A stretch of 64,000 bases of DNA, taken from the NCBI GenBank assembly GCA_965261345.1, contig OZ253449.1, forward strand, positions 2,304,001 to 2,368,000, given 5' to 3'. Position numbers and translations under genes: made by a program. This DNA is from Chloroflexota bacterium. Lineage in GTDB: Bacteria > Chloroflexota > UBA11872 > VXNJ01. The notes beneath the pieces are model-generated. The model was not told the origin of the DNA, searched no databases, and saw nothing but the letters and a program-made list of their open reading frames with translations. How positions within the stretch are numbered: the stretch's first letter is position 1; every line of letters starts with the position of its first letter. Positions 1 to 64,000 of this stretch are shown here, in pieces.

Positions 1-617
1 TAGGCGGAAATGCGTTCTGGCAATTGGCGATAAAGCCATGAGGCATCGGCGGTCGGATACGCCTGCGCCACCCCGGTGATCAGGTGAAATGCCTAAATCA
101 CCGCGCATGGTCCGTTTGGCGGGTCGTATCGCGCCGCCCAAACCTCGATCCGATCAGCGATCTCCCTGGCGTTGCCATGTCCGAGCACGCCCATCGCCGG
201 AACGCCCGGGTGGCCGTAGAAGGAGACGAGCTGGGCCCCTTGCAAGACCGAATTCTGCGTGGACGGCCGCGGGAATGTCCGGCCGCGTATTGGATTGGAA
301 ACTTAGCGTTGGCCTCGTCCCGGGATAAGGTGAGTGAGCGCGCGCCGTACGTGCGGGACGTTTTCTCCCCAACCCTGGATCAGCGACGAGCCGTCCGGCA
401 TCAGCGTCCACACCGTTAGTCTCGGAACGGTGCGGTCCGGCCCGCGTTCCCAAACGAGCCAGCCCAACGCCGGACCCGCCAAGTCCTGGCGCAGCTCCAT
501 GCGCTGGACGGTCCAAGTCAATCAAGTCGAACCCCGCCGAAAATTTGCAACAACTGTTTTTGAGGAACCTCAGATCGGCGCCATACCGAACACCCTAAAG
601 ATCGCCAGGCGGTTCGA

Positions 618-977
618 GTGACGCGACCGCGAGACAGGCCATTGTTGGCCGGCCTGTGGATGGGCCTCCTGGCGGGATTAACGGCCATCATGTGTTGCGT
701 ATCGCCGGTGGTTCTGGTGCTAATTGGCGCAGTGACCGCGGTCGAGGCGATCTCGCTCGGCGACACACTCTATTACGAATACGGATGGTATTTCCGCGGC
801 GTCGGTCTACTGGTCGGCGCCGTAGCCGTTTATATCTACCTGCGACGCCGCAATTCCTGCTCGATAGGCGGCGCGTTGGATCACTGGCGCACGCTGGTGA
901 TTTTGATTGCAAGCGCACTTCTCACCTACATCGCGCTGTTCTGGTTTACCAAATACCTCGGGATCTGGTTCGGTTAG
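618..977 (+). CDS. MerT/MerF-like small heavy-metal membrane transporter
   Basis: 119 aa with about 3 hydrophobic segments; vicinal Cys pair in the first segment (IMCCVSPVVL) and a further Cys after TM2 (RRRNSCS). Confidence 0.6.
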   Translation: MTRPRDRPLLAGLWMGLLAGLTAIMCCVSPVVLVLIGAVTAVEAISLGDTLYYEYGWYFRGVGLLVGAVAVYIYLRRRNSCSIGGALDHWRTLVILIASALLTYIALFWFTKYLGIWFG

Positions 978-1261
978 CAGGCCCATATCATCGTCACACC
1001 AATCGGGTCAATAAAGCGCGTAATCGCATTTTTGTGCACGCAGATAAGGAATCATCTCGGCTCGCACACCGGTCGATGTGGCTGGTTGGAACGCTACTAA
1101 ATATTTGGTGCAGCGGCGGAAACGCTAGAGAATTGGTCGGGCGGGTTCCCAGCCTTGGCCGAGTTGTTGCGCGACCGCAATTGTTCGGCCGGCGGAACCA
1201 TCCAGCACCAGAACCATTAGTTGTTGCGGAGTATTTTCCAAAGCCCATCCGCATGCGTCCA

Positions 1262-2014
1262 ATGAATCCCGGTTTGCGATTGATGCTGGTCGCTGCACTC
1301 GCGCTGCTTGCATTCGCCGGCATGGCGGCCGGCGCCGTGGCCCTCATCGGACCGGGGGGCCCAGCTGCACCGGCACCCTCGGGCCCACCGGAACGCTCCG
1401 CACCCAATCCCGAACCGGCCATTAACACAACCCCCAGCTTCCTGATCGAACCAGTTTTCGACGGCACGGGCGTACCAAGCGGTCCGGCGGAACGCGCGGA
1501 TACCGATCCGGTCGAAACCGACGCACCCAAACCGACCCCGACGCCATCGCCTGACCCAGCACCCACGCCCAACTATTGGCAGGACGGCGATCGCCGCATG
1601 CGGTTGCACCCGTTTGCGACCCCCACCCCCGCTCCCGCAGACGCCAAATCGGACGGCGAGACCGAGGTGCCCCTCACCCGAAGCGCGGCCGCATCCCAGC
1701 CGGGGACCGCACCGTCGCAAAACCCGGCCGATCCGACGCCGCAGTTCCAGTCCGACTCCGGAAATTCGTTATCCCTTCCGGGCGGCGTACTGGTCGTGCT
1801 GAACGCGGACTGGGGAGCAGATGAAGTGGATGAATTCTTCGCGTCCAACGAGATAAAGCCAGCGCAATTAACGGCAATGCCCCCATTGACCAACACGTAT
1901 CTGATCGCAACGCCGCCCGGGTTGGTATCGCTCGAATTGGCCAATTCGCTGGCCGGCCAATCCGGGGTGATAGCGGCAAGTCCAAACTGGCAGCGCGAGA
2001 TCACGACCAAGTGA
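1262..2014 (+). CDS. Exported Pro-rich protein with C-terminal subtilase-propeptide-like domain (putative external chaperone of the downstream S8 protease)
   Basis: Hydrophobic N-terminus (MNPGLRLMLVAALALLAFAG), Pro/Thr-rich linker, and an approximately 75-aa C-terminal domain (GGVLVVL...SLELANSLAGQSGVIAASPNW) resembling I9/prodomain patterns. It is co-oriented directly upstream of the protease. Start taken at ATG 1262 within ORF 656..2014. Confidence 0.6.
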   Translation: MNPGLRLMLVAALALLAFAGMAAGAVALIGPGGPAAPAPSGPPERSAPNPEPAINTTPSFLIEPVFDGTGVPSGPAERADTDPVETDAPKPTPTPSPDPAPTPNYWQDGDRRMRLHPFATPTPAPADAKSDGETEVPLTRSAAASQPGTAPSQNPADPTPQFQSDSGNSLSLPGGVLVVLNADWGADEVDEFFASNEIKPAQLTAMPPLTNTYLIATPPGLVSLELANSLAGQSGVIAASPNWQREITTK

Positions 2015-5000
2015 ACGGATCCAGGGTCAATTGCTCGCAGCACGCTGCGCGTTGCAGTAACAGGTTGCGCCAGCGCGCCCAGGAGAGTCACGTTAGGCCG
2101 CAATTTAACCATCGAAAAACGCCGCGGAAATTCGAAACCGTAAATCGACCCACCCCGTTCTGGGGGACCCCGCCCGCGGCATGCGGTCGGCGGATCTAAG
2201 GGCCCGGTCGGGCGGGGGCGCAGGCCCTCGCGCACCGCGATCGTTGCGATCCGGGACCCGATGAGGTTGGGCATGGCTCGGGCTACCGCCGAGGCGGCGC
2301 GGTCGGGTGCGAGGTTGGTACTCGTACTCATGGTCGTGTTGGGTTTGGGATTGAGCGGGCAGCCGTCGACCCTGGGCCAAGTGATGCATGATCACGGCGA
2401 CGACCGCGATCATGCGACCGCGATAAACCTGGGGGATTCGACCGCCGGGACCATCGACCCGGCGACCGACGAGGACTTTTTCAGGTTCGAATTGACCGCA
2501 TCCACGGGTGTGCGGATTTTGACCAGTGGCAATCTCAACACGGTTGGACAACTGCAGGGCTCCAGTGGGGCGGTGCTGCGGACCGCCGATGACATCGATT
2601 ACCGCGGCGGAGAGTTAAATTTCGAGATCGCCAACCAGCTCGCCATTGGCACTTACTATGTCCGGGTTCGCAGTTTTCGGGCCGACCCACCGGCCCTGAC
2701 CGGGGATTTCACCCTCTCCGTAAGTGAGTTACCCGACCAGGGTGACACCATCGCGACCGCCGGCACGCTGCCGCTGGATGGCTCAGTGGATGCCCGAATC
2801 CTGCCGGGCACCGACGTGGACATGTTCGAGCTGGTGCTATCGAGCGCAACCGACGTGGAGATCTACACGACCGGCGAGCTGGATACGATCGGCAAGTTAT
2901 TGCACCCAAACAGTGACATTACCGAAAACGACGACCGCACCTTGGATGCCGCGGGCCGCAACTTTCTTATCCGCGAGTCCCTTTCGGCCGGAACCTACTA
3001 CGTAAGCGTCGAGACATTCCAGTCGCAGAACAATCGGACCTTTGGGCCGTACACCCTACACGCCGATTCGATTGCCGACGCCGGCGATTCGCGGTCACAG
3101 GCGAAGGCAATATCGGTCGGTGATTCAGCCGGGGAGACGATGTTCGATTCCGAGGACGTCGATTACTTCCAGTTCACGCTCTCCCAGCAGACAGACTTGC
3201 GGGCTTACACGACCGGGTTCGTAAATACGGTGGGCGTACTGGAGAACCAGGGCGGAACGGAGCTGGCGCGCGGCGACGACTGGGGCTTTCAGCGGCTTAC
3301 CCGGAACTTCCACATCCGGCAAAGTCTTGGCGTCGGTACCTACTACCTCAAGATCGAGAGCGTCGGCGAACGCGCCGGCGATTACGAGCTGCACCTAGAA
3401 GCCGCCCCGCCGGGGTTCGATCCAACCGCGCCGGCGCACACGCTTTCGATGAATCGGGCGGCCAGCGGAAGCATTTCATCGATTTCAGACTTCGACTTGT
3501 ACGAGTTCGCGCTATCTGCGGCGGCGGAGGTCGAATTCGACCTCGACTCGGATATATATTTCTCGCTGGTGACCAGCTTGTATGACCAACATGGAGCGGA
3601 AGTCCCCGGCGGTGGCGGCGAATACGGACTCGACGCCGGTACCTACTACTACCGCGTAACGTCCGGGTTCCTGATCCGTGCCAGCGGCACAGCGGTGGTC
3701 GCCGGTCCGTACGCTGTCACGCTGCGCCGCAATTCAAGTTACGAGTCGTTCTTATCCAGTTGCACGGCGATCACAACCGCGCATAACGACCCGCTTTATG
3801 GATGCCAGTGGCACCTTGAAAACCGCGGAAGGGGTGGGGGCAGGACAGGTCAGGACATCAACGTCGAAGATGCCTGGGAGAACACAAAAGGCGAAGGCGT
3901 TAACGTCTTAATCGTCGACAACGGGCTCGACCCGGATCACGAAGACCTTGTCGAGAACGTCGATGCGAGTCGCAATTTCGACGTGCTCGGCGACGATCGC
4001 GTCCTGCGGCCGCAGTTCACCCACGGGACCGCGGTGGCTGGGTTGATCGCCGCCCGCGACAACGACCTGGGCATGCGCGGGGTGGCCCCTCGCGCGAGCC
4101 TGTATGCTTACAACGCATTGGCCCAAGGCACCGACGCGGACTTCCTCCAGGCCATGCTGCATGAGCAGGATCAGACTCGGGTTTCCAACAACAGCTGGGG
4201 CGCCCGCGAAGGCTCGGGTCTTGATACCGCTCCCTTTATCTGGGAACTGGCGCTTGAACAGGGACTTACGGCCGGGGCGGGCGGCAAGGGAATCGTCTAT
4301 GTCTTCTTCGGCCGGTAACGGCGGTTCGATCGACTATTCAAATCTTGAGGAATACGTCAATCACTACGGCGTGATCGCCGTCTGCGCGGTCGATGACCGC
4401 GGCATACGGACTTCCTATTCAGAATCGGGATCGAATCTGTGGGTGTGCGCCCCCTCGCGCCAGAGCGGCCGGCAGGGAATCGCAACCACCGACAACTACA
4501 GTCGCTACCGTGAATCTTTCGGCGGGACATCGGCGTCGGCGCCCCAGGTATCGGGCGTGGCCGCGCTGGTGCTGGCGGCCAATGACAGACTGACCTGGCG
4601 CGACGTCAAGCTAATCCTGGCCTCGTCGGCACGCCAGAACGATCCGTCCAACAGCGACTGGTTGGCGGGTTCTCCCAAGTACCGCACCGAGAACGACTCC
4701 TACCGGTTCAATCACCGCTACGGATTCGGGGTGGTCGATGCCGCGGCGGCGGTGGAATTGGCCCTTAACTGGGTGAACCTGCCCCCGTTCCAGGAAATCA
4801 CGGCCGTTTCCGGCGATCTGGATCTTGTCATACGCGATTCGCCGCGAGACCCGGTGGAAGTGAAGCTGGCCCTGCCGACCGGCGTTTCGTTCATCGAATT
4901 TGTTGAATTGCAGATCGACTTTTCCCACGAAGCGGTGCGCGATCTCAAAATCGAGCTTGTATCTCCGGCCGGAACGACCTCCGTGATCGCTCCCGACACC

Positions 5001-8000
5001 GGAGCTTCCACGATCGGCTGGGATGGGGAGTTTCGCTTCGGGTCGGCCCGCCACCTGGGCGAGGACGCGGCCGGCGAGTGGACCCTGCGGATCACCGATC
5101 GCCACCGCGTTGACTCTGGTCGGTTGCGCAGCTGGGAGATCATCGCCTACGGTCATCGCCGCGCCCCCGGTCAGCCCACCCCGATTGCGGCGGCCGCCCT
5201 CGATCAGGCTCTGAGCGTCGATTGGCATGCGCCGGAGTCGGCGCAGCTCTCCGAGGTAACTGGATTCGATCTGCGCTTCATCGAGACCTCCGCTGACGAG
5301 ACCATCGATAGCAACTGGACGGTTCGCAGCAGCGTCGCAACGGCAACGCAGTCTCGCTACCGCCTGACGGGACTTAGCAACGGCACTTCATACGACCTCC
5401 AGGCACGGGCGTTCAATTCCGACGGGTCGGGCCCGTGGTCGAAGGCATTCATCGGAATACCTGCGTTGGTTCCAGATATCGCCTCGATATCCGGCATCAC
5501 ACCCGGCAACCAATTGGCCACCATAACCTGGAGCGCGCCAACCACGCCCGCCGGAGCTCCGATAACTGGATACGATCTTCGTCATATCGGGGCGGACAAA
5601 GAGCGCCCCGAGGACGGCGACTGGACCACCGTTTCGAACATTTGGTCGAGCGGCGATCTAACTTACTCGGTCTCGGGACTTGAAAATGGTTTCGAGACCC
5701 GATTCCAGGTCCGGGCCCGCAACAGCAACGGCGCCGGCCCCTGGTCGCCGGCCGAATCTTCCAAACCGCGTACCGCCCCGGCGGCGCCGACAGTCGACCC
5801 GGTCACCGGTTACAACACCCGCCTGCAGATCTCATGGTCAGCACCATCAGATGACGGCGGGGCCGAAATCATCGCCTACCATCTGCGCCGCATCGAGAGC
5901 GCTGCCACCGACAAGAGCGATGCCAACTGGACCGGCGTCGACAACATCTGGCGGGCAGGTCCGGGAGGCTTTGCCTATTCACTCACAGGGCTCGCCAACA
6001 GCACCCAGTACGACGTGCAGATTCAAGCTGAAAACGCCTCCGGGCGGGGCGGCTGGTCAGTTGTGCGCAAGGGCACTCCCGGCAACAAACCGGACGCGCC
6101 CGCGATCGATGCGGTATTGGCCGCTAGCGCCAGCCTGACCGTTGCCTGGACTGCTGCATCCGCGGGAGGGACCGCCAACCGCTACGATCTGCGTTACAAA
6201 CAGAGCTCCGACCCAGATTTACCGTCTTCATGGACCACCGCAAGTTCGATCTGGACAACCGGGTCGGGAACGCTGGAATACGAGCTCACCCGGCTGGAGA
6301 ACGGCACTTCCTATGACATCCAGGTGCGCGGCGGCAATTCCTCCGGTGCTGGGCCTTGGTCGTCCTCGGCCAGTGCCATCCCACAGGGCGTTCCCGGAGC
6401 ACCAGACCTCGACAACGTGGTGCCCGGAACGCGGCAACTCACGGCCTCCTGGAAACGACCCGACAGCGATGGCGGGTCGGAGATCGCCTCGTATGATCTG
6501 CGGCACAAGAAAAGCGCTGATCCCGACGAACCTGCTTCCTGGACAGAGGTATTGATGGTTTGGAGCACCGGTGCGGTAGCACTCGAATACGAAATCACCG
6601 CCTTAGAGAACGGTACTTCCTACGACGTCCAGGTGCGTGCCGTCAACGCAATCGCTCCGGGACCGTGGTCGATTTCCGAATCCAAGATCCCTGGTGATGC
6701 GCTCGGCCCGCCACTAAACGTAGTTGGGAAGGCGCAGCAACGGGCGCTCGAGATCAGCTGGGGCGCACCGGCGGGAGCATCCGGGGTCATCACCTGGGAG
6801 GTTCGCCACATACAGAGCGATGCCACCGACCGCGCCGACGAGAACTGGGAGAGCGATGGCCAGCTGATCCGGTCGGCGCCATACCGCCACATGATCTCCG
6901 ATCTTTTGCCGGCGACCAACTACGACGTTCAGGTCCGCGCCTTCAATGCCAATGGGGCGGGGCAATGGTCAGCTGTGGCCAGCGGCAGGCCCTACGATCC
7001 GCCGGGACGGCCCGGTTTGGCACCGCTGGTACTCGAGTCACAGGCGGTTACGATCCATTGGACCAGGCCCGTTGATGACGGCGGCGCCGACATTACCGGT
7101 TACGACCTGCAGCACTGGCGGGGCGATGCGCCCAGCGCGAATGTGAACTGGAACCTTCGATCCAGCATCTGGCAGGTGACCAGGGATTCGAAAACGAGTT
7201 TCCGGCTGGGCGGATTGCGTAACGGCAGCCGCTACTGGGTCCGATTGAGGGCGGTAAACGCCGCCGGCGAGGGATCTTGGTCGAGTGCCCGATACGGGGT
7301 TCCACGAACGGTCCCTGGTCCACCGCCCAAACCCGGCGTGCAGCCGGGTCAGTGGGCGCTCGAGATCAATTGGACCGAGCCGCGCGATGACGGCGGGGCA
7401 AAGGTCACTGCCTACGACCTGCGTCGCAAGCAGTCAAGCGCACCGGACGAGCCCCAGTCCTGGACGGACGTTTTCGACATCTGGACCACCGGGTCCGGGG
7501 ATCTGGAATACACACTCGGCGGCCTTGACAACGGCACCTCGTATGACATCCAGGTCCGGGCGGTCAATCCGGCCGGCCCTGGCACCTGGTCGGTGACTGG
7601 AAAGGGCATCCCCCGCACCACCCCGGGGCGACCGGCGATTACCGCGGTTGAAGCGGTCCACCAGAGCCTGGAAATTGGATGGACGTCGCCGCTAGATAGC
7701 GGCGGTAACGAGATCTCCGCCTACGACGTTCGTCGCAAGCGGACTCTGGATCCTGACGTTCCGGCCTCCTGGAACGAAATTTTAGGCGTGTGGAAGAGCG
7801 GTGAATCAACAGATCTCACGTATCAGGTGGGCGGGCTCGTCAACGGCACCGAATACGACGTGCAGGTACGTGCGGTCAACGACGCCGGCGCCGGGACATG
7901 GTCGCTGAGCGATAGCGGCACCCCTGTCACCGTGCCGGGAGCGCCGGCGATCGTGTCGGTAGAGCCTTTTGACCAATCGCTGGAATTTAGTTGGTTACGA

Positions 8001-9371
8001 CCTACATTTGACGGTTTTGCCGGCATCGACTCGTACGACCTGCGCCACAAGAAGAGCAGGGATCCGGACCTCCCGCGCTTCTGGACCGAAGCGATCGGGA
8101 TCAGAACCGGATCCGGTCGGCTCGAGTACACGCTTACCGAACTTGCCAACGGGACAGCCTACGACCTGCAGGTGCGTGCGGTCAACGACGCCGGCGCCGG
8201 GGGCTGGTCGGCGACCCGCGCAGGCACGCCCCGGACTGCTCCCGATCCACCCAGCATCTCATCGGTGACCCCGGGAGATAGGTCGCTAACGGTCCGCTGG
8301 CAGGCGCCGCCCCAAAACGGGGGCGCGGAAATCACGTCTTATGACCTGCGCAGCAAGCGCAGTCAGGACCCGGACGTTCCATCTTCCTGGATAGAGGAAC
8401 TCGAAAAATGGACTACCGGCGCCGGCGCGCTCGAGTTCACGCTTACTCAACTTGCCAACGGCACTCTTTACGACGTCCAGGTGCGGGCAGAAAACAGCGC
8501 CGGCGGGTCGGGCTGGTCCGGGACCGCGCCGGGCACACCCGTCGGAGTGCCGTTGGCGCCGGCGATCACCAACCTGGCCGCCGAGGACCGGACGCTTACC
8601 GTTGCCTGGGACCCGCCGAGCGACCTGGGCGGGAACACCCTTGAGGGTTATTCGATTCGCTACAAGGCAAGCAGCGCCCCCGACACCAACCGCAGCTGGA
8701 CCGATTTGATCGATGCCTGGCGGACCGGCACGGCACTGGAGTATTCGATCGATCAACTGCAAAACGGCAGATCCTATGACGTGCAGGTTCGCGTCGAAAC
8801 CGACGCCGATCCCGGACCCTGGTCGCATCTGCGCAGCGCCACCCCCAGGACCGTGCCGCCGGCCCCCCAAGTCCAAAGCCTGGATCCACTCGACCGCTCA
8901 CTTTTAGTCAAATGGCAGGCCCCGTCCGGGAACGGTGGAGCCGAAATAACCGCCTACGACATCCGGTACAAACGCCAATCCGATCCCGATCAGCCCGGTT
9001 CCTGGGCGGAAATCGAAGGTATTTGGCAGACTGGCGGCAGGGCGTCGGAATATATCCTTTCGCCGGGTTCTGGGTTGACCAACGGCACCGCCTACGACGT
9101 CCGGCTGCGGGCGGTCAATATCGCCGGATCTGGGCCCTGGTCGGGATCGGCGCCCGGCACACCGGCGGCGCTACCGCAGGCCCCGGTTCCGATCGCGGCC
9201 AAGCCCGGTCGGGGATCGCTGGAGTTGAGTTGGAATCCACCGGCCAGCGATGGCGGCAGCGAGATCATCGCCTATGACCTGCGCCACAAGAGGAGCAGCA
9301 GCCCCGACACCGACTCCTCCTGGACCCTGTTCGATCGGGTCTGGGAGATGGGCGACGGGGCGCTCGAACAC

Positions 9372-11122
9372 GATCACGTCCCCTGGAGTGGTGTAAGAGC
9401 ACCCGCTTGATCAACTAAGCCAACGCGATGACAAAGGGCCATCGTGTAAACCTCTACGGAGTCAATTCACTTACTTCGTCGAGGAACCATCGATGGCCCA
9501 ACTTGATTATCAGACCTTGCTTGCCCTTATCGCCAAGCAAGGGTTTGACAGCAGCGAATTCGTCCGCAGCGCCGTACGGCACGCCTACCAGGAACTTATT
9601 GACGCCGGCCTGGCCGAAAACATCGGCGCCCAACCGCACGAGCGCAACGGCGAGCGTCGCAATCGGCTTTGGCGGCTCGCGCAAGCGCACCCTCTCCACC
9701 CGGGCGGGCGACATCGAGATTGCCCTGCCCAAGCTGCGCCAAGGCAGCTACTACCCCGAGTTCTTGGAGCGGCGGCGGCGCATCGACCAGGCCCTCTACG
9801 GCGTCATCATGACCGCCTACAGCAAGGGCGTCTCCACCCGCAAGGTCGACAAGCTGGTGGAGGCGATGGGAGTAAACGCCGGGATCTCCAGGTCCGAGGT
9901 GTCAAGGATCTGCAAAGGCATCGACGAGCTGGTCAATGCCTTCCGCGAACGCGATCTCGCGCATACGACCTTCCCGTACCTCTATCTCGACGCCACCTAC
10001 GTAAAAGCCCGAAACGCGCATGCGGTAAGGTCGCGGGCGGTGGGCATAGCAATGGCCATAAACGAGAACGGCCATCGCGAGCTGCTGGGGCTTGCAATCG
10101 GCCACAGCGAAGCGCAGGGCTTCTGGGAGGACTTGATCGCCTCCCTGGTAACGCGCGGTCTATCCGGCGTGCGGCTGGTGATCTCCGATGGGAACCAAGC
10201 CATCGGCAACGCGGTGACAAAGCTTATTCCCGAGGCCGCCTGGCAGACGTGCAGGACACACTTTGGGCGCAATCTTCTGCCAAGGGTCAGAAGCGGCGAC
10301 CGCGGGCTGGTGGCAGCCGGACTGGCGTCGCTGTTTGGGCAGGCTGACAAGCAGAGCGCCATGGACGCCTTCGGAGATTTCGCCGATCGCTTAGAGCGCA
10401 AGTATCCGGAACTGTCCACGATCCTCGAGGACTCCGAGATCGCCCTGACTGCCTACACCGCCTTCCCGCCTTCGCACTGGCGCAAGATCTGGTCCACCAA
10501 TCCCCTAGAGCGCGTTATGGGCGAGCTAAAGCGCCGCACCCGGGTAGTACAGCTCTTCCCCGACGATGACTCGGTCCTGCGCCTTATCGGAGCGGTCCTA
10601 ATTGAGCAGAACGACGAATGGCTCGCATCCGAGCGCCGCTATATGTCCAGGCACTCGATGGCCTTAATCGGCCAACCCCCATCTCCGGGAGAGAGGCAGT
10701 CCCCGCTGGCATTGCCGGCGGGGTAGCAACCGCCGCCGGGGGCCGTAGCGCCCTCCAGGGAAATGGAAGGTCGTGCGCCCGGCTTGGCGCTAGCTGGGCC
10801 TAAATAAGGATCACTAGCGTCGAATTGGGCCGACTTTCCCAACAAACCCGGCCCGGTGAGCCCGAATGCGAGCCGTTACGGGCCGGGGCCGGCCTTCGGA
10901 CCCATGGAAGCCCATATGACCGCGACCGCGCCATGGTCGCAACTGGCAAAATGATGGACGCCTTACCGGCAGTCGCCGTCACAGCCAAGGACTCGAAACT
11001 CCCCCAGCAAGCCCCAGCAACCATCTGCCGGCCCTGCCGGCAGCTGCAACTCTGCAGAGTTGCAGCTGCCGAACCCCTAAACGTAGAGGACGGCTTAGTT
11101 ACACCACACCGTGGGACACGTC
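9372..11122 (+). mobile_element. IS256-family element (1751 bp) with frameshifted transposase, about 9493-10726
   Basis: 9-bp TSD CTCGAACAC at 9363-9371 and 11123-11131. Imperfect terminal IRs (GATCACGTCCCCTGGAGTGGTGTAA / TTACACCACACCGTGGGACACGTC). Mutator-type motifs YLDATY, ISDG, CRTHF and STNPLER. Frameshift near 9670. Confidence 0.93.
11038..11071. repeat. Perfect 34-bp palindrome near the IS256 right end
   Basis: CGGCAGCTGCAACTCTG|CAGAGTTGCAGCTGCCG with no spacer. Confidence 0.9.
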
Positions 11123-12717
11123 CTCGAACACACTCAGTCATTGGCCGGCAGCACATCGTTTAACGTGCAATTGCGTGCCGTCAACGCTGTCGGACCCGGG
11201 CCCTGGTCGGGTTCAATCACCGCCACAACCGGTGCCCGTGGTGGTGGTGGAGGTGGAGGTGGTGGCCGGCGTCCGCCTGAACCGGTCCTCCCGTCGATCG
11301 AATACACCCTCAAGGTGCTAGATAACCGCTTCGAGAAAGCACCGGGCAACCTCGACCTCCAACACAACATCCCCGACCTGGAGGTAACCCTCCCCAACGG
11401 GGAGGTGGTAACGGCCGATTTCCTGGGTCACTTCCTGGAAACTGGTGAGCTAACCCGCTGGGGCTATCCCACCTCTGAGGTCCTGGTACTAGAGGATGGG
11501 ACCCTGACCCAGTTCTACCAGCGCGGGGTGGTGGACTTCCACAACCTTGGATCCGGCTGGGTGGTGGAACGCCGCCTGGCCTGGGACTACGTCGGCGGTG
11601 GCGCCGGCGGATCGCCCGACCAGGGCGTAGAACCCGGAGTTACCAATCCCCACCCGGGCACCCTCCTGGGTCCCTGGGGCCACAAGGTCTCTGACTTTGC
11701 CATCGATGGAACCCAGATCGGCTTTGCCGGCTTCTTTAATTCCCTGGGCGGAGTTGGCGCCTTCGGTTTGCCCAAGACCGATGCCCGGGAGGATACCGGA
11801 GACCTGGGCACCTTAAGGGAACCAGACAAGACCCTGGGCTTTATCCGGCAGTACTTCCAGGCGGCAATCTTCCAGTTCAATGCGGCCGGTGCCATCGAAA
11901 TTACCCTGCTGGGCGATACCCTGCGCGGCGTTCTGGTGCCCAACTTTGCCGAGCATCCCCCATTTACCAGGGCAGAGCAACTGGTACGGGTGCAGGCATT
12001 TAAGCCCTACGCAATCCCGCAACTGGCCGACGCCTGAGGAGGTTCGCAAAAATCGCTGGCGTGGCCGATTCGTCGCCGCTTGGCGCCGGGGTACCGGCCG
12101 TGCAACGATTGCAACGAACGCGGATTTTGGGCAATAGACGTCGTTTTGACCGATGCCGGCCAAACACATGGCCCCGGTCCGGTCCAGACCCGGCTTTCGC
12201 GGCTGAGTCGTGATCTCGATTGCATGCCGAATTTACGCCACTGCGGGCCCCATAGACAGGGTCGGGCAGTGGCAAGAGCCGATCTTCAACCCCTACCGGA
12301 TGCGATCACCAGGCTTGATACCCGGTGGTGGGCAATGGCCAGCTCGTAGAAATTTTTCACCTGGTGCTTGTGGGCAGGATTTGTGCGTTTATCTATCAGA
12401 CGCCACATGGTGTTGCGCCGTTTTCCAACCCGCCCAATCATCGCGACCCGTGCGGCGCGGAATACAGCGACGATCCCCATGTACCGGCAATTTGGCGGGC
12501 CGGCAGTCAAGCTTTGGTTTGCGCCAACAAATTCAATCTGAAAACAGGTCCTCCGCGGACCGGCGGGGGGACTGAGAAAGCATTGTTCACGGTCACTTAA
12601 AGGTTTTTTTCCGTCACCAAGGGCCCACCGGCGAATGAGGCGGGTTCGCACGTTTTCTGACGGTATTCGCAATTGGCCTCATTTGGTAACCCCGGGGCGG
12701 ATCAATGAGTCGAATCG

Positions 12718-13035
12718 CTATTTCCACGCGGCGTCAATTGGCCAAATATTGCTGCTGCCCAGGGCCGCGCCCTCAATGCCATCGATTATGATGTCGGCGG
12801 TAGCATCGCGGAATTTGATGAAGTGGGGCGTTTCCAAATGGGCCTGGAAGGCGGCCTCGTCATCATACACCTCATAGAGCCAGACGCGATTTTCGTCGCC
12901 TGCATCTCGGATTACATCGAAGCGTCGGCAGCCCGGCTCATTGTTTACTGACCCCGTGGAGTCCGCAATGATTGCCTCAATGAACTGATCCGTGCAGCCC
13001 GGTTTGATCTGGATGGGTGCGAGTATCACGTACAT
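12718..13035 (-). CDS. ABM-domain protein (putative quinol monooxygenase / LsrG-like)
   Basis: 105 aa; NEPGCRRFDV, LYEVY and AFQAHLETPHF signature. Confidence 0.85.
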   Translation of the reverse strand: MYVILAPIQIKPGCTDQFIEAIIADSTGSVNNEPGCRRFDVIRDAGDENRVWLYEVYDDEAAFQAHLETPHFIKFRDATADIIIDGIEGAALGSSNIWPIDAAWK

Positions 13036-13499
13036 CGGTTAATTTCCTTTCGCAAGTTGGGCCGTTGGCCCAGTCTTGGGTTTCCCTGGCCAAGCGTGGA
13101 CTCCGGGATATCGATGACCTAATGGCGCAAAGATCTCACCGGTGAGGGATCACCGCATTAAACCTACACAAGTCATCGCTTTTCTGGGTTCGGACATGTT
13201 TCTACCAAAACTGACCCGCATTTTTGCGACAACGATTGAACACCATTTCTGGACGTTGCAACGGCTCAGTCGAAGGAAGTATGGCGCTGGAATTACCCTT
13301 CGCACAGACAGTGCTGGCCACCGCCCCCAGGTTTGGACTTGAGGCCTCGCGTACCGGGGTGTTCGAAGCTGCTGGCCGGCGCTGGGGTGATTCCGCGCTC
13401 TCCCAGTCCGGCTCGCGGCGGGGTATGATTCACGTCTGGCAATTAATCCTGTTCGCTCCCTTAAACCGCAAGGACTGACAGAAGAAAGCAGGGACCGCA

Positions 13500-13973
13500 A
13501 TGGCAATCACACTAAAAGCGGGCGATGCAGCTCCGGATTTCGAGCTCACCGATCAGGACGGAAATCTGCATTCGCTTGGCAAATACTGGGGAAGCACGGT
13601 CGTCCTCTACTTTTACCCCCGCGACGACACACCAGGTTGCACGACGCAGGCCTGTTCATTCCGAGATGCGCATGATGAAATCGCCGCTGAGGATGCGGTC
13701 GTGCTTGGAGTCTCCGTCGACGACGCGGATTCGCACCAGCGCTTCCGTGAGAGCCATGGACTCCCATTCCCGCTGCTAGTCGACGAAGAGGCGATGGTCG
13801 CCAAAAGGTACGGCTCCTGGGGTGAGAAAGTACTTTACGGTCGTCGGTTCGTGGGAATGACGCGTTCAACTTTCATAATCGGCCCCGATGGTCGACTGAC
13901 CAAGGTGTGGAAACGGGCCCGCGCGGCAGAGCACGGCGAAGCGGTGCTCAAGGCCATCCGCGCGTCCGCTTAA
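13500..13973 (+). CDS. bcp: Thioredoxin-dependent thiol peroxidase (Bcp/PrxQ)
   Basis: YFYPRDDTPGCTTQAC motif and RSTFII. Confidence 0.93.
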   Translation: MAITLKAGDAAPDFELTDQDGNLHSLGKYWGSTVVLYFYPRDDTPGCTTQACSFRDAHDEIAAEDAVVLGVSVDDADSHQRFRESHGLPFPLLVDEEAMVAKRYGSWGEKVLYGRRFVGMTRSTFIIGPDGRLTKVWKRARAAEHGEAVLKAIRASA

Positions 13974-14650
13974 TTGGAGGGGCAACTCGGCTCCACGAAC
14001 GTTCAATAGGCACAAACGGCCGTACGCTGCGGACCGCGCGCCGCCGCCCACCATCCAGTGATCGTTATTGGCGATAGTTCCGTCTAAGAGTTTGCCGATG
14101 GAGCAAGAAGCCGTTTTGACTACGAAATGTTGTTCGCGGACATTGAGAAGTGCCCGCCGGCGGACATGTATCTCTGCACATAGGTGGCCAACAAACTGCC
14201 CATGCGTGGGCAGTTTGTTGAAGGCGCCGCGACCGGCCTGATTTCTCTAATTGGACGCCCTGCCGCAGGCTGATCCGAACACCTCCTCTCCGGCGGCGGC
14301 GTCAGTTGTTCCTACCCCGATTTTGGCCAAAGCTGCCCGCCACAAACCGGTTTGCGCCAAGGGTCCGGGGTCACAACCGCCCGTCAGAACCGCTGTATGG
14401 GCCTCCTGGCGGCCATGCTTTTTGCAGATGTTGTCTATATCGACTGAATTGGGGGCCGCATGGCGTCAATCGGCCCGCAGCGGCGGGGGCGCTTTTCCCG
14501 CATTCGATTTCCGGGCGGGCAGGTTGAGGCGGCCTGCCGTGGCGCAGACCGTCCAATTTGCCCGCATGCACGGCAGCGGCCCGGATCCGGTATTGGACGG
14601 GGCCGCTGCAATCGTTACCGCGACGAGCATTTCATCACTTCGGGCAAGGG

Positions 14651-15418
14651 TTATCCGGTCAGCGGCGCCACTCCTTGCCCGGCCATCGCCTGGGTTAAGC
14701 GAATGCTCTCACCCGAGGTCGGGTGGGCATGGGCGTGGTGGAGTAGTCTGTCCACGGTCGCATTGGCCAGTGATTTGGGCAGGATCTCGTCAAAGCCCGA
14801 CGGATGCAAGTTCGAGGAGACGGCCACCGAGCGCCGTTCGTAGGCGGCGTCAACTACCCGGAAGAACGCCTCGGCGGTCTCCTGGCCTACCGGCAGCAGC
14901 CCGATGTCGTCGATGACGATCAGGTCCGCCTTCAAAAGCTTTCTTACCGCCCTGCCGACCGAGTCATCGACCCGGTGGCGCTTGACCAGCTGTCCCAGCT
15001 CTTCCAGCGCGAACCAGGACACCCGGTAGCCGCGCTCTACCGCCAGTTGGCCGAGAGCCTCCAGGAAATGGGACTTGCCGGTACCGGACGGACCGTATAG
15101 GACCACGTTCTCTTTGCGTTCTATCCATTCCAGGGTCATAAGCGATCGCCGGGTGGGTTCGGGGATCGAGGAGAGCTCGCCGTCCCAGCTGTCAAGCGTC
15201 TTCCCTGAGGGAAACCCGGCCGCCTTGCGGCGCAGCTCCCGCGACGAGGCCGCCCTCCCGGCGATCTCCTCGTCCAGGAGCGCCTTCAGCGCCTCGGCCG
15301 GATCCCAGCGCTGCGACTTTGCGGTCCTAAGCAGCTCCGGGGCGGCCTTTCGCATGTGCGGCAGGCGCAGGGTGCGCAGCTGGCCCACCACCTCGTCGAT
15401 TACCTGTGGGGGCCTCAT
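14651..15418 (-). CDS. istB: IS21 helper ATPase IstB
   Basis: Walker A GPSGTGKS, Walker B LIVIDDIG, and DRLLHH. Confidence 0.95.
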   Translation of the reverse strand: MRPPQVIDEVVGQLRTLRLPHMRKAAPELLRTAKSQRWDPAEALKALLDEEIAGRAASSRELRRKAAGFPSGKTLDSWDGELSSIPEPTRRSLMTLEWIERKENVVLYGPSGTGKSHFLEALGQLAVERGYRVSWFALEELGQLVKRHRVDDSVGRAVRKLLKADLIVIDDIGLLPVGQETAEAFFRVVDAAYERRSVAVSSNLHPSGFDEILPKSLANATVDRLLHHAHAHPTSGESIRLTQAMAGQGVAPLTG

Positions 15419-16905
15419 CGGTCGCCTCCGGTTGCGCCGAAGTCCTGCCAGCGGCCGGTGCCGTCCTGCAGGAACGAGTCCTCGGACGCCTGGTACAGCG
15501 GTCCGCTCGAGGCGGCGGCGATGGAGGCGATGTCGCCGAAGCCGAAGCGCCCCACCTCCGACGCCACCCCCAGGGCGGCATCGATTGCCTCACAGCCGTC
15601 AAGGCGCGAGAGTTCGACTATCTCCTCGAGCTTCTCCTTCAGCCGGGCGGCACCGGCCGCGCAGGCGGCCCTGAGCCATACCGCCGCGCCGGGGCCGATG
15701 GCCAGGAACTCCTTCTCTACCTGGTTGCGCGGCCTTGGCCGGCGTGCCAGCGGTCCCGACGGAGTCTTCGGATAATGGCTATCGACAACTACCCGCTGCC
15801 CGCGGCCGACCTTCCGGTGTCGGGCCACCTCGATGACGCCGTGATCGGTCTCGGCGCTCACGATCACCATAGCGCCGCGTTCGCGCACCCAGACGATCTC
15901 CTCGCTATAGATGTGCGGCACCGAGTACCAGGCCGATCGCCAGGCCACCAGGGAGGTGTCGGAGACGGTGCGGGTCTTGCCCAGGGCGACGCTGAAGACG
16001 CGGTTGGGCAGAGGGTGCAGGGAATCACGTTCGATTGCGAGCATTTCCATCGGGGGGCGTTTGGTGATCGAGTGCTCACGGGTGTTAACGCGCCGCATGA
16101 ATTCATCGCAGGCGTCGGCCAGCTCGTTCCAGGACGAGTACTCCGGCAACAGGTTGTGATCGGTGGGGACAAGATCGGCCTTGGCGATTTTCACGGTCGC
16201 CTCGGAACCGCCCTTCGTGGCCGGATCCGCTATCTGGCAGGTGGCGATCGCGCAGCCGTGGAAGCGCCCGAACTTGACCATCAGCGGGTGTCTGACGGCG
16301 ATGCTGGCCACGAATTCTTTGGAGACGGTCTTCTCGTTGTCGGTGAGCCAGTTGGAGGGCACGCCGCCGAACCAGGACTGGGCCTCGGCGAGGCAGCCGA
16401 TCAGGGTCTCCAGTCGGCGGTCCCGGGTCGGCAGTACCACCCGGTACCTTGACCAGGACAGCCAGACGCAGAAGAGGTTGCTCGCCTCCCTGTTTACCGG
16501 CGGCCCCTTGGCCCAGTCCCACTGCGCCCACTTGCCCGGTTCGGTTATCCAGGGCCGAAATACCCGGCGGTTTTGCTTTTTGTAGGCCTGCTTGGCTTTT
16601 GCCACCGCCCGGCGGGTGGTGCGTTCAGAGCCCGTGTAACCCAGCTTCATGAGTCGTTGGTGGCACTTGTCGGCCCTTATCCGGCCGCGCGATTGTTGCA
16701 CCAGGTCGTCGATAAGGGGGCGGTGGGGGTCGATGAGCGATAACCGGGGCCGGCGCACCGGTTCTCCCAATTGGCCCAGCGCGCGCTTTTGCACGTAGCT
16801 GGCCACGGTGTGGTGCGAGCAGCCGCATTCTTGGGCCGTGGCCCTAAGTGAAAGGGTGCGATCGTAGACCTTGAGAATCCGCATTACTTCCTCCGAAGAT
16901 TTCAT
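15415..16905 (-). CDS. istA: IS21 transposase IstA
   Basis: N-terminal HTH, QWDW, LTDNEK and KGGSE; 4-bp overlap with istB. Confidence 0.95.
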   Translation of the reverse strand: MKSSEEVMRILKVYDRTLSLRATAQECGCSHHTVASYVQKRALGQLGEPVRRPRLSLIDPHRPLIDDLVQQSRGRIRADKCHQRLMKLGYTGSERTTRRAVAKAKQAYKKQNRRVFRPWITEPGKWAQWDWAKGPPVNREASNLFCVWLSWSRYRVVLPTRDRRLETLIGCLAEAQSWFGGVPSNWLTDNEKTVSKEFVASIAVRHPLMVKFGRFHGCAIATCQIADPATKGGSEATVKIAKADLVPTDHNLLPEYSSWNELADACDEFMRRVNTREHSITKRPPMEMLAIERDSLHPLPNRVFSVALGKTRTVSDTSLVAWRSAWYSVPHIYSEEIVWVRERGAMVIVSAETDHGVIEVARHRKVGRGQRVVVDSHYPKTPSGPLARRPRPRNQVEKEFLAIGPGAAVWLRAACAAGAARLKEKLEEIVELSRLDGCEAIDAALGVASEVGRFGFGDIASIAAASSGPLYQASEDSFLQDGTGRWQDFGATGGDR

Positions 16906-17242
16906 ATGGCGATTCCGGTTGCCGCTGGAGTTGAGAAACCAGCTAAGTCAAACCGGGGCAGCCTCCGCCGGGGGCCCGTCAGGGTTTCCGGCGGGTTACT
17001 AGATCAGCGAGAAATCAGGTCGATTAACGGTTCCTTCGTGGTCGCTTTTGGGCAGTTTTACGTGGCCGCAGGATCGTTAGGGCGGGCAATTCCGTGGCCG
17101 CCAATGGGCGATCTTTCGTGTCCGCCCACAAATGTTCTAGATGCGGCCATCGTCAGGCTGCGTAGGTTGATCGATTGCGGATGGAAATGCGCAGTTACAC
17201 GTTGACCGGCAGCGCCCGCTGGCGAGGTAGTGCCAAGATACG

Positions 17243-18058
17243 CTAGGTCGCTTGCGCCAGGCAGCCCCGGATGTAGCGGGCGGTCTCCCGCAGCGTTTGA
17301 TCGCGTGGCTCGGCAACACTGCACTCCAGCGCTCCGTAGCCCTCGTAACCGATGTCGCGCAGCGCCCGGAAGCCGCTGACAAAATCAGTGTGCCCGCGTC
17401 CGGGGACCTGGCGATTGCTGTCGGCAAGGTGAATATGCCGTACGTGTCGCGCGGATCCTGTCAGGCTGGCTGCGATATCGGCTTCCTCAACGTTCATGTG
17501 GAAAAAGTCGGCCACCAGCTTCAAGCCGGGACTCCCCACCTCATCGCAGATCGATGCCGCTTCGGCCAGGTTTTGAGGGAAGTTGGATTCATAGCGGACC
17601 AGCGGCTCGATCAGGATGCACACGCCCAAGTCAACCGCCTCCTGCGCCAGCGGTCGCATGATCGCTACCAGCAATTCGCGTTGTAGCTGCTCGGTTGTGG
17701 CGTAGGGCTCAAGGCTAGGGATCCGAGGATCACGGTTAAACAGCGGGACCACAACACAGCCGATTGCTCCGATGCTGGCGGCTAGGTTGAGCACCTGGCG
17801 GAGCTGCTGGACTGCGGCCTTGCGATTGGCCTGATCGCGGTGGACGAACTGGGCGCTGGTCCCGCCACAAATCGTGCTCGCCTGGATCGGACTATCGGCC
17901 AGGGTGGACTTGATCTCGTCCACGCGCGAGGGCAATCGGCCGTCGAAGCCGGTCACCTCCACGCCGTCGTAGCCCCACGTGACCAGATTGGCCAGTCGAT
18001 CAGCGAACGTATTGCCGGGTACTAAGTGTTCCTGACAGGACAGCTTCATCGTTGGCAC
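17243..18058 (-). CDS. Sugar phosphate isomerase/epimerase (TIM barrel)
   Basis: IEPLVRYE, DFFHMNVEE, HIHLADSNR and PGRGHTDF motifs. Confidence 0.88.
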   Translation of the reverse strand: MPTMKLSCQEHLVPGNTFADRLANLVTWGYDGVEVTGFDGRLPSRVDEIKSTLADSPIQASTICGGTSAQFVHRDQANRKAAVQQLRQVLNLAASIGAIGCVVVPLFNRDPRIPSLEPYATTEQLQRELLVAIMRPLAQEAVDLGVCILIEPLVRYESNFPQNLAEAASICDEVGSPGLKLVADFFHMNVEEADIAASLTGSARHVRHIHLADSNRQVPGRGHTDFVSGFRALRDIGYEGYGALECSVAEPRDQTLRETARYIRGCLAQAT

Positions 18059-18337
18059 CGCTCTGGGTTAGGTCGCAATTATTGTCCGGCAATTTCTGGC
18101 GTCGCTCGCGGCAAATCCATCGGCATGCGCCGCTGTCATCGCATACGCTGGCAATTGACTCTGCTCACCGGAGATTAACGCGCTCCGGGTAGCAGCACTC
18201 CCTGAGTTGGTTCAGGATCATTCGCAGGCCAAGCGGGCGAGGGCGCAAGGAAGTTCTCGCGCCGTCCGGTGCAGGGTTTTGCGATGGGCTTGTATATACC
18301 CCTAGGATTAATTGCCCTGTCGAAATTTAGCGGTTAC

Positions 18338-19081
18338 ATGAAAAAAATCAACGATACCCTGGTCAAAGATGCGGTTCGGCAGGCGTACGGCCAACTGGCG
18401 CGCCAATCTGATGCCTCACCAGACAAATGCTGTGAGCCGGCACCGTCGCGCCTCTACTGCGGGGGCGAAACCGAGGGACTTCCCGATGGCACCATTGCGG
18501 CTTCAGCCGGGTGCGGGAACCCGCACGCGATTGGAACCCTGCGCGAAGGGGAAACGGTGGTCGACTTCGGCAGCGGCGGCGGAATCGACTGCTTCATTGC
18601 AGCCCGCGCGGTGGGTCCCCGCGGCCGCGTGGTCGGCATTGACATGACCGCCGACATGGTTGATCTGGCCCGCAAAGGCGCCAACGAGGCCGGTCTGGAA
18701 AATGTCGAATTCCACCTCGCCGAGATGGAGGCCACGCCGCTGGCGGATGCCTCCGTGGATGCGATCATCACCAACTGCGTAATCAATCTGGCCCCTGACA
18801 AGGACCGGGTTTTCGCCGAGGCCTTCCGCATCCTTCGGCCCGGCGGTCGACTGATGATCTCCGACCTGGTGCGGACCAGCGAGGATCCGGCCGATGCGGC
18901 CGGATCGCTCGACGACTGGGTCTCCTGCCTTGCCGGAACCGAGCCGCGCGAGGTCTACCTGCGGCGGATTCGTAACGCCGGTTTCGAGCCGGTGGAGGTA
19001 ATGGCTGCTGAACCCTGGCGCAGCGAGCGCTGGCACGGAACGCTGGAGAGCGCCAGCATCATCGCTGGCAAACCCGAATAA
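18338..19081 (+). CDS. arsM: Arsenite methyltransferase-like SAM-dependent methyltransferase
   Basis: N-terminal CC, GCGNP, VVDFGSGGGIDC, NCVINL and WVSCLAG conserved Cys pattern. Confidence 0.8.
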   Translation: MKKINDTLVKDAVRQAYGQLARQSDASPDKCCEPAPSRLYCGGETEGLPDGTIAASAGCGNPHAIGTLREGETVVDFGSGGGIDCFIAARAVGPRGRVVGIDMTADMVDLARKGANEAGLENVEFHLAEMEATPLADASVDAIITNCVINLAPDKDRVFAEAFRILRPGGRLMISDLVRTSEDPADAAGSLDDWVSCLAGTEPREVYLRRIRNAGFEPVEVMAAEPWRSERWHGTLESASIIAGKPE

Positions 19082-19099
19082 TAGCGGCCCCAAGGCGTG

Positions 19100-20320
19100 G
19101 GCGGCAATAACGACCGGAGTGCCGAGGCTTACTTTGCCGATGCAGATGAAGTCGACCGACAACCCTTCGCGCCAGGCATGCTGCGACCCATAGGGCTCCT
19201 CGCCGGCCAGGAGCAGCCCGCGCCCGTGGCGCTGATTGGTGGTCCGGGGAAGGTCGTTGGCACGAAGTTTTCGGTATCAAGCGGGCCGGAGAGCTCAGCC
19301 CGCAGCCGTGCAACGCCGCTGCCATCAAAAACCGAGAAGGACGCGCGCCGGGAAATCCCCAGCCGGTCCAGATCGGAATCGGAGAGCGCCAACCCCAGGC
19401 CGGGTTGTTTCACCAACAGGATGGCCGGCATTCCCACCCGCGCGATTAGGTCGGCGATCAATTGATCGGGCTCGGCAAGCTGCCGCGGGCCGTCGACCAG
19501 GAAAAGGGCCAGGTCGGCCCGGCCTCGCCGAGCGCGCGCTCGGTGCGCGCGATTCGCTCAGACTCGGTTGCCCCGGGCCCGGACCTTACCTCGGCGGTAT
19601 CAGATAGCACCACCATCAGGCCGTCGTCGTGAGTGGTTCCTCCAGGGCATCGCGGGTGTCCCGGCCTCGACGATAGCGATCGCAAGGTTGCGTCCCAACA
19701 GCAGATTCATGGTCGAATATTTGCCGGCGTCGGGGGCGTCCACCAATGCTTTGCGCAGACCTGCGCCCAGCAGTTGGCCGGTATCTGACCTCGCCGAAGC
19801 GGCGGCGACCTCAGTCTGCGCCGTCGCCAGCATCTCCCTCCTAATCGTCTCGTGCGTAAGCGACGAGACATCGTCTTCGGCCAAATCGATCTCGGCCTCC
19901 AGCGGTGCGCGCGGGTCGATCAGCCGTCTCGGGATTGCGTGCACCCGACCTGTCGACGATCCGCCCAACAGCGCGCGCCTACTTTTGCGAGAGGTAATTG
20001 GGCGCGGCCACCATGTCGGGCACCGCCCCGGGGCGGACCAGATCAAGGCGCCCGCTCAAAATAGCGTGCACCGTAATTTCACTCGGTTCGGCCGGCCAGC
20101 GAGATGATCGAAATATGCGGGTGCGGCGCCGACGTCGTGGTCGAACTGGAAGGCAAGCCGGGTGGACTGAAACTGGCTGCTGACATGCTGCTGCGCTGGC
20201 GCGCGGCGTCTCTCCAAAGGAAATGATCGTGACCAATCGTCTCCCGCTGGATCGCATCGGCGATTGCGGCGTTGTTGTCCCGGGCGCCTGAGCGTTGGCC
20301 AGGAAACGCTCCCGAGGGTC
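19100..20320 (-). pseudogene. mnmE: Heavily eroded tRNA modification GTPase MnmE/TrmE
   Basis: Fragments in several frames: AEPSEITVHAILSGRLDL, RAPLEAEIDLAEDD, degenerate P-loop DAPDAGKYSTMNLLLGRNLAI, PGGTTHD and VLSDTAEVR. Boundaries approximate. Confidence 0.75.
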
Positions 20321-20805
20321 GCGGCGGTCCCGATTCCATTTATCTTGACAATTTCGGTAAAGAATCGAGCCGAGCGCTGATTGCAATCAACCCGCACGCA
20401 CGCCACGGGGTGGCGGCGCTGGTAGATCATGCCCAGGAGGCACCGCAAATACGCCGCGCCCAGGCTATTGCCGGGCGCCAGCGCGTACCGCCCAGCATTC
20501 TGAGTCCGGTGCTTGGCTTCGCAGGTGCGGTCCGGGCTCGTGCGCTCGCGGCGCCAACGGCGGCTACCAGCTGGCGGTCGCCTCCACCGGTTTAACCCTC
20601 GATCGAATCCTCTTCTAGCTAGGCATGGAACCGCCCGGGAACGGTTGCATCGGCATGGAAAAGGCCGAACAGACGGCGCTGGTGGCGATGCCCCGAACCA
20701 ACCTGGCCGACCTGGCGCTGCAGAGTGCCAGCGACGTTGCCGGCTGCCAAATCTAGTCGGGCGCCGCTCGGAAGAGAGCGGGGTCAACCCAGCGACGATC
20801 AGCTT

Positions 20806-21540
20806 TTAAGGGTAAGCCTGCACCGCCGGGGTGATCACCAGCTCCGGGATCGCTGCACGCGGGTGCAACGTCGCGACAAACAGCGCCGCGTCGGCCACAT
20901 CCTCGGGTTGGAGCATGAGCGCCCGGCTTTCGGAAGAGGGAACGATCGACCTTTTCTCCAGAAACGGCGTATCCACTTCGCCCGGATTGATGACGCAGCA
21001 TCTAATGCCGTTTGCCCCTTCCTCCAGGTGACCGGTCAGACTCAGTGCGCGAACGCCATGTTTGCTGGCCCCGTAAGCAGCTCCAGTGACCACCGATGCA
21101 CGAAGTCCCCCGACCGAAGAAACCGTTATTACCACGCCGTCCCCACGTTCGCGCATACCAGGCAGAACCGCCTGCATCAGGTAAAACGGCGCATTCAGAT
21201 TCACCCGCACGACGGCGTCAAAGTCCTCGCGGCTAACTTTGGCGAGCGCGCGGTCGGTCACGTTGATTCCGGCATTGTTGACCAGGATGTCGATTTGCGG
21301 CAATCGATCGATCGCCCAGGCGACTAAGCCGTCGACCGCGCTTGCATCACCTATGTCGGCGGGGTAGGGATGCAGCCGCCGGCCGACCGTGTCGGCGCTA
21401 GCTTTCGCCCGTTCCAGTTTTTGGGGCGTTCGCCCGACCGTGACGACCTCGGCACCCTCACTTGCAAATAGCCGAGCCACGGCTTGGCCGATTCCGCTCC
21501 CCGCGCCGGTCACGATCACGCCCTTCCCTTCAAGTTTCAT
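20806..21540 (-). CDS. SDR family oxidoreductase
   Basis: TGAGSGIG, NNAG and YGASK; start at MKLEGK. Confidence 0.93.
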   Translation of the reverse strand: MKLEGKGVIVTGAGSGIGQAVARLFASEGAEVVTVGRTPQKLERAKASADTVGRRLHPYPADIGDASAVDGLVAWAIDRLPQIDILVNNAGINVTDRALAKVSREDFDAVVRVNLNAPFYLMQAVLPGMRERGDGVVITVSSVGGLRASVVTGAAYGASKHGVRALSLTGHLEEGANGIRCCVINPGEVDTPFLEKRSIVPSSESRALMLQPEDVADAALFVATLHPRAAIPELVITPAVQAYP

Positions 21541-21589
21541 CGCTCTGCTTTCAATAGGCTCATTTGGCAATATAACCCCGTATCTTGGC

Positions 21590-21890
21590 CGCCGCGGACT
21601 CCGTCCAAACCGTCCGCCTAGAGCATCCTGCCCGCCGCGCGCTGCGGCGGCGTATATCGCCTGCGAGATTTGGTGGTTCGCGACCGGGAGGCCGGCGGCG
21701 GGGCGCTGATCGATATCGGCATGCACATCTTGGGCCTGACCATGTGGCCGATGGGATCCCCCAAACCGGTGAGGCTCGACCTTCGATTACTTCGGCCGTC
21801 GCGACGACATCTACAACCCCTCTGGCCCGCACTACCACGCCGAATTCGATGTTGAAAAATCGGCGTTGCCTGCATCAAATTCGATAACGG
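21590..21890 (+). pseudogene. Gfo/Idh/MocA oxidoreductase fragment
   Basis: WF...GGGALIDIGMHILGLTMWPMGSPKP motif in broken frames. Confidence 0.65.
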
Positions 21891-22468
21891 AAACGGCAAA
21901 AGCATTGGAAAGGGTTGAGCAGGCGGTGCGGCTCGAAAGCGTCGCGGGCCCGTACCATCGCCCCCAACGGCGACCAACTTCTTCGTTGCCGGGCCGCCGC
22001 GTGGCTGAGCTTTGCCGGACCGGTGCAATTTTGGTTTGGCCCTGCGTTTCGCGGGGACAATCCAGCGCCAACGCGTGCGGCCAGGCCGATGCGCGAGCGA
22101 ATGTTTCGGCGTCGGTGCGCCACTACCGACGGTGCTGGCAAACCAGGCTTGGGCGGCGTTCTGGCAGGAGGCGTCGCGACTGCAACCCGATTGTCAGTCC
22201 GACGATGCGGCCGTGGCGGCAATTGTGCTGCCGCAGCTATTCGAGCTTTTGTAGGCCGGGTTCGAGCGCTGGCCCGGGACCCAGTACGAGTTCGTCGATT
22301 GGCGCCGGATCGAGTACGGCTGGGCGCCCGTGGCCCTCACCGCGGCCGAGAGCCCGCGCACGTTCGCAACGGATCGGGCAGCTCGCGAATCCGACGCCCG
22401 GCGACATTTTCAGCAAATTAGCATCGATATTTTCAACCGCGCCCGATAGGAAGGGCATCGTTGGTCGG

Positions 22469-23032
22469 TCAGCGCCAGCGCCGTCGGTGCGCCCAGCCTA
22501 GCCCGGCGCAACCGATGATGGAAATCGATGCGGCCAGGAAATTGAACAGGATGTCAACCGGATCAAAAACGCGGTAGGGAATTACCAACTGGATCGCCTC
22601 GTCTAAGGTGCCGGTCGCGCTGGTAATTGATAGCGCCAGTAACCACGGCCAGCGCACCTGCCGACCCTGTGCCACCCGTTCGGACAGCGCGGCGTAAACA
22701 AAAGTTCCCAACACGCCGTATTCGATCAGGTGTGAACGTTCCACCAATACCGCGGTTCTGAGGAATAGCAGCAAGAAGACTGCAATGGCGCCGATCGCGA
22801 TGACAATCTTGAGCCCATTGGGTTGGGAAACAAGCCCCTGGGTGATTACGGTCGCGGCAACCAATGCCATCCCGGCCAGGAACAATAGGATCGACGCCGG
22901 TCCGAGCAGTCCATGAGCCTGTAGCGCAGCGGCCAGTTCTCCCGCAACCGGCAACGATCCGAAGATCGCCACCACCACTGCCAGAACCCAAAGCCACAGT
23001 TGCCGTTCGCGCCCCGATGAGAAGCACCACAT
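22469..23032 (-). CDS. VanZ-family membrane protein
   Basis: ERSHLIEYGVL and DEAIQLVIPYRVFDPVDILFN. Confidence 0.85.
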   Translation of the reverse strand: MWCFSSGRERQLWLWVLAVVVAIFGSLPVAGELAAALQAHGLLGPASILLFLAGMALVAATVITQGLVSQPNGLKIVIAIGAIAVFLLLFLRTAVLVERSHLIEYGVLGTFVYAALSERVAQGRQVRWPWLLALSITSATGTLDEAIQLVIPYRVFDPVDILFNFLAASISIIGCAGLGWAHRRRWR

Positions 23033-23339
23033 ACCCTACGGCCGAGCCTCGAAGGGATTGCTTTTTGGGTGGAAATTCATCTCCGCGCTCCGAACGCGCC
23101 GCATAGGTGCGAGTGGCGTGGTTACCAATTACAAACATTGGCCGTAGCCATCGCTTCCAACAACATCGCTTGGGTGATCAACGACTTCTAGATTTGCCGG
23201 CCCCGTTGCCTCATCGAGAAATTTAATTGAGATTTGCGACTACATTTTTTGGCCCCAATTCGCGCGAATTGGGGCACGATGTCCCGTCACGCCCGTTTGC
23301 CGCTCCGAAAATGAGCCCTTTTGCCATCACTGCTACGTG

Positions 23340-25300
23340 CGGTGCTGCTTTGGTCCGATGCTGCCGGGGTGATCATCCAATAGCACTTGCAGGTTCAATG
23401 TTCCGCTGGCGTCGGGATGATCCCGCAGGTAGGTAAGCACGTTAGGCCAGACGTGTTCTAAGGGATCGGGGCAGGTCGCCACAACCAACGGCGCTTTGGT
23501 TTCAGCCGTGGCGTGGGATCGGCATCGCCTTTGCGCCAGAGATGGGTGAGTTTGGCAAGGAATCGCACAAGGTCGTCCCTTTAGGCCTAGTTGCGTTTTT
23601 CGGAGGACGCCAGGGTGGACTGGACATGGCGGATTTGGTGCAGGGGGAAAGCGGGTCCAGGTTGTGTCCCAATAGCTATGCAAAAAGCAGGCCCGTAAAA
23701 AGAAGCGGGCCACGGCGTCTCCTTAAATTCTTGAGTTAGCACAACTCGGAGCCTTAAGGGAGGCAACCAGTGACCCGATTGAAGAATAACCACAACGCTA
23801 TTGACTGGCGCCAAGAGCTCAAAAGTGATCCCGAGCTCTTCCGCGGCATCATCCACCAGACCGTCCAGGAGATCGGAGGAAGCCGAGATGGACGAGGCGT
23901 TGGGAGCCGGTAAGAGTGAGCGTACCGCTGGCCGTCGCGGCTACCGGAGCGGCTACTACGGCCGCGGACTTATCACCCGGGTGGGCAAGATCAGACTCAG
24001 GGTGCTGACAGGACCGCCAGGGACGCTTTAGCACCGAGATCTTTAAAGCGCTACCAGCGCAGTGAAAAAGCCTTGGTGAGCGCCCTGGCTAAAGATGTAC
24101 GTCCAGGGGGTTTCGACCAGGAAAGTGAAAGGCCATTACCGAAGAGCTGTGTGGTCACGCATTCTGAAGCCTCCAACATCTCCCGGATTAACAAGCAGCT
24201 AGATGCCGCTCTGGAAATTGCCCGAGCGCCCACTGGAGGCCAACTATCCCTACCTGATCCTTGATGCCCGCTACGAAAAGGTACGCGAGGAGGGAGTCAT
24301 CCGGTCCCAGGCGGTCCAGATCGCCATCGGCATCAACTGGGAGGGCAGACGCTCGGTACTGGCAGTCGAGCTGGTAAACCGTGAGAGTAAGAGCAGCTGG
24401 CGCGACTTTCTGTCCCGGATGCGCGATCGCGGCCTCAGCGCCGTGCAGTTTGTCGTTACCGATAACCACGCCGGACTAAAGCAGGCGATCGCCGAGTACT
24501 TACCCGAAGCCATCTGGCAACGCTGCTATGTCCACTTCCTGCGCAATGCGCGCGACTACCTGCCGCGAAGGGCCGATGACGACTGTCTCCAAGAACTTCG
24601 CTGGCTCTACGATCGGCGCGATCTCTCCGAGGCCCGTCGGGACCTCTTAGCCTGGCTGGGCAAATGGCAGGGCCGCTATCCCAGGCTCTGCGACTGGGTA
24701 GAGAGCGGCATTGAGGAGACTTTCAGCTTTTACCGTCTGCCGCGGCAGCACTACAAGCACCTTAAATCCACCAACATGCTGGAGCGGTTAAACGAGGAGA
24801 TAAAGCGCCGGACGCACGTGGTGCGGATCTTTCTTGGGTCGTGCGAGTTGCCTGCGCTTGGTCAGGGCGCTTGCGGTCGAACAGCACGAGAACTGGATTG
24901 AGGCCAGCCGCTACCTGAACATGGCATTCCTGAAAGAGCAACGCAGAGAACTGGAGTTGATCGTTACCGCCTAAATTTCAGCGAACAATCAAGCTAAATT
25001 CGATAAGGTGACGCCAAAGCTAATTGCAGAACTTTCGGCACATAACTCGGGTCCAGTTTGGAGCGGGCCTCGCGCAATCATTCCTTTACTGGCAACGGGA
25101 GGCCAGGATCATCCAGCAGCCGCTGGCAGGGAGTTTGGGGGCGGTCGTAGTGCTCAAGCGTCTTGACCCCCTAGCGCTTTGGCGAGCAGTTTGAAGGACG
25201 GTTGGAAGAAGTTGGTGTAGAGACCTACCAGGGCAAACAACGTGGTCCGAGTTTTCCCGGCGATGTAACCGGCAAAGCGTTCATCGCCAACAAATCGTAG
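23340..25300 (-). pseudogene. Remnant of a DDE integrase-type transposase, interrupted by the IS256 at 23661-25048
   Basis: Minus strand of 25100-25230 reads LYTNFFQPSFKLL...YDRPQTPCQRLL. Across the IS it continues with LHQIRHVQSTLA and DPLEHVWPNVL. Confidence 0.6.
23661..25048 (+). mobile_element. Second IS256-family element with multiply frameshifted transposase
   Basis: 8-bp DR GGGTCCAG at 23653-23660 and 25049-25056. IRs GTTGTGTCC...TGCAA / TTGCAGAACTTTCGGCACATAACTC. Motifs LILDARYEK, QRCYVHF and STNMLERLN. Confidence 0.88.
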
Positions 25301-26414
25301 GATCGGCCGGCCCGACGGCCGGTTACCCGGCACGCTGTACGACTGGTGATCGTTGTAATCCAGCCGGTATACGATGGGCGTTATCCGAGCTTCAAACCTG
25401 ATTGTGCCCGTATTCGCGGTTGATTCAGATTACCTCTTGGCTTGCCGGAGCGGGGCTTGGCCAAATCGTTCTCCAGCGGTAGGAACGGGCCTGTTGTTCA
25501 AAGGTGTAATCCCCGTCGGGGATGACCGCTTTGCTATCGCAATATCTGCAAAAACAAGGCAATGTTCGGCGCGAATTCGGCTGGATACCATCATGCGAAC
25601 ATCGACGTCGATAGGGTCGGGGTCCCGTCCAAGGCGGAAAAAGGAACGCTCGACCCTGCCGGGCAAACGCTTCCCGGTTAAATTTGCCAATTGCCGCCGA
25701 AAGTAATGCAAGAAGAGGTGGTAAATGAAAGTGCTCGATTTCATCCGGGCCAGGGTTGGCAGAGGACGTGACGGTGCAGAAACTAAGCATTTTTCTTGGG
25801 TGGAGGGTCGCGGCGATGCTCTTGCTAGCCGCTTCCTACGGCGTGACCGTATATGCAGATCTCGATGATGGAGTCCGCGCACCGCTGGCTGCAGTTGTAG
25901 CAGCAGCCGCGGTAATAGCAGCCAACGAGCGCAGCGAGCATTCCAAAGTAACCGAATTGGGTTTGCATCGATTGCATCGATTGCATCCCTTGGCGCAGGG
26001 TGGTTCTGGCTATGCGATGCGACCGGTGGAAATCCGGACAGATTGGGCGTCGCAGTTGCCATTGCAATTGCCGTGGTCGTAATTGGCGCGTCGATCCGAA
26101 TATTTTCCACTTGGCCAAACCGGGACGTCTCCTTAGCAAAATGCGAACATTTCGGTTTGGCGTTCGCGACTAATCCATCGGTTACGCCATATTTAGCGTT
26201 TCCCGGCCAATGGGTCGTGCCTGGCCTTTCGGTGAATTGGAATCGAACGCGATCGGTGGCGCCTTAGGAGTGATTTGCGGGCGGGCGGCCCCAATAGCGG
26301 GTTAATTTTGGTCGCAATGGGTGGATTGGCTCAAGCTTCTCTCCAGTCCGAGCGGCTGGCAAGTTTTTTATAAGGGTCCTGCCGATGAATCACCCGATAC
26401 GGGTTGCAAAATGA

Positions 26415-26442
26415 AGTGGACATAACCGCGAATTTGCTCAAT
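26415..26442. other. Degenerate dif-like site (one good arm)
   Basis: AGTGGACATAA-CCGCGA-ATTTGCTCAAT; the left arm reads TTATGTCCACT on the minus strand, and the other arm is poor. Confidence 0.3.
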
Positions 26443-26660
26443 GCTCACCATCGATCAGCAGCCCGCCGGTCAGGCTTGCCGCAAGCGTGCATACGACGTC
26501 ACACCGCTTTCCCGCATTTCGGCATACATCAGCTAACGGTTCCCTAAATCGGATCCTTACACTCTGAACGGCGCTCTCTACATCGGTGCCGGAATCGGCC
26601 CTTTTCTCAGCGCTGACGCCATCCGAAATGGACCTGGCCATCGGTTGTCGCGGAATCGTT

Positions 26661-28133
26661 CTACGGCTGTGCGAATTGGGCCGCTTCAGCGCCAGCGATA
26701 CGCCCGAAGACCGCGCCCGCCATCATTCCTCCGCCGGATGGATAGTTCCAAGCCCAGAGGCCACCGACCATCTCGCCAGCGGCGTAGAGGCCGGGGATGG
26801 CCCGGCCCAAGTTGTGCACCACCTCGCCCTGAGCTGCGATTTGGAGGCCGCCGTAGCAGAAGGTCATGCCGCAAGTGACTGCAAAGCCCTCGAATGGGGC
26901 CAGGTCAAGCGGGAGTGCCCAGTTGCGGCGTGGCGGAGTGATGCCTACCGCCTCCTTGCCGTCGGGACGAAATGCATTGAACTCTCCGCGCTGTACGGCG
27001 CCGTTGTACTCCTTCACCGTTGCTACGAACGCGGTCACCTCCCGAATGCCGAGCTGTTGTCCTAGCCCTTCCAGCGTGTTGGACGCAACCCGCGTGGCCA
27101 TTTCGTATCGCTGGAGGAGGCCAAGGTTACGGTGCTTGGCGTCGAATATCTGAAAGGCCTTGGCCTCCGGTTGGGCCAGAATCGCGCGCCCGGTCTTGGC
27201 GTAGGTAAGCCCCCGCCAGGTCTCGCCCTCATCTACGAACCGGCGGCCATCCAGATTCACCATGACCGAGTAGGGGTAGGCGTATCGACTCCAGAAGTCG
27301 CCGGCGACGCCTGGGCCGGGAAGGTCGCAGTGCGGGCGGTTCAAGTCCTGCGGCGAGGCGTGGCAGGTGGACCAGGAGCCGTATGGCAGGGCGCCGATGT
27401 CCATTGCCATGGTCAGGCCATCACCGGTGTTATATGGAACGCCGCGCAGTTTTACTGTTTCCCATTCAGGACCCAGGTAGCGGGAACGCATCTCGGGACT
27501 GGATTCGAAGCTGCCACAGGCCAGCACCACCGCCTTGGCCTGGTAGGTACGGAGGCCGTCGGGCGTCAGAACCCGGACTCCGGTAACGTGTCCCTGGTCG
27601 TTCTGGATGAGCTCAGTGGCTTGGGAATCGTAATGGATCTGGATCCCCAATCGCTCACCCGCGGCGAACCACCGCTCGAGCAGGTTGTAACCCCCACCGG
27701 CAAAGGAGACCACGTTAGCGGCGAGCGGATTGCGATAACTGGGCTCCCACTCATGGCCGTGGCTTCGCATCCACTGGACGGTGGGGAAGGCTCGATTTAC
27801 GAGGGTCTCTGCCAAGGCCCTGTCGCTTTGCCCTTCCGTCACCATCATGATGTCGTCCCAATACTCTTGCCGGCTGTAGCTGGTAACCCGGCTGGCCATT
27901 TTTCGGAGCTCGTCTCCCGAAACGTCTGGCAGTAGAGGAACGAGGTCTTCCATCCCGCCGAAAGGGAACCGCATCTGGATCGTCAGGGCACTGTTGCCGC
28001 CGCGGTGGGCCCTGGGCGCCTTCTCCAGTACGACTACGTCGGCGCCGCGCTCTCGAGCCGCTACCGCCGCCGCCATGGCGGCATTACCTGCACCGACTAC
28101 AACTACCTGCGTGCGAATCTCGCGGTCAGCCAT
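26661..28133 (-). CDS. FAD-dependent tricarballylate dehydrogenase TcuA/CobZ-like flavoprotein
   Basis: VVVGAGNAA, GGNS, RFVDEG, TFCYGGL and YAAGEMVGG...NYPSGGG. Confidence 0.88.
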   Translation of the reverse strand: MADREIRTQVVVVGAGNAAMAAAVAARERGADVVVLEKAPRAHRGGNSALTIQMRFPFGGMEDLVPLLPDVSGDELRKMASRVTSYSRQEYWDDIMMVTEGQSDRALAETLVNRAFPTVQWMRSHGHEWEPSYRNPLAANVVSFAGGGYNLLERWFAAGERLGIQIHYDSQATELIQNDQGHVTGVRVLTPDGLRTYQAKAVVLACGSFESSPEMRSRYLGPEWETVKLRGVPYNTGDGLTMAMDIGALPYGSWSTCHASPQDLNRPHCDLPGPGVAGDFWSRYAYPYSVMVNLDGRRFVDEGETWRGLTYAKTGRAILAQPEAKAFQIFDAKHRNLGLLQRYEMATRVASNTLEGLGQQLGIREVTAFVATVKEYNGAVQRGEFNAFRPDGKEAVGITPPRRNWALPLDLAPFEGFAVTCGMTFCYGGLQIAAQGEVVHNLGRAIPGLYAAGEMVGGLWAWNYPSGGGMMAGAVFGRIAGAEAAQFAQP

Positions 28134-28569
28134 CGGCCGCTCCAACAGGGAATCGGGATGTTCGACCACCAGGTCGCATCACCAGCCCGACCGACGGCAA
28201 TTTGGGGGCGGCGTCGCAAATCAAATAAATCAGGGAACGAGCGCAATCGTTTTCGGATTTTGGGGCATCTGGCGAATATCGGCGGGAGGTGGAGTTGAGT
28301 AGCTCTTTTTTCGCTGACAACATACTGGAATTAGACAAACTGCGCGGCTTGCAAAAGTGGTTTTCCTGGTGGCGCGTCACTTCGACTCTCCTAGTACCGC
28401 CACCTCTGGCGACACTAGGGCTATTGTGGCTCTCGGGCCGCCATATTTCCCTGTAGGCGCTTCGCCTAGCTTGGAGCCCAACGGTAACATCTCAATCCAG
28501 ATCCCGGAGCCCTCACGCCCCCGGCAGGCCCGGAACGGAACCGTTCAATCGGCCAAGGAGCGGCTAACT

Positions 28570-30252
28570 ATGTCCAAACCCAACAGCATCACCGGCAGTC
28601 ACCTCATTGCCCGTGCCCTAAAGCAGGAGGGCGTAAAGAACGTCTTCACGCTGGCGGGAGACCACATCCTTCCCGTTATAGATGTCATGGAGGATGAAGA
28701 CTTCCGCTTCATCGATACGCGCCACGAGCAAGCCGCCGTTCATATGGCGGATGCCTGGGCACGGATGACCGGTCAGATTGGGGTGAGTATGGTCACTACC
28801 CCCGGTCACGCCAACGCGCTCCCAGGGCTGGTCCACGCAATGGCCACAGAGGCACCCGTCCTGCACATCAGCGGCTCGGACAAGCTGTCCGATTACGACC
28901 GGGGCATGATGCAGGAGATTGACCAAGTAGGCATGGCCAAGGCAACAACCAAGGCGGCATGGTTGGTACGTGACGCTCACCGTCTACCCGAATACATCTC
29001 CATGGCCATCAGAACGGCCTTCTCCGGGCGACGGGGGCCAGTGCACCTCACCATCCCAATTGACGTGCAGGAGACTGTGGTTGACGACCAAGCGGTTCGC
29101 TATCCCGGCTCAAACGAGTCGCGTCCCACCGGCCCGTCAGTGGCCAGCGCAAAACAGGTAGAAGCGGCGGTGCGCTTGCTACACCAAGCGGAGCGACCGC
29201 TGGTGGTGGCCGCCAACCCCGCCGGCTATGAGGATTCCAACAGCGAGGTGTTGCAACGGTTCCTGGAGGTGACTCGCCTTCCGCTAATGACGGAAGGTAC
29301 AGCCCGGGGGATCGTTCCTGACAATCACCCATATTGCTTTGGGATCTTCGACCTGGGCCTAAATCAGGCTGCGCCCCTGCTGCGGGAAGCGGATGTGGTG
29401 CTATTTCTAGGGAAGAAGCTGGACTATTCGATTGGCTATGCCCAACCTCCGGTGGTGGCAGCCGACGCGAGCACCATCCAGGTGGATCCTTCGCCCGCCG
29501 AAATCGGACGCAACCGCGGAGTGACCATCGGTATCGCCGGCGACATTGCCGGAGTCGTGGAACAGTTTTCCCAGGAAGCGTCCTCATTCCCCTGGAGCGA
29601 CGGGCCATGGATCCAGCGCCTGCGGGCAAAACGTGAGAAGCAGGCCGATTGGGTGGCCTCCAAGGCGGTACCGGAATCACCGCTGCATCCGCTTTTCGTG
29701 CATCAGACTCTGGGCGAACTCCTGGGGCCTGACGATGTGGTGGTCTTCGATGGTGGCGACTACTGCCACTTTGGGAAGCTCTATTTTCCGGCCCGTCCCA
29801 GAAGCTGGTGGTCGCTGCCTGACCTGGGGATGCTTGGATCGGCCGTGCCCACGGCCATCACCGCCAAGCTGGCGCGACCCAACGCCCGAGTTGCCTTGGT
29901 GTCCGGCGACGGCAGCTTTGGATTCAACGGCATGGAGTTCGATACGGCCGTTCGCCACGGCCTAGATATCGTGGCTGTCTTAGGAAACGATTCAGCATGG
30001 GGAATAGACCGGCAGATCCAGCTTGCCGCATACGGGAGGGCTGTGGCCACCGACCTGCTCCCATCGCGCTACGACCAGGTGGTGCAGGGGCTAGGCGGTC
30101 ACGGCGAATTCGTACAGCGTCCCGAAGAGCTTCGCCCTGCCCTGGAGCGTTCTTTCGCCGCGCGAAAACCGGCCCTCGTCAACGTGCTAACCCAACGCGT
30201 GTCCAGTCCAAGGGGAGAACGGGCAATCGCCCGACGCAAAGCTGGCGGCTGA
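28570..30252 (+). CDS. Thiamine-diphosphate-dependent enzyme (acetolactate synthase / IlvB-like)
   Basis: DTRHEQAA, GPVHL and GDGSFG...NDSAWG ThDP motif. Confidence 0.92.
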   Translation: MSKPNSITGSHLIARALKQEGVKNVFTLAGDHILPVIDVMEDEDFRFIDTRHEQAAVHMADAWARMTGQIGVSMVTTPGHANALPGLVHAMATEAPVLHISGSDKLSDYDRGMMQEIDQVGMAKATTKAAWLVRDAHRLPEYISMAIRTAFSGRRGPVHLTIPIDVQETVVDDQAVRYPGSNESRPTGPSVASAKQVEAAVRLLHQAERPLVVAANPAGYEDSNSEVLQRFLEVTRLPLMTEGTARGIVPDNHPYCFGIFDLGLNQAAPLLREADVVLFLGKKLDYSIGYAQPPVVAADASTIQVDPSPAEIGRNRGVTIGIAGDIAGVVEQFSQEASSFPWSDGPWIQRLRAKREKQADWVASKAVPESPLHPLFVHQTLGELLGPDDVVVFDGGDYCHFGKLYFPARPRSWWSLPDLGMLGSAVPTAITAKLARPNARVALVSGDGSFGFNGMEFDTAVRHGLDIVAVLGNDSAWGIDRQIQLAAYGRAVATDLLPSRYDQVVQGLGGHGEFVQRPEELRPALERSFAARKPALVNVLTQRVSSPRGERAIARRKAGG

Positions 30253-31056
30253 GTTCTATTGGGGAAAGCATTGTCAACGGCACGTAGTCGAATGAGCCAA
30301 TGTGAACAGCGAATCCCGATTCTGCCGGGATTACGAGCGCATTGTTGCGACTCAAGTGTTGCGACTGACATTCACTGAAGGCGCCGCGTTGGTCGCGCCA
30401 TTCTCAAACCTTGCTCGAAAGGGTGCCGTCAGACCATTGGACAAAGGGCCGGCCAGCGGCCCGCGATGAACGGCGCGTGCGTCTCGGAAATCGAGCACTG
30501 CGCGCCGCAGCACCGGCTCGCCCAGACCGTGGCAGCCGGCACCACTTGAGCTCATGATTGGAATCCGGGCGGTCGGCCACAAAGACTTTGCCGCAAGGCG
30601 AGGAGGGTGCCGCCGGCGAGCGTTCCGAAGCATTTGGTCGGCGTTCCCGCAACGATCAACGGATCCTGGTGGCGCGGCGTCGTAGGACGACCCGAGCCCG
30701 TGTATCATGCCAGGCGGAACCCGGGATGCCCTCGGAAGTTGAACTAATGCCAATTGCACGATCGCTTTCTGGCCCAGAAATGCGGCACCGGCAAAACCAC
30801 CCTCGCTACCGCCCTCTAACCGAGATTTAAGGACGTTGACGTCCCGGTAGATCTGGTCGATCTCATTGCTCCATGTGAGCGCTTCGCCGCGGGGCACAAG
30901 GTTTGGCCGTCCCCATACGTGGGCGCTGCCAGCAGCGCTATTACGGATATGCCGGTATTGATACTGCGCCGCAATCCGAAGCGACCGCTCTGGCCGCGGC
31001 CCGTTCTGTCGACCTGGATCTGGCCTGCGCCGCATTGGGGCGAGACGATCCGAACC

Positions 31057-31674
31057 CTATTTGCTGGAACGGCTTCCATTGTTTGTCTTCGATCTGACCA
31101 CCGAATCTACTTCGCAATACGCAGCGGGCGAGGCGAGCAACTTCAACCGGGACAATGCGACCGTCTTCTGGAACCCGAAGTGTTTGTATAACTCCCTGGT
31201 CGACAGCACGTAGAACTCCCATTGCGCCAAGTCCATTGGATCGACGGTAGCTTTGTCCTTGTGCGCCATGATCGCAAATACGTAGACGTCCGCTTGCCGC
31301 CGGGACTCGGTTTCAAAGTCGCCGCTCTCCGGATCCCAAGCCAAGGTTTCGGGAATCCGAAATGAAATTGATGAGAGCCGATCTTGAGCCCAGCTTTGGA
31401 CATAACTAGCGGACTTGACCTCGAGCCTGATCCCGGCCGGCGTTGTGATGTCGAACGTCGCCCATGGATCGCGGATTCCAGCGCCCGATCCACCCACGGC
31501 TCGGTCCACGATGTACTCGGCTAGGACACCCCTAATAGTGTTGTTTACAAGGTCGGACGCCGACCACCGCCAGAAGTCCAGGAGGTCGAACCTCGAGGCG
31601 GAGCTGCCGGCATGAAATTCTTCGGAACCAGTCTTCCTTAATACTTCCAGTTTCGGGAACTTGCTTTCCGGCAT
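31057..31674 (-). CDS. Putative PD-(D/E)xK nuclease-like protein
   Basis: RGVLAEYIV...FDIT...RLEVKSASY resembles restriction-endonuclease core motifs. Confidence 0.6.
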   Translation of the reverse strand: MPESKFPKLEVLRKTGSEEFHAGSSASRFDLLDFWRWSASDLVNNTIRGVLAEYIVDRAVGGSGAGIRDPWATFDITTPAGIRLEVKSASYVQSWAQDRLSSISFRIPETLAWDPESGDFETESRRQADVYVFAIMAHKDKATVDPMDLAQWEFYVLSTRELYKHFGFQKTVALSRLKLLASPAAYCEVDSVVRSKTNNGSRSSK

Positions 31675-32119
31675 CGATTTCTCACCAATTCAGCGCGCGC
31701 GGACAAGATTGCGGCACGGAACTACTGCCATCCCAGGGCCGGGTACACCCCTCGCCGGGAATGTCGTGGTCCGTTTGCGTTCGGAGGCCGCGAGTCCATG
31801 TTCTCGTAAGGCTCGACTGACCATGGTCGCTAACTTAAGGGTCCCGGTTGAGATTGATGACGGTGGCTCAGCAGCAAGACGAGCGATCGGACCGCGCTCA
31901 CGGCCGGTAGCACGGTAGATTGCCGTTCGGCCTCAATTGCAATCTGAGATCGGGCGGAAAGGTCGATTGCCTTGGTGCCAAAAAGCCCGGAATTCGGCCA
32001 TGGCCTTGTCTACGGCCATCGACATCGCTCACTGGAGAATTGCGAGCGCGGACTGCAATCAAGATTGCGGGATGTGCCCGCGAACGGCTTGAAGGAAGAA
32101 GGAGCGACGGAGGGAAGAA

Positions 32120-33022
32120 ATGAGGCCCGTGCTGATTGACTGCGACCCCGGCACCGACGACGCGCTTGCGATCTGTATGGCCCTAAACTCTCGCGCCCTC
32201 GATGTAGTTGGATTTACGACCGTGGGCGGAAATGCCGCAATCGACGATACAACTAGCAACGCGCTGTCATTGCTCGAGACCCTGGGCCGGGCCGAATTGC
32301 CGGTATGGAGAGGCGCCGACCGACCGCTGGTTGGGGAGTTCACTTTCGCCTACGAGTTCCACGGCAAAGGGGGTATGGGTATCCAACTGGAGCCGCCCGC
32401 AACCCGCGTGCGTACTGAACCTGCCGTCGACGCGATCATCGCCGCGGTAAGGGCGCGTCCAGGCAAGCTGACACTGATCGCCCTGGGCCCTCTGACCAAC
32501 ATCGCGTTGGCCCTCCGCCGCCGGCCCGCACTAGCGTCCGAGGTCGCAGAAATCATCGTGATGGGCGGGGCGCTGCAAGTGTCGGGAAACATCACCGAGC
32601 ATGCTGAATTCAACATCTACAACGATCCGACGGCTGCAGCCGTCGTATTCGGCAGTGGGGCGCCGGTCAAACTGTTGGGCCTCGACGTGACCTCCAAAGT
32701 GGCCATTCCCCGATCTGAAGACCTGTGGATACAAGATGGATCAAAGACGGCGGTGCTGGCCAGGCGAATCCTTCAATCGTGGTTTGAGAGTCACTCCGGC
32801 GCCGACCAGTACAGCCTGCACGACCCGTTAACTGTCGCCGCGGCAATTGACCCGACTTTGCTCGCTTATCGGCCGAGCACAGTCGCTGTGGATACTCGGC
32901 ACGGCACCACCCGAGGAAAGACCACGCCTTCTTATGGACACGGCCCCGTCCACGCCGCCCTTGGCGTCGATTCCGACCACGCGCGATTGCAGATCGAAGG
33001 CCTCATCCGCCATCAAGAATGA
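32120..33022 (+). CDS. Inosine/uridine-preferring nucleoside hydrolase
   Basis: DCDPGTDD, GPLTN, AEFNIYNDP and LHDP. Confidence 0.93.
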   Translation: MRPVLIDCDPGTDDALAICMALNSRALDVVGFTTVGGNAAIDDTTSNALSLLETLGRAELPVWRGADRPLVGEFTFAYEFHGKGGMGIQLEPPATRVRTEPAVDAIIAAVRARPGKLTLIALGPLTNIALALRRRPALASEVAEIIVMGGALQVSGNITEHAEFNIYNDPTAAAVVFGSGAPVKLLGLDVTSKVAIPRSEDLWIQDGSKTAVLARRILQSWFESHSGADQYSLHDPLTVAAAIDPTLLAYRPSTVAVDTRHGTTRGKTTPSYGHGPVHAALGVDSDHARLQIEGLIRHQE

Positions 33023-33039
33023 CGGCCGGTGACGCGGGC

Positions 33040-33297
33040 TGGAAGGCCTCCGGTCGACGCACCCGATTGCCGGTGGTGGTCCGCGCTGCCAGCTGGCAGC
33101 GCACTGGCCTTAGCGCCGAGCACCCGTATCCGGCCAGGGATGGCGGTGAACCGTTGCAGATTGGCGATCGGATTGAACTGATTCCGCACCACCCCGGCAG
33201 CACCGTCCCTTTGAATCGGACTATCTACGCCTGCCGCGACGGCCAGGTGGTCGAAGAATGGCCGATCGCATACCTGCCGGTGCGCTCCAGTAATTAA
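33040..33297 (+). pseudogene. C-terminal fragment of a DSD1/D-threonine-aldolase-like PLP enzyme
   Basis: LSAEH...IGDRIELIPHH...RDGQVVEEWPI. Confidence 0.65.
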
Positions 33298-33465
33298 CGC
33301 CGGATTGGGCCAGGAAAGAATCGCCCTTACAGGTGCGTCATCAACGCAATCAGGTGCGGCAAGATCGCCACAATCCGCACCGGGACATACTTGGCGGTTC
33401 CGGCCTCCGACAGCGTGCGACGGCGCCAATCCCAGGGCCGATTGATTACTTGAAACCGCAATCCC

Positions 33466-33885
33466 ATGGCTGAAAACAAAACCCACAAGACCGGAGCCAA
33501 TGTTGAAGAGTTTCTGGCCGCGGTCGAGAACCGGCGGCGGCGCGAGGACGCATTCGCTCTCTTGGCGATGATGCGGGACATAACCGGGTTGGAACCGGAA
33601 ATGTGGGGACCGAGCATCATCGGATTCGGCGATCGCCACTACCGGTACGAATCGGGTCGCGAGGGCGATATATTCCTGACTGGTTTTTCGCCGCGCAAGC
33701 AAAACATGACCCTTTACATCATGGACGGACTCGAAGGCCAGGAAACCCTCCTGGGCCGGCTTGGAAAGCACCGCACGAGCGTAGCTTGTCTTTACATAAA
33801 TAAATTGGCAGATGTTGACACCGATGTGCTGCGGCAATTGGCAAAGGTGTCGTTCGAACGCGCCAAGTCGACCGGGCAACCTTAG
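33466..33885 (+). CDS. DUF1801 domain protein
   Basis: MWGPSIIGFG.RHYRYESGREGD, GFSPRK and CLYINKL. Confidence 0.9.
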   Translation: MAENKTHKTGANVEEFLAAVENRRRREDAFALLAMMRDITGLEPEMWGPSIIGFGDRHYRYESGREGDIFLTGFSPRKQNMTLYIMDGLEGQETLLGRLGKHRTSVACLYINKLADVDTDVLRQLAKVSFERAKSTGQP

Positions 33886-33966
33886 CCGCCCGCCCGCCCG
33901 CACTACCCCCTTTACAGCGGTCGATCCAAGCCCCGATCGATGAACCGACGCCGATCTGGGCCCGAA

Positions 33967-34740
33967 TTATTGCGCCGTGTAGCCGCTGTCCATCATCAGC
34001 GGTGCGCCGGTGGCGAGGAAAGATACATTCGAAGCCAGAAATGGAACCGCGCAGGCGATTTCCTCGCGTTTTCCAAGCCTGCCGATCGGGCACATTTTGT
34101 AAGGGTCGCGTACCCTTCCAAGTCGCTGGTGACTTCGACCGTTCGGTTCGATTCGACATAACCTAGGCAGATGCAAGAAACCCGAATGTTTTGCTGGCAT
34201 AGGCAAAGGCCAGATTGCTGGTGAACCACAGGGCCGCGCCCTTGGACGATAGATAGGGATCGAATCCGCCCAACAGGCTCGGAATATCCGCCCGTCGCCC
34301 ACCGCGGCGATGATCGAGGCCAGGTTGATGATCGAGTCGCAGCCCATGCGCTGCATAAGCGGAACGGCGCGCCAGCTATCCAGGCAAGTGCGCTTTGAAT
34401 TGATTTCCAACACCGGGTCGCAGATCTCCTCCGGATTGGCTTCGGGCCCGGCTGCGTTGCGGGAGACACTCAGGCGTTGCCGACCAACTTCGAATTTTCC
34501 GTAGGCGTCCAGTACGGCGTCGATTATGGCCTTGGCGTCGCTGTTGCGGCATACGTCCCCGATTGCAGCTGCCGCCCCGCCCCGGTGAGTAAAACCTGGG
34601 CCACAGTCTCCCGGGTTTCATCCGCGCTTAGTTCCGCGACGCCGACGCGGGCGTTATCGAGGGCAAAAAGCAGCGAGGTTGCGCGGCCGATTCATGATCC
34701 GGCGCGGGTCACTACGGCGACCTAGTTCTTGAGCCTCATG
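33967..34740 (-). pseudogene. Degraded SDR oxidoreductase
   Basis: SIINLASI, NIRVSCICLGYVES and PIGRLG...FLAS...TGAPLMMDSGYTAQ in shifted frames. Confidence 0.75.
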
Positions 34741-34849
34741 CATCCTCCCGCAGGCAGGCACCTTCGCCGCTGCGAATCATGGCAGCGCGCGGGCCCAAAT
34801 CCCACCACTCGGGCGGCGGCGGTCAATTTGTGGAGATAGGCGCCTGTTG

Positions 34850-36013
34850 CTAGCGCAACCCCTTCGGGGCCAGGTCGCCAATCGAACTTGCCAAATCGTC
34901 GGAGGATTCCTGGCCGATCTTACGTGCCGTCGGCGGCAGCGGTGTGTCGAACTGGTAATCCGGATCTTGCTGCTGGCGATCCCAGACGTAGAGCATCTCC
35001 CGCCAGGTGCCGATCAATGTGCGTGGCGCGGGCATGTCGTCGGCTATCGCCCGGTGCAGTTTTTTCAGGTTGTAGCACGGGACCCCGGCGTACATGTGAT
35101 GTTCGCAGTGCCAATTCATTCGCCAATAGAGGAACTCGAGGATCGGGATCAGGGTCATCGAGCGGACGCTCTTGCGAAAGTCGGGCGTCTTATCCATGAG
35201 GCCGCAGTGTTGGGGCAAGCCGACAGCATATTGCGCCCAGTTGGCGATGAAGGGAAAAAACGTAAGTATCAGCGGCAGCACCCATTGCCCGGTGAGGACG
35301 GCCGCCACCAGGATCAGGCTGTGGAAGACCAGCTGGATCCGGGCCCAGCGAATGGACTTGCGGTGCTCGACTGGCTGGTCGGCGTGAACCGCGCGCAGCC
35401 ACTCGATGGCTGGAATTTCGGCCGGGCCGTCATAACCCCGGGCCGTGCGAACGGTCTGCACGATCGTGGAAATGAGTCCGCCCTTCCCGAAAGTGCGTCC
35501 GGGTTGTGAGAACACGTTTACCGTAAACAGCTGCAGCAGAAACGTCTTGCCGACGGTCGGTTTTAGTGGCAGCAGCACCTCGCGATCGCCCGCCGGATGC
35601 AGCGTGTAACGGTGGTGGAAGGTATGGCTGGTGTTGTAGTCGTAGGGGTCGTACCAGCCCAATAGGCAAAAGACGTGATTGAAAAAACCATTGAGCCATT
35701 TGGTCCTAAACACTGACCCGTGACCAAGCTCATGCGGTGCAACGCCAATGAAAAAGCTCCCTATCGTGCCATGGGCAAACAGCGCCACGACCAACCCGAT
35801 CCAGATCTGCTGCCACCAGAAAAAATAGGTCAGCGCGCCGGAGAGGGCAAAAAGACCCAGGTGTCCGCCGGCCTGCAGCCAGCCCTGAAGGTCGCTGCGG
35901 CGCGAGATTTCCTTAAGGACGGTACGGTCAATCGGAGATCGGTACCATTCGATCCGCAGGCTCTTGCGCACATCGGCCAGCGGCCGGTAATCCGAATCAG
36001 CTGCTTGGCTCAT
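34850..36013 (-). CDS. Fatty acid desaturase family protein
   Basis: His boxes HELGH, HTFHH and HCEHH. Confidence 0.9.
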   Translation of the reverse strand: MSQAADSDYRPLADVRKSLRIEWYRSPIDRTVLKEISRRSDLQGWLQAGGHLGLFALSGALTYFFWWQQIWIGLVVALFAHGTIGSFFIGVAPHELGHGSVFRTKWLNGFFNHVFCLLGWYDPYDYNTSHTFHHRYTLHPAGDREVLLPLKPTVGKTFLLQLFTVNVFSQPGRTFGKGGLISTIVQTVRTARGYDGPAEIPAIEWLRAVHADQPVEHRKSIRWARIQLVFHSLILVAAVLTGQWVLPLILTFFPFIANWAQYAVGLPQHCGLMDKTPDFRKSVRSMTLIPILEFLYWRMNWHCEHHMYAGVPCYNLKKLHRAIADDMPAPRTLIGTWREMLYVWDRQQQDPDYQFDTPLPPTARKIGQESSDDLASSIGDLAPKGLR

Positions 36014-36329
36014 ATTCGGTCCAGTTCAATTCCGATCTGATCGCGGTGCCATCGCCCTTAAGGTCCGGCTTACCCCGCGTCCGGGTTAATACTCCTGATT
36101 TTCAGTCAGGAATCTGCCGGCTCAGTTCCTTAAATATATCGCTCGCGGGATTGGGTTTTGCGGCGTTGGGAATCGATTACATGGGTCGGCCAATACCGTC
36201 GGTCGGCCTTCTAAGGACCCTCGGCCGTTAAACACCTCCGGTCGGCCCGGGAGGCGACGAAGTCACCCAAGCGACATTTGGGTCCCTTTCAGCGGCCCAT
36301 CGAACACATTTCAGCAGGCGGGCAAAGCT

Positions 36330-36357
36330 ACTCGACATAATTGGCATTATGTTTCAT
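36330..36357. other. dif-like XerC/D recombination site
   Basis: ACTCGACATAA-TTGGCA-TTATGTTTCAT; 11-6-11 layout with inverted ACATAA/TTATGT core, intergenic. Confidence 0.65.
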
Positions 36358-36528
36358 AGCCGGTGTTGTTCGGGTTAAAGTCCGCACCCCTCACGGATCA
36401 AATCACCCTATGTGCATGCCTGCACCTTGACGAAATTCAGCCGGAAATGCCAACTTTTAATTGCGCGGCCATATGGTCCGCTGGGCCGACTGCGGGTTGG
36501 CGCCGTAGCGGCAAGGCCGGGCAAGAAC

Positions 36529-37308
36529 CTATGCGGCTGGGAATTGGCCGACCGGGAAGACGTCATTTATAAGCAAGGAGTTTTGATTCGGGCAGTTCGG
36601 AAGCCAGGTTCGCCGCCATTCGGCCTTTGGAATATGCATCAATAGTTCATCGGCGGACCAGACCTCCGCCTCCAGCTCGTATCGACGGTGACGGCTGATC
36701 GAAACGCCGTCGCCGGGCAACTCAAAACTGATTGGAAACGTCCCAACACCCAGCAGAGTCGTTTCAGTCACGACCGTGCGGGCATCCGGGTCTGAAACGT
36801 CCACCAGCCGAATGCGTAACTGAGCATCGCTAGGTAGAGATTGACCCGCCATTCCCAAATGGATCATCCCGGGTAAGGACTCGATACACCGGTCGTTTGG
36901 GTCGATTGAGACCACGAGCACATCGGTGTTGGTCGGTGCACCGCGCGTTATTACCGGGTGGACGGTGTCATTCACATACAGTAGCTCCTCTCCGAGCCTC
37001 ACCTCGGCCTGCAGCGAATACTGGGCACCAGGGCGAACCTCACGAGGGTCATACGCAATCTGGAACCAGGTTGGCAATTGGCTTGCGCCGCGGATGACGT
37101 CACGCCCAAGCTCCACCGACGACGCGTCGGCGAGCGACGTATCGCGGAGCGATACGACCACAGTTGCACCGCGTGGCAGTTCGATATCTCTATAAAACCG
37201 AACATGGCCTGCCACCGATCCGTCTCCCAACTGGTTGCACGCGAGGGTTAAGAACGCGGAGACCAAAAGCAACGCCGCTCCAAGACATAGTGCCCGTAAA
37301 GGAGTCAT
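36529..37308 (-). CDS. YbaY/YscW-family lipoprotein with tandem domains
   Basis: Lipobox LTLAC; LPRGATVVVSLRDTSLADA, and a second copy LPSDAQLRIRLVDVS. Confidence 0.85.
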   Translation of the reverse strand: MTPLRALCLGAALLLVSAFLTLACNQLGDGSVAGHVRFYRDIELPRGATVVVSLRDTSLADASSVELGRDVIRGASQLPTWFQIAYDPREVRPGAQYSLQAEVRLGEELLYVNDTVHPVITRGAPTNTDVLVVSIDPNDRCIESLPGMIHLGMAGQSLPSDAQLRIRLVDVSDPDARTVVTETTLLGVGTFPISFELPGDGVSISRHRRYELEAEVWSADELLMHIPKAEWRRTWLPNCPNQNSLLINDVFPVGQFPAA

Positions 37309-38129
37309 CTTTTTCGATTCAATATGGTCATAGATGGTTTTGCAGCCCATTCTGCAAAAACCGTATCTTCAGCCGCATTCGGTTACCCGTTACTGCCCGC
37401 AACCGAATTCGCATAGCTCACCAAAGCAGTCGCTTGGCGCGTTGATTTAAGGAATGCGATTTGAGCTACTTCCGGTCGCAGGCCGAAGCTTTCATGCCGG
37501 CATTCTTGCAGGCATTCCCGCGGGTGGCTGTGATCGCCCGGGTACTTCTGACCCACCTCCGCCGCTGGCGAGGGGGCCGCAGCGGCGATGTTGGCGGGCC
37601 AGTTTCTGCGCACCCGGGTACTTAAGTCCGACTGACATTCCCATCGACCTGCCGGCCATCAGCGATCGCTCTGGATTGGGAGATAGGAGTTCAATTTGAG
37701 TCCGACACGCCTCGCCCGCACTCGATCCAAACGGGAAAGGGACGGTTGCCGCCGCGGCCCAGCAGTGCCGATCTGACCGATGCGCTCAGGTTCGACTCCG
37801 ACTGTTAGCGGCTCTACCGGCCGCTCATATTCATCGACGGCGGGCCGGCTGGGCTCGTTGTGGCGACAACTGCCGACCGCGACGACTTCGCAACGCTGGT
37901 CTTCGAGGAGAAGCTGCCGGAATTGCGGTATCGTCGCTTATGGCGAAGAGGGGAACGCAGTCAACAGAGCCGAGGCGGATTTCGGTATTGTGGTGGCGCC
38001 AAGGCATCCGAGAGCCTTCACACCGGTGGAACCGAAATAGCGAGCATTTTGCAAAATTTGCTCCCCGTGGTTCGAGCCCACAGTTCGCTGCAGTCGCTCG
38101 AACTCTTCAAAGATCAGGCTGGAACCGAC

Positions 38130-38600
38130 TCAGCAAATAGTTGAGTAGGCGTCCGGTTCAAATATGCCGTTGGCAAGCTGAATTTCGCGGACGTAGCAGA
38201 TGATATCCTCCACGTCATCCGGAGAGACGCCAGCGACGGGAGGCATGTCGCCGAAGGACCAGTGGTGTTGCTTCGTTCCCTGGCTGACCGCGTTGCGAAT
38301 GCTGAAGTCCGAGTGATGGCCGGGATGATAAACGCTGTCGATTAGAGTCGGGCCCAGATTGGTCCCGGCAGCGCCCACTCCGTGGCAGACCGAGCAGTTG
38401 ACATTGAACACTTCTTCGCCTGCCCGAGCCGTGTCGGACAAGACATACCCTTCCCTCAAAGCCTGTTCAGGCCCGTTCGAATCGGCAATATCGTACCCGG
38501 AGGTGCTCCCATCACCACATCCAGTCATCAAGAGCAGGACGAAGGATGCGACGAGGACATGGATCAGGAGCCTTCCAACTGATATTTGGCTTCTGGTCAC
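38130..38600 (-). CDS. Monoheme cytochrome c lipoprotein
   Basis: CSVCH heme motif, distal Met (FGDMPP) and lipobox-like MTGC; start uncertain. Confidence 0.88.
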   Translation of the reverse strand: MTRSQISVGRLLIHVLVASFVLLLMTGCGDGSTSGYDIADSNGPEQALREGYVLSDTARAGEEVFNVNCSVCHGVGAAGTNLGPTLIDSVYHPGHHSDFSIRNAVSQGTKQHHWSFGDMPPVAGVSPDDVEDIICYVREIQLANGIFEPDAYSTIC

Positions 38601-38840
38601 TAACGGAGATTCCCATCGTTGAGGCATCCACCGAGCATCCGCAAATCTTCGGATGGCCCAGCTGTGATCGCCGGATTGCAATTGACCCGTCCGGGTCGTA
38701 TATTTTCCGCTCGGTTTCCCGCCGATGATGGTCTCATCCATTGGTGAGCGGTAATGGAAAGCAAAATTCAATTTCCAGCGGCCGCGGCAGCTTTTCGGGC
38801 TCAATCGAGCCGCTACCGGCCGATCCAGTCTGCCCGGGCG

Positions 38841-39701
38841 CTATCCCAATTTGCTTTTGAGAAACCCGATCACACGGTCGGCAACCCACTCGGACTCGAA
38901 TTCGCCGCCGCCGTGCCCTGAGCCTTTGAGCAGGTGAAATTCAGCGGTGTCTGGGCCGAATTTGCCCTTTAATGCTTCATGTAACCGCACTGATTGCGGC
39001 GCCCCGATCAGCCGATCGCTGTCGCCGTGCATGATCAGGAACGGCGGTGCCGAATTGGCTTGTTCAAGGAATGAGAGGGGGCTTGCCTGATAGGCCAATG
39101 TGGGGTTTTCGTCGACCACTGCACCGATCAGGTCAGATTCAGGAGACCCGGCCTCGCCGTTCGGCGGTGATCCCCGCTCAACACCGGTTAGGCCGATGTC
39201 ATGGTCCATGTGTTCAAAGTGGATCGGACCGAACCAGTCCACCACCGCATGAATTCGCAGGGTCGGGTTATCGGATAAGGCGATCCCCATCATTGCCGAC
39301 AGGTGACCGCCGGCTGATGAACCGAACGCGGCTATCCGATCGCTATCAAATCCGTAGCGGTCAGCGTTTTCGCGTATGAACCTGCTCACATTGGTCAGGT
39401 CTTCAAGTTGGGCCGGCCAGACTGCTTGCTGACTGAGTCGGTAGTTGATGCTAACGATCGCCATTCCTGCATCCAGCAGGCGCCTTGCCAGCTTGGGTTC
39501 CCGCTTGTCCCCCAACCGAAATGCACCGCCGTGAATCCAAACGACGACCGGGTACCCACCACCTTCGCCATCCGGCAAATAGATATCGCACACATTCCGG
39601 AGCGCGATGTCCGAATACGCGACATTGATGTGCGTCGGCGCGGGATGGCCGCTGGCGTCATGCGGCGAATCTACTGTCCGCAATTCTTGCTCCGCACTCA
39701 T
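38841..39701 (-). CDS. Alpha/beta hydrolase (HSL-like esterase)
   Basis: HGGAF, GSSAG, HGDSD and GSGHG. Confidence 0.92.
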   Translation of the reverse strand: MSAEQELRTVDSPHDASGHPAPTHINVAYSDIALRNVCDIYLPDGEGGGYPVVVWIHGGAFRLGDKREPKLARRLLDAGMAIVSINYRLSQQAVWPAQLEDLTNVSRFIRENADRYGFDSDRIAAFGSSAGGHLSAMMGIALSDNPTLRIHAVVDWFGPIHFEHMDHDIGLTGVERGSPPNGEAGSPESDLIGAVVDENPTLAYQASPLSFLEQANSAPPFLIMHGDSDRLIGAPQSVRLHEALKGKFGPDTAEFHLLKGSGHGGGEFESEWVADRVIGFLKSKLG

Positions 39702-39967
39702 CTCCGGCAGTCCGAATCTGAAGATTTGTTCACATTAGATCCTGCCCGGTGACTTCGAACGCGCCTTAGGGAACGCGCCCAAATCGAACGGCGGCCTGCG
39801 ATTAATCTCCTGGGCACGCTGCGCGCGCGTTGGAACGGGCACCAAATTGCCGTCAATTGGCAGAGCAACGATTGCGCCGAGACCGCATGTCCGCTTCAAG
39901 CAACACGATCCGATATTTGGGAATTTCAACTGCCCACGCCCCAGGGGTTCTGGGCCGATGCGGGATG

Positions 39968-40019
39968 TATTCCTCTACCGGCAACAGCACGACGCGCACC
40001 CAAATGTCTACGGGCAGCA
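39968..40019 (-). repeat. Diverged duplicate of the 3' end of the M16 peptidase gene (43308-43359)
   Basis: 52-nt match with 5 mismatches; reads LPVDIWVRVVLLPVEE versus LPVDIYVRVVLLPVEE. Confidence 0.9.
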
Positions 40020-40398
40020 GGTTGCGGTCGTGCGCCGATTGGTGGCCGATCTGGACATTCCGATCCGGATCGTGGCCGTTCCCACCGTGCGCCAAGGACG
40101 GGGCTGGCGCTGGACGCCCGCAACACCCACCTTTCCCTCGCCCAGCGGGCGGCGGCGCCTGACGCCTACCGCGCTGTTGGCAACCCGGAACCGGTTCGGG
40201 AACCAACTTTTGTCGGCCGCCGGACTGGCGGGCTTCTGCCGCGGACTGCTTGAGGCCCAACCGGCGATCGCTGCCATCGATTACGTGGCCACCGTTGATC
40301 CCGACACGATGGATCCGTGGGAAAGCGGGCCCTGCATGCTGGCGGTGGCGGTTCGAATCGGCAGTGTGCGCCTGATCGACAACCGGATCCTGAACTGA
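40020..40398 (+). pseudogene. panC: C-terminal fragment of pantoate-beta-alanine ligase
   Basis: QQVAVVRRLVADLDIPIRIVAVPTVR...IDYVATVDPDT...AVRIGSVRLIDN; the N-terminal half is absent. Confidence 0.8.
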
Positions 40399-40529
40399 GC
40401 ACCGGTCGGTCGCTGCTAACTTGACCGGGCCGACCTTAGGATTTGGCAATTGGACTAGGGCAGCGCCGACCCTGCAGATTGCGATCGCACCCGGGCGGCG
40501 GCTGTGTGCCGCGGAGAGTGTGAACGCCG

Positions 40530-41699
40530 ATGATTACAAGGTTTGGTACCCTCTACGCCGGGCACGTCGATTTGGACGATATCGGATTGGCCGGCGTTCC
40601 GGTCAATGAACGCTGGCTGTCCGATGAACGCCTGGCCGGCGTTTTTGGCAAGACCGAGGCGATCGCCACGGTAATGGACGAGGTCGGCTACGACACTCTT
40701 TGGCTGGCCGAGCACCATTTCCAGCGCGAAGGCTACGAGTGCATCCCCAATCTGCTGCTGCTCGGCGTGCATCTGGCGCACCTGACCAAAAAGATCAAGA
40801 TCGGCTGCGGCTTCAACGTCGCCCCGATGTGGAATCCGCTGCGTTTGGCCGAAGACTACGCCACCGCCGACATCCTCACCGGCGGGCGGGTCATCTTTGG
40901 AGTGGGGCGCGGCTATCACACCCGCGAGGTCGAATCCTTCGGCGCCCCGATGCTGGACCAGGATGTCAATCGCGACTTGTTCGAGGAACAGGTCGACATA
41001 GTCTTTAAGGCATTCAACAATCGCGCCTTTTCCCACCACGGCAAGGCCTACACGATTCCGCCGCGGGTCCCCTATCGTGGCTACGAGTTAGAGGAGATCA
41101 CGCTGGTGCCGCGACCGCGCACGCTGCCGGTTGAGTGCTACCAGCCGCTGGTGAGCGCCAGCCAGCGCGGGATGGACTTTATGGTCAAGCACGGGATCAA
41201 GGGCATGGTCGGCGGCGGGGCCGCGTCCGGTGGGGCGTCCGACAAAGTCGTACGGGCGTGGCGCGAAACGTTGGCCCGGGCCGGTCGCGAGACCGAGCTG
41301 GGCGCCGACCTGATCATCGGGTTCTCCTTGCATCTGGCCGATACCGAGGAAAAGGCGATTGCCGAGGCGACCAAGTTCTTCGAGGAGGACATGAAGATGT
41401 TTGCCCCGCTGGGGTTCGCCCGGGCTACCCCGGAGCAGTTGGCGGCGCTGGAAGACCCGGCGCTGATCGCTAAAACTCCGCTGCCGACGATTCGCGACGG
41501 CATCGAACGCGGTTCTTGGCTGTGCGGACCTCCAGAAATGGTCGCCGAAAAACTCATGGCCGCCCAGGATCTCTATCCCGGCCTCACGCAGATAAATATC
41601 GGCTCAGTAGTTGGTACGCCCAAGGACGTGATCCTCGAGCAGCTGCGCTGGTTCGGCAACGAGGTAATGCCCGAATTCAAGGCCCAGGCCAGCTCCTAG
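40530..41699 (+). CDS. LLM-class flavin-dependent oxidoreductase
   Basis: WLAEHHF, NPLRLAED and GRVIFGVGRGY. Confidence 0.93.
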   Translation: MITRFGTLYAGHVDLDDIGLAGVPVNERWLSDERLAGVFGKTEAIATVMDEVGYDTLWLAEHHFQREGYECIPNLLLLGVHLAHLTKKIKIGCGFNVAPMWNPLRLAEDYATADILTGGRVIFGVGRGYHTREVESFGAPMLDQDVNRDLFEEQVDIVFKAFNNRAFSHHGKAYTIPPRVPYRGYELEEITLVPRPRTLPVECYQPLVSASQRGMDFMVKHGIKGMVGGGAASGGASDKVVRAWRETLARAGRETELGADLIIGFSLHLADTEEKAIAEATKFFEEDMKMFAPLGFARATPEQLAALEDPALIAKTPLPTIRDGIERGSWLCGPPEMVAEKLMAAQDLYPGLTQINIGSVVGTPKDVILEQLRWFGNEVMPEFKAQASS

Positions 41700-41701
41700 G
41701 C

Positions 41702-42825
41702 TGTCCTATTTCCGAGTACCTGCGACAGGTGAGCGCCTAATTTCGTAGGGGTCACTTAAGGCATCCTGCTGTGTTACCACACGCAGCTAAGGATTCCCGC
41801 TGTGACCCCCGAGGACACGATATACCGCTACCGCCTGCGCACTCTGGCATTGGCCAGGGAAATCGGCAGTGTAAGGGCCGCCTGCCGGGTGATGGGCATC
41901 CATCACTCGACCTATTACCGCTGGAAGTCGCAGGCCGACCGCTTCGGGGTTGACATCCTGCGACCGCGGGAGCGCCGCCGTCCGCAGATGCCGAATTCAA
42001 TCTCGCTGTTGATCGAGCAGCGCATCCTGGCGTTCTCAATCGGCAATCCCGGTCTTGGTCCTGCACGGATAGCGGCCGAACTGGCCCGGCAGAAATGGGG
42101 CGGGCTAAGGGTCTCACCCTCCGGCATCTGGAGGGTGCTAAAGCGCCATGGGCTAAACACCAGGTCCAAGCGTCTGGCATTGGTGGCCGGCTATGCCGCC
42201 CCGCCCGGGCCGCAGCCACTCGAACCTGAACCCGAGCGCCACCTGGATGTTGATTACCCCGGGCAGCTGGTGCAGCTGGACTGCTTCCATATCGGAAGAC
42301 TCTCCGGCACCAGAGGGACCCTGTGGCAGTACACCGCCATTGACGTGGCCTCATCCTTCGTCTGGGCCGAACTGCACACCAGTCCGCGCAATCCCTCGGC
42401 CCGATGGACATCGCGGCTGGCCCGAAGGGTGGCTAAGGACCTGGCCGCCAGGGGCTGGAAGCTGAAAGCTGTCATGACCGACAACGGCTCCGAGTTCCGA
42501 TCACACCAGTTCAGGGAGATGGTTGCCGCCCTTAGCGCCCGCCAGAAGTTCATTCATGCCGGAAGGCCCCAGACCAACGGTTGCGTCGAACGGGTCCAAG
42601 GGACCATCCTTCAGGAGTGCTGGAAGCCGGCCTTTGCCCGTTACCTGGTCCCCAAGCAAACTGGATTAAGACGCGAGTTGAACCGTTATCTGCGCTACTA
42701 CAACCGCGATCGCGCTCACACCGGCAGGTGGAACCTGGGCAGGACCCCCGAAGCGGTCATCGGCAAGGGCAGAATCTATGCTTGAGAAACAGCGGGATGT
42801 GTCGCTAGATCTCCGAAACGGGACA
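41702..42825 (+). mobile_element. IS481-family element with intact transposase (41802-42785)
   Basis: TGT...ACA ends (TGTCCTATTTCCGAG / CTCCGAAACGGGACA). Direct repeat TCCTAGGC on both sides contains the CTAG target and the LLM stop codon. DDE motifs QLDC, TDNGSEF and NGCVER. Confidence 0.92.
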
Positions 42826-42833
42826 TCCTAGGC

Positions 42834-43070
42834 GCGCGGCCCTTGCCAGTCCCTGGGCCTGGAACGGGCACGCCTGGGCTATCGAGCCCTTAAAGAATGA
42901 GACCACCGCGCCGGCCAACAGCAGGAACCCGGTGCCGGTGTAGAGCAGGTTCATGCCCGCCAGGAACGCCGACCCAGCCCCGCTGTCAGCACTGGAATCG
43001 ACCGTGGCTGAGGTCGGGAGCAAACCCCATCGCCGCCATCATGCCGACGCTCTGAGTGATCGGGGCGCCG
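42834..43070 (-). pseudogene. C-terminal fragment of an MFS-type transporter
   Basis: AFLAGMNLLYTGTGFLLLAGAVVSFFKG resembles the last helix of DHA2-type MFS proteins. Confidence 0.5.
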
Positions 43071-43306
43071 TTGATCAATGCCAGCGGAGTCGATTCAGAG
43101 ACCCGCGAAATCGTATACATTCCGGCAGCGGTGCGCCGTCACCCAACCCTCCAAACGGCGTGCGCCCTCGACCGGACGCCCGATTCCCGCAAATAGAGCG
43201 GTCAACGTTGGTTCCGGGACTGAATGTCTACCTCAGAATGCACGATCTCGACGTCTTGGAATCGCCAGTCAATCGCAGCAGCGGGCCTCTAAACGCAATC
43301 TGGATG

Positions 43307-46300
43307 CTATTCCTCTACCGGCAACAGCACTACACGCACATAAATGTCGACGGGCAGCACGCGTAGAGCAACGGCCTCAATCTCAGAAATCGTCACCGCT
43401 TCCAAACGCTCCTCGAATTCGCCAAATTGCGAGACTGGCTCTTCTCGTTGCGACGCATTCAGGATCTGTCTCAGCCAATAGCCGTTTTCGCGCAACTGTT
43501 CCTCGCGCGAGGAGAGGAATTGCTCCTTGACCGTATCCAGGTACTCCATTTCACCGCCGGCGCGCAGCCACGCGATCTCCTCCAGCACAACCGCAAGCAA
43601 TTCATCGGTGCGCGTGGGATCACTTCCAAAAACGATTGATACCTGGTATTCGGGATCGGGCAAGCGGCTGCGGCTCGCGTTTACCTGAACGCTGTAAGTT
43701 CCGCCGAGGTCTTCACGAACTCTCTCGCGCAGTCGAATCCCCAGCATCTCGCCCGCAACAGAGAGCGCCAGCGCTTCCTGTCGGCTAAATTCGGCCTTGC
43801 CAGCGAACACCAGCACCGTTGCGGCGCGCGGTTCAATACCGCTGCGGACGACATGGTCCTCCAGTCCGGTCGGCGGGTCGATCCCGACATCGCGCCACTG
43901 CTCGACATCGCCTATGGAAGGAAGGCTTGCCAGGTACGTTTCCGTAAGCGAACGCAAGTTATCCCAATCGAAGGCGCCCACGAATACAAACGTCGAATCA
44001 CCCAGATTTTGGAATCGGTCAGAATACACCGATTCCACCCGGCCGGCATCCAGCTCGGCAAGCGTTTCCACCGTCAGTGGACGCTCCCGAAAGTGGCTTT
44101 GGCTGAGCACGGTGCCAACTCTGTCAAATAGAACCGAGTCGGGGTCGGCGGCGCGGGCTTCGGCAACGCTTTGCAGGCTCGCTTCGTATCTGGAAAAGTA
44201 GGCTGGATCCAGTCGCGGCTGAGTCGCGTAGAGAGTTATCAATTGGAAAAGGGTTTCAAGATCCTGCGGCGAGGCGCCGCCACTGAATCCCTCGAACAGC
44301 TCCCCGATGTAGGGGGACACCGAAACTCTTTTGCCGGCCAGCAGCTTGTCGAGCGCGACACTGTCGTGCAGGCCAACTCCGCTGCCGGAAACTATCGCGT
44401 CCGCGTATTGCGCCGACACATGGTCATCATCGTCCACCAGCGAGTGTCCGCCGGGGCTATAGGAGCTAAACGCCACTTCATCGTTACGGAAGTCGGTTTG
44501 CTTGGCGATAACCGTGATGCCGTTGGATAACGTCCACCGCACCGCATCGATAGATTCGAGTTGCTCTTCCTTGGTTATGCTTCCTGGGACTGGCGGGTTC
44601 GCCAGCAACGGAATGTCGTCGAGGGAGTCCTCAAAGGGGTCAAGGTCAAGCGTGCTGCCGGCTTGGATCTGCGTTAGTAAAGTCGTGGCCAATTCGCCAT
44701 CGGTGATGGAGCCTTCAGTCACGGGGCGAACAACCAGGAGTGCCGTATCTTCAAGTTGGGTCCAGGATTCTTTGAGCGCGTCGAAGTCCGCAAGGTCGAT
44801 CTGGGGCAGCAGTTCCTGGTACAACTCCCACTCGGCCGCGATTCCCGGCGCCGGTATGCCGCTGAGGAAATGGACCGTGTATTCATCGGCCAGGCTTGCC
44901 GACGGAATCTGGTCGCGTTGCTTGTACGCACTTTCAACCGCCCGCAGAAGCGTGATCTTCTCGCGCGCCAATTCGGTGTCGGTAAAACCGTGCAAGCGAA
45001 CTCGGTGCATCTCTTCGAGCACCGCCTCCAGACCCCGCTCAACCCCATCCTGCTCGACCCACCCCGAAAACGTCAGGATGTCCAGGGATTCCACGAACGG
45101 TAATCGTCCCGCCCCCGCCTGCAGGTAAGGCGGATCCACCACCTGGGCCCGCTCGAACAGGCGTGCATTGAGCATCATGAAGGCCAGTTGTTCCACCACG
45201 TAACGTTTAAAGGACACTAGGCCCTGACCGCTGTCGGGGCGCAGCTTTCGGATCAAGATGAACTGGGTGCCGGGCGATTCGGGATCGGTGAAAACTTCGA
45301 TCTGCGGAATATCGTGGCTGGGAACATCAATTCGAGGCCGGTCGGTAGGGCCCCCGACCGCGGCGCGATCCTGGCTGGCCTGCCCCTCCGGCGGCGGCGC
45401 AAAGTGCTGCTCAATCTTGCTTTTGATTACAGCAGGGTCAAAGTCTCCAACTGCGATGAGCGCCATCTGATCAGGCCTGTACCAGCGTTCGTAGTAATCG
45501 CGCAACCTTTGGACGGGCGCAGTTTCAATGACCGATGTCAAACCAATCGGGGCGCGCTGAGCATAGCGCGAGGAACCAAATAGCAGCATTAAAAAGTTGT
45601 CTTGGATGCGTGAAGAAAAGCCCTGGCTCAGTCGCCACTCTTCCAGGACCACGCCCCGCTCCAATTCGACCTCCTCCGGTTCAAAGGCAATTGCGAAGGC
45701 CCAATCGCTCAGGATCTGAAACGCGGTCTCGGTGATCTCGGGGTCATAGGTCGGAATCTCAATCCAGAAAAGGGTGTCGTCAAAGCCGGTGCGGGCGTTG
45801 ATGTCGGGGCCGAAGGTGCCGCCGACGGATTCAAGGTACTCGACGATTTCCTGCTTGGCGAAGCGCTCCGTCCCGTTGAACGCCATGTGCTCGACGAAGT
45901 GAGCCAGTCCGCGCTGGTCCTCGTCTTCGTGAACCGAACCGCCTTTGACGACAAGGAGAAACTCGGCCCTTTCACGTGGTTCCACGTTTTTTTTGATGTA
46001 GTAGGAAACGCCATTGGAAAGGGTGCCACGGACGACGGTGGGGTCAAATGGGAGGGGTGGGCCCACCTCGAGCTCCGGGACGATTACGGAGGCGGGTGTC
46101 GGGCTCGGTGCGGGTTCGGGCTGGACCGGAGCTGGAGTCGGACTCGCCGTCGGCGCAGGAGTTGCCGGTGCGGCGGTTGCGGTGGGCGCCGGACTTGCAG
46201 TCGGCGTGGGCGAGGGTGTCGAATCCGGTTCCGGATCGCAGGCGACCAAGGCAATCAGCACGAGCACGGACAGAATTGCGGCCAATGCCGACTTTAGATT

Positions 46301-46318
46301 CGCCCCGGTTGGATTCAT
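43307..46318 (-). CDS. M16B/PqqL-like zinc protease (insulinase family), lipoprotein
   Basis: Lipobox LVAC, Pro/Thr linker, HFVEHMAFNG inverted zinc motif and two LSNG-starting halves. Confidence 0.95.
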   Translation of the reverse strand: MNPTGANLKSALAAILSVLVLIALVACDPEPDSTPSPTPTASPAPTATAAPATPAPTASPTPAPVQPEPAPSPTPASVIVPELEVGPPLPFDPTVVRGTLSNGVSYYIKKNVEPRERAEFLLVVKGGSVHEDEDQRGLAHFVEHMAFNGTERFAKQEIVEYLESVGGTFGPDINARTGFDDTLFWIEIPTYDPEITETAFQILSDWAFAIAFEPEEVELERGVVLEEWRLSQGFSSRIQDNFLMLLFGSSRYAQRAPIGLTSVIETAPVQRLRDYYERWYRPDQMALIAVGDFDPAVIKSKIEQHFAPPPEGQASQDRAAVGGPTDRPRIDVPSHDIPQIEVFTDPESPGTQFILIRKLRPDSGQGLVSFKRYVVEQLAFMMLNARLFERAQVVDPPYLQAGAGRLPFVESLDILTFSGWVEQDGVERGLEAVLEEMHRVRLHGFTDTELAREKITLLRAVESAYKQRDQIPSASLADEYTVHFLSGIPAPGIAAEWELYQELLPQIDLADFDALKESWTQLEDTALLVVRPVTEGSITDGELATTLLTQIQAGSTLDLDPFEDSLDDIPLLANPPVPGSITKEEQLESIDAVRWTLSNGITVIAKQTDFRNDEVAFSSYSPGGHSLVDDDDHVSAQYADAIVSGSGVGLHDSVALDKLLAGKRVSVSPYIGELFEGFSGGASPQDLETLFQLITLYATQPRLDPAYFSRYEASLQSVAEARAADPDSVLFDRVGTVLSQSHFRERPLTVETLAELDAGRVESVYSDRFQNLGDSTFVFVGAFDWDNLRSLTETYLASLPSIGDVEQWRDVGIDPPTGLEDHVVRSGIEPRAATVLVFAGKAEFSRQEALALSVAGEMLGIRLRERVREDLGGTYSVQVNASRSRLPDPEYQVSIVFGSDPTRTDELLAVVLEEIAWLRAGGEMEYLDTVKEQFLSSREEQLRENGYWLRQILNASQREEPVSQFGEFEERLEAVTISEIEAVALRVLPVDIYVRVVLLPVEE

Positions 46319-46749
46319 GCCTTGTCCTTATTGCCGCAATTCCGGGACGAGGTTAATTCATTTCCAATTCGAAACGGCAGCGGATCGAGGGCGAACACGC
46401 CAACAGTCCATTGCAGACCCGCCGCGATCCGTGGCGTCAATTAGGAAACAATTCCCGATTGGCAAAATGCCCAGTCGGCGGGCAACAGCGAACGCGGCCT
46501 TCCGAACAATTCCACTTCGAGATCGATGATACGCCGGGCATTGGACCCGTTCATGGGGTAACTCAGGCATCGGCACGCACCTTCGCGCCCGCGCCGGTTG
46601 GATCGCACTAGTGTTCAGCGATGAACTGCGCCGTCCGCTGGGTCAGATTCGGCCCGGTTTCGGCCCGTTCCAACCGCCAATCGGTCAAGGCCAATCCTGC
46701 GTCTGCTGCCCATGCCGTGCCGGATCCAGATTTGCTGGCCCGCAATCTG

Positions 46750-47089
46750 AAGAGCCCGGATTTTTCGGTCAACAGCACTCACCAGGCGAGGCCGTATCCC
46801 TCTTCGGTCCAGCGGGCATGGATCGCATTCCTTTCCAGGCCAGGACCCATGTCACCAATACCAGGACGCCCAAGGCTGACATTGAAAATCGTTAGCTGAA
46901 TTCAAGTCAGATATTCAGATCAAGTGGAGGAATGGTTTGGGCATGGCAACGAGGCCATTCAGGGCATGCATCGCCCGACCCTGTCACCCAGACAACGCCA
47001 CCGAAAGCTACATGCGTAATCGCCACGGCAAGTCCCAACAGCGAGACGGTGTGGTGCCAGGACAGTTTGGCAGTCAATGACCCAGCCAT
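46750..47089 (-). pseudogene. ctaA: N-terminal fragment of heme A synthase (COX15/CtaA)
   Basis: FGGVVWVTGSGDACPEWPRC followed by a premature stop. Confidence 0.7.
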
Positions 47090-47508
47090 TCTGCTTTGGG
47101 TTGGCCCTATCGGAACGCCGAGTTGCTACCGAGACAGACGAATCCAGGGATCGGTGATCGCGGTGGCGGTGATGATTCGCCGGCCCCGAGCCGCATCAGC
47201 GTAGCCTGCGGGCCCGATTCGCCCGCGACCAGCCGGGGGCGAAAGCTGCTTCGAATCGCCGGATTCGTAGGCCCCGGCAGATGCAGCGGCCCCTTTTCTT
47301 ACGCGGTGCCAGCGGCAGGGTGTCTCTTTCCGAGCGCCCCGTGGCATATTCATCAATCAAGAAAATTAACTGCAAGCGGGAATTGACGATTGCGCCGGTT
47401 GTAGCAAACTCCGGTTTGTAGCGTACTGGCAACGGCCGCCTTCACACCGGCGCCGTCACGTGATCGATCTCTGCCTTCAAATAACCAGGCAGGTAAGGAG
47501 GCCTCCCA

Positions 47509-48435
47509 ATGCCTGAGCGCAAGGTGCTGCTGACCGGCGCAACCGGATACGTTGCATCCCAACTTCTTCCCGCGTTTCGTGAGAAGTACGACTTGTCATT
47601 GGTTGACGTTCGCGGGACCGATCGAGAGGGCCGGGAAGTAGCGGACGTCGCCATCTCCGATCTCAGCGCCCCAGACCTGGGGACGTACGCCCATCTATTC
47701 AAGGGCCAGGACTCGGTGGTTCACTTCGCACACATGCGCCGACGGGGAATTCCACTGGACGACTTCTATGATGAGCAATTCAACGTGGCGATGGCTTACA
47801 ACGTATTTAGATCGGCTTACGACGCAGGGGTGCGTCGGGTGGTGATGGCCAGTTCCAACCACGCCGCCGATTGGTACGAGCACGCGCTGATTCACGATCG
47901 CAAATTGGAGAATCTGGACCCGTACGACTTGCCTCTTTCCGACAACTTCTACGGATGGGCCAAGGCGACGTACGAGCACATCGGATTTTTATTTGCTTCC
48001 GGAGTTTTCGGGAGAAAATTGGAAGTGGTGATGGTTCGAATAGGCGCACCGCGGGAGATTCGCCTACAGAATTTCCCTGGCAACCCGAAGGCTTATAGGC
48101 GCGATTTGGGCGCTTACCTTAGTCGCAGGGACTTGTCGCAGCTGTTCACCAAAGCCGTGGAGACGCCGTCAATCGAAAACGAGCACGGCGTACCCTGGTT
48201 GGTGGTCTACGGGATAAGCAATAACACCCGCGCTTTCTGGTCCCTAACGAGCGCGCGAAAGTTTCTCGGGTATTCCCCCGAGGACGATTCCGAAGTCAAA
48301 TACGCTGACGACATTCGTAGTTTTCTAACCGGGCCCGACGGGAATCGAGAGCCGGGAAGAGTTGGCGGACGGATAGGGTCCGTCGATTTCCCTGATGCCA
48401 ATTTCATTCCACGCAGGCCACCAGCGGACGGCTGA
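47509..48435 (+). CDS. NAD-dependent epimerase/dehydrogenase (uronate dehydrogenase-like)
   Basis: TGATGYVA, MASSNHA, YGWAK and YGISNN. Confidence 0.88.
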   Translation: MPERKVLLTGATGYVASQLLPAFREKYDLSLVDVRGTDREGREVADVAISDLSAPDLGTYAHLFKGQDSVVHFAHMRRRGIPLDDFYDEQFNVAMAYNVFRSAYDAGVRRVVMASSNHAADWYEHALIHDRKLENLDPYDLPLSDNFYGWAKATYEHIGFLFASGVFGRKLEVVMVRIGAPREIRLQNFPGNPKAYRRDLGAYLSRRDLSQLFTKAVETPSIENEHGVPWLVVYGISNNTRAFWSLTSARKFLGYSPEDDSEVKYADDIRSFLTGPDGNREPGRVGGRIGSVDFPDANFIPRRPPADG

Positions 48436-48739
48436 CGATTCGCCCCGCCTTCAGCGCCATCCAGTGGCTCAAAGGGAGCACTCGTCCGAAATTAGCGCCG
48501 AGCGCCGGATCGCCCAGCTTTCAAAGAAGCCAACCGGAGTCCTCTGCTGAAACCGAGTTGAGCGTCATCCCATCGTGAAACCCTTCGCGCCACAGGGCGG
48601 TCGCCCCTCCCTCGGCCGTTAAACCGATAGAAAAGCGATGGTTGGGAGAGCACCTGGCCCGGGCGGCTAAATTCGCGGATTCCTGGCCGGACCCCAATCG
48701 CGGAGGTTTGTTGTTGGGCAGCTCAGGGTTTTCGGCGCC

Positions 48740-49585
48740 TTACCCAGGCACGCTAGTGGTGGGCGGTCTGAAATGATGGTCCTTGCGGGCGGGGTATTGA
48801 CGGGCGTGGAACTCGTCACTCCACTCGGTCAGCCTGGTCACTGCTTCTTCGAAAAGTAGCTTCCCTTTCTTTACGGAGGCCAGCTCGGGGGACCCGCACA
48901 CGCCTGTTTCCGTGTAAGTGCTCGTCCAGCTTGTTACGGCGACAGGCCCGAAACCGAACAAATCCACCGACTCGAATTTGGATCCCTGGGCGTTGGTCCA
49001 CGTCTGATGGTTTTTGGCCAGGTCCATTCGCACCATCGATTCGTCAATACCCAGTGCGAGTGAAGTTTCCAACTCGCAGGCGTGAGCGCAGCCACCGGGA
49101 AAATGCGACTCCCTCCACGTGGCAGCAAAATCTGGATCCACCGTGACAAGCGACCACCAACTCGTTAACGACACGACGGCGTCGGTTTCGATCATTACCC
49201 GCCGAGCGGCAAGATCCAATGGCGGCACGTTGGAGCCGTGACCATTGACCACTATCACCTTCTTGAACCCATGATGGACGACGCTCTTGATAACGTCTAC
49301 GACATAACGGATGAACGTTTCGTGGTGGACCGTGATGCTGCCCGGGAAGTCCATCACGTGAGTTGTGTACCCATAGGGGATTGCCGGCATCGCCAGCAGC
49401 CTGTCTGGCCTCCGTCGTGCGGCCTCGTCGGCCACTGAGTCGGCCGACCAGAGGTCCATCTTTATCGGCAGGTGCGGACCGTGTTGTTCGACCGTTCCCA
49501 CCGGCAGTATCGGTATCAAACCTTTCTCGACCGCCTCGTTTACCTCCGGCCAGGTCAAGTTTTCGAATCTGTGCCAATTGCTCAC
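48740..49585 (-). CDS. Creatininase family amidohydrolase
   Basis: EQHGPHLP, NGHGSN and HACELETS; start uncertain. Confidence 0.92.
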   Translation of the reverse strand: MSNWHRFENLTWPEVNEAVEKGLIPILPVGTVEQHGPHLPIKMDLWSADSVADEAARRRPDRLLAMPAIPYGYTTHVMDFPGSITVHHETFIRYVVDVIKSVVHHGFKKVIVVNGHGSNVPPLDLAARRVMIETDAVVSLTSWWSLVTVDPDFAATWRESHFPGGCAHACELETSLALGIDESMVRMDLAKNHQTWTNAQGSKFESVDLFGFGPVAVTSWTSTYTETGVCGSPELASVKKGKLLFEEAVTRLTEWSDEFHARQYPARKDHHFRPPTTSVPG

Positions 49586-49762
49586 GACTTTTCGCTCCGA
49601 GGCTATGGGGTTGTCAGTCGAGCGCACGCCGGCTCGATGCTGCCACCCTCGGAGCGTACTACGCCGCTTATGCGTGGCAACGCCGGATGAAGCGGGCGGC
49701 CTTCTTACGCGCTAGGCCACGCGGCTCGGCGACTCTGCACCAAAGACAATGCGAAGGTTTTT

Positions 49763-49996
49763 ATGGTTGTTTCCGCGTTGGACTGGGTGAGCGGCGTCGC
49801 GGAGGACGGCGAATCGATCGTAGTATTCGCTCGCGGCGAATGGTCGTGGGAGCTCAGATTTACCTTGGGTGGGTCCGACGTTTACATTTCGAAAATGGTG
49901 GCAGAGGCAACATCGCTGGAACAGTACTTCCTAGACGTTTCGGGTGATGATCCCGGTCCGTCAATGCCGTCTACGGCGTGTGCCTATTTTGTCTAG
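49763..49996 (+). pseudogene. Possible C-terminal fragment of an ABC transporter ATP-binding protein
   Basis: Ends with TSLEQYFLDV, typical of ABC-2 ATPase tails; no Walker motifs. Confidence 0.4.
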
Positions 49997-50004
49997 CGAA
50001 TGCC

Positions 50005-50032
50005 ACTCGACATAATTACCAATTGTTTCGAT
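50005..50032. other. dif-like site (one arm degenerate)
   Basis: ACTCGACATAA-TTACCA-ATTGTTTCGAT; the left arm is identical to the 36330 site and the spacer is identical to the 51775 site. Confidence 0.55.
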
Positions 50033-50284
50033 GTTGACTCGCCCGCAAATGCCAGGTTCGTCGATCCCGCGGGAGATTTCCACACTACGCTCTCCCGTAT
50101 TTGCCTAGTCCGCATCGATCGCTGGTATTGCCCCAGAACTGTCCATGTCATCAGTAAATCCGACGCGCATTTATGCCTGAGAGGAGGCCGGATTTGACGC
50201 GCACTCGTGGTTGGTTAGCAGGCGAGTTGGCTGCCTTGGTTCCCTCGAGTTCAGTGCTGTGGACTGGTCTCCTTCCAATCGCGA

Positions 50285-51379
50285 TCAGTGATCCCGAGTG
50301 GGCCGAGACAGAAGCTCTTTAATGTAGACATCTTGCTTCGAATAAGGAATCTCGATCTGTTCGCTTGCGAAGCGACGGTAGACCTCCGTGTTAAGGGAAT
50401 CAGTAACTCGGCCTCGCAGAACTGGTTCTTCGACCCAGGCCAATAGCTCTAGCTCCAGGCCCGAAGGCCCAAAAGAGCGAAATCGCACGCGCGCCTCGGG
50501 ATCGTCACACACTTCTTGTTGGCTATTGGCGGCATCGAGGAGTACCTGCTTGACATGATCGATATCGCTACCGTAGGCGGTCGCAACGCGAATCCGAATC
50601 CGTGCTTTTTTGTGGGGCCCGCCGGTCTCGTTGGTCACCTTGATGTTCCCCATGACGCCGTTGGGAATCGTGACTTCAACGTCATCGCGAGTAAGAACGC
50701 GTGTGCTCCGCAATCCGATATGAGTTACCTGTCCCCGTTCTCCCGAATCCAGGACGATGTAGTCGCCAAGGCGGTACGGAGCATCAATCAAGATGAGGAC
50801 TCCGGCGAAAAAATTCGCAACTGTGTCTCTTGCGCCGAAACCGACCGCAATGCCTATGATTCCCGCCGAGGCCAGCCACGCTGTGATGTCGAGATTCCAC
50901 AGGAGGAAGAGGATGTAGGCTGCAAATACCACAAGCAGCACATTGTTCACATTGCGGAATAGAGGGACAGTGCGCTCGTCGAGGTACCGAAACCGACCCT
51001 TTTCGTGACTCAGAACTTCCAGGATCAAATGATTTAGACGAATTGCGAGCCCTAGACCCACCACCACCGCAATCGTTCCAAAAACTCCGTAGGTAATAGT
51101 TCGGAGTAAACCCTCCAAACGCAAGAGGCTTGACGCAACGACAAAACCACCCACCAGTACAAAGAGGAAAAGCGGGCGATGCAGAATGCCCACTAGGCGA
51201 TCGTCGAAATCGCTTTCAGTCTGACGCGCCCAACGTAACAGCAGCCTGGTAACGACCCAATCAGTGATCCAAGCAATAAATACGCTCAGGATTACAACTG
51301 CGGCCGCCTGGATACGAGGATCAACCGCCACCGTTCCGAGTCCCGCAAACTTGTCGAACATAGCCTCTAAACCCTGCAT
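50285..51379 (-). CDS. MscS-family mechanosensitive channel
   Basis: GIIGIAVGFGARDTVANFFAG, IGLRST and EIPY. Confidence 0.93.
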   Translation of the reverse strand: MQGLEAMFDKFAGLGTVAVDPRIQAAAVVILSVFIAWITDWVVTRLLLRWARQTESDFDDRLVGILHRPLFLFVLVGGFVVASSLLRLEGLLRTITYGVFGTIAVVVGLGLAIRLNHLILEVLSHEKGRFRYLDERTVPLFRNVNNVLLVVFAAYILFLLWNLDITAWLASAGIIGIAVGFGARDTVANFFAGVLILIDAPYRLGDYIVLDSGERGQVTHIGLRSTRVLTRDDVEVTIPNGVMGNIKVTNETGGPHKKARIRIRVATAYGSDIDHVKQVLLDAANSQQEVCDDPEARVRFRSFGPSGLELELLAWVEEPVLRGRVTDSLNTEVYRRFASEQIEIPYSKQDVYIKELLSRPTRDH

Positions 51380-51774
51380 TCACCGCCTCCCGAATTTTGC
51401 GGCAGGCACGAGTAGCACGGACCCGCATCGGGCAAATGCCGCGATGTAGCCAAGCGCCAAAAGGCTCGATCAGACCGCCTGCTTCTGGACCGATGCGGAA
51501 ACGACGGATGCTGCTGCCTATCACATCGCCCATCGCGCCGTTGCAATTGAATTTTGCACGCCAAGTTGCCGCACCGGCACCGTGAAGATCAAAAGTGGTT
51601 AGGCTGAAACTGATCTAATCATTTGGCGCACGCATGGCCAGCGTGACCCGCGCTTTTCGGTCTAATAGTCAAATGGCCGGTTTGGTACGATTCCGCAATT
51701 TAATAACGATGGCACACCGCTCTAGGCGCTTCGCCGTTCGGGAGTTTTGCCGCTCAATGAACGATCAGAATCGG

Positions 51775-51802
51775 TGTTTACATAATTACCATTATGTCTA
51801 AC
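51775..51802. other. dif-like XerC/D recombination site at the island boundary
   Basis: TGTTTACATAA-TTACCA-TTATGTCTAAC; compare E. coli dif GGTGCGCATAA-TGTATA-TTATGTTAAAT. Confidence 0.7.
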
Positions 51803-51949
51803 CCTCGTTACCAAAGTCCACTTGACCTCCGCCTTTTTAAATTCCCGTGCTCCTGGACAACGACCCTCGGCGCACGTTAACTCGGTTAACCAAGGGCGCT
51901 CGAAATCAATTCTCAAATTAGAGTATTAGATCGTGACCACTTTGAATTC

Positions 51950-52588
51950 GTGCCCGCAATGCGATCTCTAAGCGAAAGTGATCACCTCACCTCGAGTTTG
52001 GAGGCCGCGACCCAGGGGACCTACGGAACGATCCTGGCCGATCCCCCGTGGAGGTTCAATAACCGCACAGGGAAAGTCGCTCCTGAATACAAGAGGCTGA
52101 ATCGCTATTCGTCATTGGCGATTGAGGAAATAAGCGCATTGCCTATACAGGATTTCGCGGCCGACGATTCCCATCTGTATTTGTGGGTTCCCAACGCACT
52201 GCTTGACGCGGGTCTGGCAGTAATGAGCAAATGGGGCTTCAAATACAAAACGAACATCGTCTGGCAAAAGGTCGGGAGTGACGGCGAACCGGATCGGCGT
52301 GGTGTCGGTTTTTATTTTCGAAACGTTACGGAATTGGTGCTCTTTGGGGTTCGCGGTTCGAAACGCACTCTGCCTCCGGCAAGGCGCCAAATCAACTTAG
52401 TAAAAAGCCGTCGACGAGAACACTCCAGAAAACCCGATGAGCTTTATGAAATCGCCGAGCAGTGTAGTCCGGGCCCGTATTTGGAATTGTTTGCGCGTCA
52501 TTGCCGGGAGGGATGGTCGCAATGGGGTGATCAACTCAAAGCTACATCTGAGTTTTCCGATTCGGCGAGTCGGGTCACGCCGCTGTGA
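51950..52588 (+). CDS. MT-A70 family N6-adenine methyltransferase
   Basis: ILADPPW, HLYLWVPN, FRNVTELVLFG, REHSRKP and LELFAR. Confidence 0.93.
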   Translation: MPAMRSLSESDHLTSSLEAATQGTYGTILADPPWRFNNRTGKVAPEYKRLNRYSSLAIEEISALPIQDFAADDSHLYLWVPNALLDAGLAVMSKWGFKYKTNIVWQKVGSDGEPDRRGVGFYFRNVTELVLFGVRGSKRTLPPARRQINLVKSRRREHSRKPDELYEIAEQCSPGPYLELFARHCREGWSQWGDQLKATSEFSDSASRVTPL

Positions 52589-52656
52589 CTGTCGGCACTT
52601 GGTGAAAGTCGGGTTCGAGGGAAAAGAAAATGCGACCGTGAAGACTCGAGTGCCGT

Positions 52657-54963
52657 GTGGAAATTGATTCTGCTGCCGACGGCAACAACGGACTCGTTTC
52701 GGGAGAAGCCATCGCGGGCGCAATGCGAGGGCGAAAACTCCCATATGTAGAAAAAACGGTTCCATTCTCTGATCAAGACAGGCACTTATCGGTTGGATGG
52801 GTTGTTGTAAGGACCAACAAATCTTCAGTCAGGATACGGAAAGACAAAAAGCACGACGAACGACTCGAAGATGACGTTTGGGTAACACTAGCGTCGGCAG
52901 GATTTGACGAGTTAAATGCGGACCGCCGTTTCTTTATTCCGATTGGTGACCCCGGAAGTCGTGTTCCGCCAAAGCAGATAGATGTGATTGCAATAGACAG
53001 CGATTCAGTATTGGTTGTCGAGTGCAAATCGTCGGAAAAACCGAAATATCGAAGCCTGCAAAAGGATTTGAATGAAACACGAGCTTTGCAGCAGAGTATT
53101 CGTGATTGGGTCAATGCCCGGTACGAAGACCGCCGAAGGGTCTGCTTCCTTTACGTCACGCGAAACATCAGATGGAGCGCTGGAGACCGTGCAAGAGCGG
53201 AATCTAACCAAATAGAAATATTGCGCGACTGGCAAATACCCTACTACAAGCTGCTGGCGGACATTGTTGGTCCCGCCGCCCGTCATCAATTGCAAGCTGA
53301 TTTGTTTGCTGATTCGCCGATTCAAGGGTTGAAAGCATCCGTTCCCGCGTTGATGGGCACGTTTGGGGAGACGCGTTTTTATCAATTCGCAATCGAGCCC
53401 GAAAAGTTGTTGAAGCTGGCCTATGTTTCACACCGAACAAAAATCGATGCGGAGGCAATCGGAACATACCAAAGATTGCTTAAGAAAACACGCCTCAAGC
53501 AGATTGCCGCCCACATTGACGAAGCAAGCACCAACAGCATTTTTCCGACAAATATCGTAGTGAATTTCAGAAAAACTCGCGGACTTCGCTTTGACAGAGC
53601 CGGGCCACGGGGCAATAGCCCAACCGTGTTGGGCACCTTACACCTGCCAAACGTTTATAAGAGTGCCTGGGTCATTGATGGGCAACACCGGTTATTCGGT
53701 TTTGCGCAAAGCCAACGTTCCGACAAAGGAAAAGTACCCGTACTTGCTTTCGAGGGATTGGATCCGGAAAAAGAAGTCAAGATGTTCGTTGAAATCAACA
53801 ACAAGCAAGTAAAGGTCCCTCGGAGCTTATTGATTCAGCTCGAGCCAGAATTGCGTTCAGACGAAGCAGACTTGTCCCAAAAACTGCGAAATCTGCATGT
53901 TGAATTGGCATTGGCTTTAGCGAACGATGACGATTCACCGTTGTTCGGAAGAGTTATCACGTCTGATTGGGACCAAGACGCGACTAGCAAAACCGTTAGT
54001 CTTCCGCAGATGGTCACTGGTTTGCGATCCAGCCAATTGGTCGGATCGGTCCGAAACGATTATGTTGATCCTGGCCCACTTTGGACGGGATTTGAGGCAA
54101 CTAAACGCCGAGCACTCGCGACCATAACCCTTTATCTGAATTTATTTGCGACGGGGGCAGAGGATCACTGGGAACGCGGGCGGAACGAAGGCGGGTTCCT
54201 TTGTACCAATTTGGGGTTTAACGCCCTATTGAGGCTTTTGAAAGGGATATTGGATTTTCAAAATCACGCCAATCAAGGCATCGATTACCAACAATTCACG
54301 CCCGACGAGATCGTCAATTCACTGGCCAAGTACGTGCCACCAATCATCGATTGGTTCAATCTCAGATTCGACTCGGAAAACTCTAGGTTCCGTGGTCGGT
54401 TTGGAAGTGGCGCACCGAAGATTTACGCGTTGGACATGATGGCGTTAATTCACAACAAATACGGCGATTTTGACACTGCGGAGTTGCAAGAACACATTCG
54501 TGCTGGGGGTGCTGAAAGAGTTGCCGATGCAATTCGGCTGGTAGGCGAGATTGAAGATTGCATACGGGCTGTGACGTTGTCAGTGCTGAAAGGTGAATTC
54601 GGCGGCGATGGAGACCGATGGTGGCGCGAAGGAGTGCCTGGGCCAATTCGTGTGTCGGCTGCGAGTAGGGCTGAGGTAAGCGCGGACGGTGGCAAACGGG
54701 AAGTATTTATCTCGCTAATTGAGTACAAAAAAATTGCTGAACAACCGAAATTGTGGCGCAAATTTCAGCCACTATGGACGATGGACGCAGATTTGAGATC
54801 AAAGGCTGAACGATTGCACTGGATGGACACGTTGAATGGCGTGAGGAACAAAGTTGTTCACTCTGGCAGACGACACATCGCCGATGAAGAAATCAGTTTC
54901 CTGTGGGACGTTTGGGAGTTTGTGGATCGAGTTTCAACATCGTTGGAGAATTCGAAATCATGA
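52657..54963 (+). CDS. DGQHR (DndB-like) domain protein with N-terminal PD-(D/E)xK nuclease-like and C-terminal Swt1/HEPN-like domains
   Basis: QIDV...VVECKS; YQR, FPTNIVVN, IDGQHRL and FVEINNKQ; EIEDCIR...WW...RNKVVH (Rx4H). Confidence 0.85.
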   Translation: MEIDSAADGNNGLVSGEAIAGAMRGRKLPYVEKTVPFSDQDRHLSVGWVVVRTNKSSVRIRKDKKHDERLEDDVWVTLASAGFDELNADRRFFIPIGDPGSRVPPKQIDVIAIDSDSVLVVECKSSEKPKYRSLQKDLNETRALQQSIRDWVNARYEDRRRVCFLYVTRNIRWSAGDRARAESNQIEILRDWQIPYYKLLADIVGPAARHQLQADLFADSPIQGLKASVPALMGTFGETRFYQFAIEPEKLLKLAYVSHRTKIDAEAIGTYQRLLKKTRLKQIAAHIDEASTNSIFPTNIVVNFRKTRGLRFDRAGPRGNSPTVLGTLHLPNVYKSAWVIDGQHRLFGFAQSQRSDKGKVPVLAFEGLDPEKEVKMFVEINNKQVKVPRSLLIQLEPELRSDEADLSQKLRNLHVELALALANDDDSPLFGRVITSDWDQDATSKTVSLPQMVTGLRSSQLVGSVRNDYVDPGPLWTGFEATKRRALATITLYLNLFATGAEDHWERGRNEGGFLCTNLGFNALLRLLKGILDFQNHANQGIDYQQFTPDEIVNSLAKYVPPIIDWFNLRFDSENSRFRGRFGSGAPKIYALDMMALIHNKYGDFDTAELQEHIRAGGAERVADAIRLVGEIEDCIRAVTLSVLKGEFGGDGDRWWREGVPGPIRVSAASRAEVSADGGKREVFISLIEYKKIAEQPKLWRKFQPLWTMDADLRSKAERLHWMDTLNGVRNKVVHSGRRHIADEEISFLWDVWEFVDRVSTSLENSKS

Positions 54964-55270
54964 CTATTCGATGTCGAATTGCGCAAGCCGTCGAGACGCC
55001 CACTAGTAATTGAGTCGCCAGAAGTACTGTAGTGCAGGAGGCCTCAAATACGCCAGATTTTGGCAAAAAAATAAGAAATTAAAGCTGCATTTGGTTTCGC
55101 CGTGATACGGTCAGCGATTCCGATTCAGCGCGCCGGTTTGATTGGGGTTGACGCGGAACGGGAGCCCTAGTTGCGGCCCTTCAACTGATGGCAGGGATTG
55201 CCAAGGGGTCCTGAACCGATTCTTTAAATCGCCGGGTCCGAGCCAAATTGAATTTTGGGATGAACTTTGA

Positions 55271-55790
55271 TTGACCGACCGCCTGCCTATTCAATTCGCA
55301 TTCTTTTCCTACATGGTGAATCGAATGGCGTTCGAATCATCGAAAAATCCAACTGGAGAAGGCAAAGAGTAGCATTCCCACGATCACACGTACGGATCGC
55401 GCGCGCGATCCCGATGAGATAGATCGAGCCGGCATTTACGTTCTCTGAAGTGATTCCGAAGGCGAAGAGGGATTGCCGGTGGCATTTATCGTCCAAGGCG
55501 ATGGCAAAAAACAACGCTTAGGCACGCATTCAAGATTCAAGGATTCACGGAATTGCGGGATTGCGTTATCGAGCCGTGACCAACACTTGAACCCGGCTCG
55601 CGTTGGGTACCTTGAATCTTGGCTCCTCGAACTTACACAGGAACTAAACAGAGCGAGTTGGACAATTCCAACTTCCCATCTCTCACGTCAATGGGACAAA
55701 CCGATGCCGCCGAAACGGAGTTGTTTTCGGCAGATGTATTGCTTTGTCTACTCGCATTTGGGGTGAACTGTTTTGTCCGACCTGAAGATC
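55271..55790 (+). pseudogene. GIY-YIG/DUF4357-type protein remnant
   Basis: NGVRIIEKSNW...AFPR, LNPARVGYLESWLL and ELDNSNFP in broken frames. Confidence 0.7.
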
Positions 55791-55858
55791 GGTGTCAATC
55801 TCCACCACCATTAGTCCACATCTGTCGCCGCTCAGCGACTTTGTCAGTCCAACTGTCC

Positions 55859-57724
<1,866 letters not shown>

Positions 57725-58886
57725 CGTCGGTGTGTTCGATCACCTCCGCCCTGGCGCCGGCGTAGCTGGGGCGCTGCTTTGAGGGCAGGAGCTGAATGCC
57801 CTGCCACTTGTACCTGACGGTGTTATCACGGGCGACCCGGCGGGAGTGTCTAAAGCAGAGCACTCCGTCAAGGTCGATGTCGGGATCTGGGTGGCGGAAG
57901 ACGTTCTGCGGTTGGGCTGGTGCCACCGCGAACTGCTGGTTGAAGCGCTCTACGAACCGGGAGAGCAGGTAATTGGCGGCGGCAATGCTCCTTGCCCCAT
58001 CCAGGCGCAGCTTAAGTCACCAGGCGATCCTGGAAGGTTCCGCAGGCACGTTCGACTCTCCCTTTTGCCTGTGGTGAGCTGGCAAATATCAGCCGTATCC
58101 CCAGCTGCCCCATCGCCCGCGCGAATTGGGTCGCGCCCTCGGCCTTTGCCGGTTCGGCAGAGCGCAACGAGGGCACGAATACGCTGTGACGATCACTGTA
58201 GAGCGCCAACGGGATGCCGTGATCTCTGATCAGGTCGCTTAGCAACTCAAAGTAGCCGCAGGCATCCTCATCGGGCCAGAAAGCGCGCCGCCAACACCTT
58301 GCCGGTGGCATCATCTATGGCCAGGTGCAGGGTAAACAGGGGAAAGTCATCACCCAGCCAGCGGTGATGGCTGCCGTCAATCTGGACCAGCATCCCTTCG
58401 GAGGGCATACGCTCCCTTCTTACCCGGTGGCGGGGCGGGCGCCGGCGCCGCGGGCTTCTGATTCCGGCCGCCGCCAGGATCCGGCGAAGGGTCTGCCGAC
58501 CGATCTCGATTCCCTCCCTCTCGCAGAGCAGCTGGGCTAGGTGGGTGTGATTTACATCCTGGTAACGGGTCTGGGCCAGTGCGATCACCCTGGCGGCGAC
58601 ATCCGGTGGAGTTGCGTTCCCCGGCCGGCGGCCGCGGTTGCCGTGACTTAAGGCTTGCTCGCCGCGGCTGCGGTAAGCGGCCAGCAATCGATAGAACTGG
58701 CGGCCGCTGAGGCCGAGCAGGGTCGCCGCCTGCTGGGAATCGATCTGCCTGGCAAGGAAGCAATCAAGGATTTGCCGGCGTGCTGGCGGGAACTGCTCGA
58801 CCAATGTCATGGGTCCCTACTGTTGAAGAAAAGACTGACATTTTCCTTGAGCAGTTAACCACTGACGGAATCGCTGAGCAATAACA
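57725..58886 (-). mobile_element. ISNCY (IS1202-like) element, frameshifted and 3'-truncated
   Basis: HGNRGR, QIDGSHHRW, IDDATG, YSDRHS and PQAKGRVER. The end reads TGTTATTGCTCAGCGA with a repeated TGCTCA...GTCA motif. Confidence 0.85.
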
Positions 58887-59083
58887 CATTGACAAGCGAA
58901 TGGTCTTGAAGGAAAACAGCACTTCAGAGGGCTTGCCTGGAGAATCTTTCGAGAACTCAACACGATTGCCTAGGTCAAAAATTGGCAATTCGGGATTCTG
59001 AATCAAGTCAGTTGTTTCACCCCGGTTGCGCGCGAGAACTACCCACCGGACCAAGCAATTCAGTTCCTTAAGGACTTTCGTTT

Positions 59084-60025
59084 ATGGCTTCGTTTCCAGA
59101 CAAATGCCCGCTTTGGGGACCTGAATTCTCTGCACGGGTTTCAGCGCGTAGTAGACAAGGTCGAATCGATGTTGAATCGCCCCGAACAGGGGGGTGCTTC
59201 TGCTCAGACAAGGATGTGTTAAGCAATTTGCATGAGTTGAGCAAACGAGAAAAAGCAAAACTAACGACTTGGCTCATCGAAAGGAGGAGGCAAGGAGAAG
59301 ATTGGCCGCGGATTACTCAAGATGTAATCGACGCGGTGGCGCGAACAAACCCGTTGCCTGTTTACACCCGGGCTGATCGTTTGCTGCAGCATTTGAGCGA
59401 AATTACTACCGAATTTGGAATGCCATTGTCGGCACCGTTTAAACCGTACGTGGCCCATGCGATCTCAGAGTCAACTAGTGATCGCGAAGTTGGATTTCTT
59501 CGCGATTTTCTCGCCGATCGCGGCTGGATATTGGACAAACCTGGTTGGTCGGGCATGGATACAGCGCTTAAAGTCGACGGCTTGGCTCGGGTGGAACAAT
59601 TGACCGTCAACGCAGATTCTCCCCAGGCGTTTGTAGCAATGTGGATAGATTCGTCATTGGACAGCGCATATGTCGATGGATTCAAGCCCGCAATTGAGGA
59701 TTGCGGTTACGTGGCGATGAGGATTGACCAAAAGCCCGATGTCGACAAATTAGACGATGAAATCATCGCTGAGATACGGCGTTCGCGATTTGTCGTGGCT
59801 GATTTGTCTCAAGACAATAAAGGCGCGCGCGGAAGCGTTTATTTTGAAGCCGGGTTCGCAATGGGAACGGGTTTACCAGTTATCTTTACTTGTCATAAAG
59901 AATGGGACGACGATTTTCATTTTGACATTCGACAGTACGCGCACATTGTGTGGGACTCGTCGGACAATCTCCGAAAATCGTTAAGTGCCCGAATCTCGGC
60001 ACGACCGCGATGGGCCCGGTATTGA
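59084..60025 (+). CDS. wHTH-like plus nucleoside 2-deoxyribosyltransferase/TIR-like domain protein
   Basis: C-terminal AFVAMW...IRRSRFVVADL...VYFEAGFAMG...HFDIRQY; helical N-terminal and middle region. Confidence 0.75.
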   Translation: MASFPDKCPLWGPEFSARVSARSRQGRIDVESPRTGGCFCSDKDVLSNLHELSKREKAKLTTWLIERRRQGEDWPRITQDVIDAVARTNPLPVYTRADRLLQHLSEITTEFGMPLSAPFKPYVAHAISESTSDREVGFLRDFLADRGWILDKPGWSGMDTALKVDGLARVEQLTVNADSPQAFVAMWIDSSLDSAYVDGFKPAIEDCGYVAMRIDQKPDVDKLDDEIIAEIRRSRFVVADLSQDNKGARGSVYFEAGFAMGTGLPVIFTCHKEWDDDFHFDIRQYAHIVWDSSDNLRKSLSARISARPRWARY

Positions 60026-61334
60026 TGGGTGAGTGACCTTTTCGCAATGACGGATCGGGCCCGGCCGGGTATGTCGGCACCGCTCTTCTCTACCGATTCC
60101 AATTCATCCACCCACTGTTACCTGCTAAAGGAGGCGTTTCCGCATCGCCACGTGAGGGATGTCCGTTGATGATGGCCATCAGAGATCGGACAGAGACGGA
60201 CATCAGTTAGTGGATAGGCAAGTGACGATGTCAATAGACTTTGCCGCTCAAACTGTCCAGCGAACAGAAGCTAGTGGCCACCCACACCCGCGGACTTAAA
60301 CGTCAGTTAGAGGGGCCCGCATGGGTTCTGCAGCAGACCCCTATATAGACATAGGTTCTCTTCTGGAATTAAGCGACGTTTGAGTAATGTCACCCGGGCC
60401 GAAGCGAAGTCTTAATTCAGCAGGGGGCTGTTACTAGTTTGCTGCGTGCTGATCAATTGCCGACGGAGCCAAGCCGTCTGGCGACCGAGCCGCCGCAGAA
60501 CCGGATACGCCGCGAGGGGGCCATCATCCGGCAAGAATTAGGCGAGCCCGTTCACTGACATTTTTGCTGGACCGTTGGACTGACAAAGTCGCCGAGCAAC
60601 GACACGGAAGTGGGGATTTTCATTTCGCCGGGATTTCTGATTGGACTAAATATTCAATTAACTGTTGGCTATGCACAAGGGGTAACCGGAGTTGCCCGAA
60701 GCGGTGGTCGACTGCGAAACGATCCGATCGGCCGATCTTAATGCGAATGGTACCCGAGCGCAATGGCATCAACGGAAGCGTTAAGGCATTGCGCTCATTG
60801 GTCGACTGGACTCGGTCTCCGGATTTCGAATCTGTAGCGGAATTGGGTTTCGCCCGATAGTTGTAACTTGCCGTTTAACGCCCTACTGCGTGGAGACAAT
60901 AACCTAAGCCTGCCCATTGTGGTCCCGGCCTTGAAATGCCCTCCCTAGGCCGCTTTCGGGTTACCAAACCCTCTGGTAGTAAACGGTCTGACCGGGGCCG
61001 CATTGACCGCAAGGCGGCAGTCGATCACTGTCGTCGTCGAGGGTTACTTGCCATGTGGTGCACGTAGTGCAGCGATAAGTGCCTTTGCCAGGTTTTGATC
61101 CAATGGGGTACAAATGAGTCCTCCAAGATGAATATTGGGTAACAAATAAATGTCACGTTTGGGTGCTAACGCCGTCGCATCTAAAACGGAATCCGCGTTC
61201 GCTCTGCGCTTCAGTCCTCCTTCTTTGGCCGCGGTGGTGAAAACGGATTGGCAGTGAGTGCGATTGCGTTAACATGATAATAGCACGGGCACGTGGCGAC
61301 TTTGAAATTGGGCACGGTCTAGTGAGGGTGGAAA

Positions 61335-61931
61335 GTGCAAATATCAACCATTGCCGATATTAAGCCAGGATTGTCAACGTCTGGAAGGGCGGCAGGCAGC
61401 CGCCGTGGCGACTGGGAGCTCCGCATCGTAGAAAGCGCCGACATAGTTGAGGACTGTTTGCAACTCAGCGGGCTCCGCAAAATAATGGTCGTGCGCAGCA
61501 CGCGGGCCGAAAAGCACCTCCTTAAGCCATTTGACTTGCTCGTAACTGCACGCTCCCCGGCGGTAAAGGTCGCATTGGTCCCGCCTGGCGTAACTCGGAC
61601 TGTCGCGTCATCGACTTTGCTCGTCCTGCGCACTCCTGACCCGGGTTCCGGATTGGCGCACTTCCTCTGGTTCTACCTCTCATCGACGCACGGTCGGGCT
61701 CAGATAGCGGCCAGATTCACGAAAACATTTTTGCCGGCGCTATCGGCGAAAGCGCTCGGTGAATTGAGAATTCGGTTGCCTGGGCTCATTGAACTTCAAC
61801 GCTTGGCCGACCTGATTGATGCGGCCGAAATCTCGCGCATTACAGCAATTGAGGCCGCGCGCATCAGACATGGCGTGATTCGCGATGCTGTCATCGGCGC
61901 GATCACGGCGCCGGCCTATGAAAGGTGTTAA
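61335..61931 (+). CDS. Half-size HsdS-like protein (single TRD)
   Basis: LKPFDLLVTAR, FLWFYL, LGELRIRLP and LQRLA followed by a helical tail; abuts hsdM. Confidence 0.65.
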   Translation: MQISTIADIKPGLSTSGRAAGSRRGDWELRIVESADIVEDCLQLSGLRKIMVVRSTRAEKHLLKPFDLLVTARSPAVKVALVPPGVTRTVASSTLLVLRTPDPGSGLAHFLWFYLSSTHGRAQIAARFTKTFLPALSAKALGELRIRLPGLIELQRLADLIDAAEISRITAIEAARIRHGVIRDAVIGAITAPAYERC

Positions 61932-61933
61932 CC

Positions 61934-63466
61934 ATGCCGCTTGAAAACAAGGAATTGGAATCAAAACTCTGGGGAGCCGCCGACATCCTCAGAGGCCAGA
62001 TCGACTCCAGCGACTACAAAAACTACATCTTCTCGATGCTTTTCTTAAAGCGGCTTAGCGACCGCTTCACCGAGGAGGTCGAGCGTGCCGTCGCCGACGG
62101 CCAGCCCCGTCAAGTGGCCTTGCTCGACCCCGATGAGCACGAGTTCTACGTTCCACCCGAAGCCCGTTGGAGTGAGATCGTCAGTCAGGCGATGAACCTC
62201 GGCGAGGTCGTCAACCGAGCCAGCGCCGAAATCGAGGAAGCCAACGCACCCCGGCTCGACGGCGTCCTGCGTAACACGAACTGGAATGACGAGTCCAAAC
62301 TCGGCAACCCTATCAGTCGCGACCGAATAATCAGTAGACTACTGCGGCATTTCGATGCCCTTGACTTGAGCGACGCGAACCTGACAAGTGAGGGTGCCCA
62401 CGGCGCCGTCAACGTATTGGGCGATGCCTATGAGTACCTAATTAACAAATTTGCCGATGATGCCGGCAAGAAGGGCGGCGAGTTTTACACTCCCCGATCG
62501 GTAGTTGGTTTGATCGTGGAACTGCTGGAACCAACCGAAGGCATGCGCATATGCGATCCCACCGCCGGGTCTGCGGGCATGCTTATTTACGCAGCTCAGT
62601 ACGTCGCCAAGCAAGGCGGCAATTCGCGGAATCTGGTGCTGCACGGTCAAGAACGCAACCTCGGAACGCTCGCCATCGGCAAGCTGAACCTGTTGTTGCA
62701 CAGTCTGCGCTCCGCCCGTTTCGAGGGCGGTGATGTCATCTTGGACCCGCAGTTACGGGACCAGGACGGTCGCCTGTTTTCCTATGACCGCGTCATCGCC
62801 AATCCGCCCTTCAGCCTAAAGGAGTGGGGGCGCGATTTTGCCCCCAACGACCCCCATCACCGTTTCGACCGTTTCGGCGCGATTCCGCCGAAAACCAGGG
62901 GAGACCTCGCATTCCTCCAGCACATGCTCGCTGTTACCAACGCGGATGGGATGGTAGGAGTGGTGATGCCGCACGGCATCCTCTTTAGAGTTGGTACAGA
63001 GGGCACGATCCGCAAGGGCATCGTCCAGGCCGACCTGTTTGAGGCAGTCATCGGGTTAGCGCCCAATCTTTTCTATGGCGCCAGCATCCCTGTCGCCGTC
63101 TGCATCCTCAACAAAAGCAAACCCCCCGAGCGGCGTGGGAAGGTCCTATTCATCGACGCTGCTCAACCAGATTACTTCCGCTCGGGCAAGGCGCAGAACC
63201 ACCTTGATCAGGCACACGTGGCGAGCATCGTCGAGGCGTTTCGCACCTTTAAAGAAATCGAGCGCTTTGCGCATGTGGCGGACCTCGCGGAGATCGCCGC
63301 CAACGACCACAACCTGAACATCAGTCGCTATGTCGACACCACCGAGCCGGTCGAGGTCATAAGCGTCAAGGACGCACTGGCGCAGCTCCGCGAGGCGGAG
63401 CGGAAGCGTGACGAGGCGGCTGCCCACATGGACGAGTTGCTTGCGGAGCTGGGCTATGGCCGGTAG
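61934..63466 (+). CDS. hsdM: Type I restriction-modification methyltransferase subunit M
   Basis: LWGAADILRG, GEFYTP, DPTAGSAG, NPPF and NLNISRYV. Confidence 0.96.
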   Translation: MPLENKELESKLWGAADILRGQIDSSDYKNYIFSMLFLKRLSDRFTEEVERAVADGQPRQVALLDPDEHEFYVPPEARWSEIVSQAMNLGEVVNRASAEIEEANAPRLDGVLRNTNWNDESKLGNPISRDRIISRLLRHFDALDLSDANLTSEGAHGAVNVLGDAYEYLINKFADDAGKKGGEFYTPRSVVGLIVELLEPTEGMRICDPTAGSAGMLIYAAQYVAKQGGNSRNLVLHGQERNLGTLAIGKLNLLLHSLRSARFEGGDVILDPQLRDQDGRLFSYDRVIANPPFSLKEWGRDFAPNDPHHRFDRFGAIPPKTRGDLAFLQHMLAVTNADGMVGVVMPHGILFRVGTEGTIRKGIVQADLFEAVIGLAPNLFYGASIPVAVCILNKSKPPERRGKVLFIDAAQPDYFRSGKAQNHLDQAHVASIVEAFRTFKEIERFAHVADLAEIAANDHNLNISRYVDTTEPVEVISVKDALAQLREAERKRDEAAAHMDELLAELGYGR

Positions 63467-63925
63467 CGAGGGCATGGCCCTCCCCGCCGGTTGGGAAATC
63501 GTACGTTTGGGGGATGTGGCAGAGGTGGTGATGGGTCAGTCTCCGCCAGGGGAAGCAGTACTTGATTGGGACGGTGAATCTACCGAGGATGATGGGCTAC
63601 CGTTTATTCAGGGCAATGCTGAATTTGGAAGTAAATCTCCCCAACCGCTGAAATGGTGCGTCGATCCATCGAAAGTAGTTGACTCCGCCGACTTGTTGAT
63701 CAGTGTGAGGGCGCCCGTGGGTCAAACAAATCGAGCTGATCAGCTACTCGCCATTGGCCGGGGCCTTGCCGGAATCCGATTCACCGGCGCGTATCAACCC
63801 TTCGGTTGGCATGTCCTTAACCATGCCAAACGAGATTTTGAACGTGTTGCTCAGGGAAGCACATTCGGGGCGATAGGCGGCACGGAACTTCGATCTCTTT
63901 CGCTGGCACTTCCACCCCTACCTGA
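63456..63925 (+). pseudogene. hsdS: Type I R-M specificity subunit S, interrupted after the first TRD
   Basis: LPAGWEIVRLGDV, GQSP, SVRAPVG, IGRGLA, QGSTF and LPPLP, then an abrupt switch to IS-end-like sequence. Confidence 0.85.
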
Positions 63926-64000
63926 TGACGTGGACCCTTCTATTGGTACCAGGACGAATGTGATTAATCTGGTTCCATAAGAAAGGGACATTCATGGCGA
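63926..64000 (+). mobile_element. Probable left end of an IS3-family element
   Basis: TGACGTGGACCC... terminus followed by an RBS-like AGAAAGGGA and ATG at 63994; runs off the window. Confidence 0.55.

Follow-up and report, generated by a model that had tools for sequence, protein, structure and literature searches.

Several short sequences resembling dif lie among the genes near the replication terminus of a Chloroflexota chromosome, raising the question of what these sites are and how they came to flank the DNA between them. The stretch analysed, referred to here as the window, comprises 64,000 nucleotides of a Chloroflexota bacterium (VXNJ01; contig OZ253449.1 of assembly GCA_965261345.1, positions 2,304,001–2,368,000, forward strand), whose genome (G000) is 2.39 Mb long with a GC content of 61.6%. 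A preliminary description had pointed out four sites, each with two 11-nt arms around a 6-nt spacer, and all four were found at window positions 36330, 50005, 51775 and, more weakly, 26415. Comparison of the sequences also confirmed that the middle site (50005) has an arm in common with the first and a spacer in common with the third, and all four are intergenic, an assignment that rests on crude gene calls.

The exact core ACATAA-N6-TTATGT occurs only six times in the whole genome, where a base-composition estimate predicts ∼0.01 by chance, and allowing up to two mismatches gave three matches in the window against a mean of 0.48 in 100 shuffles, none of which reached three. An iterated 28-bp matrix, trained on G000 itself, detected 61 sites of at least 16 bits, compared with 4–10 in five local shuffles that preserve only mononucleotide content in 1-kb blocks; the four window sites are among the 61, with scores of 25.8–32.6 bits. 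The motif is not dispersed genome-wide, as 43 of the 61 sites fall in a 281-kb zone from genome position 2,330,415 to 217,862 (11.7% of the genome), 12 form a second cluster of 44 kb and six lie elsewhere. By the same gene calls, 39 of the 43 sites in the zone are wholly intergenic. Between convergent genes there are 11 of them, between divergent genes 7 and between tandem genes 20; they are therefore not promoter boxes. An intergenic palindrome could nevertheless be a transcription-factor operator, and Xer autoregulation is plausible at the xerC-like gene, where a half-site is found at the gene start in three genomes. That the whole motif is an operator is largely refuted by the distribution of the sites, which are confined for the most part to 12% of the genome, with 11 of 38 between convergent gene ends; together with a polarity that flips at dif and cassette homology that ends in the sites, this leaves the operator reading extremely improbable.

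The top-scoring site in the genome lies outside the window, at genome position 1555 (40.3 bits), and is one of only two with perfectly palindromic arms. It is located 50.4% of the genome away from dnaA (1,188,163), which coincides with the minimum of cumulative GC skew, and within a skew plateau spanning 2,284,000 to 174,452; the region is therefore the replication terminus, as had been proposed. Equivalents in G002, G003 and G006, the relatives from the same genus used for comparison of the terminus, score 36.6–40.9 bits at 43–53% of the genome from dnaA. Position 1555 is thus the probable chromosomal dif. The window lies 27–91 kb to its left, and the window sites are the outer left edge of a far larger, two-sided array centred on this site. 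There is more than one dif-type site on the chromosome, with one full terminus site and ∼40 hybrids, most with one poor arm (distal arm 14.9 bits, proximal arm 7.4 bits). Further full sites are a second one with a TTACCA spacer and one of foreign type at genome position 1,339,246.

The orientation of the sites is mirrored around dif. Summed over G000, G002, G003 and G006, the left side has 28 minus sites and 2 plus sites, the right side 2 minus and 44 plus, so that the conserved arm is directed away from dif on both sides (Fisher p = 3e-16, for four genomes of one genus that, as kin, are not independent). Oriented sites in two opposed groups on either side of the terminus are the textbook Ter layout, and a polarity this strong might reflect selection on the direction of the replication fork or of a translocase, with the sites acting as polar binding sites for proteins of termination or segregation (Ter-like or FtsK-related). 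We consider this highly improbable, however, as no match to Tus (PF05472) or RTP (PF02334) was found in the genome, although controls detected them in E. coli and B. subtilis. The sites also have the full anatomy of dif (11-6-11 with an inner CATAA/TTATG core), cassette homology breaks inside them, a second cluster is present near the origin, and sister genera do not have them.

Within the window, the outermost left site (26415–26442, minus strand; 25.8 bits) is an intergenic hybrid with its conserved arm on the left, away from dif. A gene pair encoding an FAD-oxidoreductase and a TPP-enzyme begins ∼225 bp to its right, and a paralogous pair begins ∼204 bp from a site at genome position 2,388,083. 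Site 1 (36330–36357, minus strand; 32.6 bits) has the exact ACATAA/TTATGT inner core and a spacer that reads TTGGCA on the plus strand. Synteny with G003 breaks between 35998 and 36547, an interval that spans this site, and the two sides are ∼30 kb apart in G003. The 13.6-kb block between sites 1 and 2 (36358–50004, no strand) encodes, according to Pfam, a YscW-like lipoprotein, cytochrome c, an esterase, a luciferase-like monooxygenase, an IS481-type transposase, an M16 peptidase, an epimerase and a creatininase. Homologues in G003, G006 and G002 share 69–88% identity, which is at core level or slightly above, and the block is an old resident. The IS481-type insertion within it (41701–42871, plus strand; Pfam rve/HTH) is missing from some metagenome contigs, the joint skipping 41701–42871 in runs X1, X2 and X6.

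Site 2 (50005–50032, minus strand; 25.8 bits; spacer TTACCA) is a hybrid whose good arm is the one identical to that of site 1, and whose degenerate arm faces a single-gene cassette (50033–51774, minus strand; 55% GC) encoding an MscS-type mechanosensitive channel by Pfam (gene at 50285–51379, minus strand). G002 has a single TTACCA site at the place of site 2, MscS and site 3 in G000. It is orthologous to the arm and spacer of site 2 (19 of 21 bases identical), and the MscS cassette does not follow it. The cassette had no match within 100 kb of fetched G002 terminus DNA, and is found elsewhere in G003 and G006 at 69–74% identity. Site 3 (51775–51802, plus strand; 31.6 bits; spacer TTACCA) is full, with both arms good, and is likely a secondary attachment site. 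An identical copy of its 18-nt core lies at 21–56 kb from dif in each of G002, G003 and G006, and G005 has one too; the flanks of the copies in relatives showed no homology within 2.5 kb. To the right of site 3, matches to relatives consist of repeat or IS-like pieces only, and the site marks the border between genus-conserved and strain-specific DNA. The strain-specific left array starts here (51803–64000, no strand; 50–55% GC) with Pfam matches to an MT-A70 methylase, a DndB-like DGQHR protein, IS110- and IS3-type transposases and the HsdM of a type I restriction-modification system, and runs on past the window to dif, with further sites at genome positions 2,374,849, 2,379,025 and 2,388,083. 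One doubtful matrix match inside the DndB-like gene (54429–54456, minus strand; 20.9 bits) is probably due to chance, given that 4–10 matches that strong are expected genome-wide.

The units bounded by sites are mostly ∼1–4 kb in length, and the small cassettes scanned carry one or two cargo genes each, which are not co-oriented. Their cargo comprises toxin-antitoxin, restriction, defence and metabolic genes along with many IS, and about a third of the 133 zone proteins scanned are transposases or group II intron reverse transcriptases. No phage or plasmid replication family was present among the 25 most frequent of the 91 Pfam families in these 133 right-arm proteins. IS, group II introns and serine recombinases could cause much of the mosaicism of the terminus zone.

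Core loci share 67–74% identity with those of congeners, compared with 94–99% for some of the terminus blocks. The sequence at 75,920–76,900 in G000 is 97.4% identical to 1,710,091–1,709,110 in G003, and in each genome both ends fall no more than 16 bp from sites, on opposite arms; a 3.8-kb cassette with two copies in G000 has one in G003 (94%). Pairs sharing a flank also terminate inside sites. Non-IS blocks with an identity of 90% or more have 35 ends, of which eight lie no farther than 30 bp from a site, with 0.35 expected and none of 5000 randomisations reaching eight; the other 27 are away from sites. When all blocks are counted the enrichment is weak, at 10 of 287 ends against 3.0 expected (maximum of 2000 randomisations, 11). 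Homology breaks do therefore coincide with sites, sites 2 and 3 included, and horizontal flow of cassettes between species is supported by these comparisons. Neither excised circles nor sites left empty in part of one population were observed.

It could be argued that the sites are fossil scars of an old, now inactive Xer-type recombination, with turnover due instead to IS, serine recombinases and homologous recombination between shared cassettes. The divergence of the block between sites 1 and 2, which is about that of the core, would agree with this, as would the single poor arm of most hybrid sites, the two catalytic residues lost from the XerD-like protein (see below) and the large share of IS and intron genes. 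A 24-kb block that includes dif itself, 96.4% identical to G002, is also more like homologous replacement than cassette integration. Against this, two species with a core identity of ∼70% share cassettes of 1–4 kb that are 94–98% identical and terminate no more than 16 bp from sites, suggesting that the events are recent relative to speciation, and duplicate cassettes within G000 (97.7 and 99.9%) also finish in sites. Inactivity is thus unlikely, and the process may still be under way.

As for the enzymes, xerC-like, xerD-like and ftsK genes are present, the last in one copy, and the genome encodes no further tyrosine recombinase; its only two (PF00589) match XerD/XerC models best and both lie well away from the arrays. 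Two PF00589 matches were likewise obtained in each of G002 and G003, and the genus has 2–3 tyrosine recombinases compared with 11–24 in sister genera. Integron-integrase models score both proteins at 58–64 bits, against cut-offs of 265–435. The XerC-like protein is catalytically complete in residues, and of the proteins with a solved structure the Pyrococcus XerA-type protein 4A8E matches it best. In an alignment to 1A0P, the XerD-like protein has Gln at Arg148 and Arg at His244 (E. coli XerD numbering), and has therefore lost the catalytic Arg-I and His-II. All six genomes of the genus are altered at both positions, which are canonical in all 15 from other genera. Only one of the two paralogous recombinases is thus catalytically complete, unlike in canonical XerCD/dif, and the classical two-step XerCD reaction is doubtful because the XerD-like protein lacks these residues. 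In sister genera, an intact xerC-like gene lies 0.27–1.4 kb from a unique palindromic-armed dif at the terminus, site arrays were not found, and in the four genomes where dif was located its half-site has no other copy. In the genus under study, no more than a half-site is left at the xerC-like gene, and the full dif is 270–470 kb away.

The presence of four serine recombinase genes in the genome, three of them in the right array of the terminus zone, might suggest that large serine recombinases, or an unrecognised enzyme, use the sites and that Xer is uninvolved. The form of the sites is, however, that of the dif sites of tyrosine recombinases, and of three identical copies with reading frames of 696 aa, two of which are in the right array, all look like parts of a mobile element of their own. 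This explanation is very unlikely, and we infer catalysis by Xer.

The sites are probably junction scars of site-specific recombination by host Xer-type machinery, formed through serial, IMEX-like, Xer-dependent integration, a reading drawn from sequence comparison. The chromosome has one full dimer-resolution site, dif, opposite the origin, its 11-nt arms perfectly palindromic. A small circular DNA with an attachment site of one good and one degenerate arm would integrate into a full site, regenerating a full site on one side and, on the other, leaving a hybrid made up of degenerate arm, spacer and good arm. With repeated integration cassettes would therefore stack outward from dif, with the good arm of every hybrid away from it. 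As both arms of dif are alike, cassettes could enter in either orientation, or cross by inversions between sites on opposite arms, either of which would yield two mirror-image arrays. Differing spacers probably stop neighbouring sites from recombining with one another. Site 3 would then count as a second full site, site 2 as the hybrid that arose with the adjoining MscS cassette, and site 1 and the site at 26415 as older hybrids farther out. The cluster of 12 sites only ∼110–150 kb from the origin is not explained by integration at the terminus dif.

The preliminary description had suggested an integrase-free system in which host Xer accumulates cargo at the terminus. The clustering, terminal location, breakpoints and xer genes agree with this, but the zone is not free of recombinases and the probable true dif lies outside the window. 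A further possibility, to which we would give somewhat less than an even chance, is that dif has been turned into a two-armed, integron-like capture platform that takes up 12–18% of the genome and through which species exchange cassettes. This would have gone with the uncoupling of dif from the xerC-like gene and the catalytic inactivation of the XerD partner, and recombination would proceed by a single active recombinase or by one-strand exchange completed by replication, favouring capture over loss.

Integration of an IMEX regenerates one full site and leaves one hybrid, so that elements stack, and their attachment sites have one degenerate arm. Published accounts describe IMEX, such as CTXphi/RS1/TLCphi of Vibrio cholerae, the gonococcal genetic island and Legionella LME-1, as integrase-free elements at the chromosomal dif with flanking dif-like sites in direct orientation (PMC9226527; PMC6744903; PMC9765430; bioRxiv 10.64898/2026.06.12.731946). 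The arrays of G000 similarly flank the chromosomal dif at the terminus, as do those of G002, G003 and G006, and they contain directly oriented sites on each arm, a hybrid (site 2), MscS and full site (site 3) in succession, and no tyrosine integrase in the presence of host Xer genes, yet with serine recombinases and transposases in the zone. They differ from IMEX in the number of sites (∼40) and in their units, mostly 1–4 kb of one or two genes, in being mirrored on both sides of dif over 281 kb in a member of the Chloroflexota, and in the catalytically degenerate XerD-like partner.

In Acinetobacter pdif sites, one arm is conserved and the other variable, and the 28-bp XerC/XerD-type sites around accessory genes described here resemble them in this. 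A chromosomal dif-module island of Acinetobacter is described as a succession of small modules with 28-bp Xer sites at their borders that alternate C/D and D/C, with toxin-antitoxin, IS and accessory cargo and no dedicated integrase, ∼1.1 Mb from the main dif (PMC12907356). Sites in the genus of G000 instead share one orientation per arm (28/30 left, 44/46 right), and the arrays of G000 have the main dif, at the terminus, as their centre. Like sedentary chromosomal integrons, the arrays form a platform that stacks small, often single-gene cassettes (toxin-antitoxin, acetyltransferase, unknown genes), with the newest cassette expected to adjoin the active site. There is, however, no integron integrase, no attI or attC-type sites were identified, and the sites are 28-bp, double-stranded and dif-type, a length that suggests they lack attC-like structure. 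The sister genera, with dif beside an intact xerC-like gene, are similar to the XerS/difSL, XerH/difH and archaeal XerA modules, but the genus differs from such single-recombinase modules in keeping a second, XerD-like gene in which two catalytic residues are altered.

The cassette systems of the textbooks are integrons and the pdif modules of Acinetobacter, whilst IMEX are usually viewed as a few phages parked at dif. This layout for gene capture has so far been described mainly for cholera phages and Acinetobacter plasmids, and chromosomal dif-module islands are already published for Acinetobacter (PMC12907356). Here, a free-living, uncultured lineage appears to gain defence, toxin-antitoxin and metabolic genes mainly via the universal Xer/dif system, in place of the many integrases of its sister genera, and could serve as a natural setting in which to ask about the role of a catalytically dead XerD. 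The mirror polarity of the scars around dif is a simple sequence signature with which to find the process in other phyla. If confirmed, this would provide a mechanism for the flexible genome islands of streamlined environmental bacteria without obvious mobility genes.

The genome is a single contig of 2,393,548 bp with a GC content of 61.6%. The dnaA gene (genome position 1,188,163) lies at the minimum of the cumulative GC skew, and the maximum is a broad plateau, staying at 97% of its peak or above from 2,284,000 to 174,452. The plateau and the position of dnaA together place the window in the terminus region, as the preliminary description had guessed. KOPS-like skewed octamers were not strong enough for an independent placement of dif (best z-score ∼4.5), neither Tus nor RTP was found in the genome, and an Rfam scan of the window gave no match.

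All four of the dif-like sites previously described in the window (28 bp, arm-spacer-arm, 11-6-11) were found as described, at window positions 36330 (site 1), 50005 (site 2) and 51775 (site 3), with a weaker fourth at 26415. Six copies of the exact inner core ACATAA-N6-TTATGT are present genome-wide, with ∼0.01 expected by our own base-composition estimate. Using a 28-bp matrix, seeded from 16 sites chosen by coordinate and taken through three iterations with a cut-off of 16 bits, 61 sites were found in the genome, as against 4–10 in five local shuffles, and the scan confirmed that they cluster. A 281-kb stretch over the contig join, 11.7% of the genome, holds 43 of the 61, with 35 on the right side (1,555 to 217,862) and eight on the left (2,330,415 to 2,388,083), the four in the window included; a second cluster (1,295,054–1,339,246) holds 12, and six lie elsewhere. 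The spacers are diverse, with 27 different sequences among 41 sites. Were the motif a transcription-factor box, it would be expected at promoters genome-wide, and 39 of the 43 terminus-zone sites are indeed wholly intergenic by our own crude gene calls. The concentration at the terminus, and the spread of 38 array sites over tandem (20), convergent (11) and divergent (7) gene arrangements, nevertheless argue against a promoter box. In a search restricted to the genus's core motif, the motif was present in 29 of 401 genomes, and in nearly all of these as a single copy.

The top-scoring site, at genome position 1555 (approximately window coordinate 91,100; 40.3 bits), has 11-nt arms that are exact inverted repeats, something shared with only one other site in the genome, and is separated from dnaA by 50.4% of the genome. 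Its equivalent is also the top match in three complete genomes of the same genus (G006, 40.2 bits; G002, 40.9 bits; G003, 36.6 bits), with the same arms and a spacer that is identical or one base different, lying 43–53% of the genome from dnaA. We infer from these comparisons that the site at 1555 is probably the functional dif. All other sites combine one well conserved arm of the TTATGTC type (14.9 bits) with a variable one (7.4 bits), and the conserved arm faces away from dif. Summed over the four complete genomes, and leaving out sites that score within 3 bits on both strands, 28 sites are in minus and two in plus orientation to the left of dif, with two minus and 44 plus to the right; the flip is present in each genome, although the associated p = 3e-16 is overstated since the genomes are kin.

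Several matches within and between genomes end at the sites. In this genome, 121,845–123,672 is 99.9% identical to 189,140–190,967 with ends within sites, 51,338–55,152 is 97.7% identical to 91,810–95,646 and begins in sites, and the site pairs 96,965/106,968 and 75,912/166,306 have right flanks in common from the spacer onward. Between species, 75,920–76,900 matches 1,710,091–1,709,110 of G003 at 97.4%, with both ends no more than 16 bp from sites in both genomes, and this cassette lies on opposite array arms in the two. The duplicated 3.8-kb cassette is 94% identical to one in G003, and three consecutive sites with their cassettes on the right arm are found in mirror order on the left arm of G002, at 98%. 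In matched cassettes the variable arm goes with the dif-side cassette and the conserved arm with the far-side cassette, exactly as predicted by a crossover in the spacer. With every homology block counted, a site is no more than 30 bp away for 10 of 287 block ends, where 3.0 would be expected, a weak signal because IS copies and similarity decay dominate the set. The comparison was therefore repeated with IS blocks and those below 90% identity removed, a filter picked after the first result was seen. Of the 35 ends in this set, 8 are as close to a site (0.35 expected), a number reached in none of 5000 randomisations; the remaining 27 ends are away from sites. Each of sites 1 and 2 is also spanned by a break in synteny with G003, resolved to ∼300–550 bp, which together with the filtered blocks supports the earlier expectation that synteny breaks would fall on the sites.

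The dnaA, xerD and xerC loci share 67–74% DNA identity with those of G002, G003 and G006, whereas terminus cassettes reach 94–99% between species. A block of 24,025 bp that contains dif itself (2,381,324 to 11,787, over the contig join) is 96.4% identical to G002, compared with 67–71% for the core loci of the two genomes. On these identities, recent transfer of the dif region between species seems likely, and the block resembles the product of homologous replacement more than that of cassette integration. Core-like collinearity with G003 runs to ∼2.28 Mb and picks up again at ∼0.33 Mb, delimiting a mosaic zone of ∼440 kb. Within otherwise core-like DNA, and with no site nearby, a 4.7-kb block (2,268,614–2,273,354) shares 93.7% identity with a stretch of G003 whose end is 27 bp from the TTACCA-spacer site of that genome.

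Site 3 has two good arms and the spacer TTACCA, and its 18-nt core recurs 21–56 kb from dif in G002, G003 and G006, as well as in G005. It is not a syntenic conserved locus, as the flanks within 2.5 kb are non-homologous among the five genomes; a recurrent core with non-homologous flanks is how a live attachment site would look. To the left of site 3 this genome and its relatives are 69–88% identical, and to the right the only matches are repeat or IS-like pieces. Beyond the creatininase-side block, G002 has a single site, which agrees with site 2 at 19 of 21 bases of arm and spacer, and then directly array DNA; at the same place in this genome, sites 2 and 3 enclose the MscS gene, and both have TTACCA as their spacer. 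Whether the MscS cassette was inserted in one lineage or excised in the other, the comparison places the event in the TTACCA spacer, which bears out the earlier remark that site 2 resembles a recombination hybrid of its two neighbors. Joints at sites 1–3 were absent from the assembled metagenome contigs of four runs, although contigs cannot reveal rare circles. The sole clear joint in these contigs skips an IS481-type element (window 41701–42871), which is absent from some contigs of three runs, with 38 other letters instead, and is an insertion polymorphism. In a metagenome run from another study (X6), coverage falls from 6.9 to 0.1 just past site 3, which is a hint at most.

The genome encodes two tyrosine recombinases and has one FtsK gene. 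A 303-aa protein (723,705–724,613, minus strand) scores best with XerD models and a 335-aa protein with XerC models, both under the equivalog cut-offs. The xerC-like and xerD-like genes implied by a host-Xer system are both present. The nearest matches of the XerD-like protein among named records are Chloroflexota/Dehalococcoidia MAGs, at 33–37% identity. In an alignment with E. coli XerD (1A0P), the first catalytic Arg is replaced by Gln and the catalytic His of the HxxR box by Arg, while the second catalytic Arg, the final His and the Tyr are conserved. Both positions are altered in each of the six genomes of the genus (first position Q, H or A; second position R), as against none of 15 homologues examined from seven other genera. 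The association of the arrays with this loss so far represents one evolutionary event. Within the genus the XerD-like proteins share 60–62% identity and the XerC-like proteins 69–74%, indicating that the former diverge faster. The XerC-like protein keeps the full catalytic set, and its closest solved relative is an archaeal XerA-type protein (4A8E). Genomes of the genus have 2–3 tyrosine recombinases (one in the fragmentary G004), compared with 11–24 in four of the six genomes searched from the sister genera g3 and g4. Those four (G009, G013, G015, and G017) have many paralogous copies of ∼334 aa, tens of kb apart, located in G017 at 3.1–3.8 Mb and 0–0.3 Mb, which possibly represent a counterpart of the arrays that relies on integrases.

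In seven genomes of four sister genera (g3, g6, g7, and g8), a palindromic-arm 11-6-11 site lies 0.27–1.4 kb upstream of the xerC-like gene, with arms that are exact inverted repeats in six, and in a fifth genus (g4, G009) the same type of site is ∼2.7 kb from this gene. The gene itself is 42–55% of the genome from dnaA in the five complete sister-genus genomes checked. The full site is unique in five g3 and g4 genomes. Of the five searched for its half-site, four have no further copy elsewhere, and none was found in G017, where the dif arms are slightly different; these genomes thus carry a classical single dif within an Xer-dif module. In the present genus, only a half-site is left at the xerC-like gene (2,125,303–2,125,330), with the good arm conserved directly upstream of the start codon in G000 (this genome), G003 and G006, and the full dif is 270–470 kb from the gene. 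This half-site could be what is left of the ancestral dif, or it could serve autoregulation. Accretion of the entire 270 kb between half-site and dif is ruled out, as 2.12–2.28 Mb is collinear with G003 at 67–77%.

We infer a mechanism in which circles with a one-good-arm attachment site would integrate serially into the full site, as IMEX elements do. Serial integration would explain the direct orientation within each array arm, the outward-facing good arms and the regeneration of the full site, and would also give the order of one cassette's variable arm, the spacer, and the next cassette's conserved arm. The palindromic arms of dif would permit entry in either sense. Sites on opposite arms are mutually inverted, and recombination between them would flip the dif segment and carry cassettes across, in keeping with the blocks found in mirror order; the variety of spacers may insulate neighbouring sites. 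Given the degenerate XerD, both arms might be handled by the XerC-like protein alone, or replication might complete the exchange of a single strand.

The near-origin position of the second cluster does not fit a terminus-centred mechanism. Its 12 sites (1,295,054–1,339,273) lie ∼110–150 kb from dnaA in low-GC DNA, where a DUF1883-TIR gene and an Abi-P2-like reverse-transcriptase gene each form a single low-GC cassette between sites, with a type ISP restriction domain protein encoded nearby, and similar site cores recur in G001, G003 and G006. The only other perfectly palindromic 11-6-11 site of the genome is also here (1,339,246–1,339,273), with the dif arms of g3 and g4; this foreign-type full site is absent from the other genomes of the genus, suggesting that it was probably imported with foreign DNA. 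Two isolated strong sites, at 1,602,901 and 1,636,882 (32.4 bits each, 34 kb apart, in inverted orientation), do not fit the proposed mechanism either. Genes close to them have homologues flanking dif in g3 (G011 and G017), and the pair may have been left by an earlier organisation of the terminus.

Intervals between sites are often 0.4–4 kb, with one or two genes. The cargo includes an RHH and PIN pair, a Phd/YefM antitoxin, GmrSD and HNH nucleases, DUF4238, a GNAT acetyltransferase, HTH regulators, an acetamidase/formamidase-family enzyme and a trypsin-like protease, and inside the window MscS, MT-A70 with a DndB-like protein, HsdM and a 13.6-kb metabolic block. The MT-A70 methyltransferase, followed by the 768-aa DndB-like (DGQHR-type) protein, is directly right of site 3 (window 51950–54963, 50% GC); the two are likely a defence pair, found in this genome alone among those compared. 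A gene pair for an FAD-oxidoreductase and a TPP-enzyme is duplicated (window 26661–30252 and genome 2,388,308–2,391,724; 78–85% DNA identity), each copy beginning ∼200 bp from a dif-like site, and G003 has a third copy on the opposite arm. Pfam counts among 133 right-arm proteins (Mutator 8, IS110 8, rve 8, DDE group 1 7, IstB 5, and intron-type reverse transcriptase 5) indicate that the zone is also an IS sink. A large serine recombinase gene (696-aa reading frame) is present in three identical copies (genome 34,669; 38,811; 1,056,222). Two lie in the right array, separated by 4 kb and inverted, and the copies look like a separate mobile element. One group II intron (reverse transcriptase and maturase; genome 123,651–125,596) sits within a dif-like site, just past the TTATG of the conserved arm, but targeting of the sites by these introns was rejected, the four other copies not being in sites.

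IMEX elements and the pdif modules of Acinetobacter are already well described. In the available portions of the sources cited here, single dif sites were predicted in three Dehalococcoides genomes (Kono et al., 2011; PMC3025954), XerC/D are named in a Pelagibacterales preprint only as excluded from mobile-element counts (10.64898/2026.10.07.757358), and a chromosomal "dif module island" of Acinetobacter, published in 2026, has sites of alternating orientation far from the main dif (PMC12907356), unlike the present arrays, which are centred on dif with direct orientation in each arm. No paper on dif-like arrays in Chloroflexota was found in the literature searched, supplementary site tables being outside its coverage. 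The feature is real and statistically strong, with comparative support in four genomes, and its logic is that of IMEX elements or dif modules; what is new is the mirror architecture centred on the terminus, the phylum in which it occurs and the link to a degenerate XerD.
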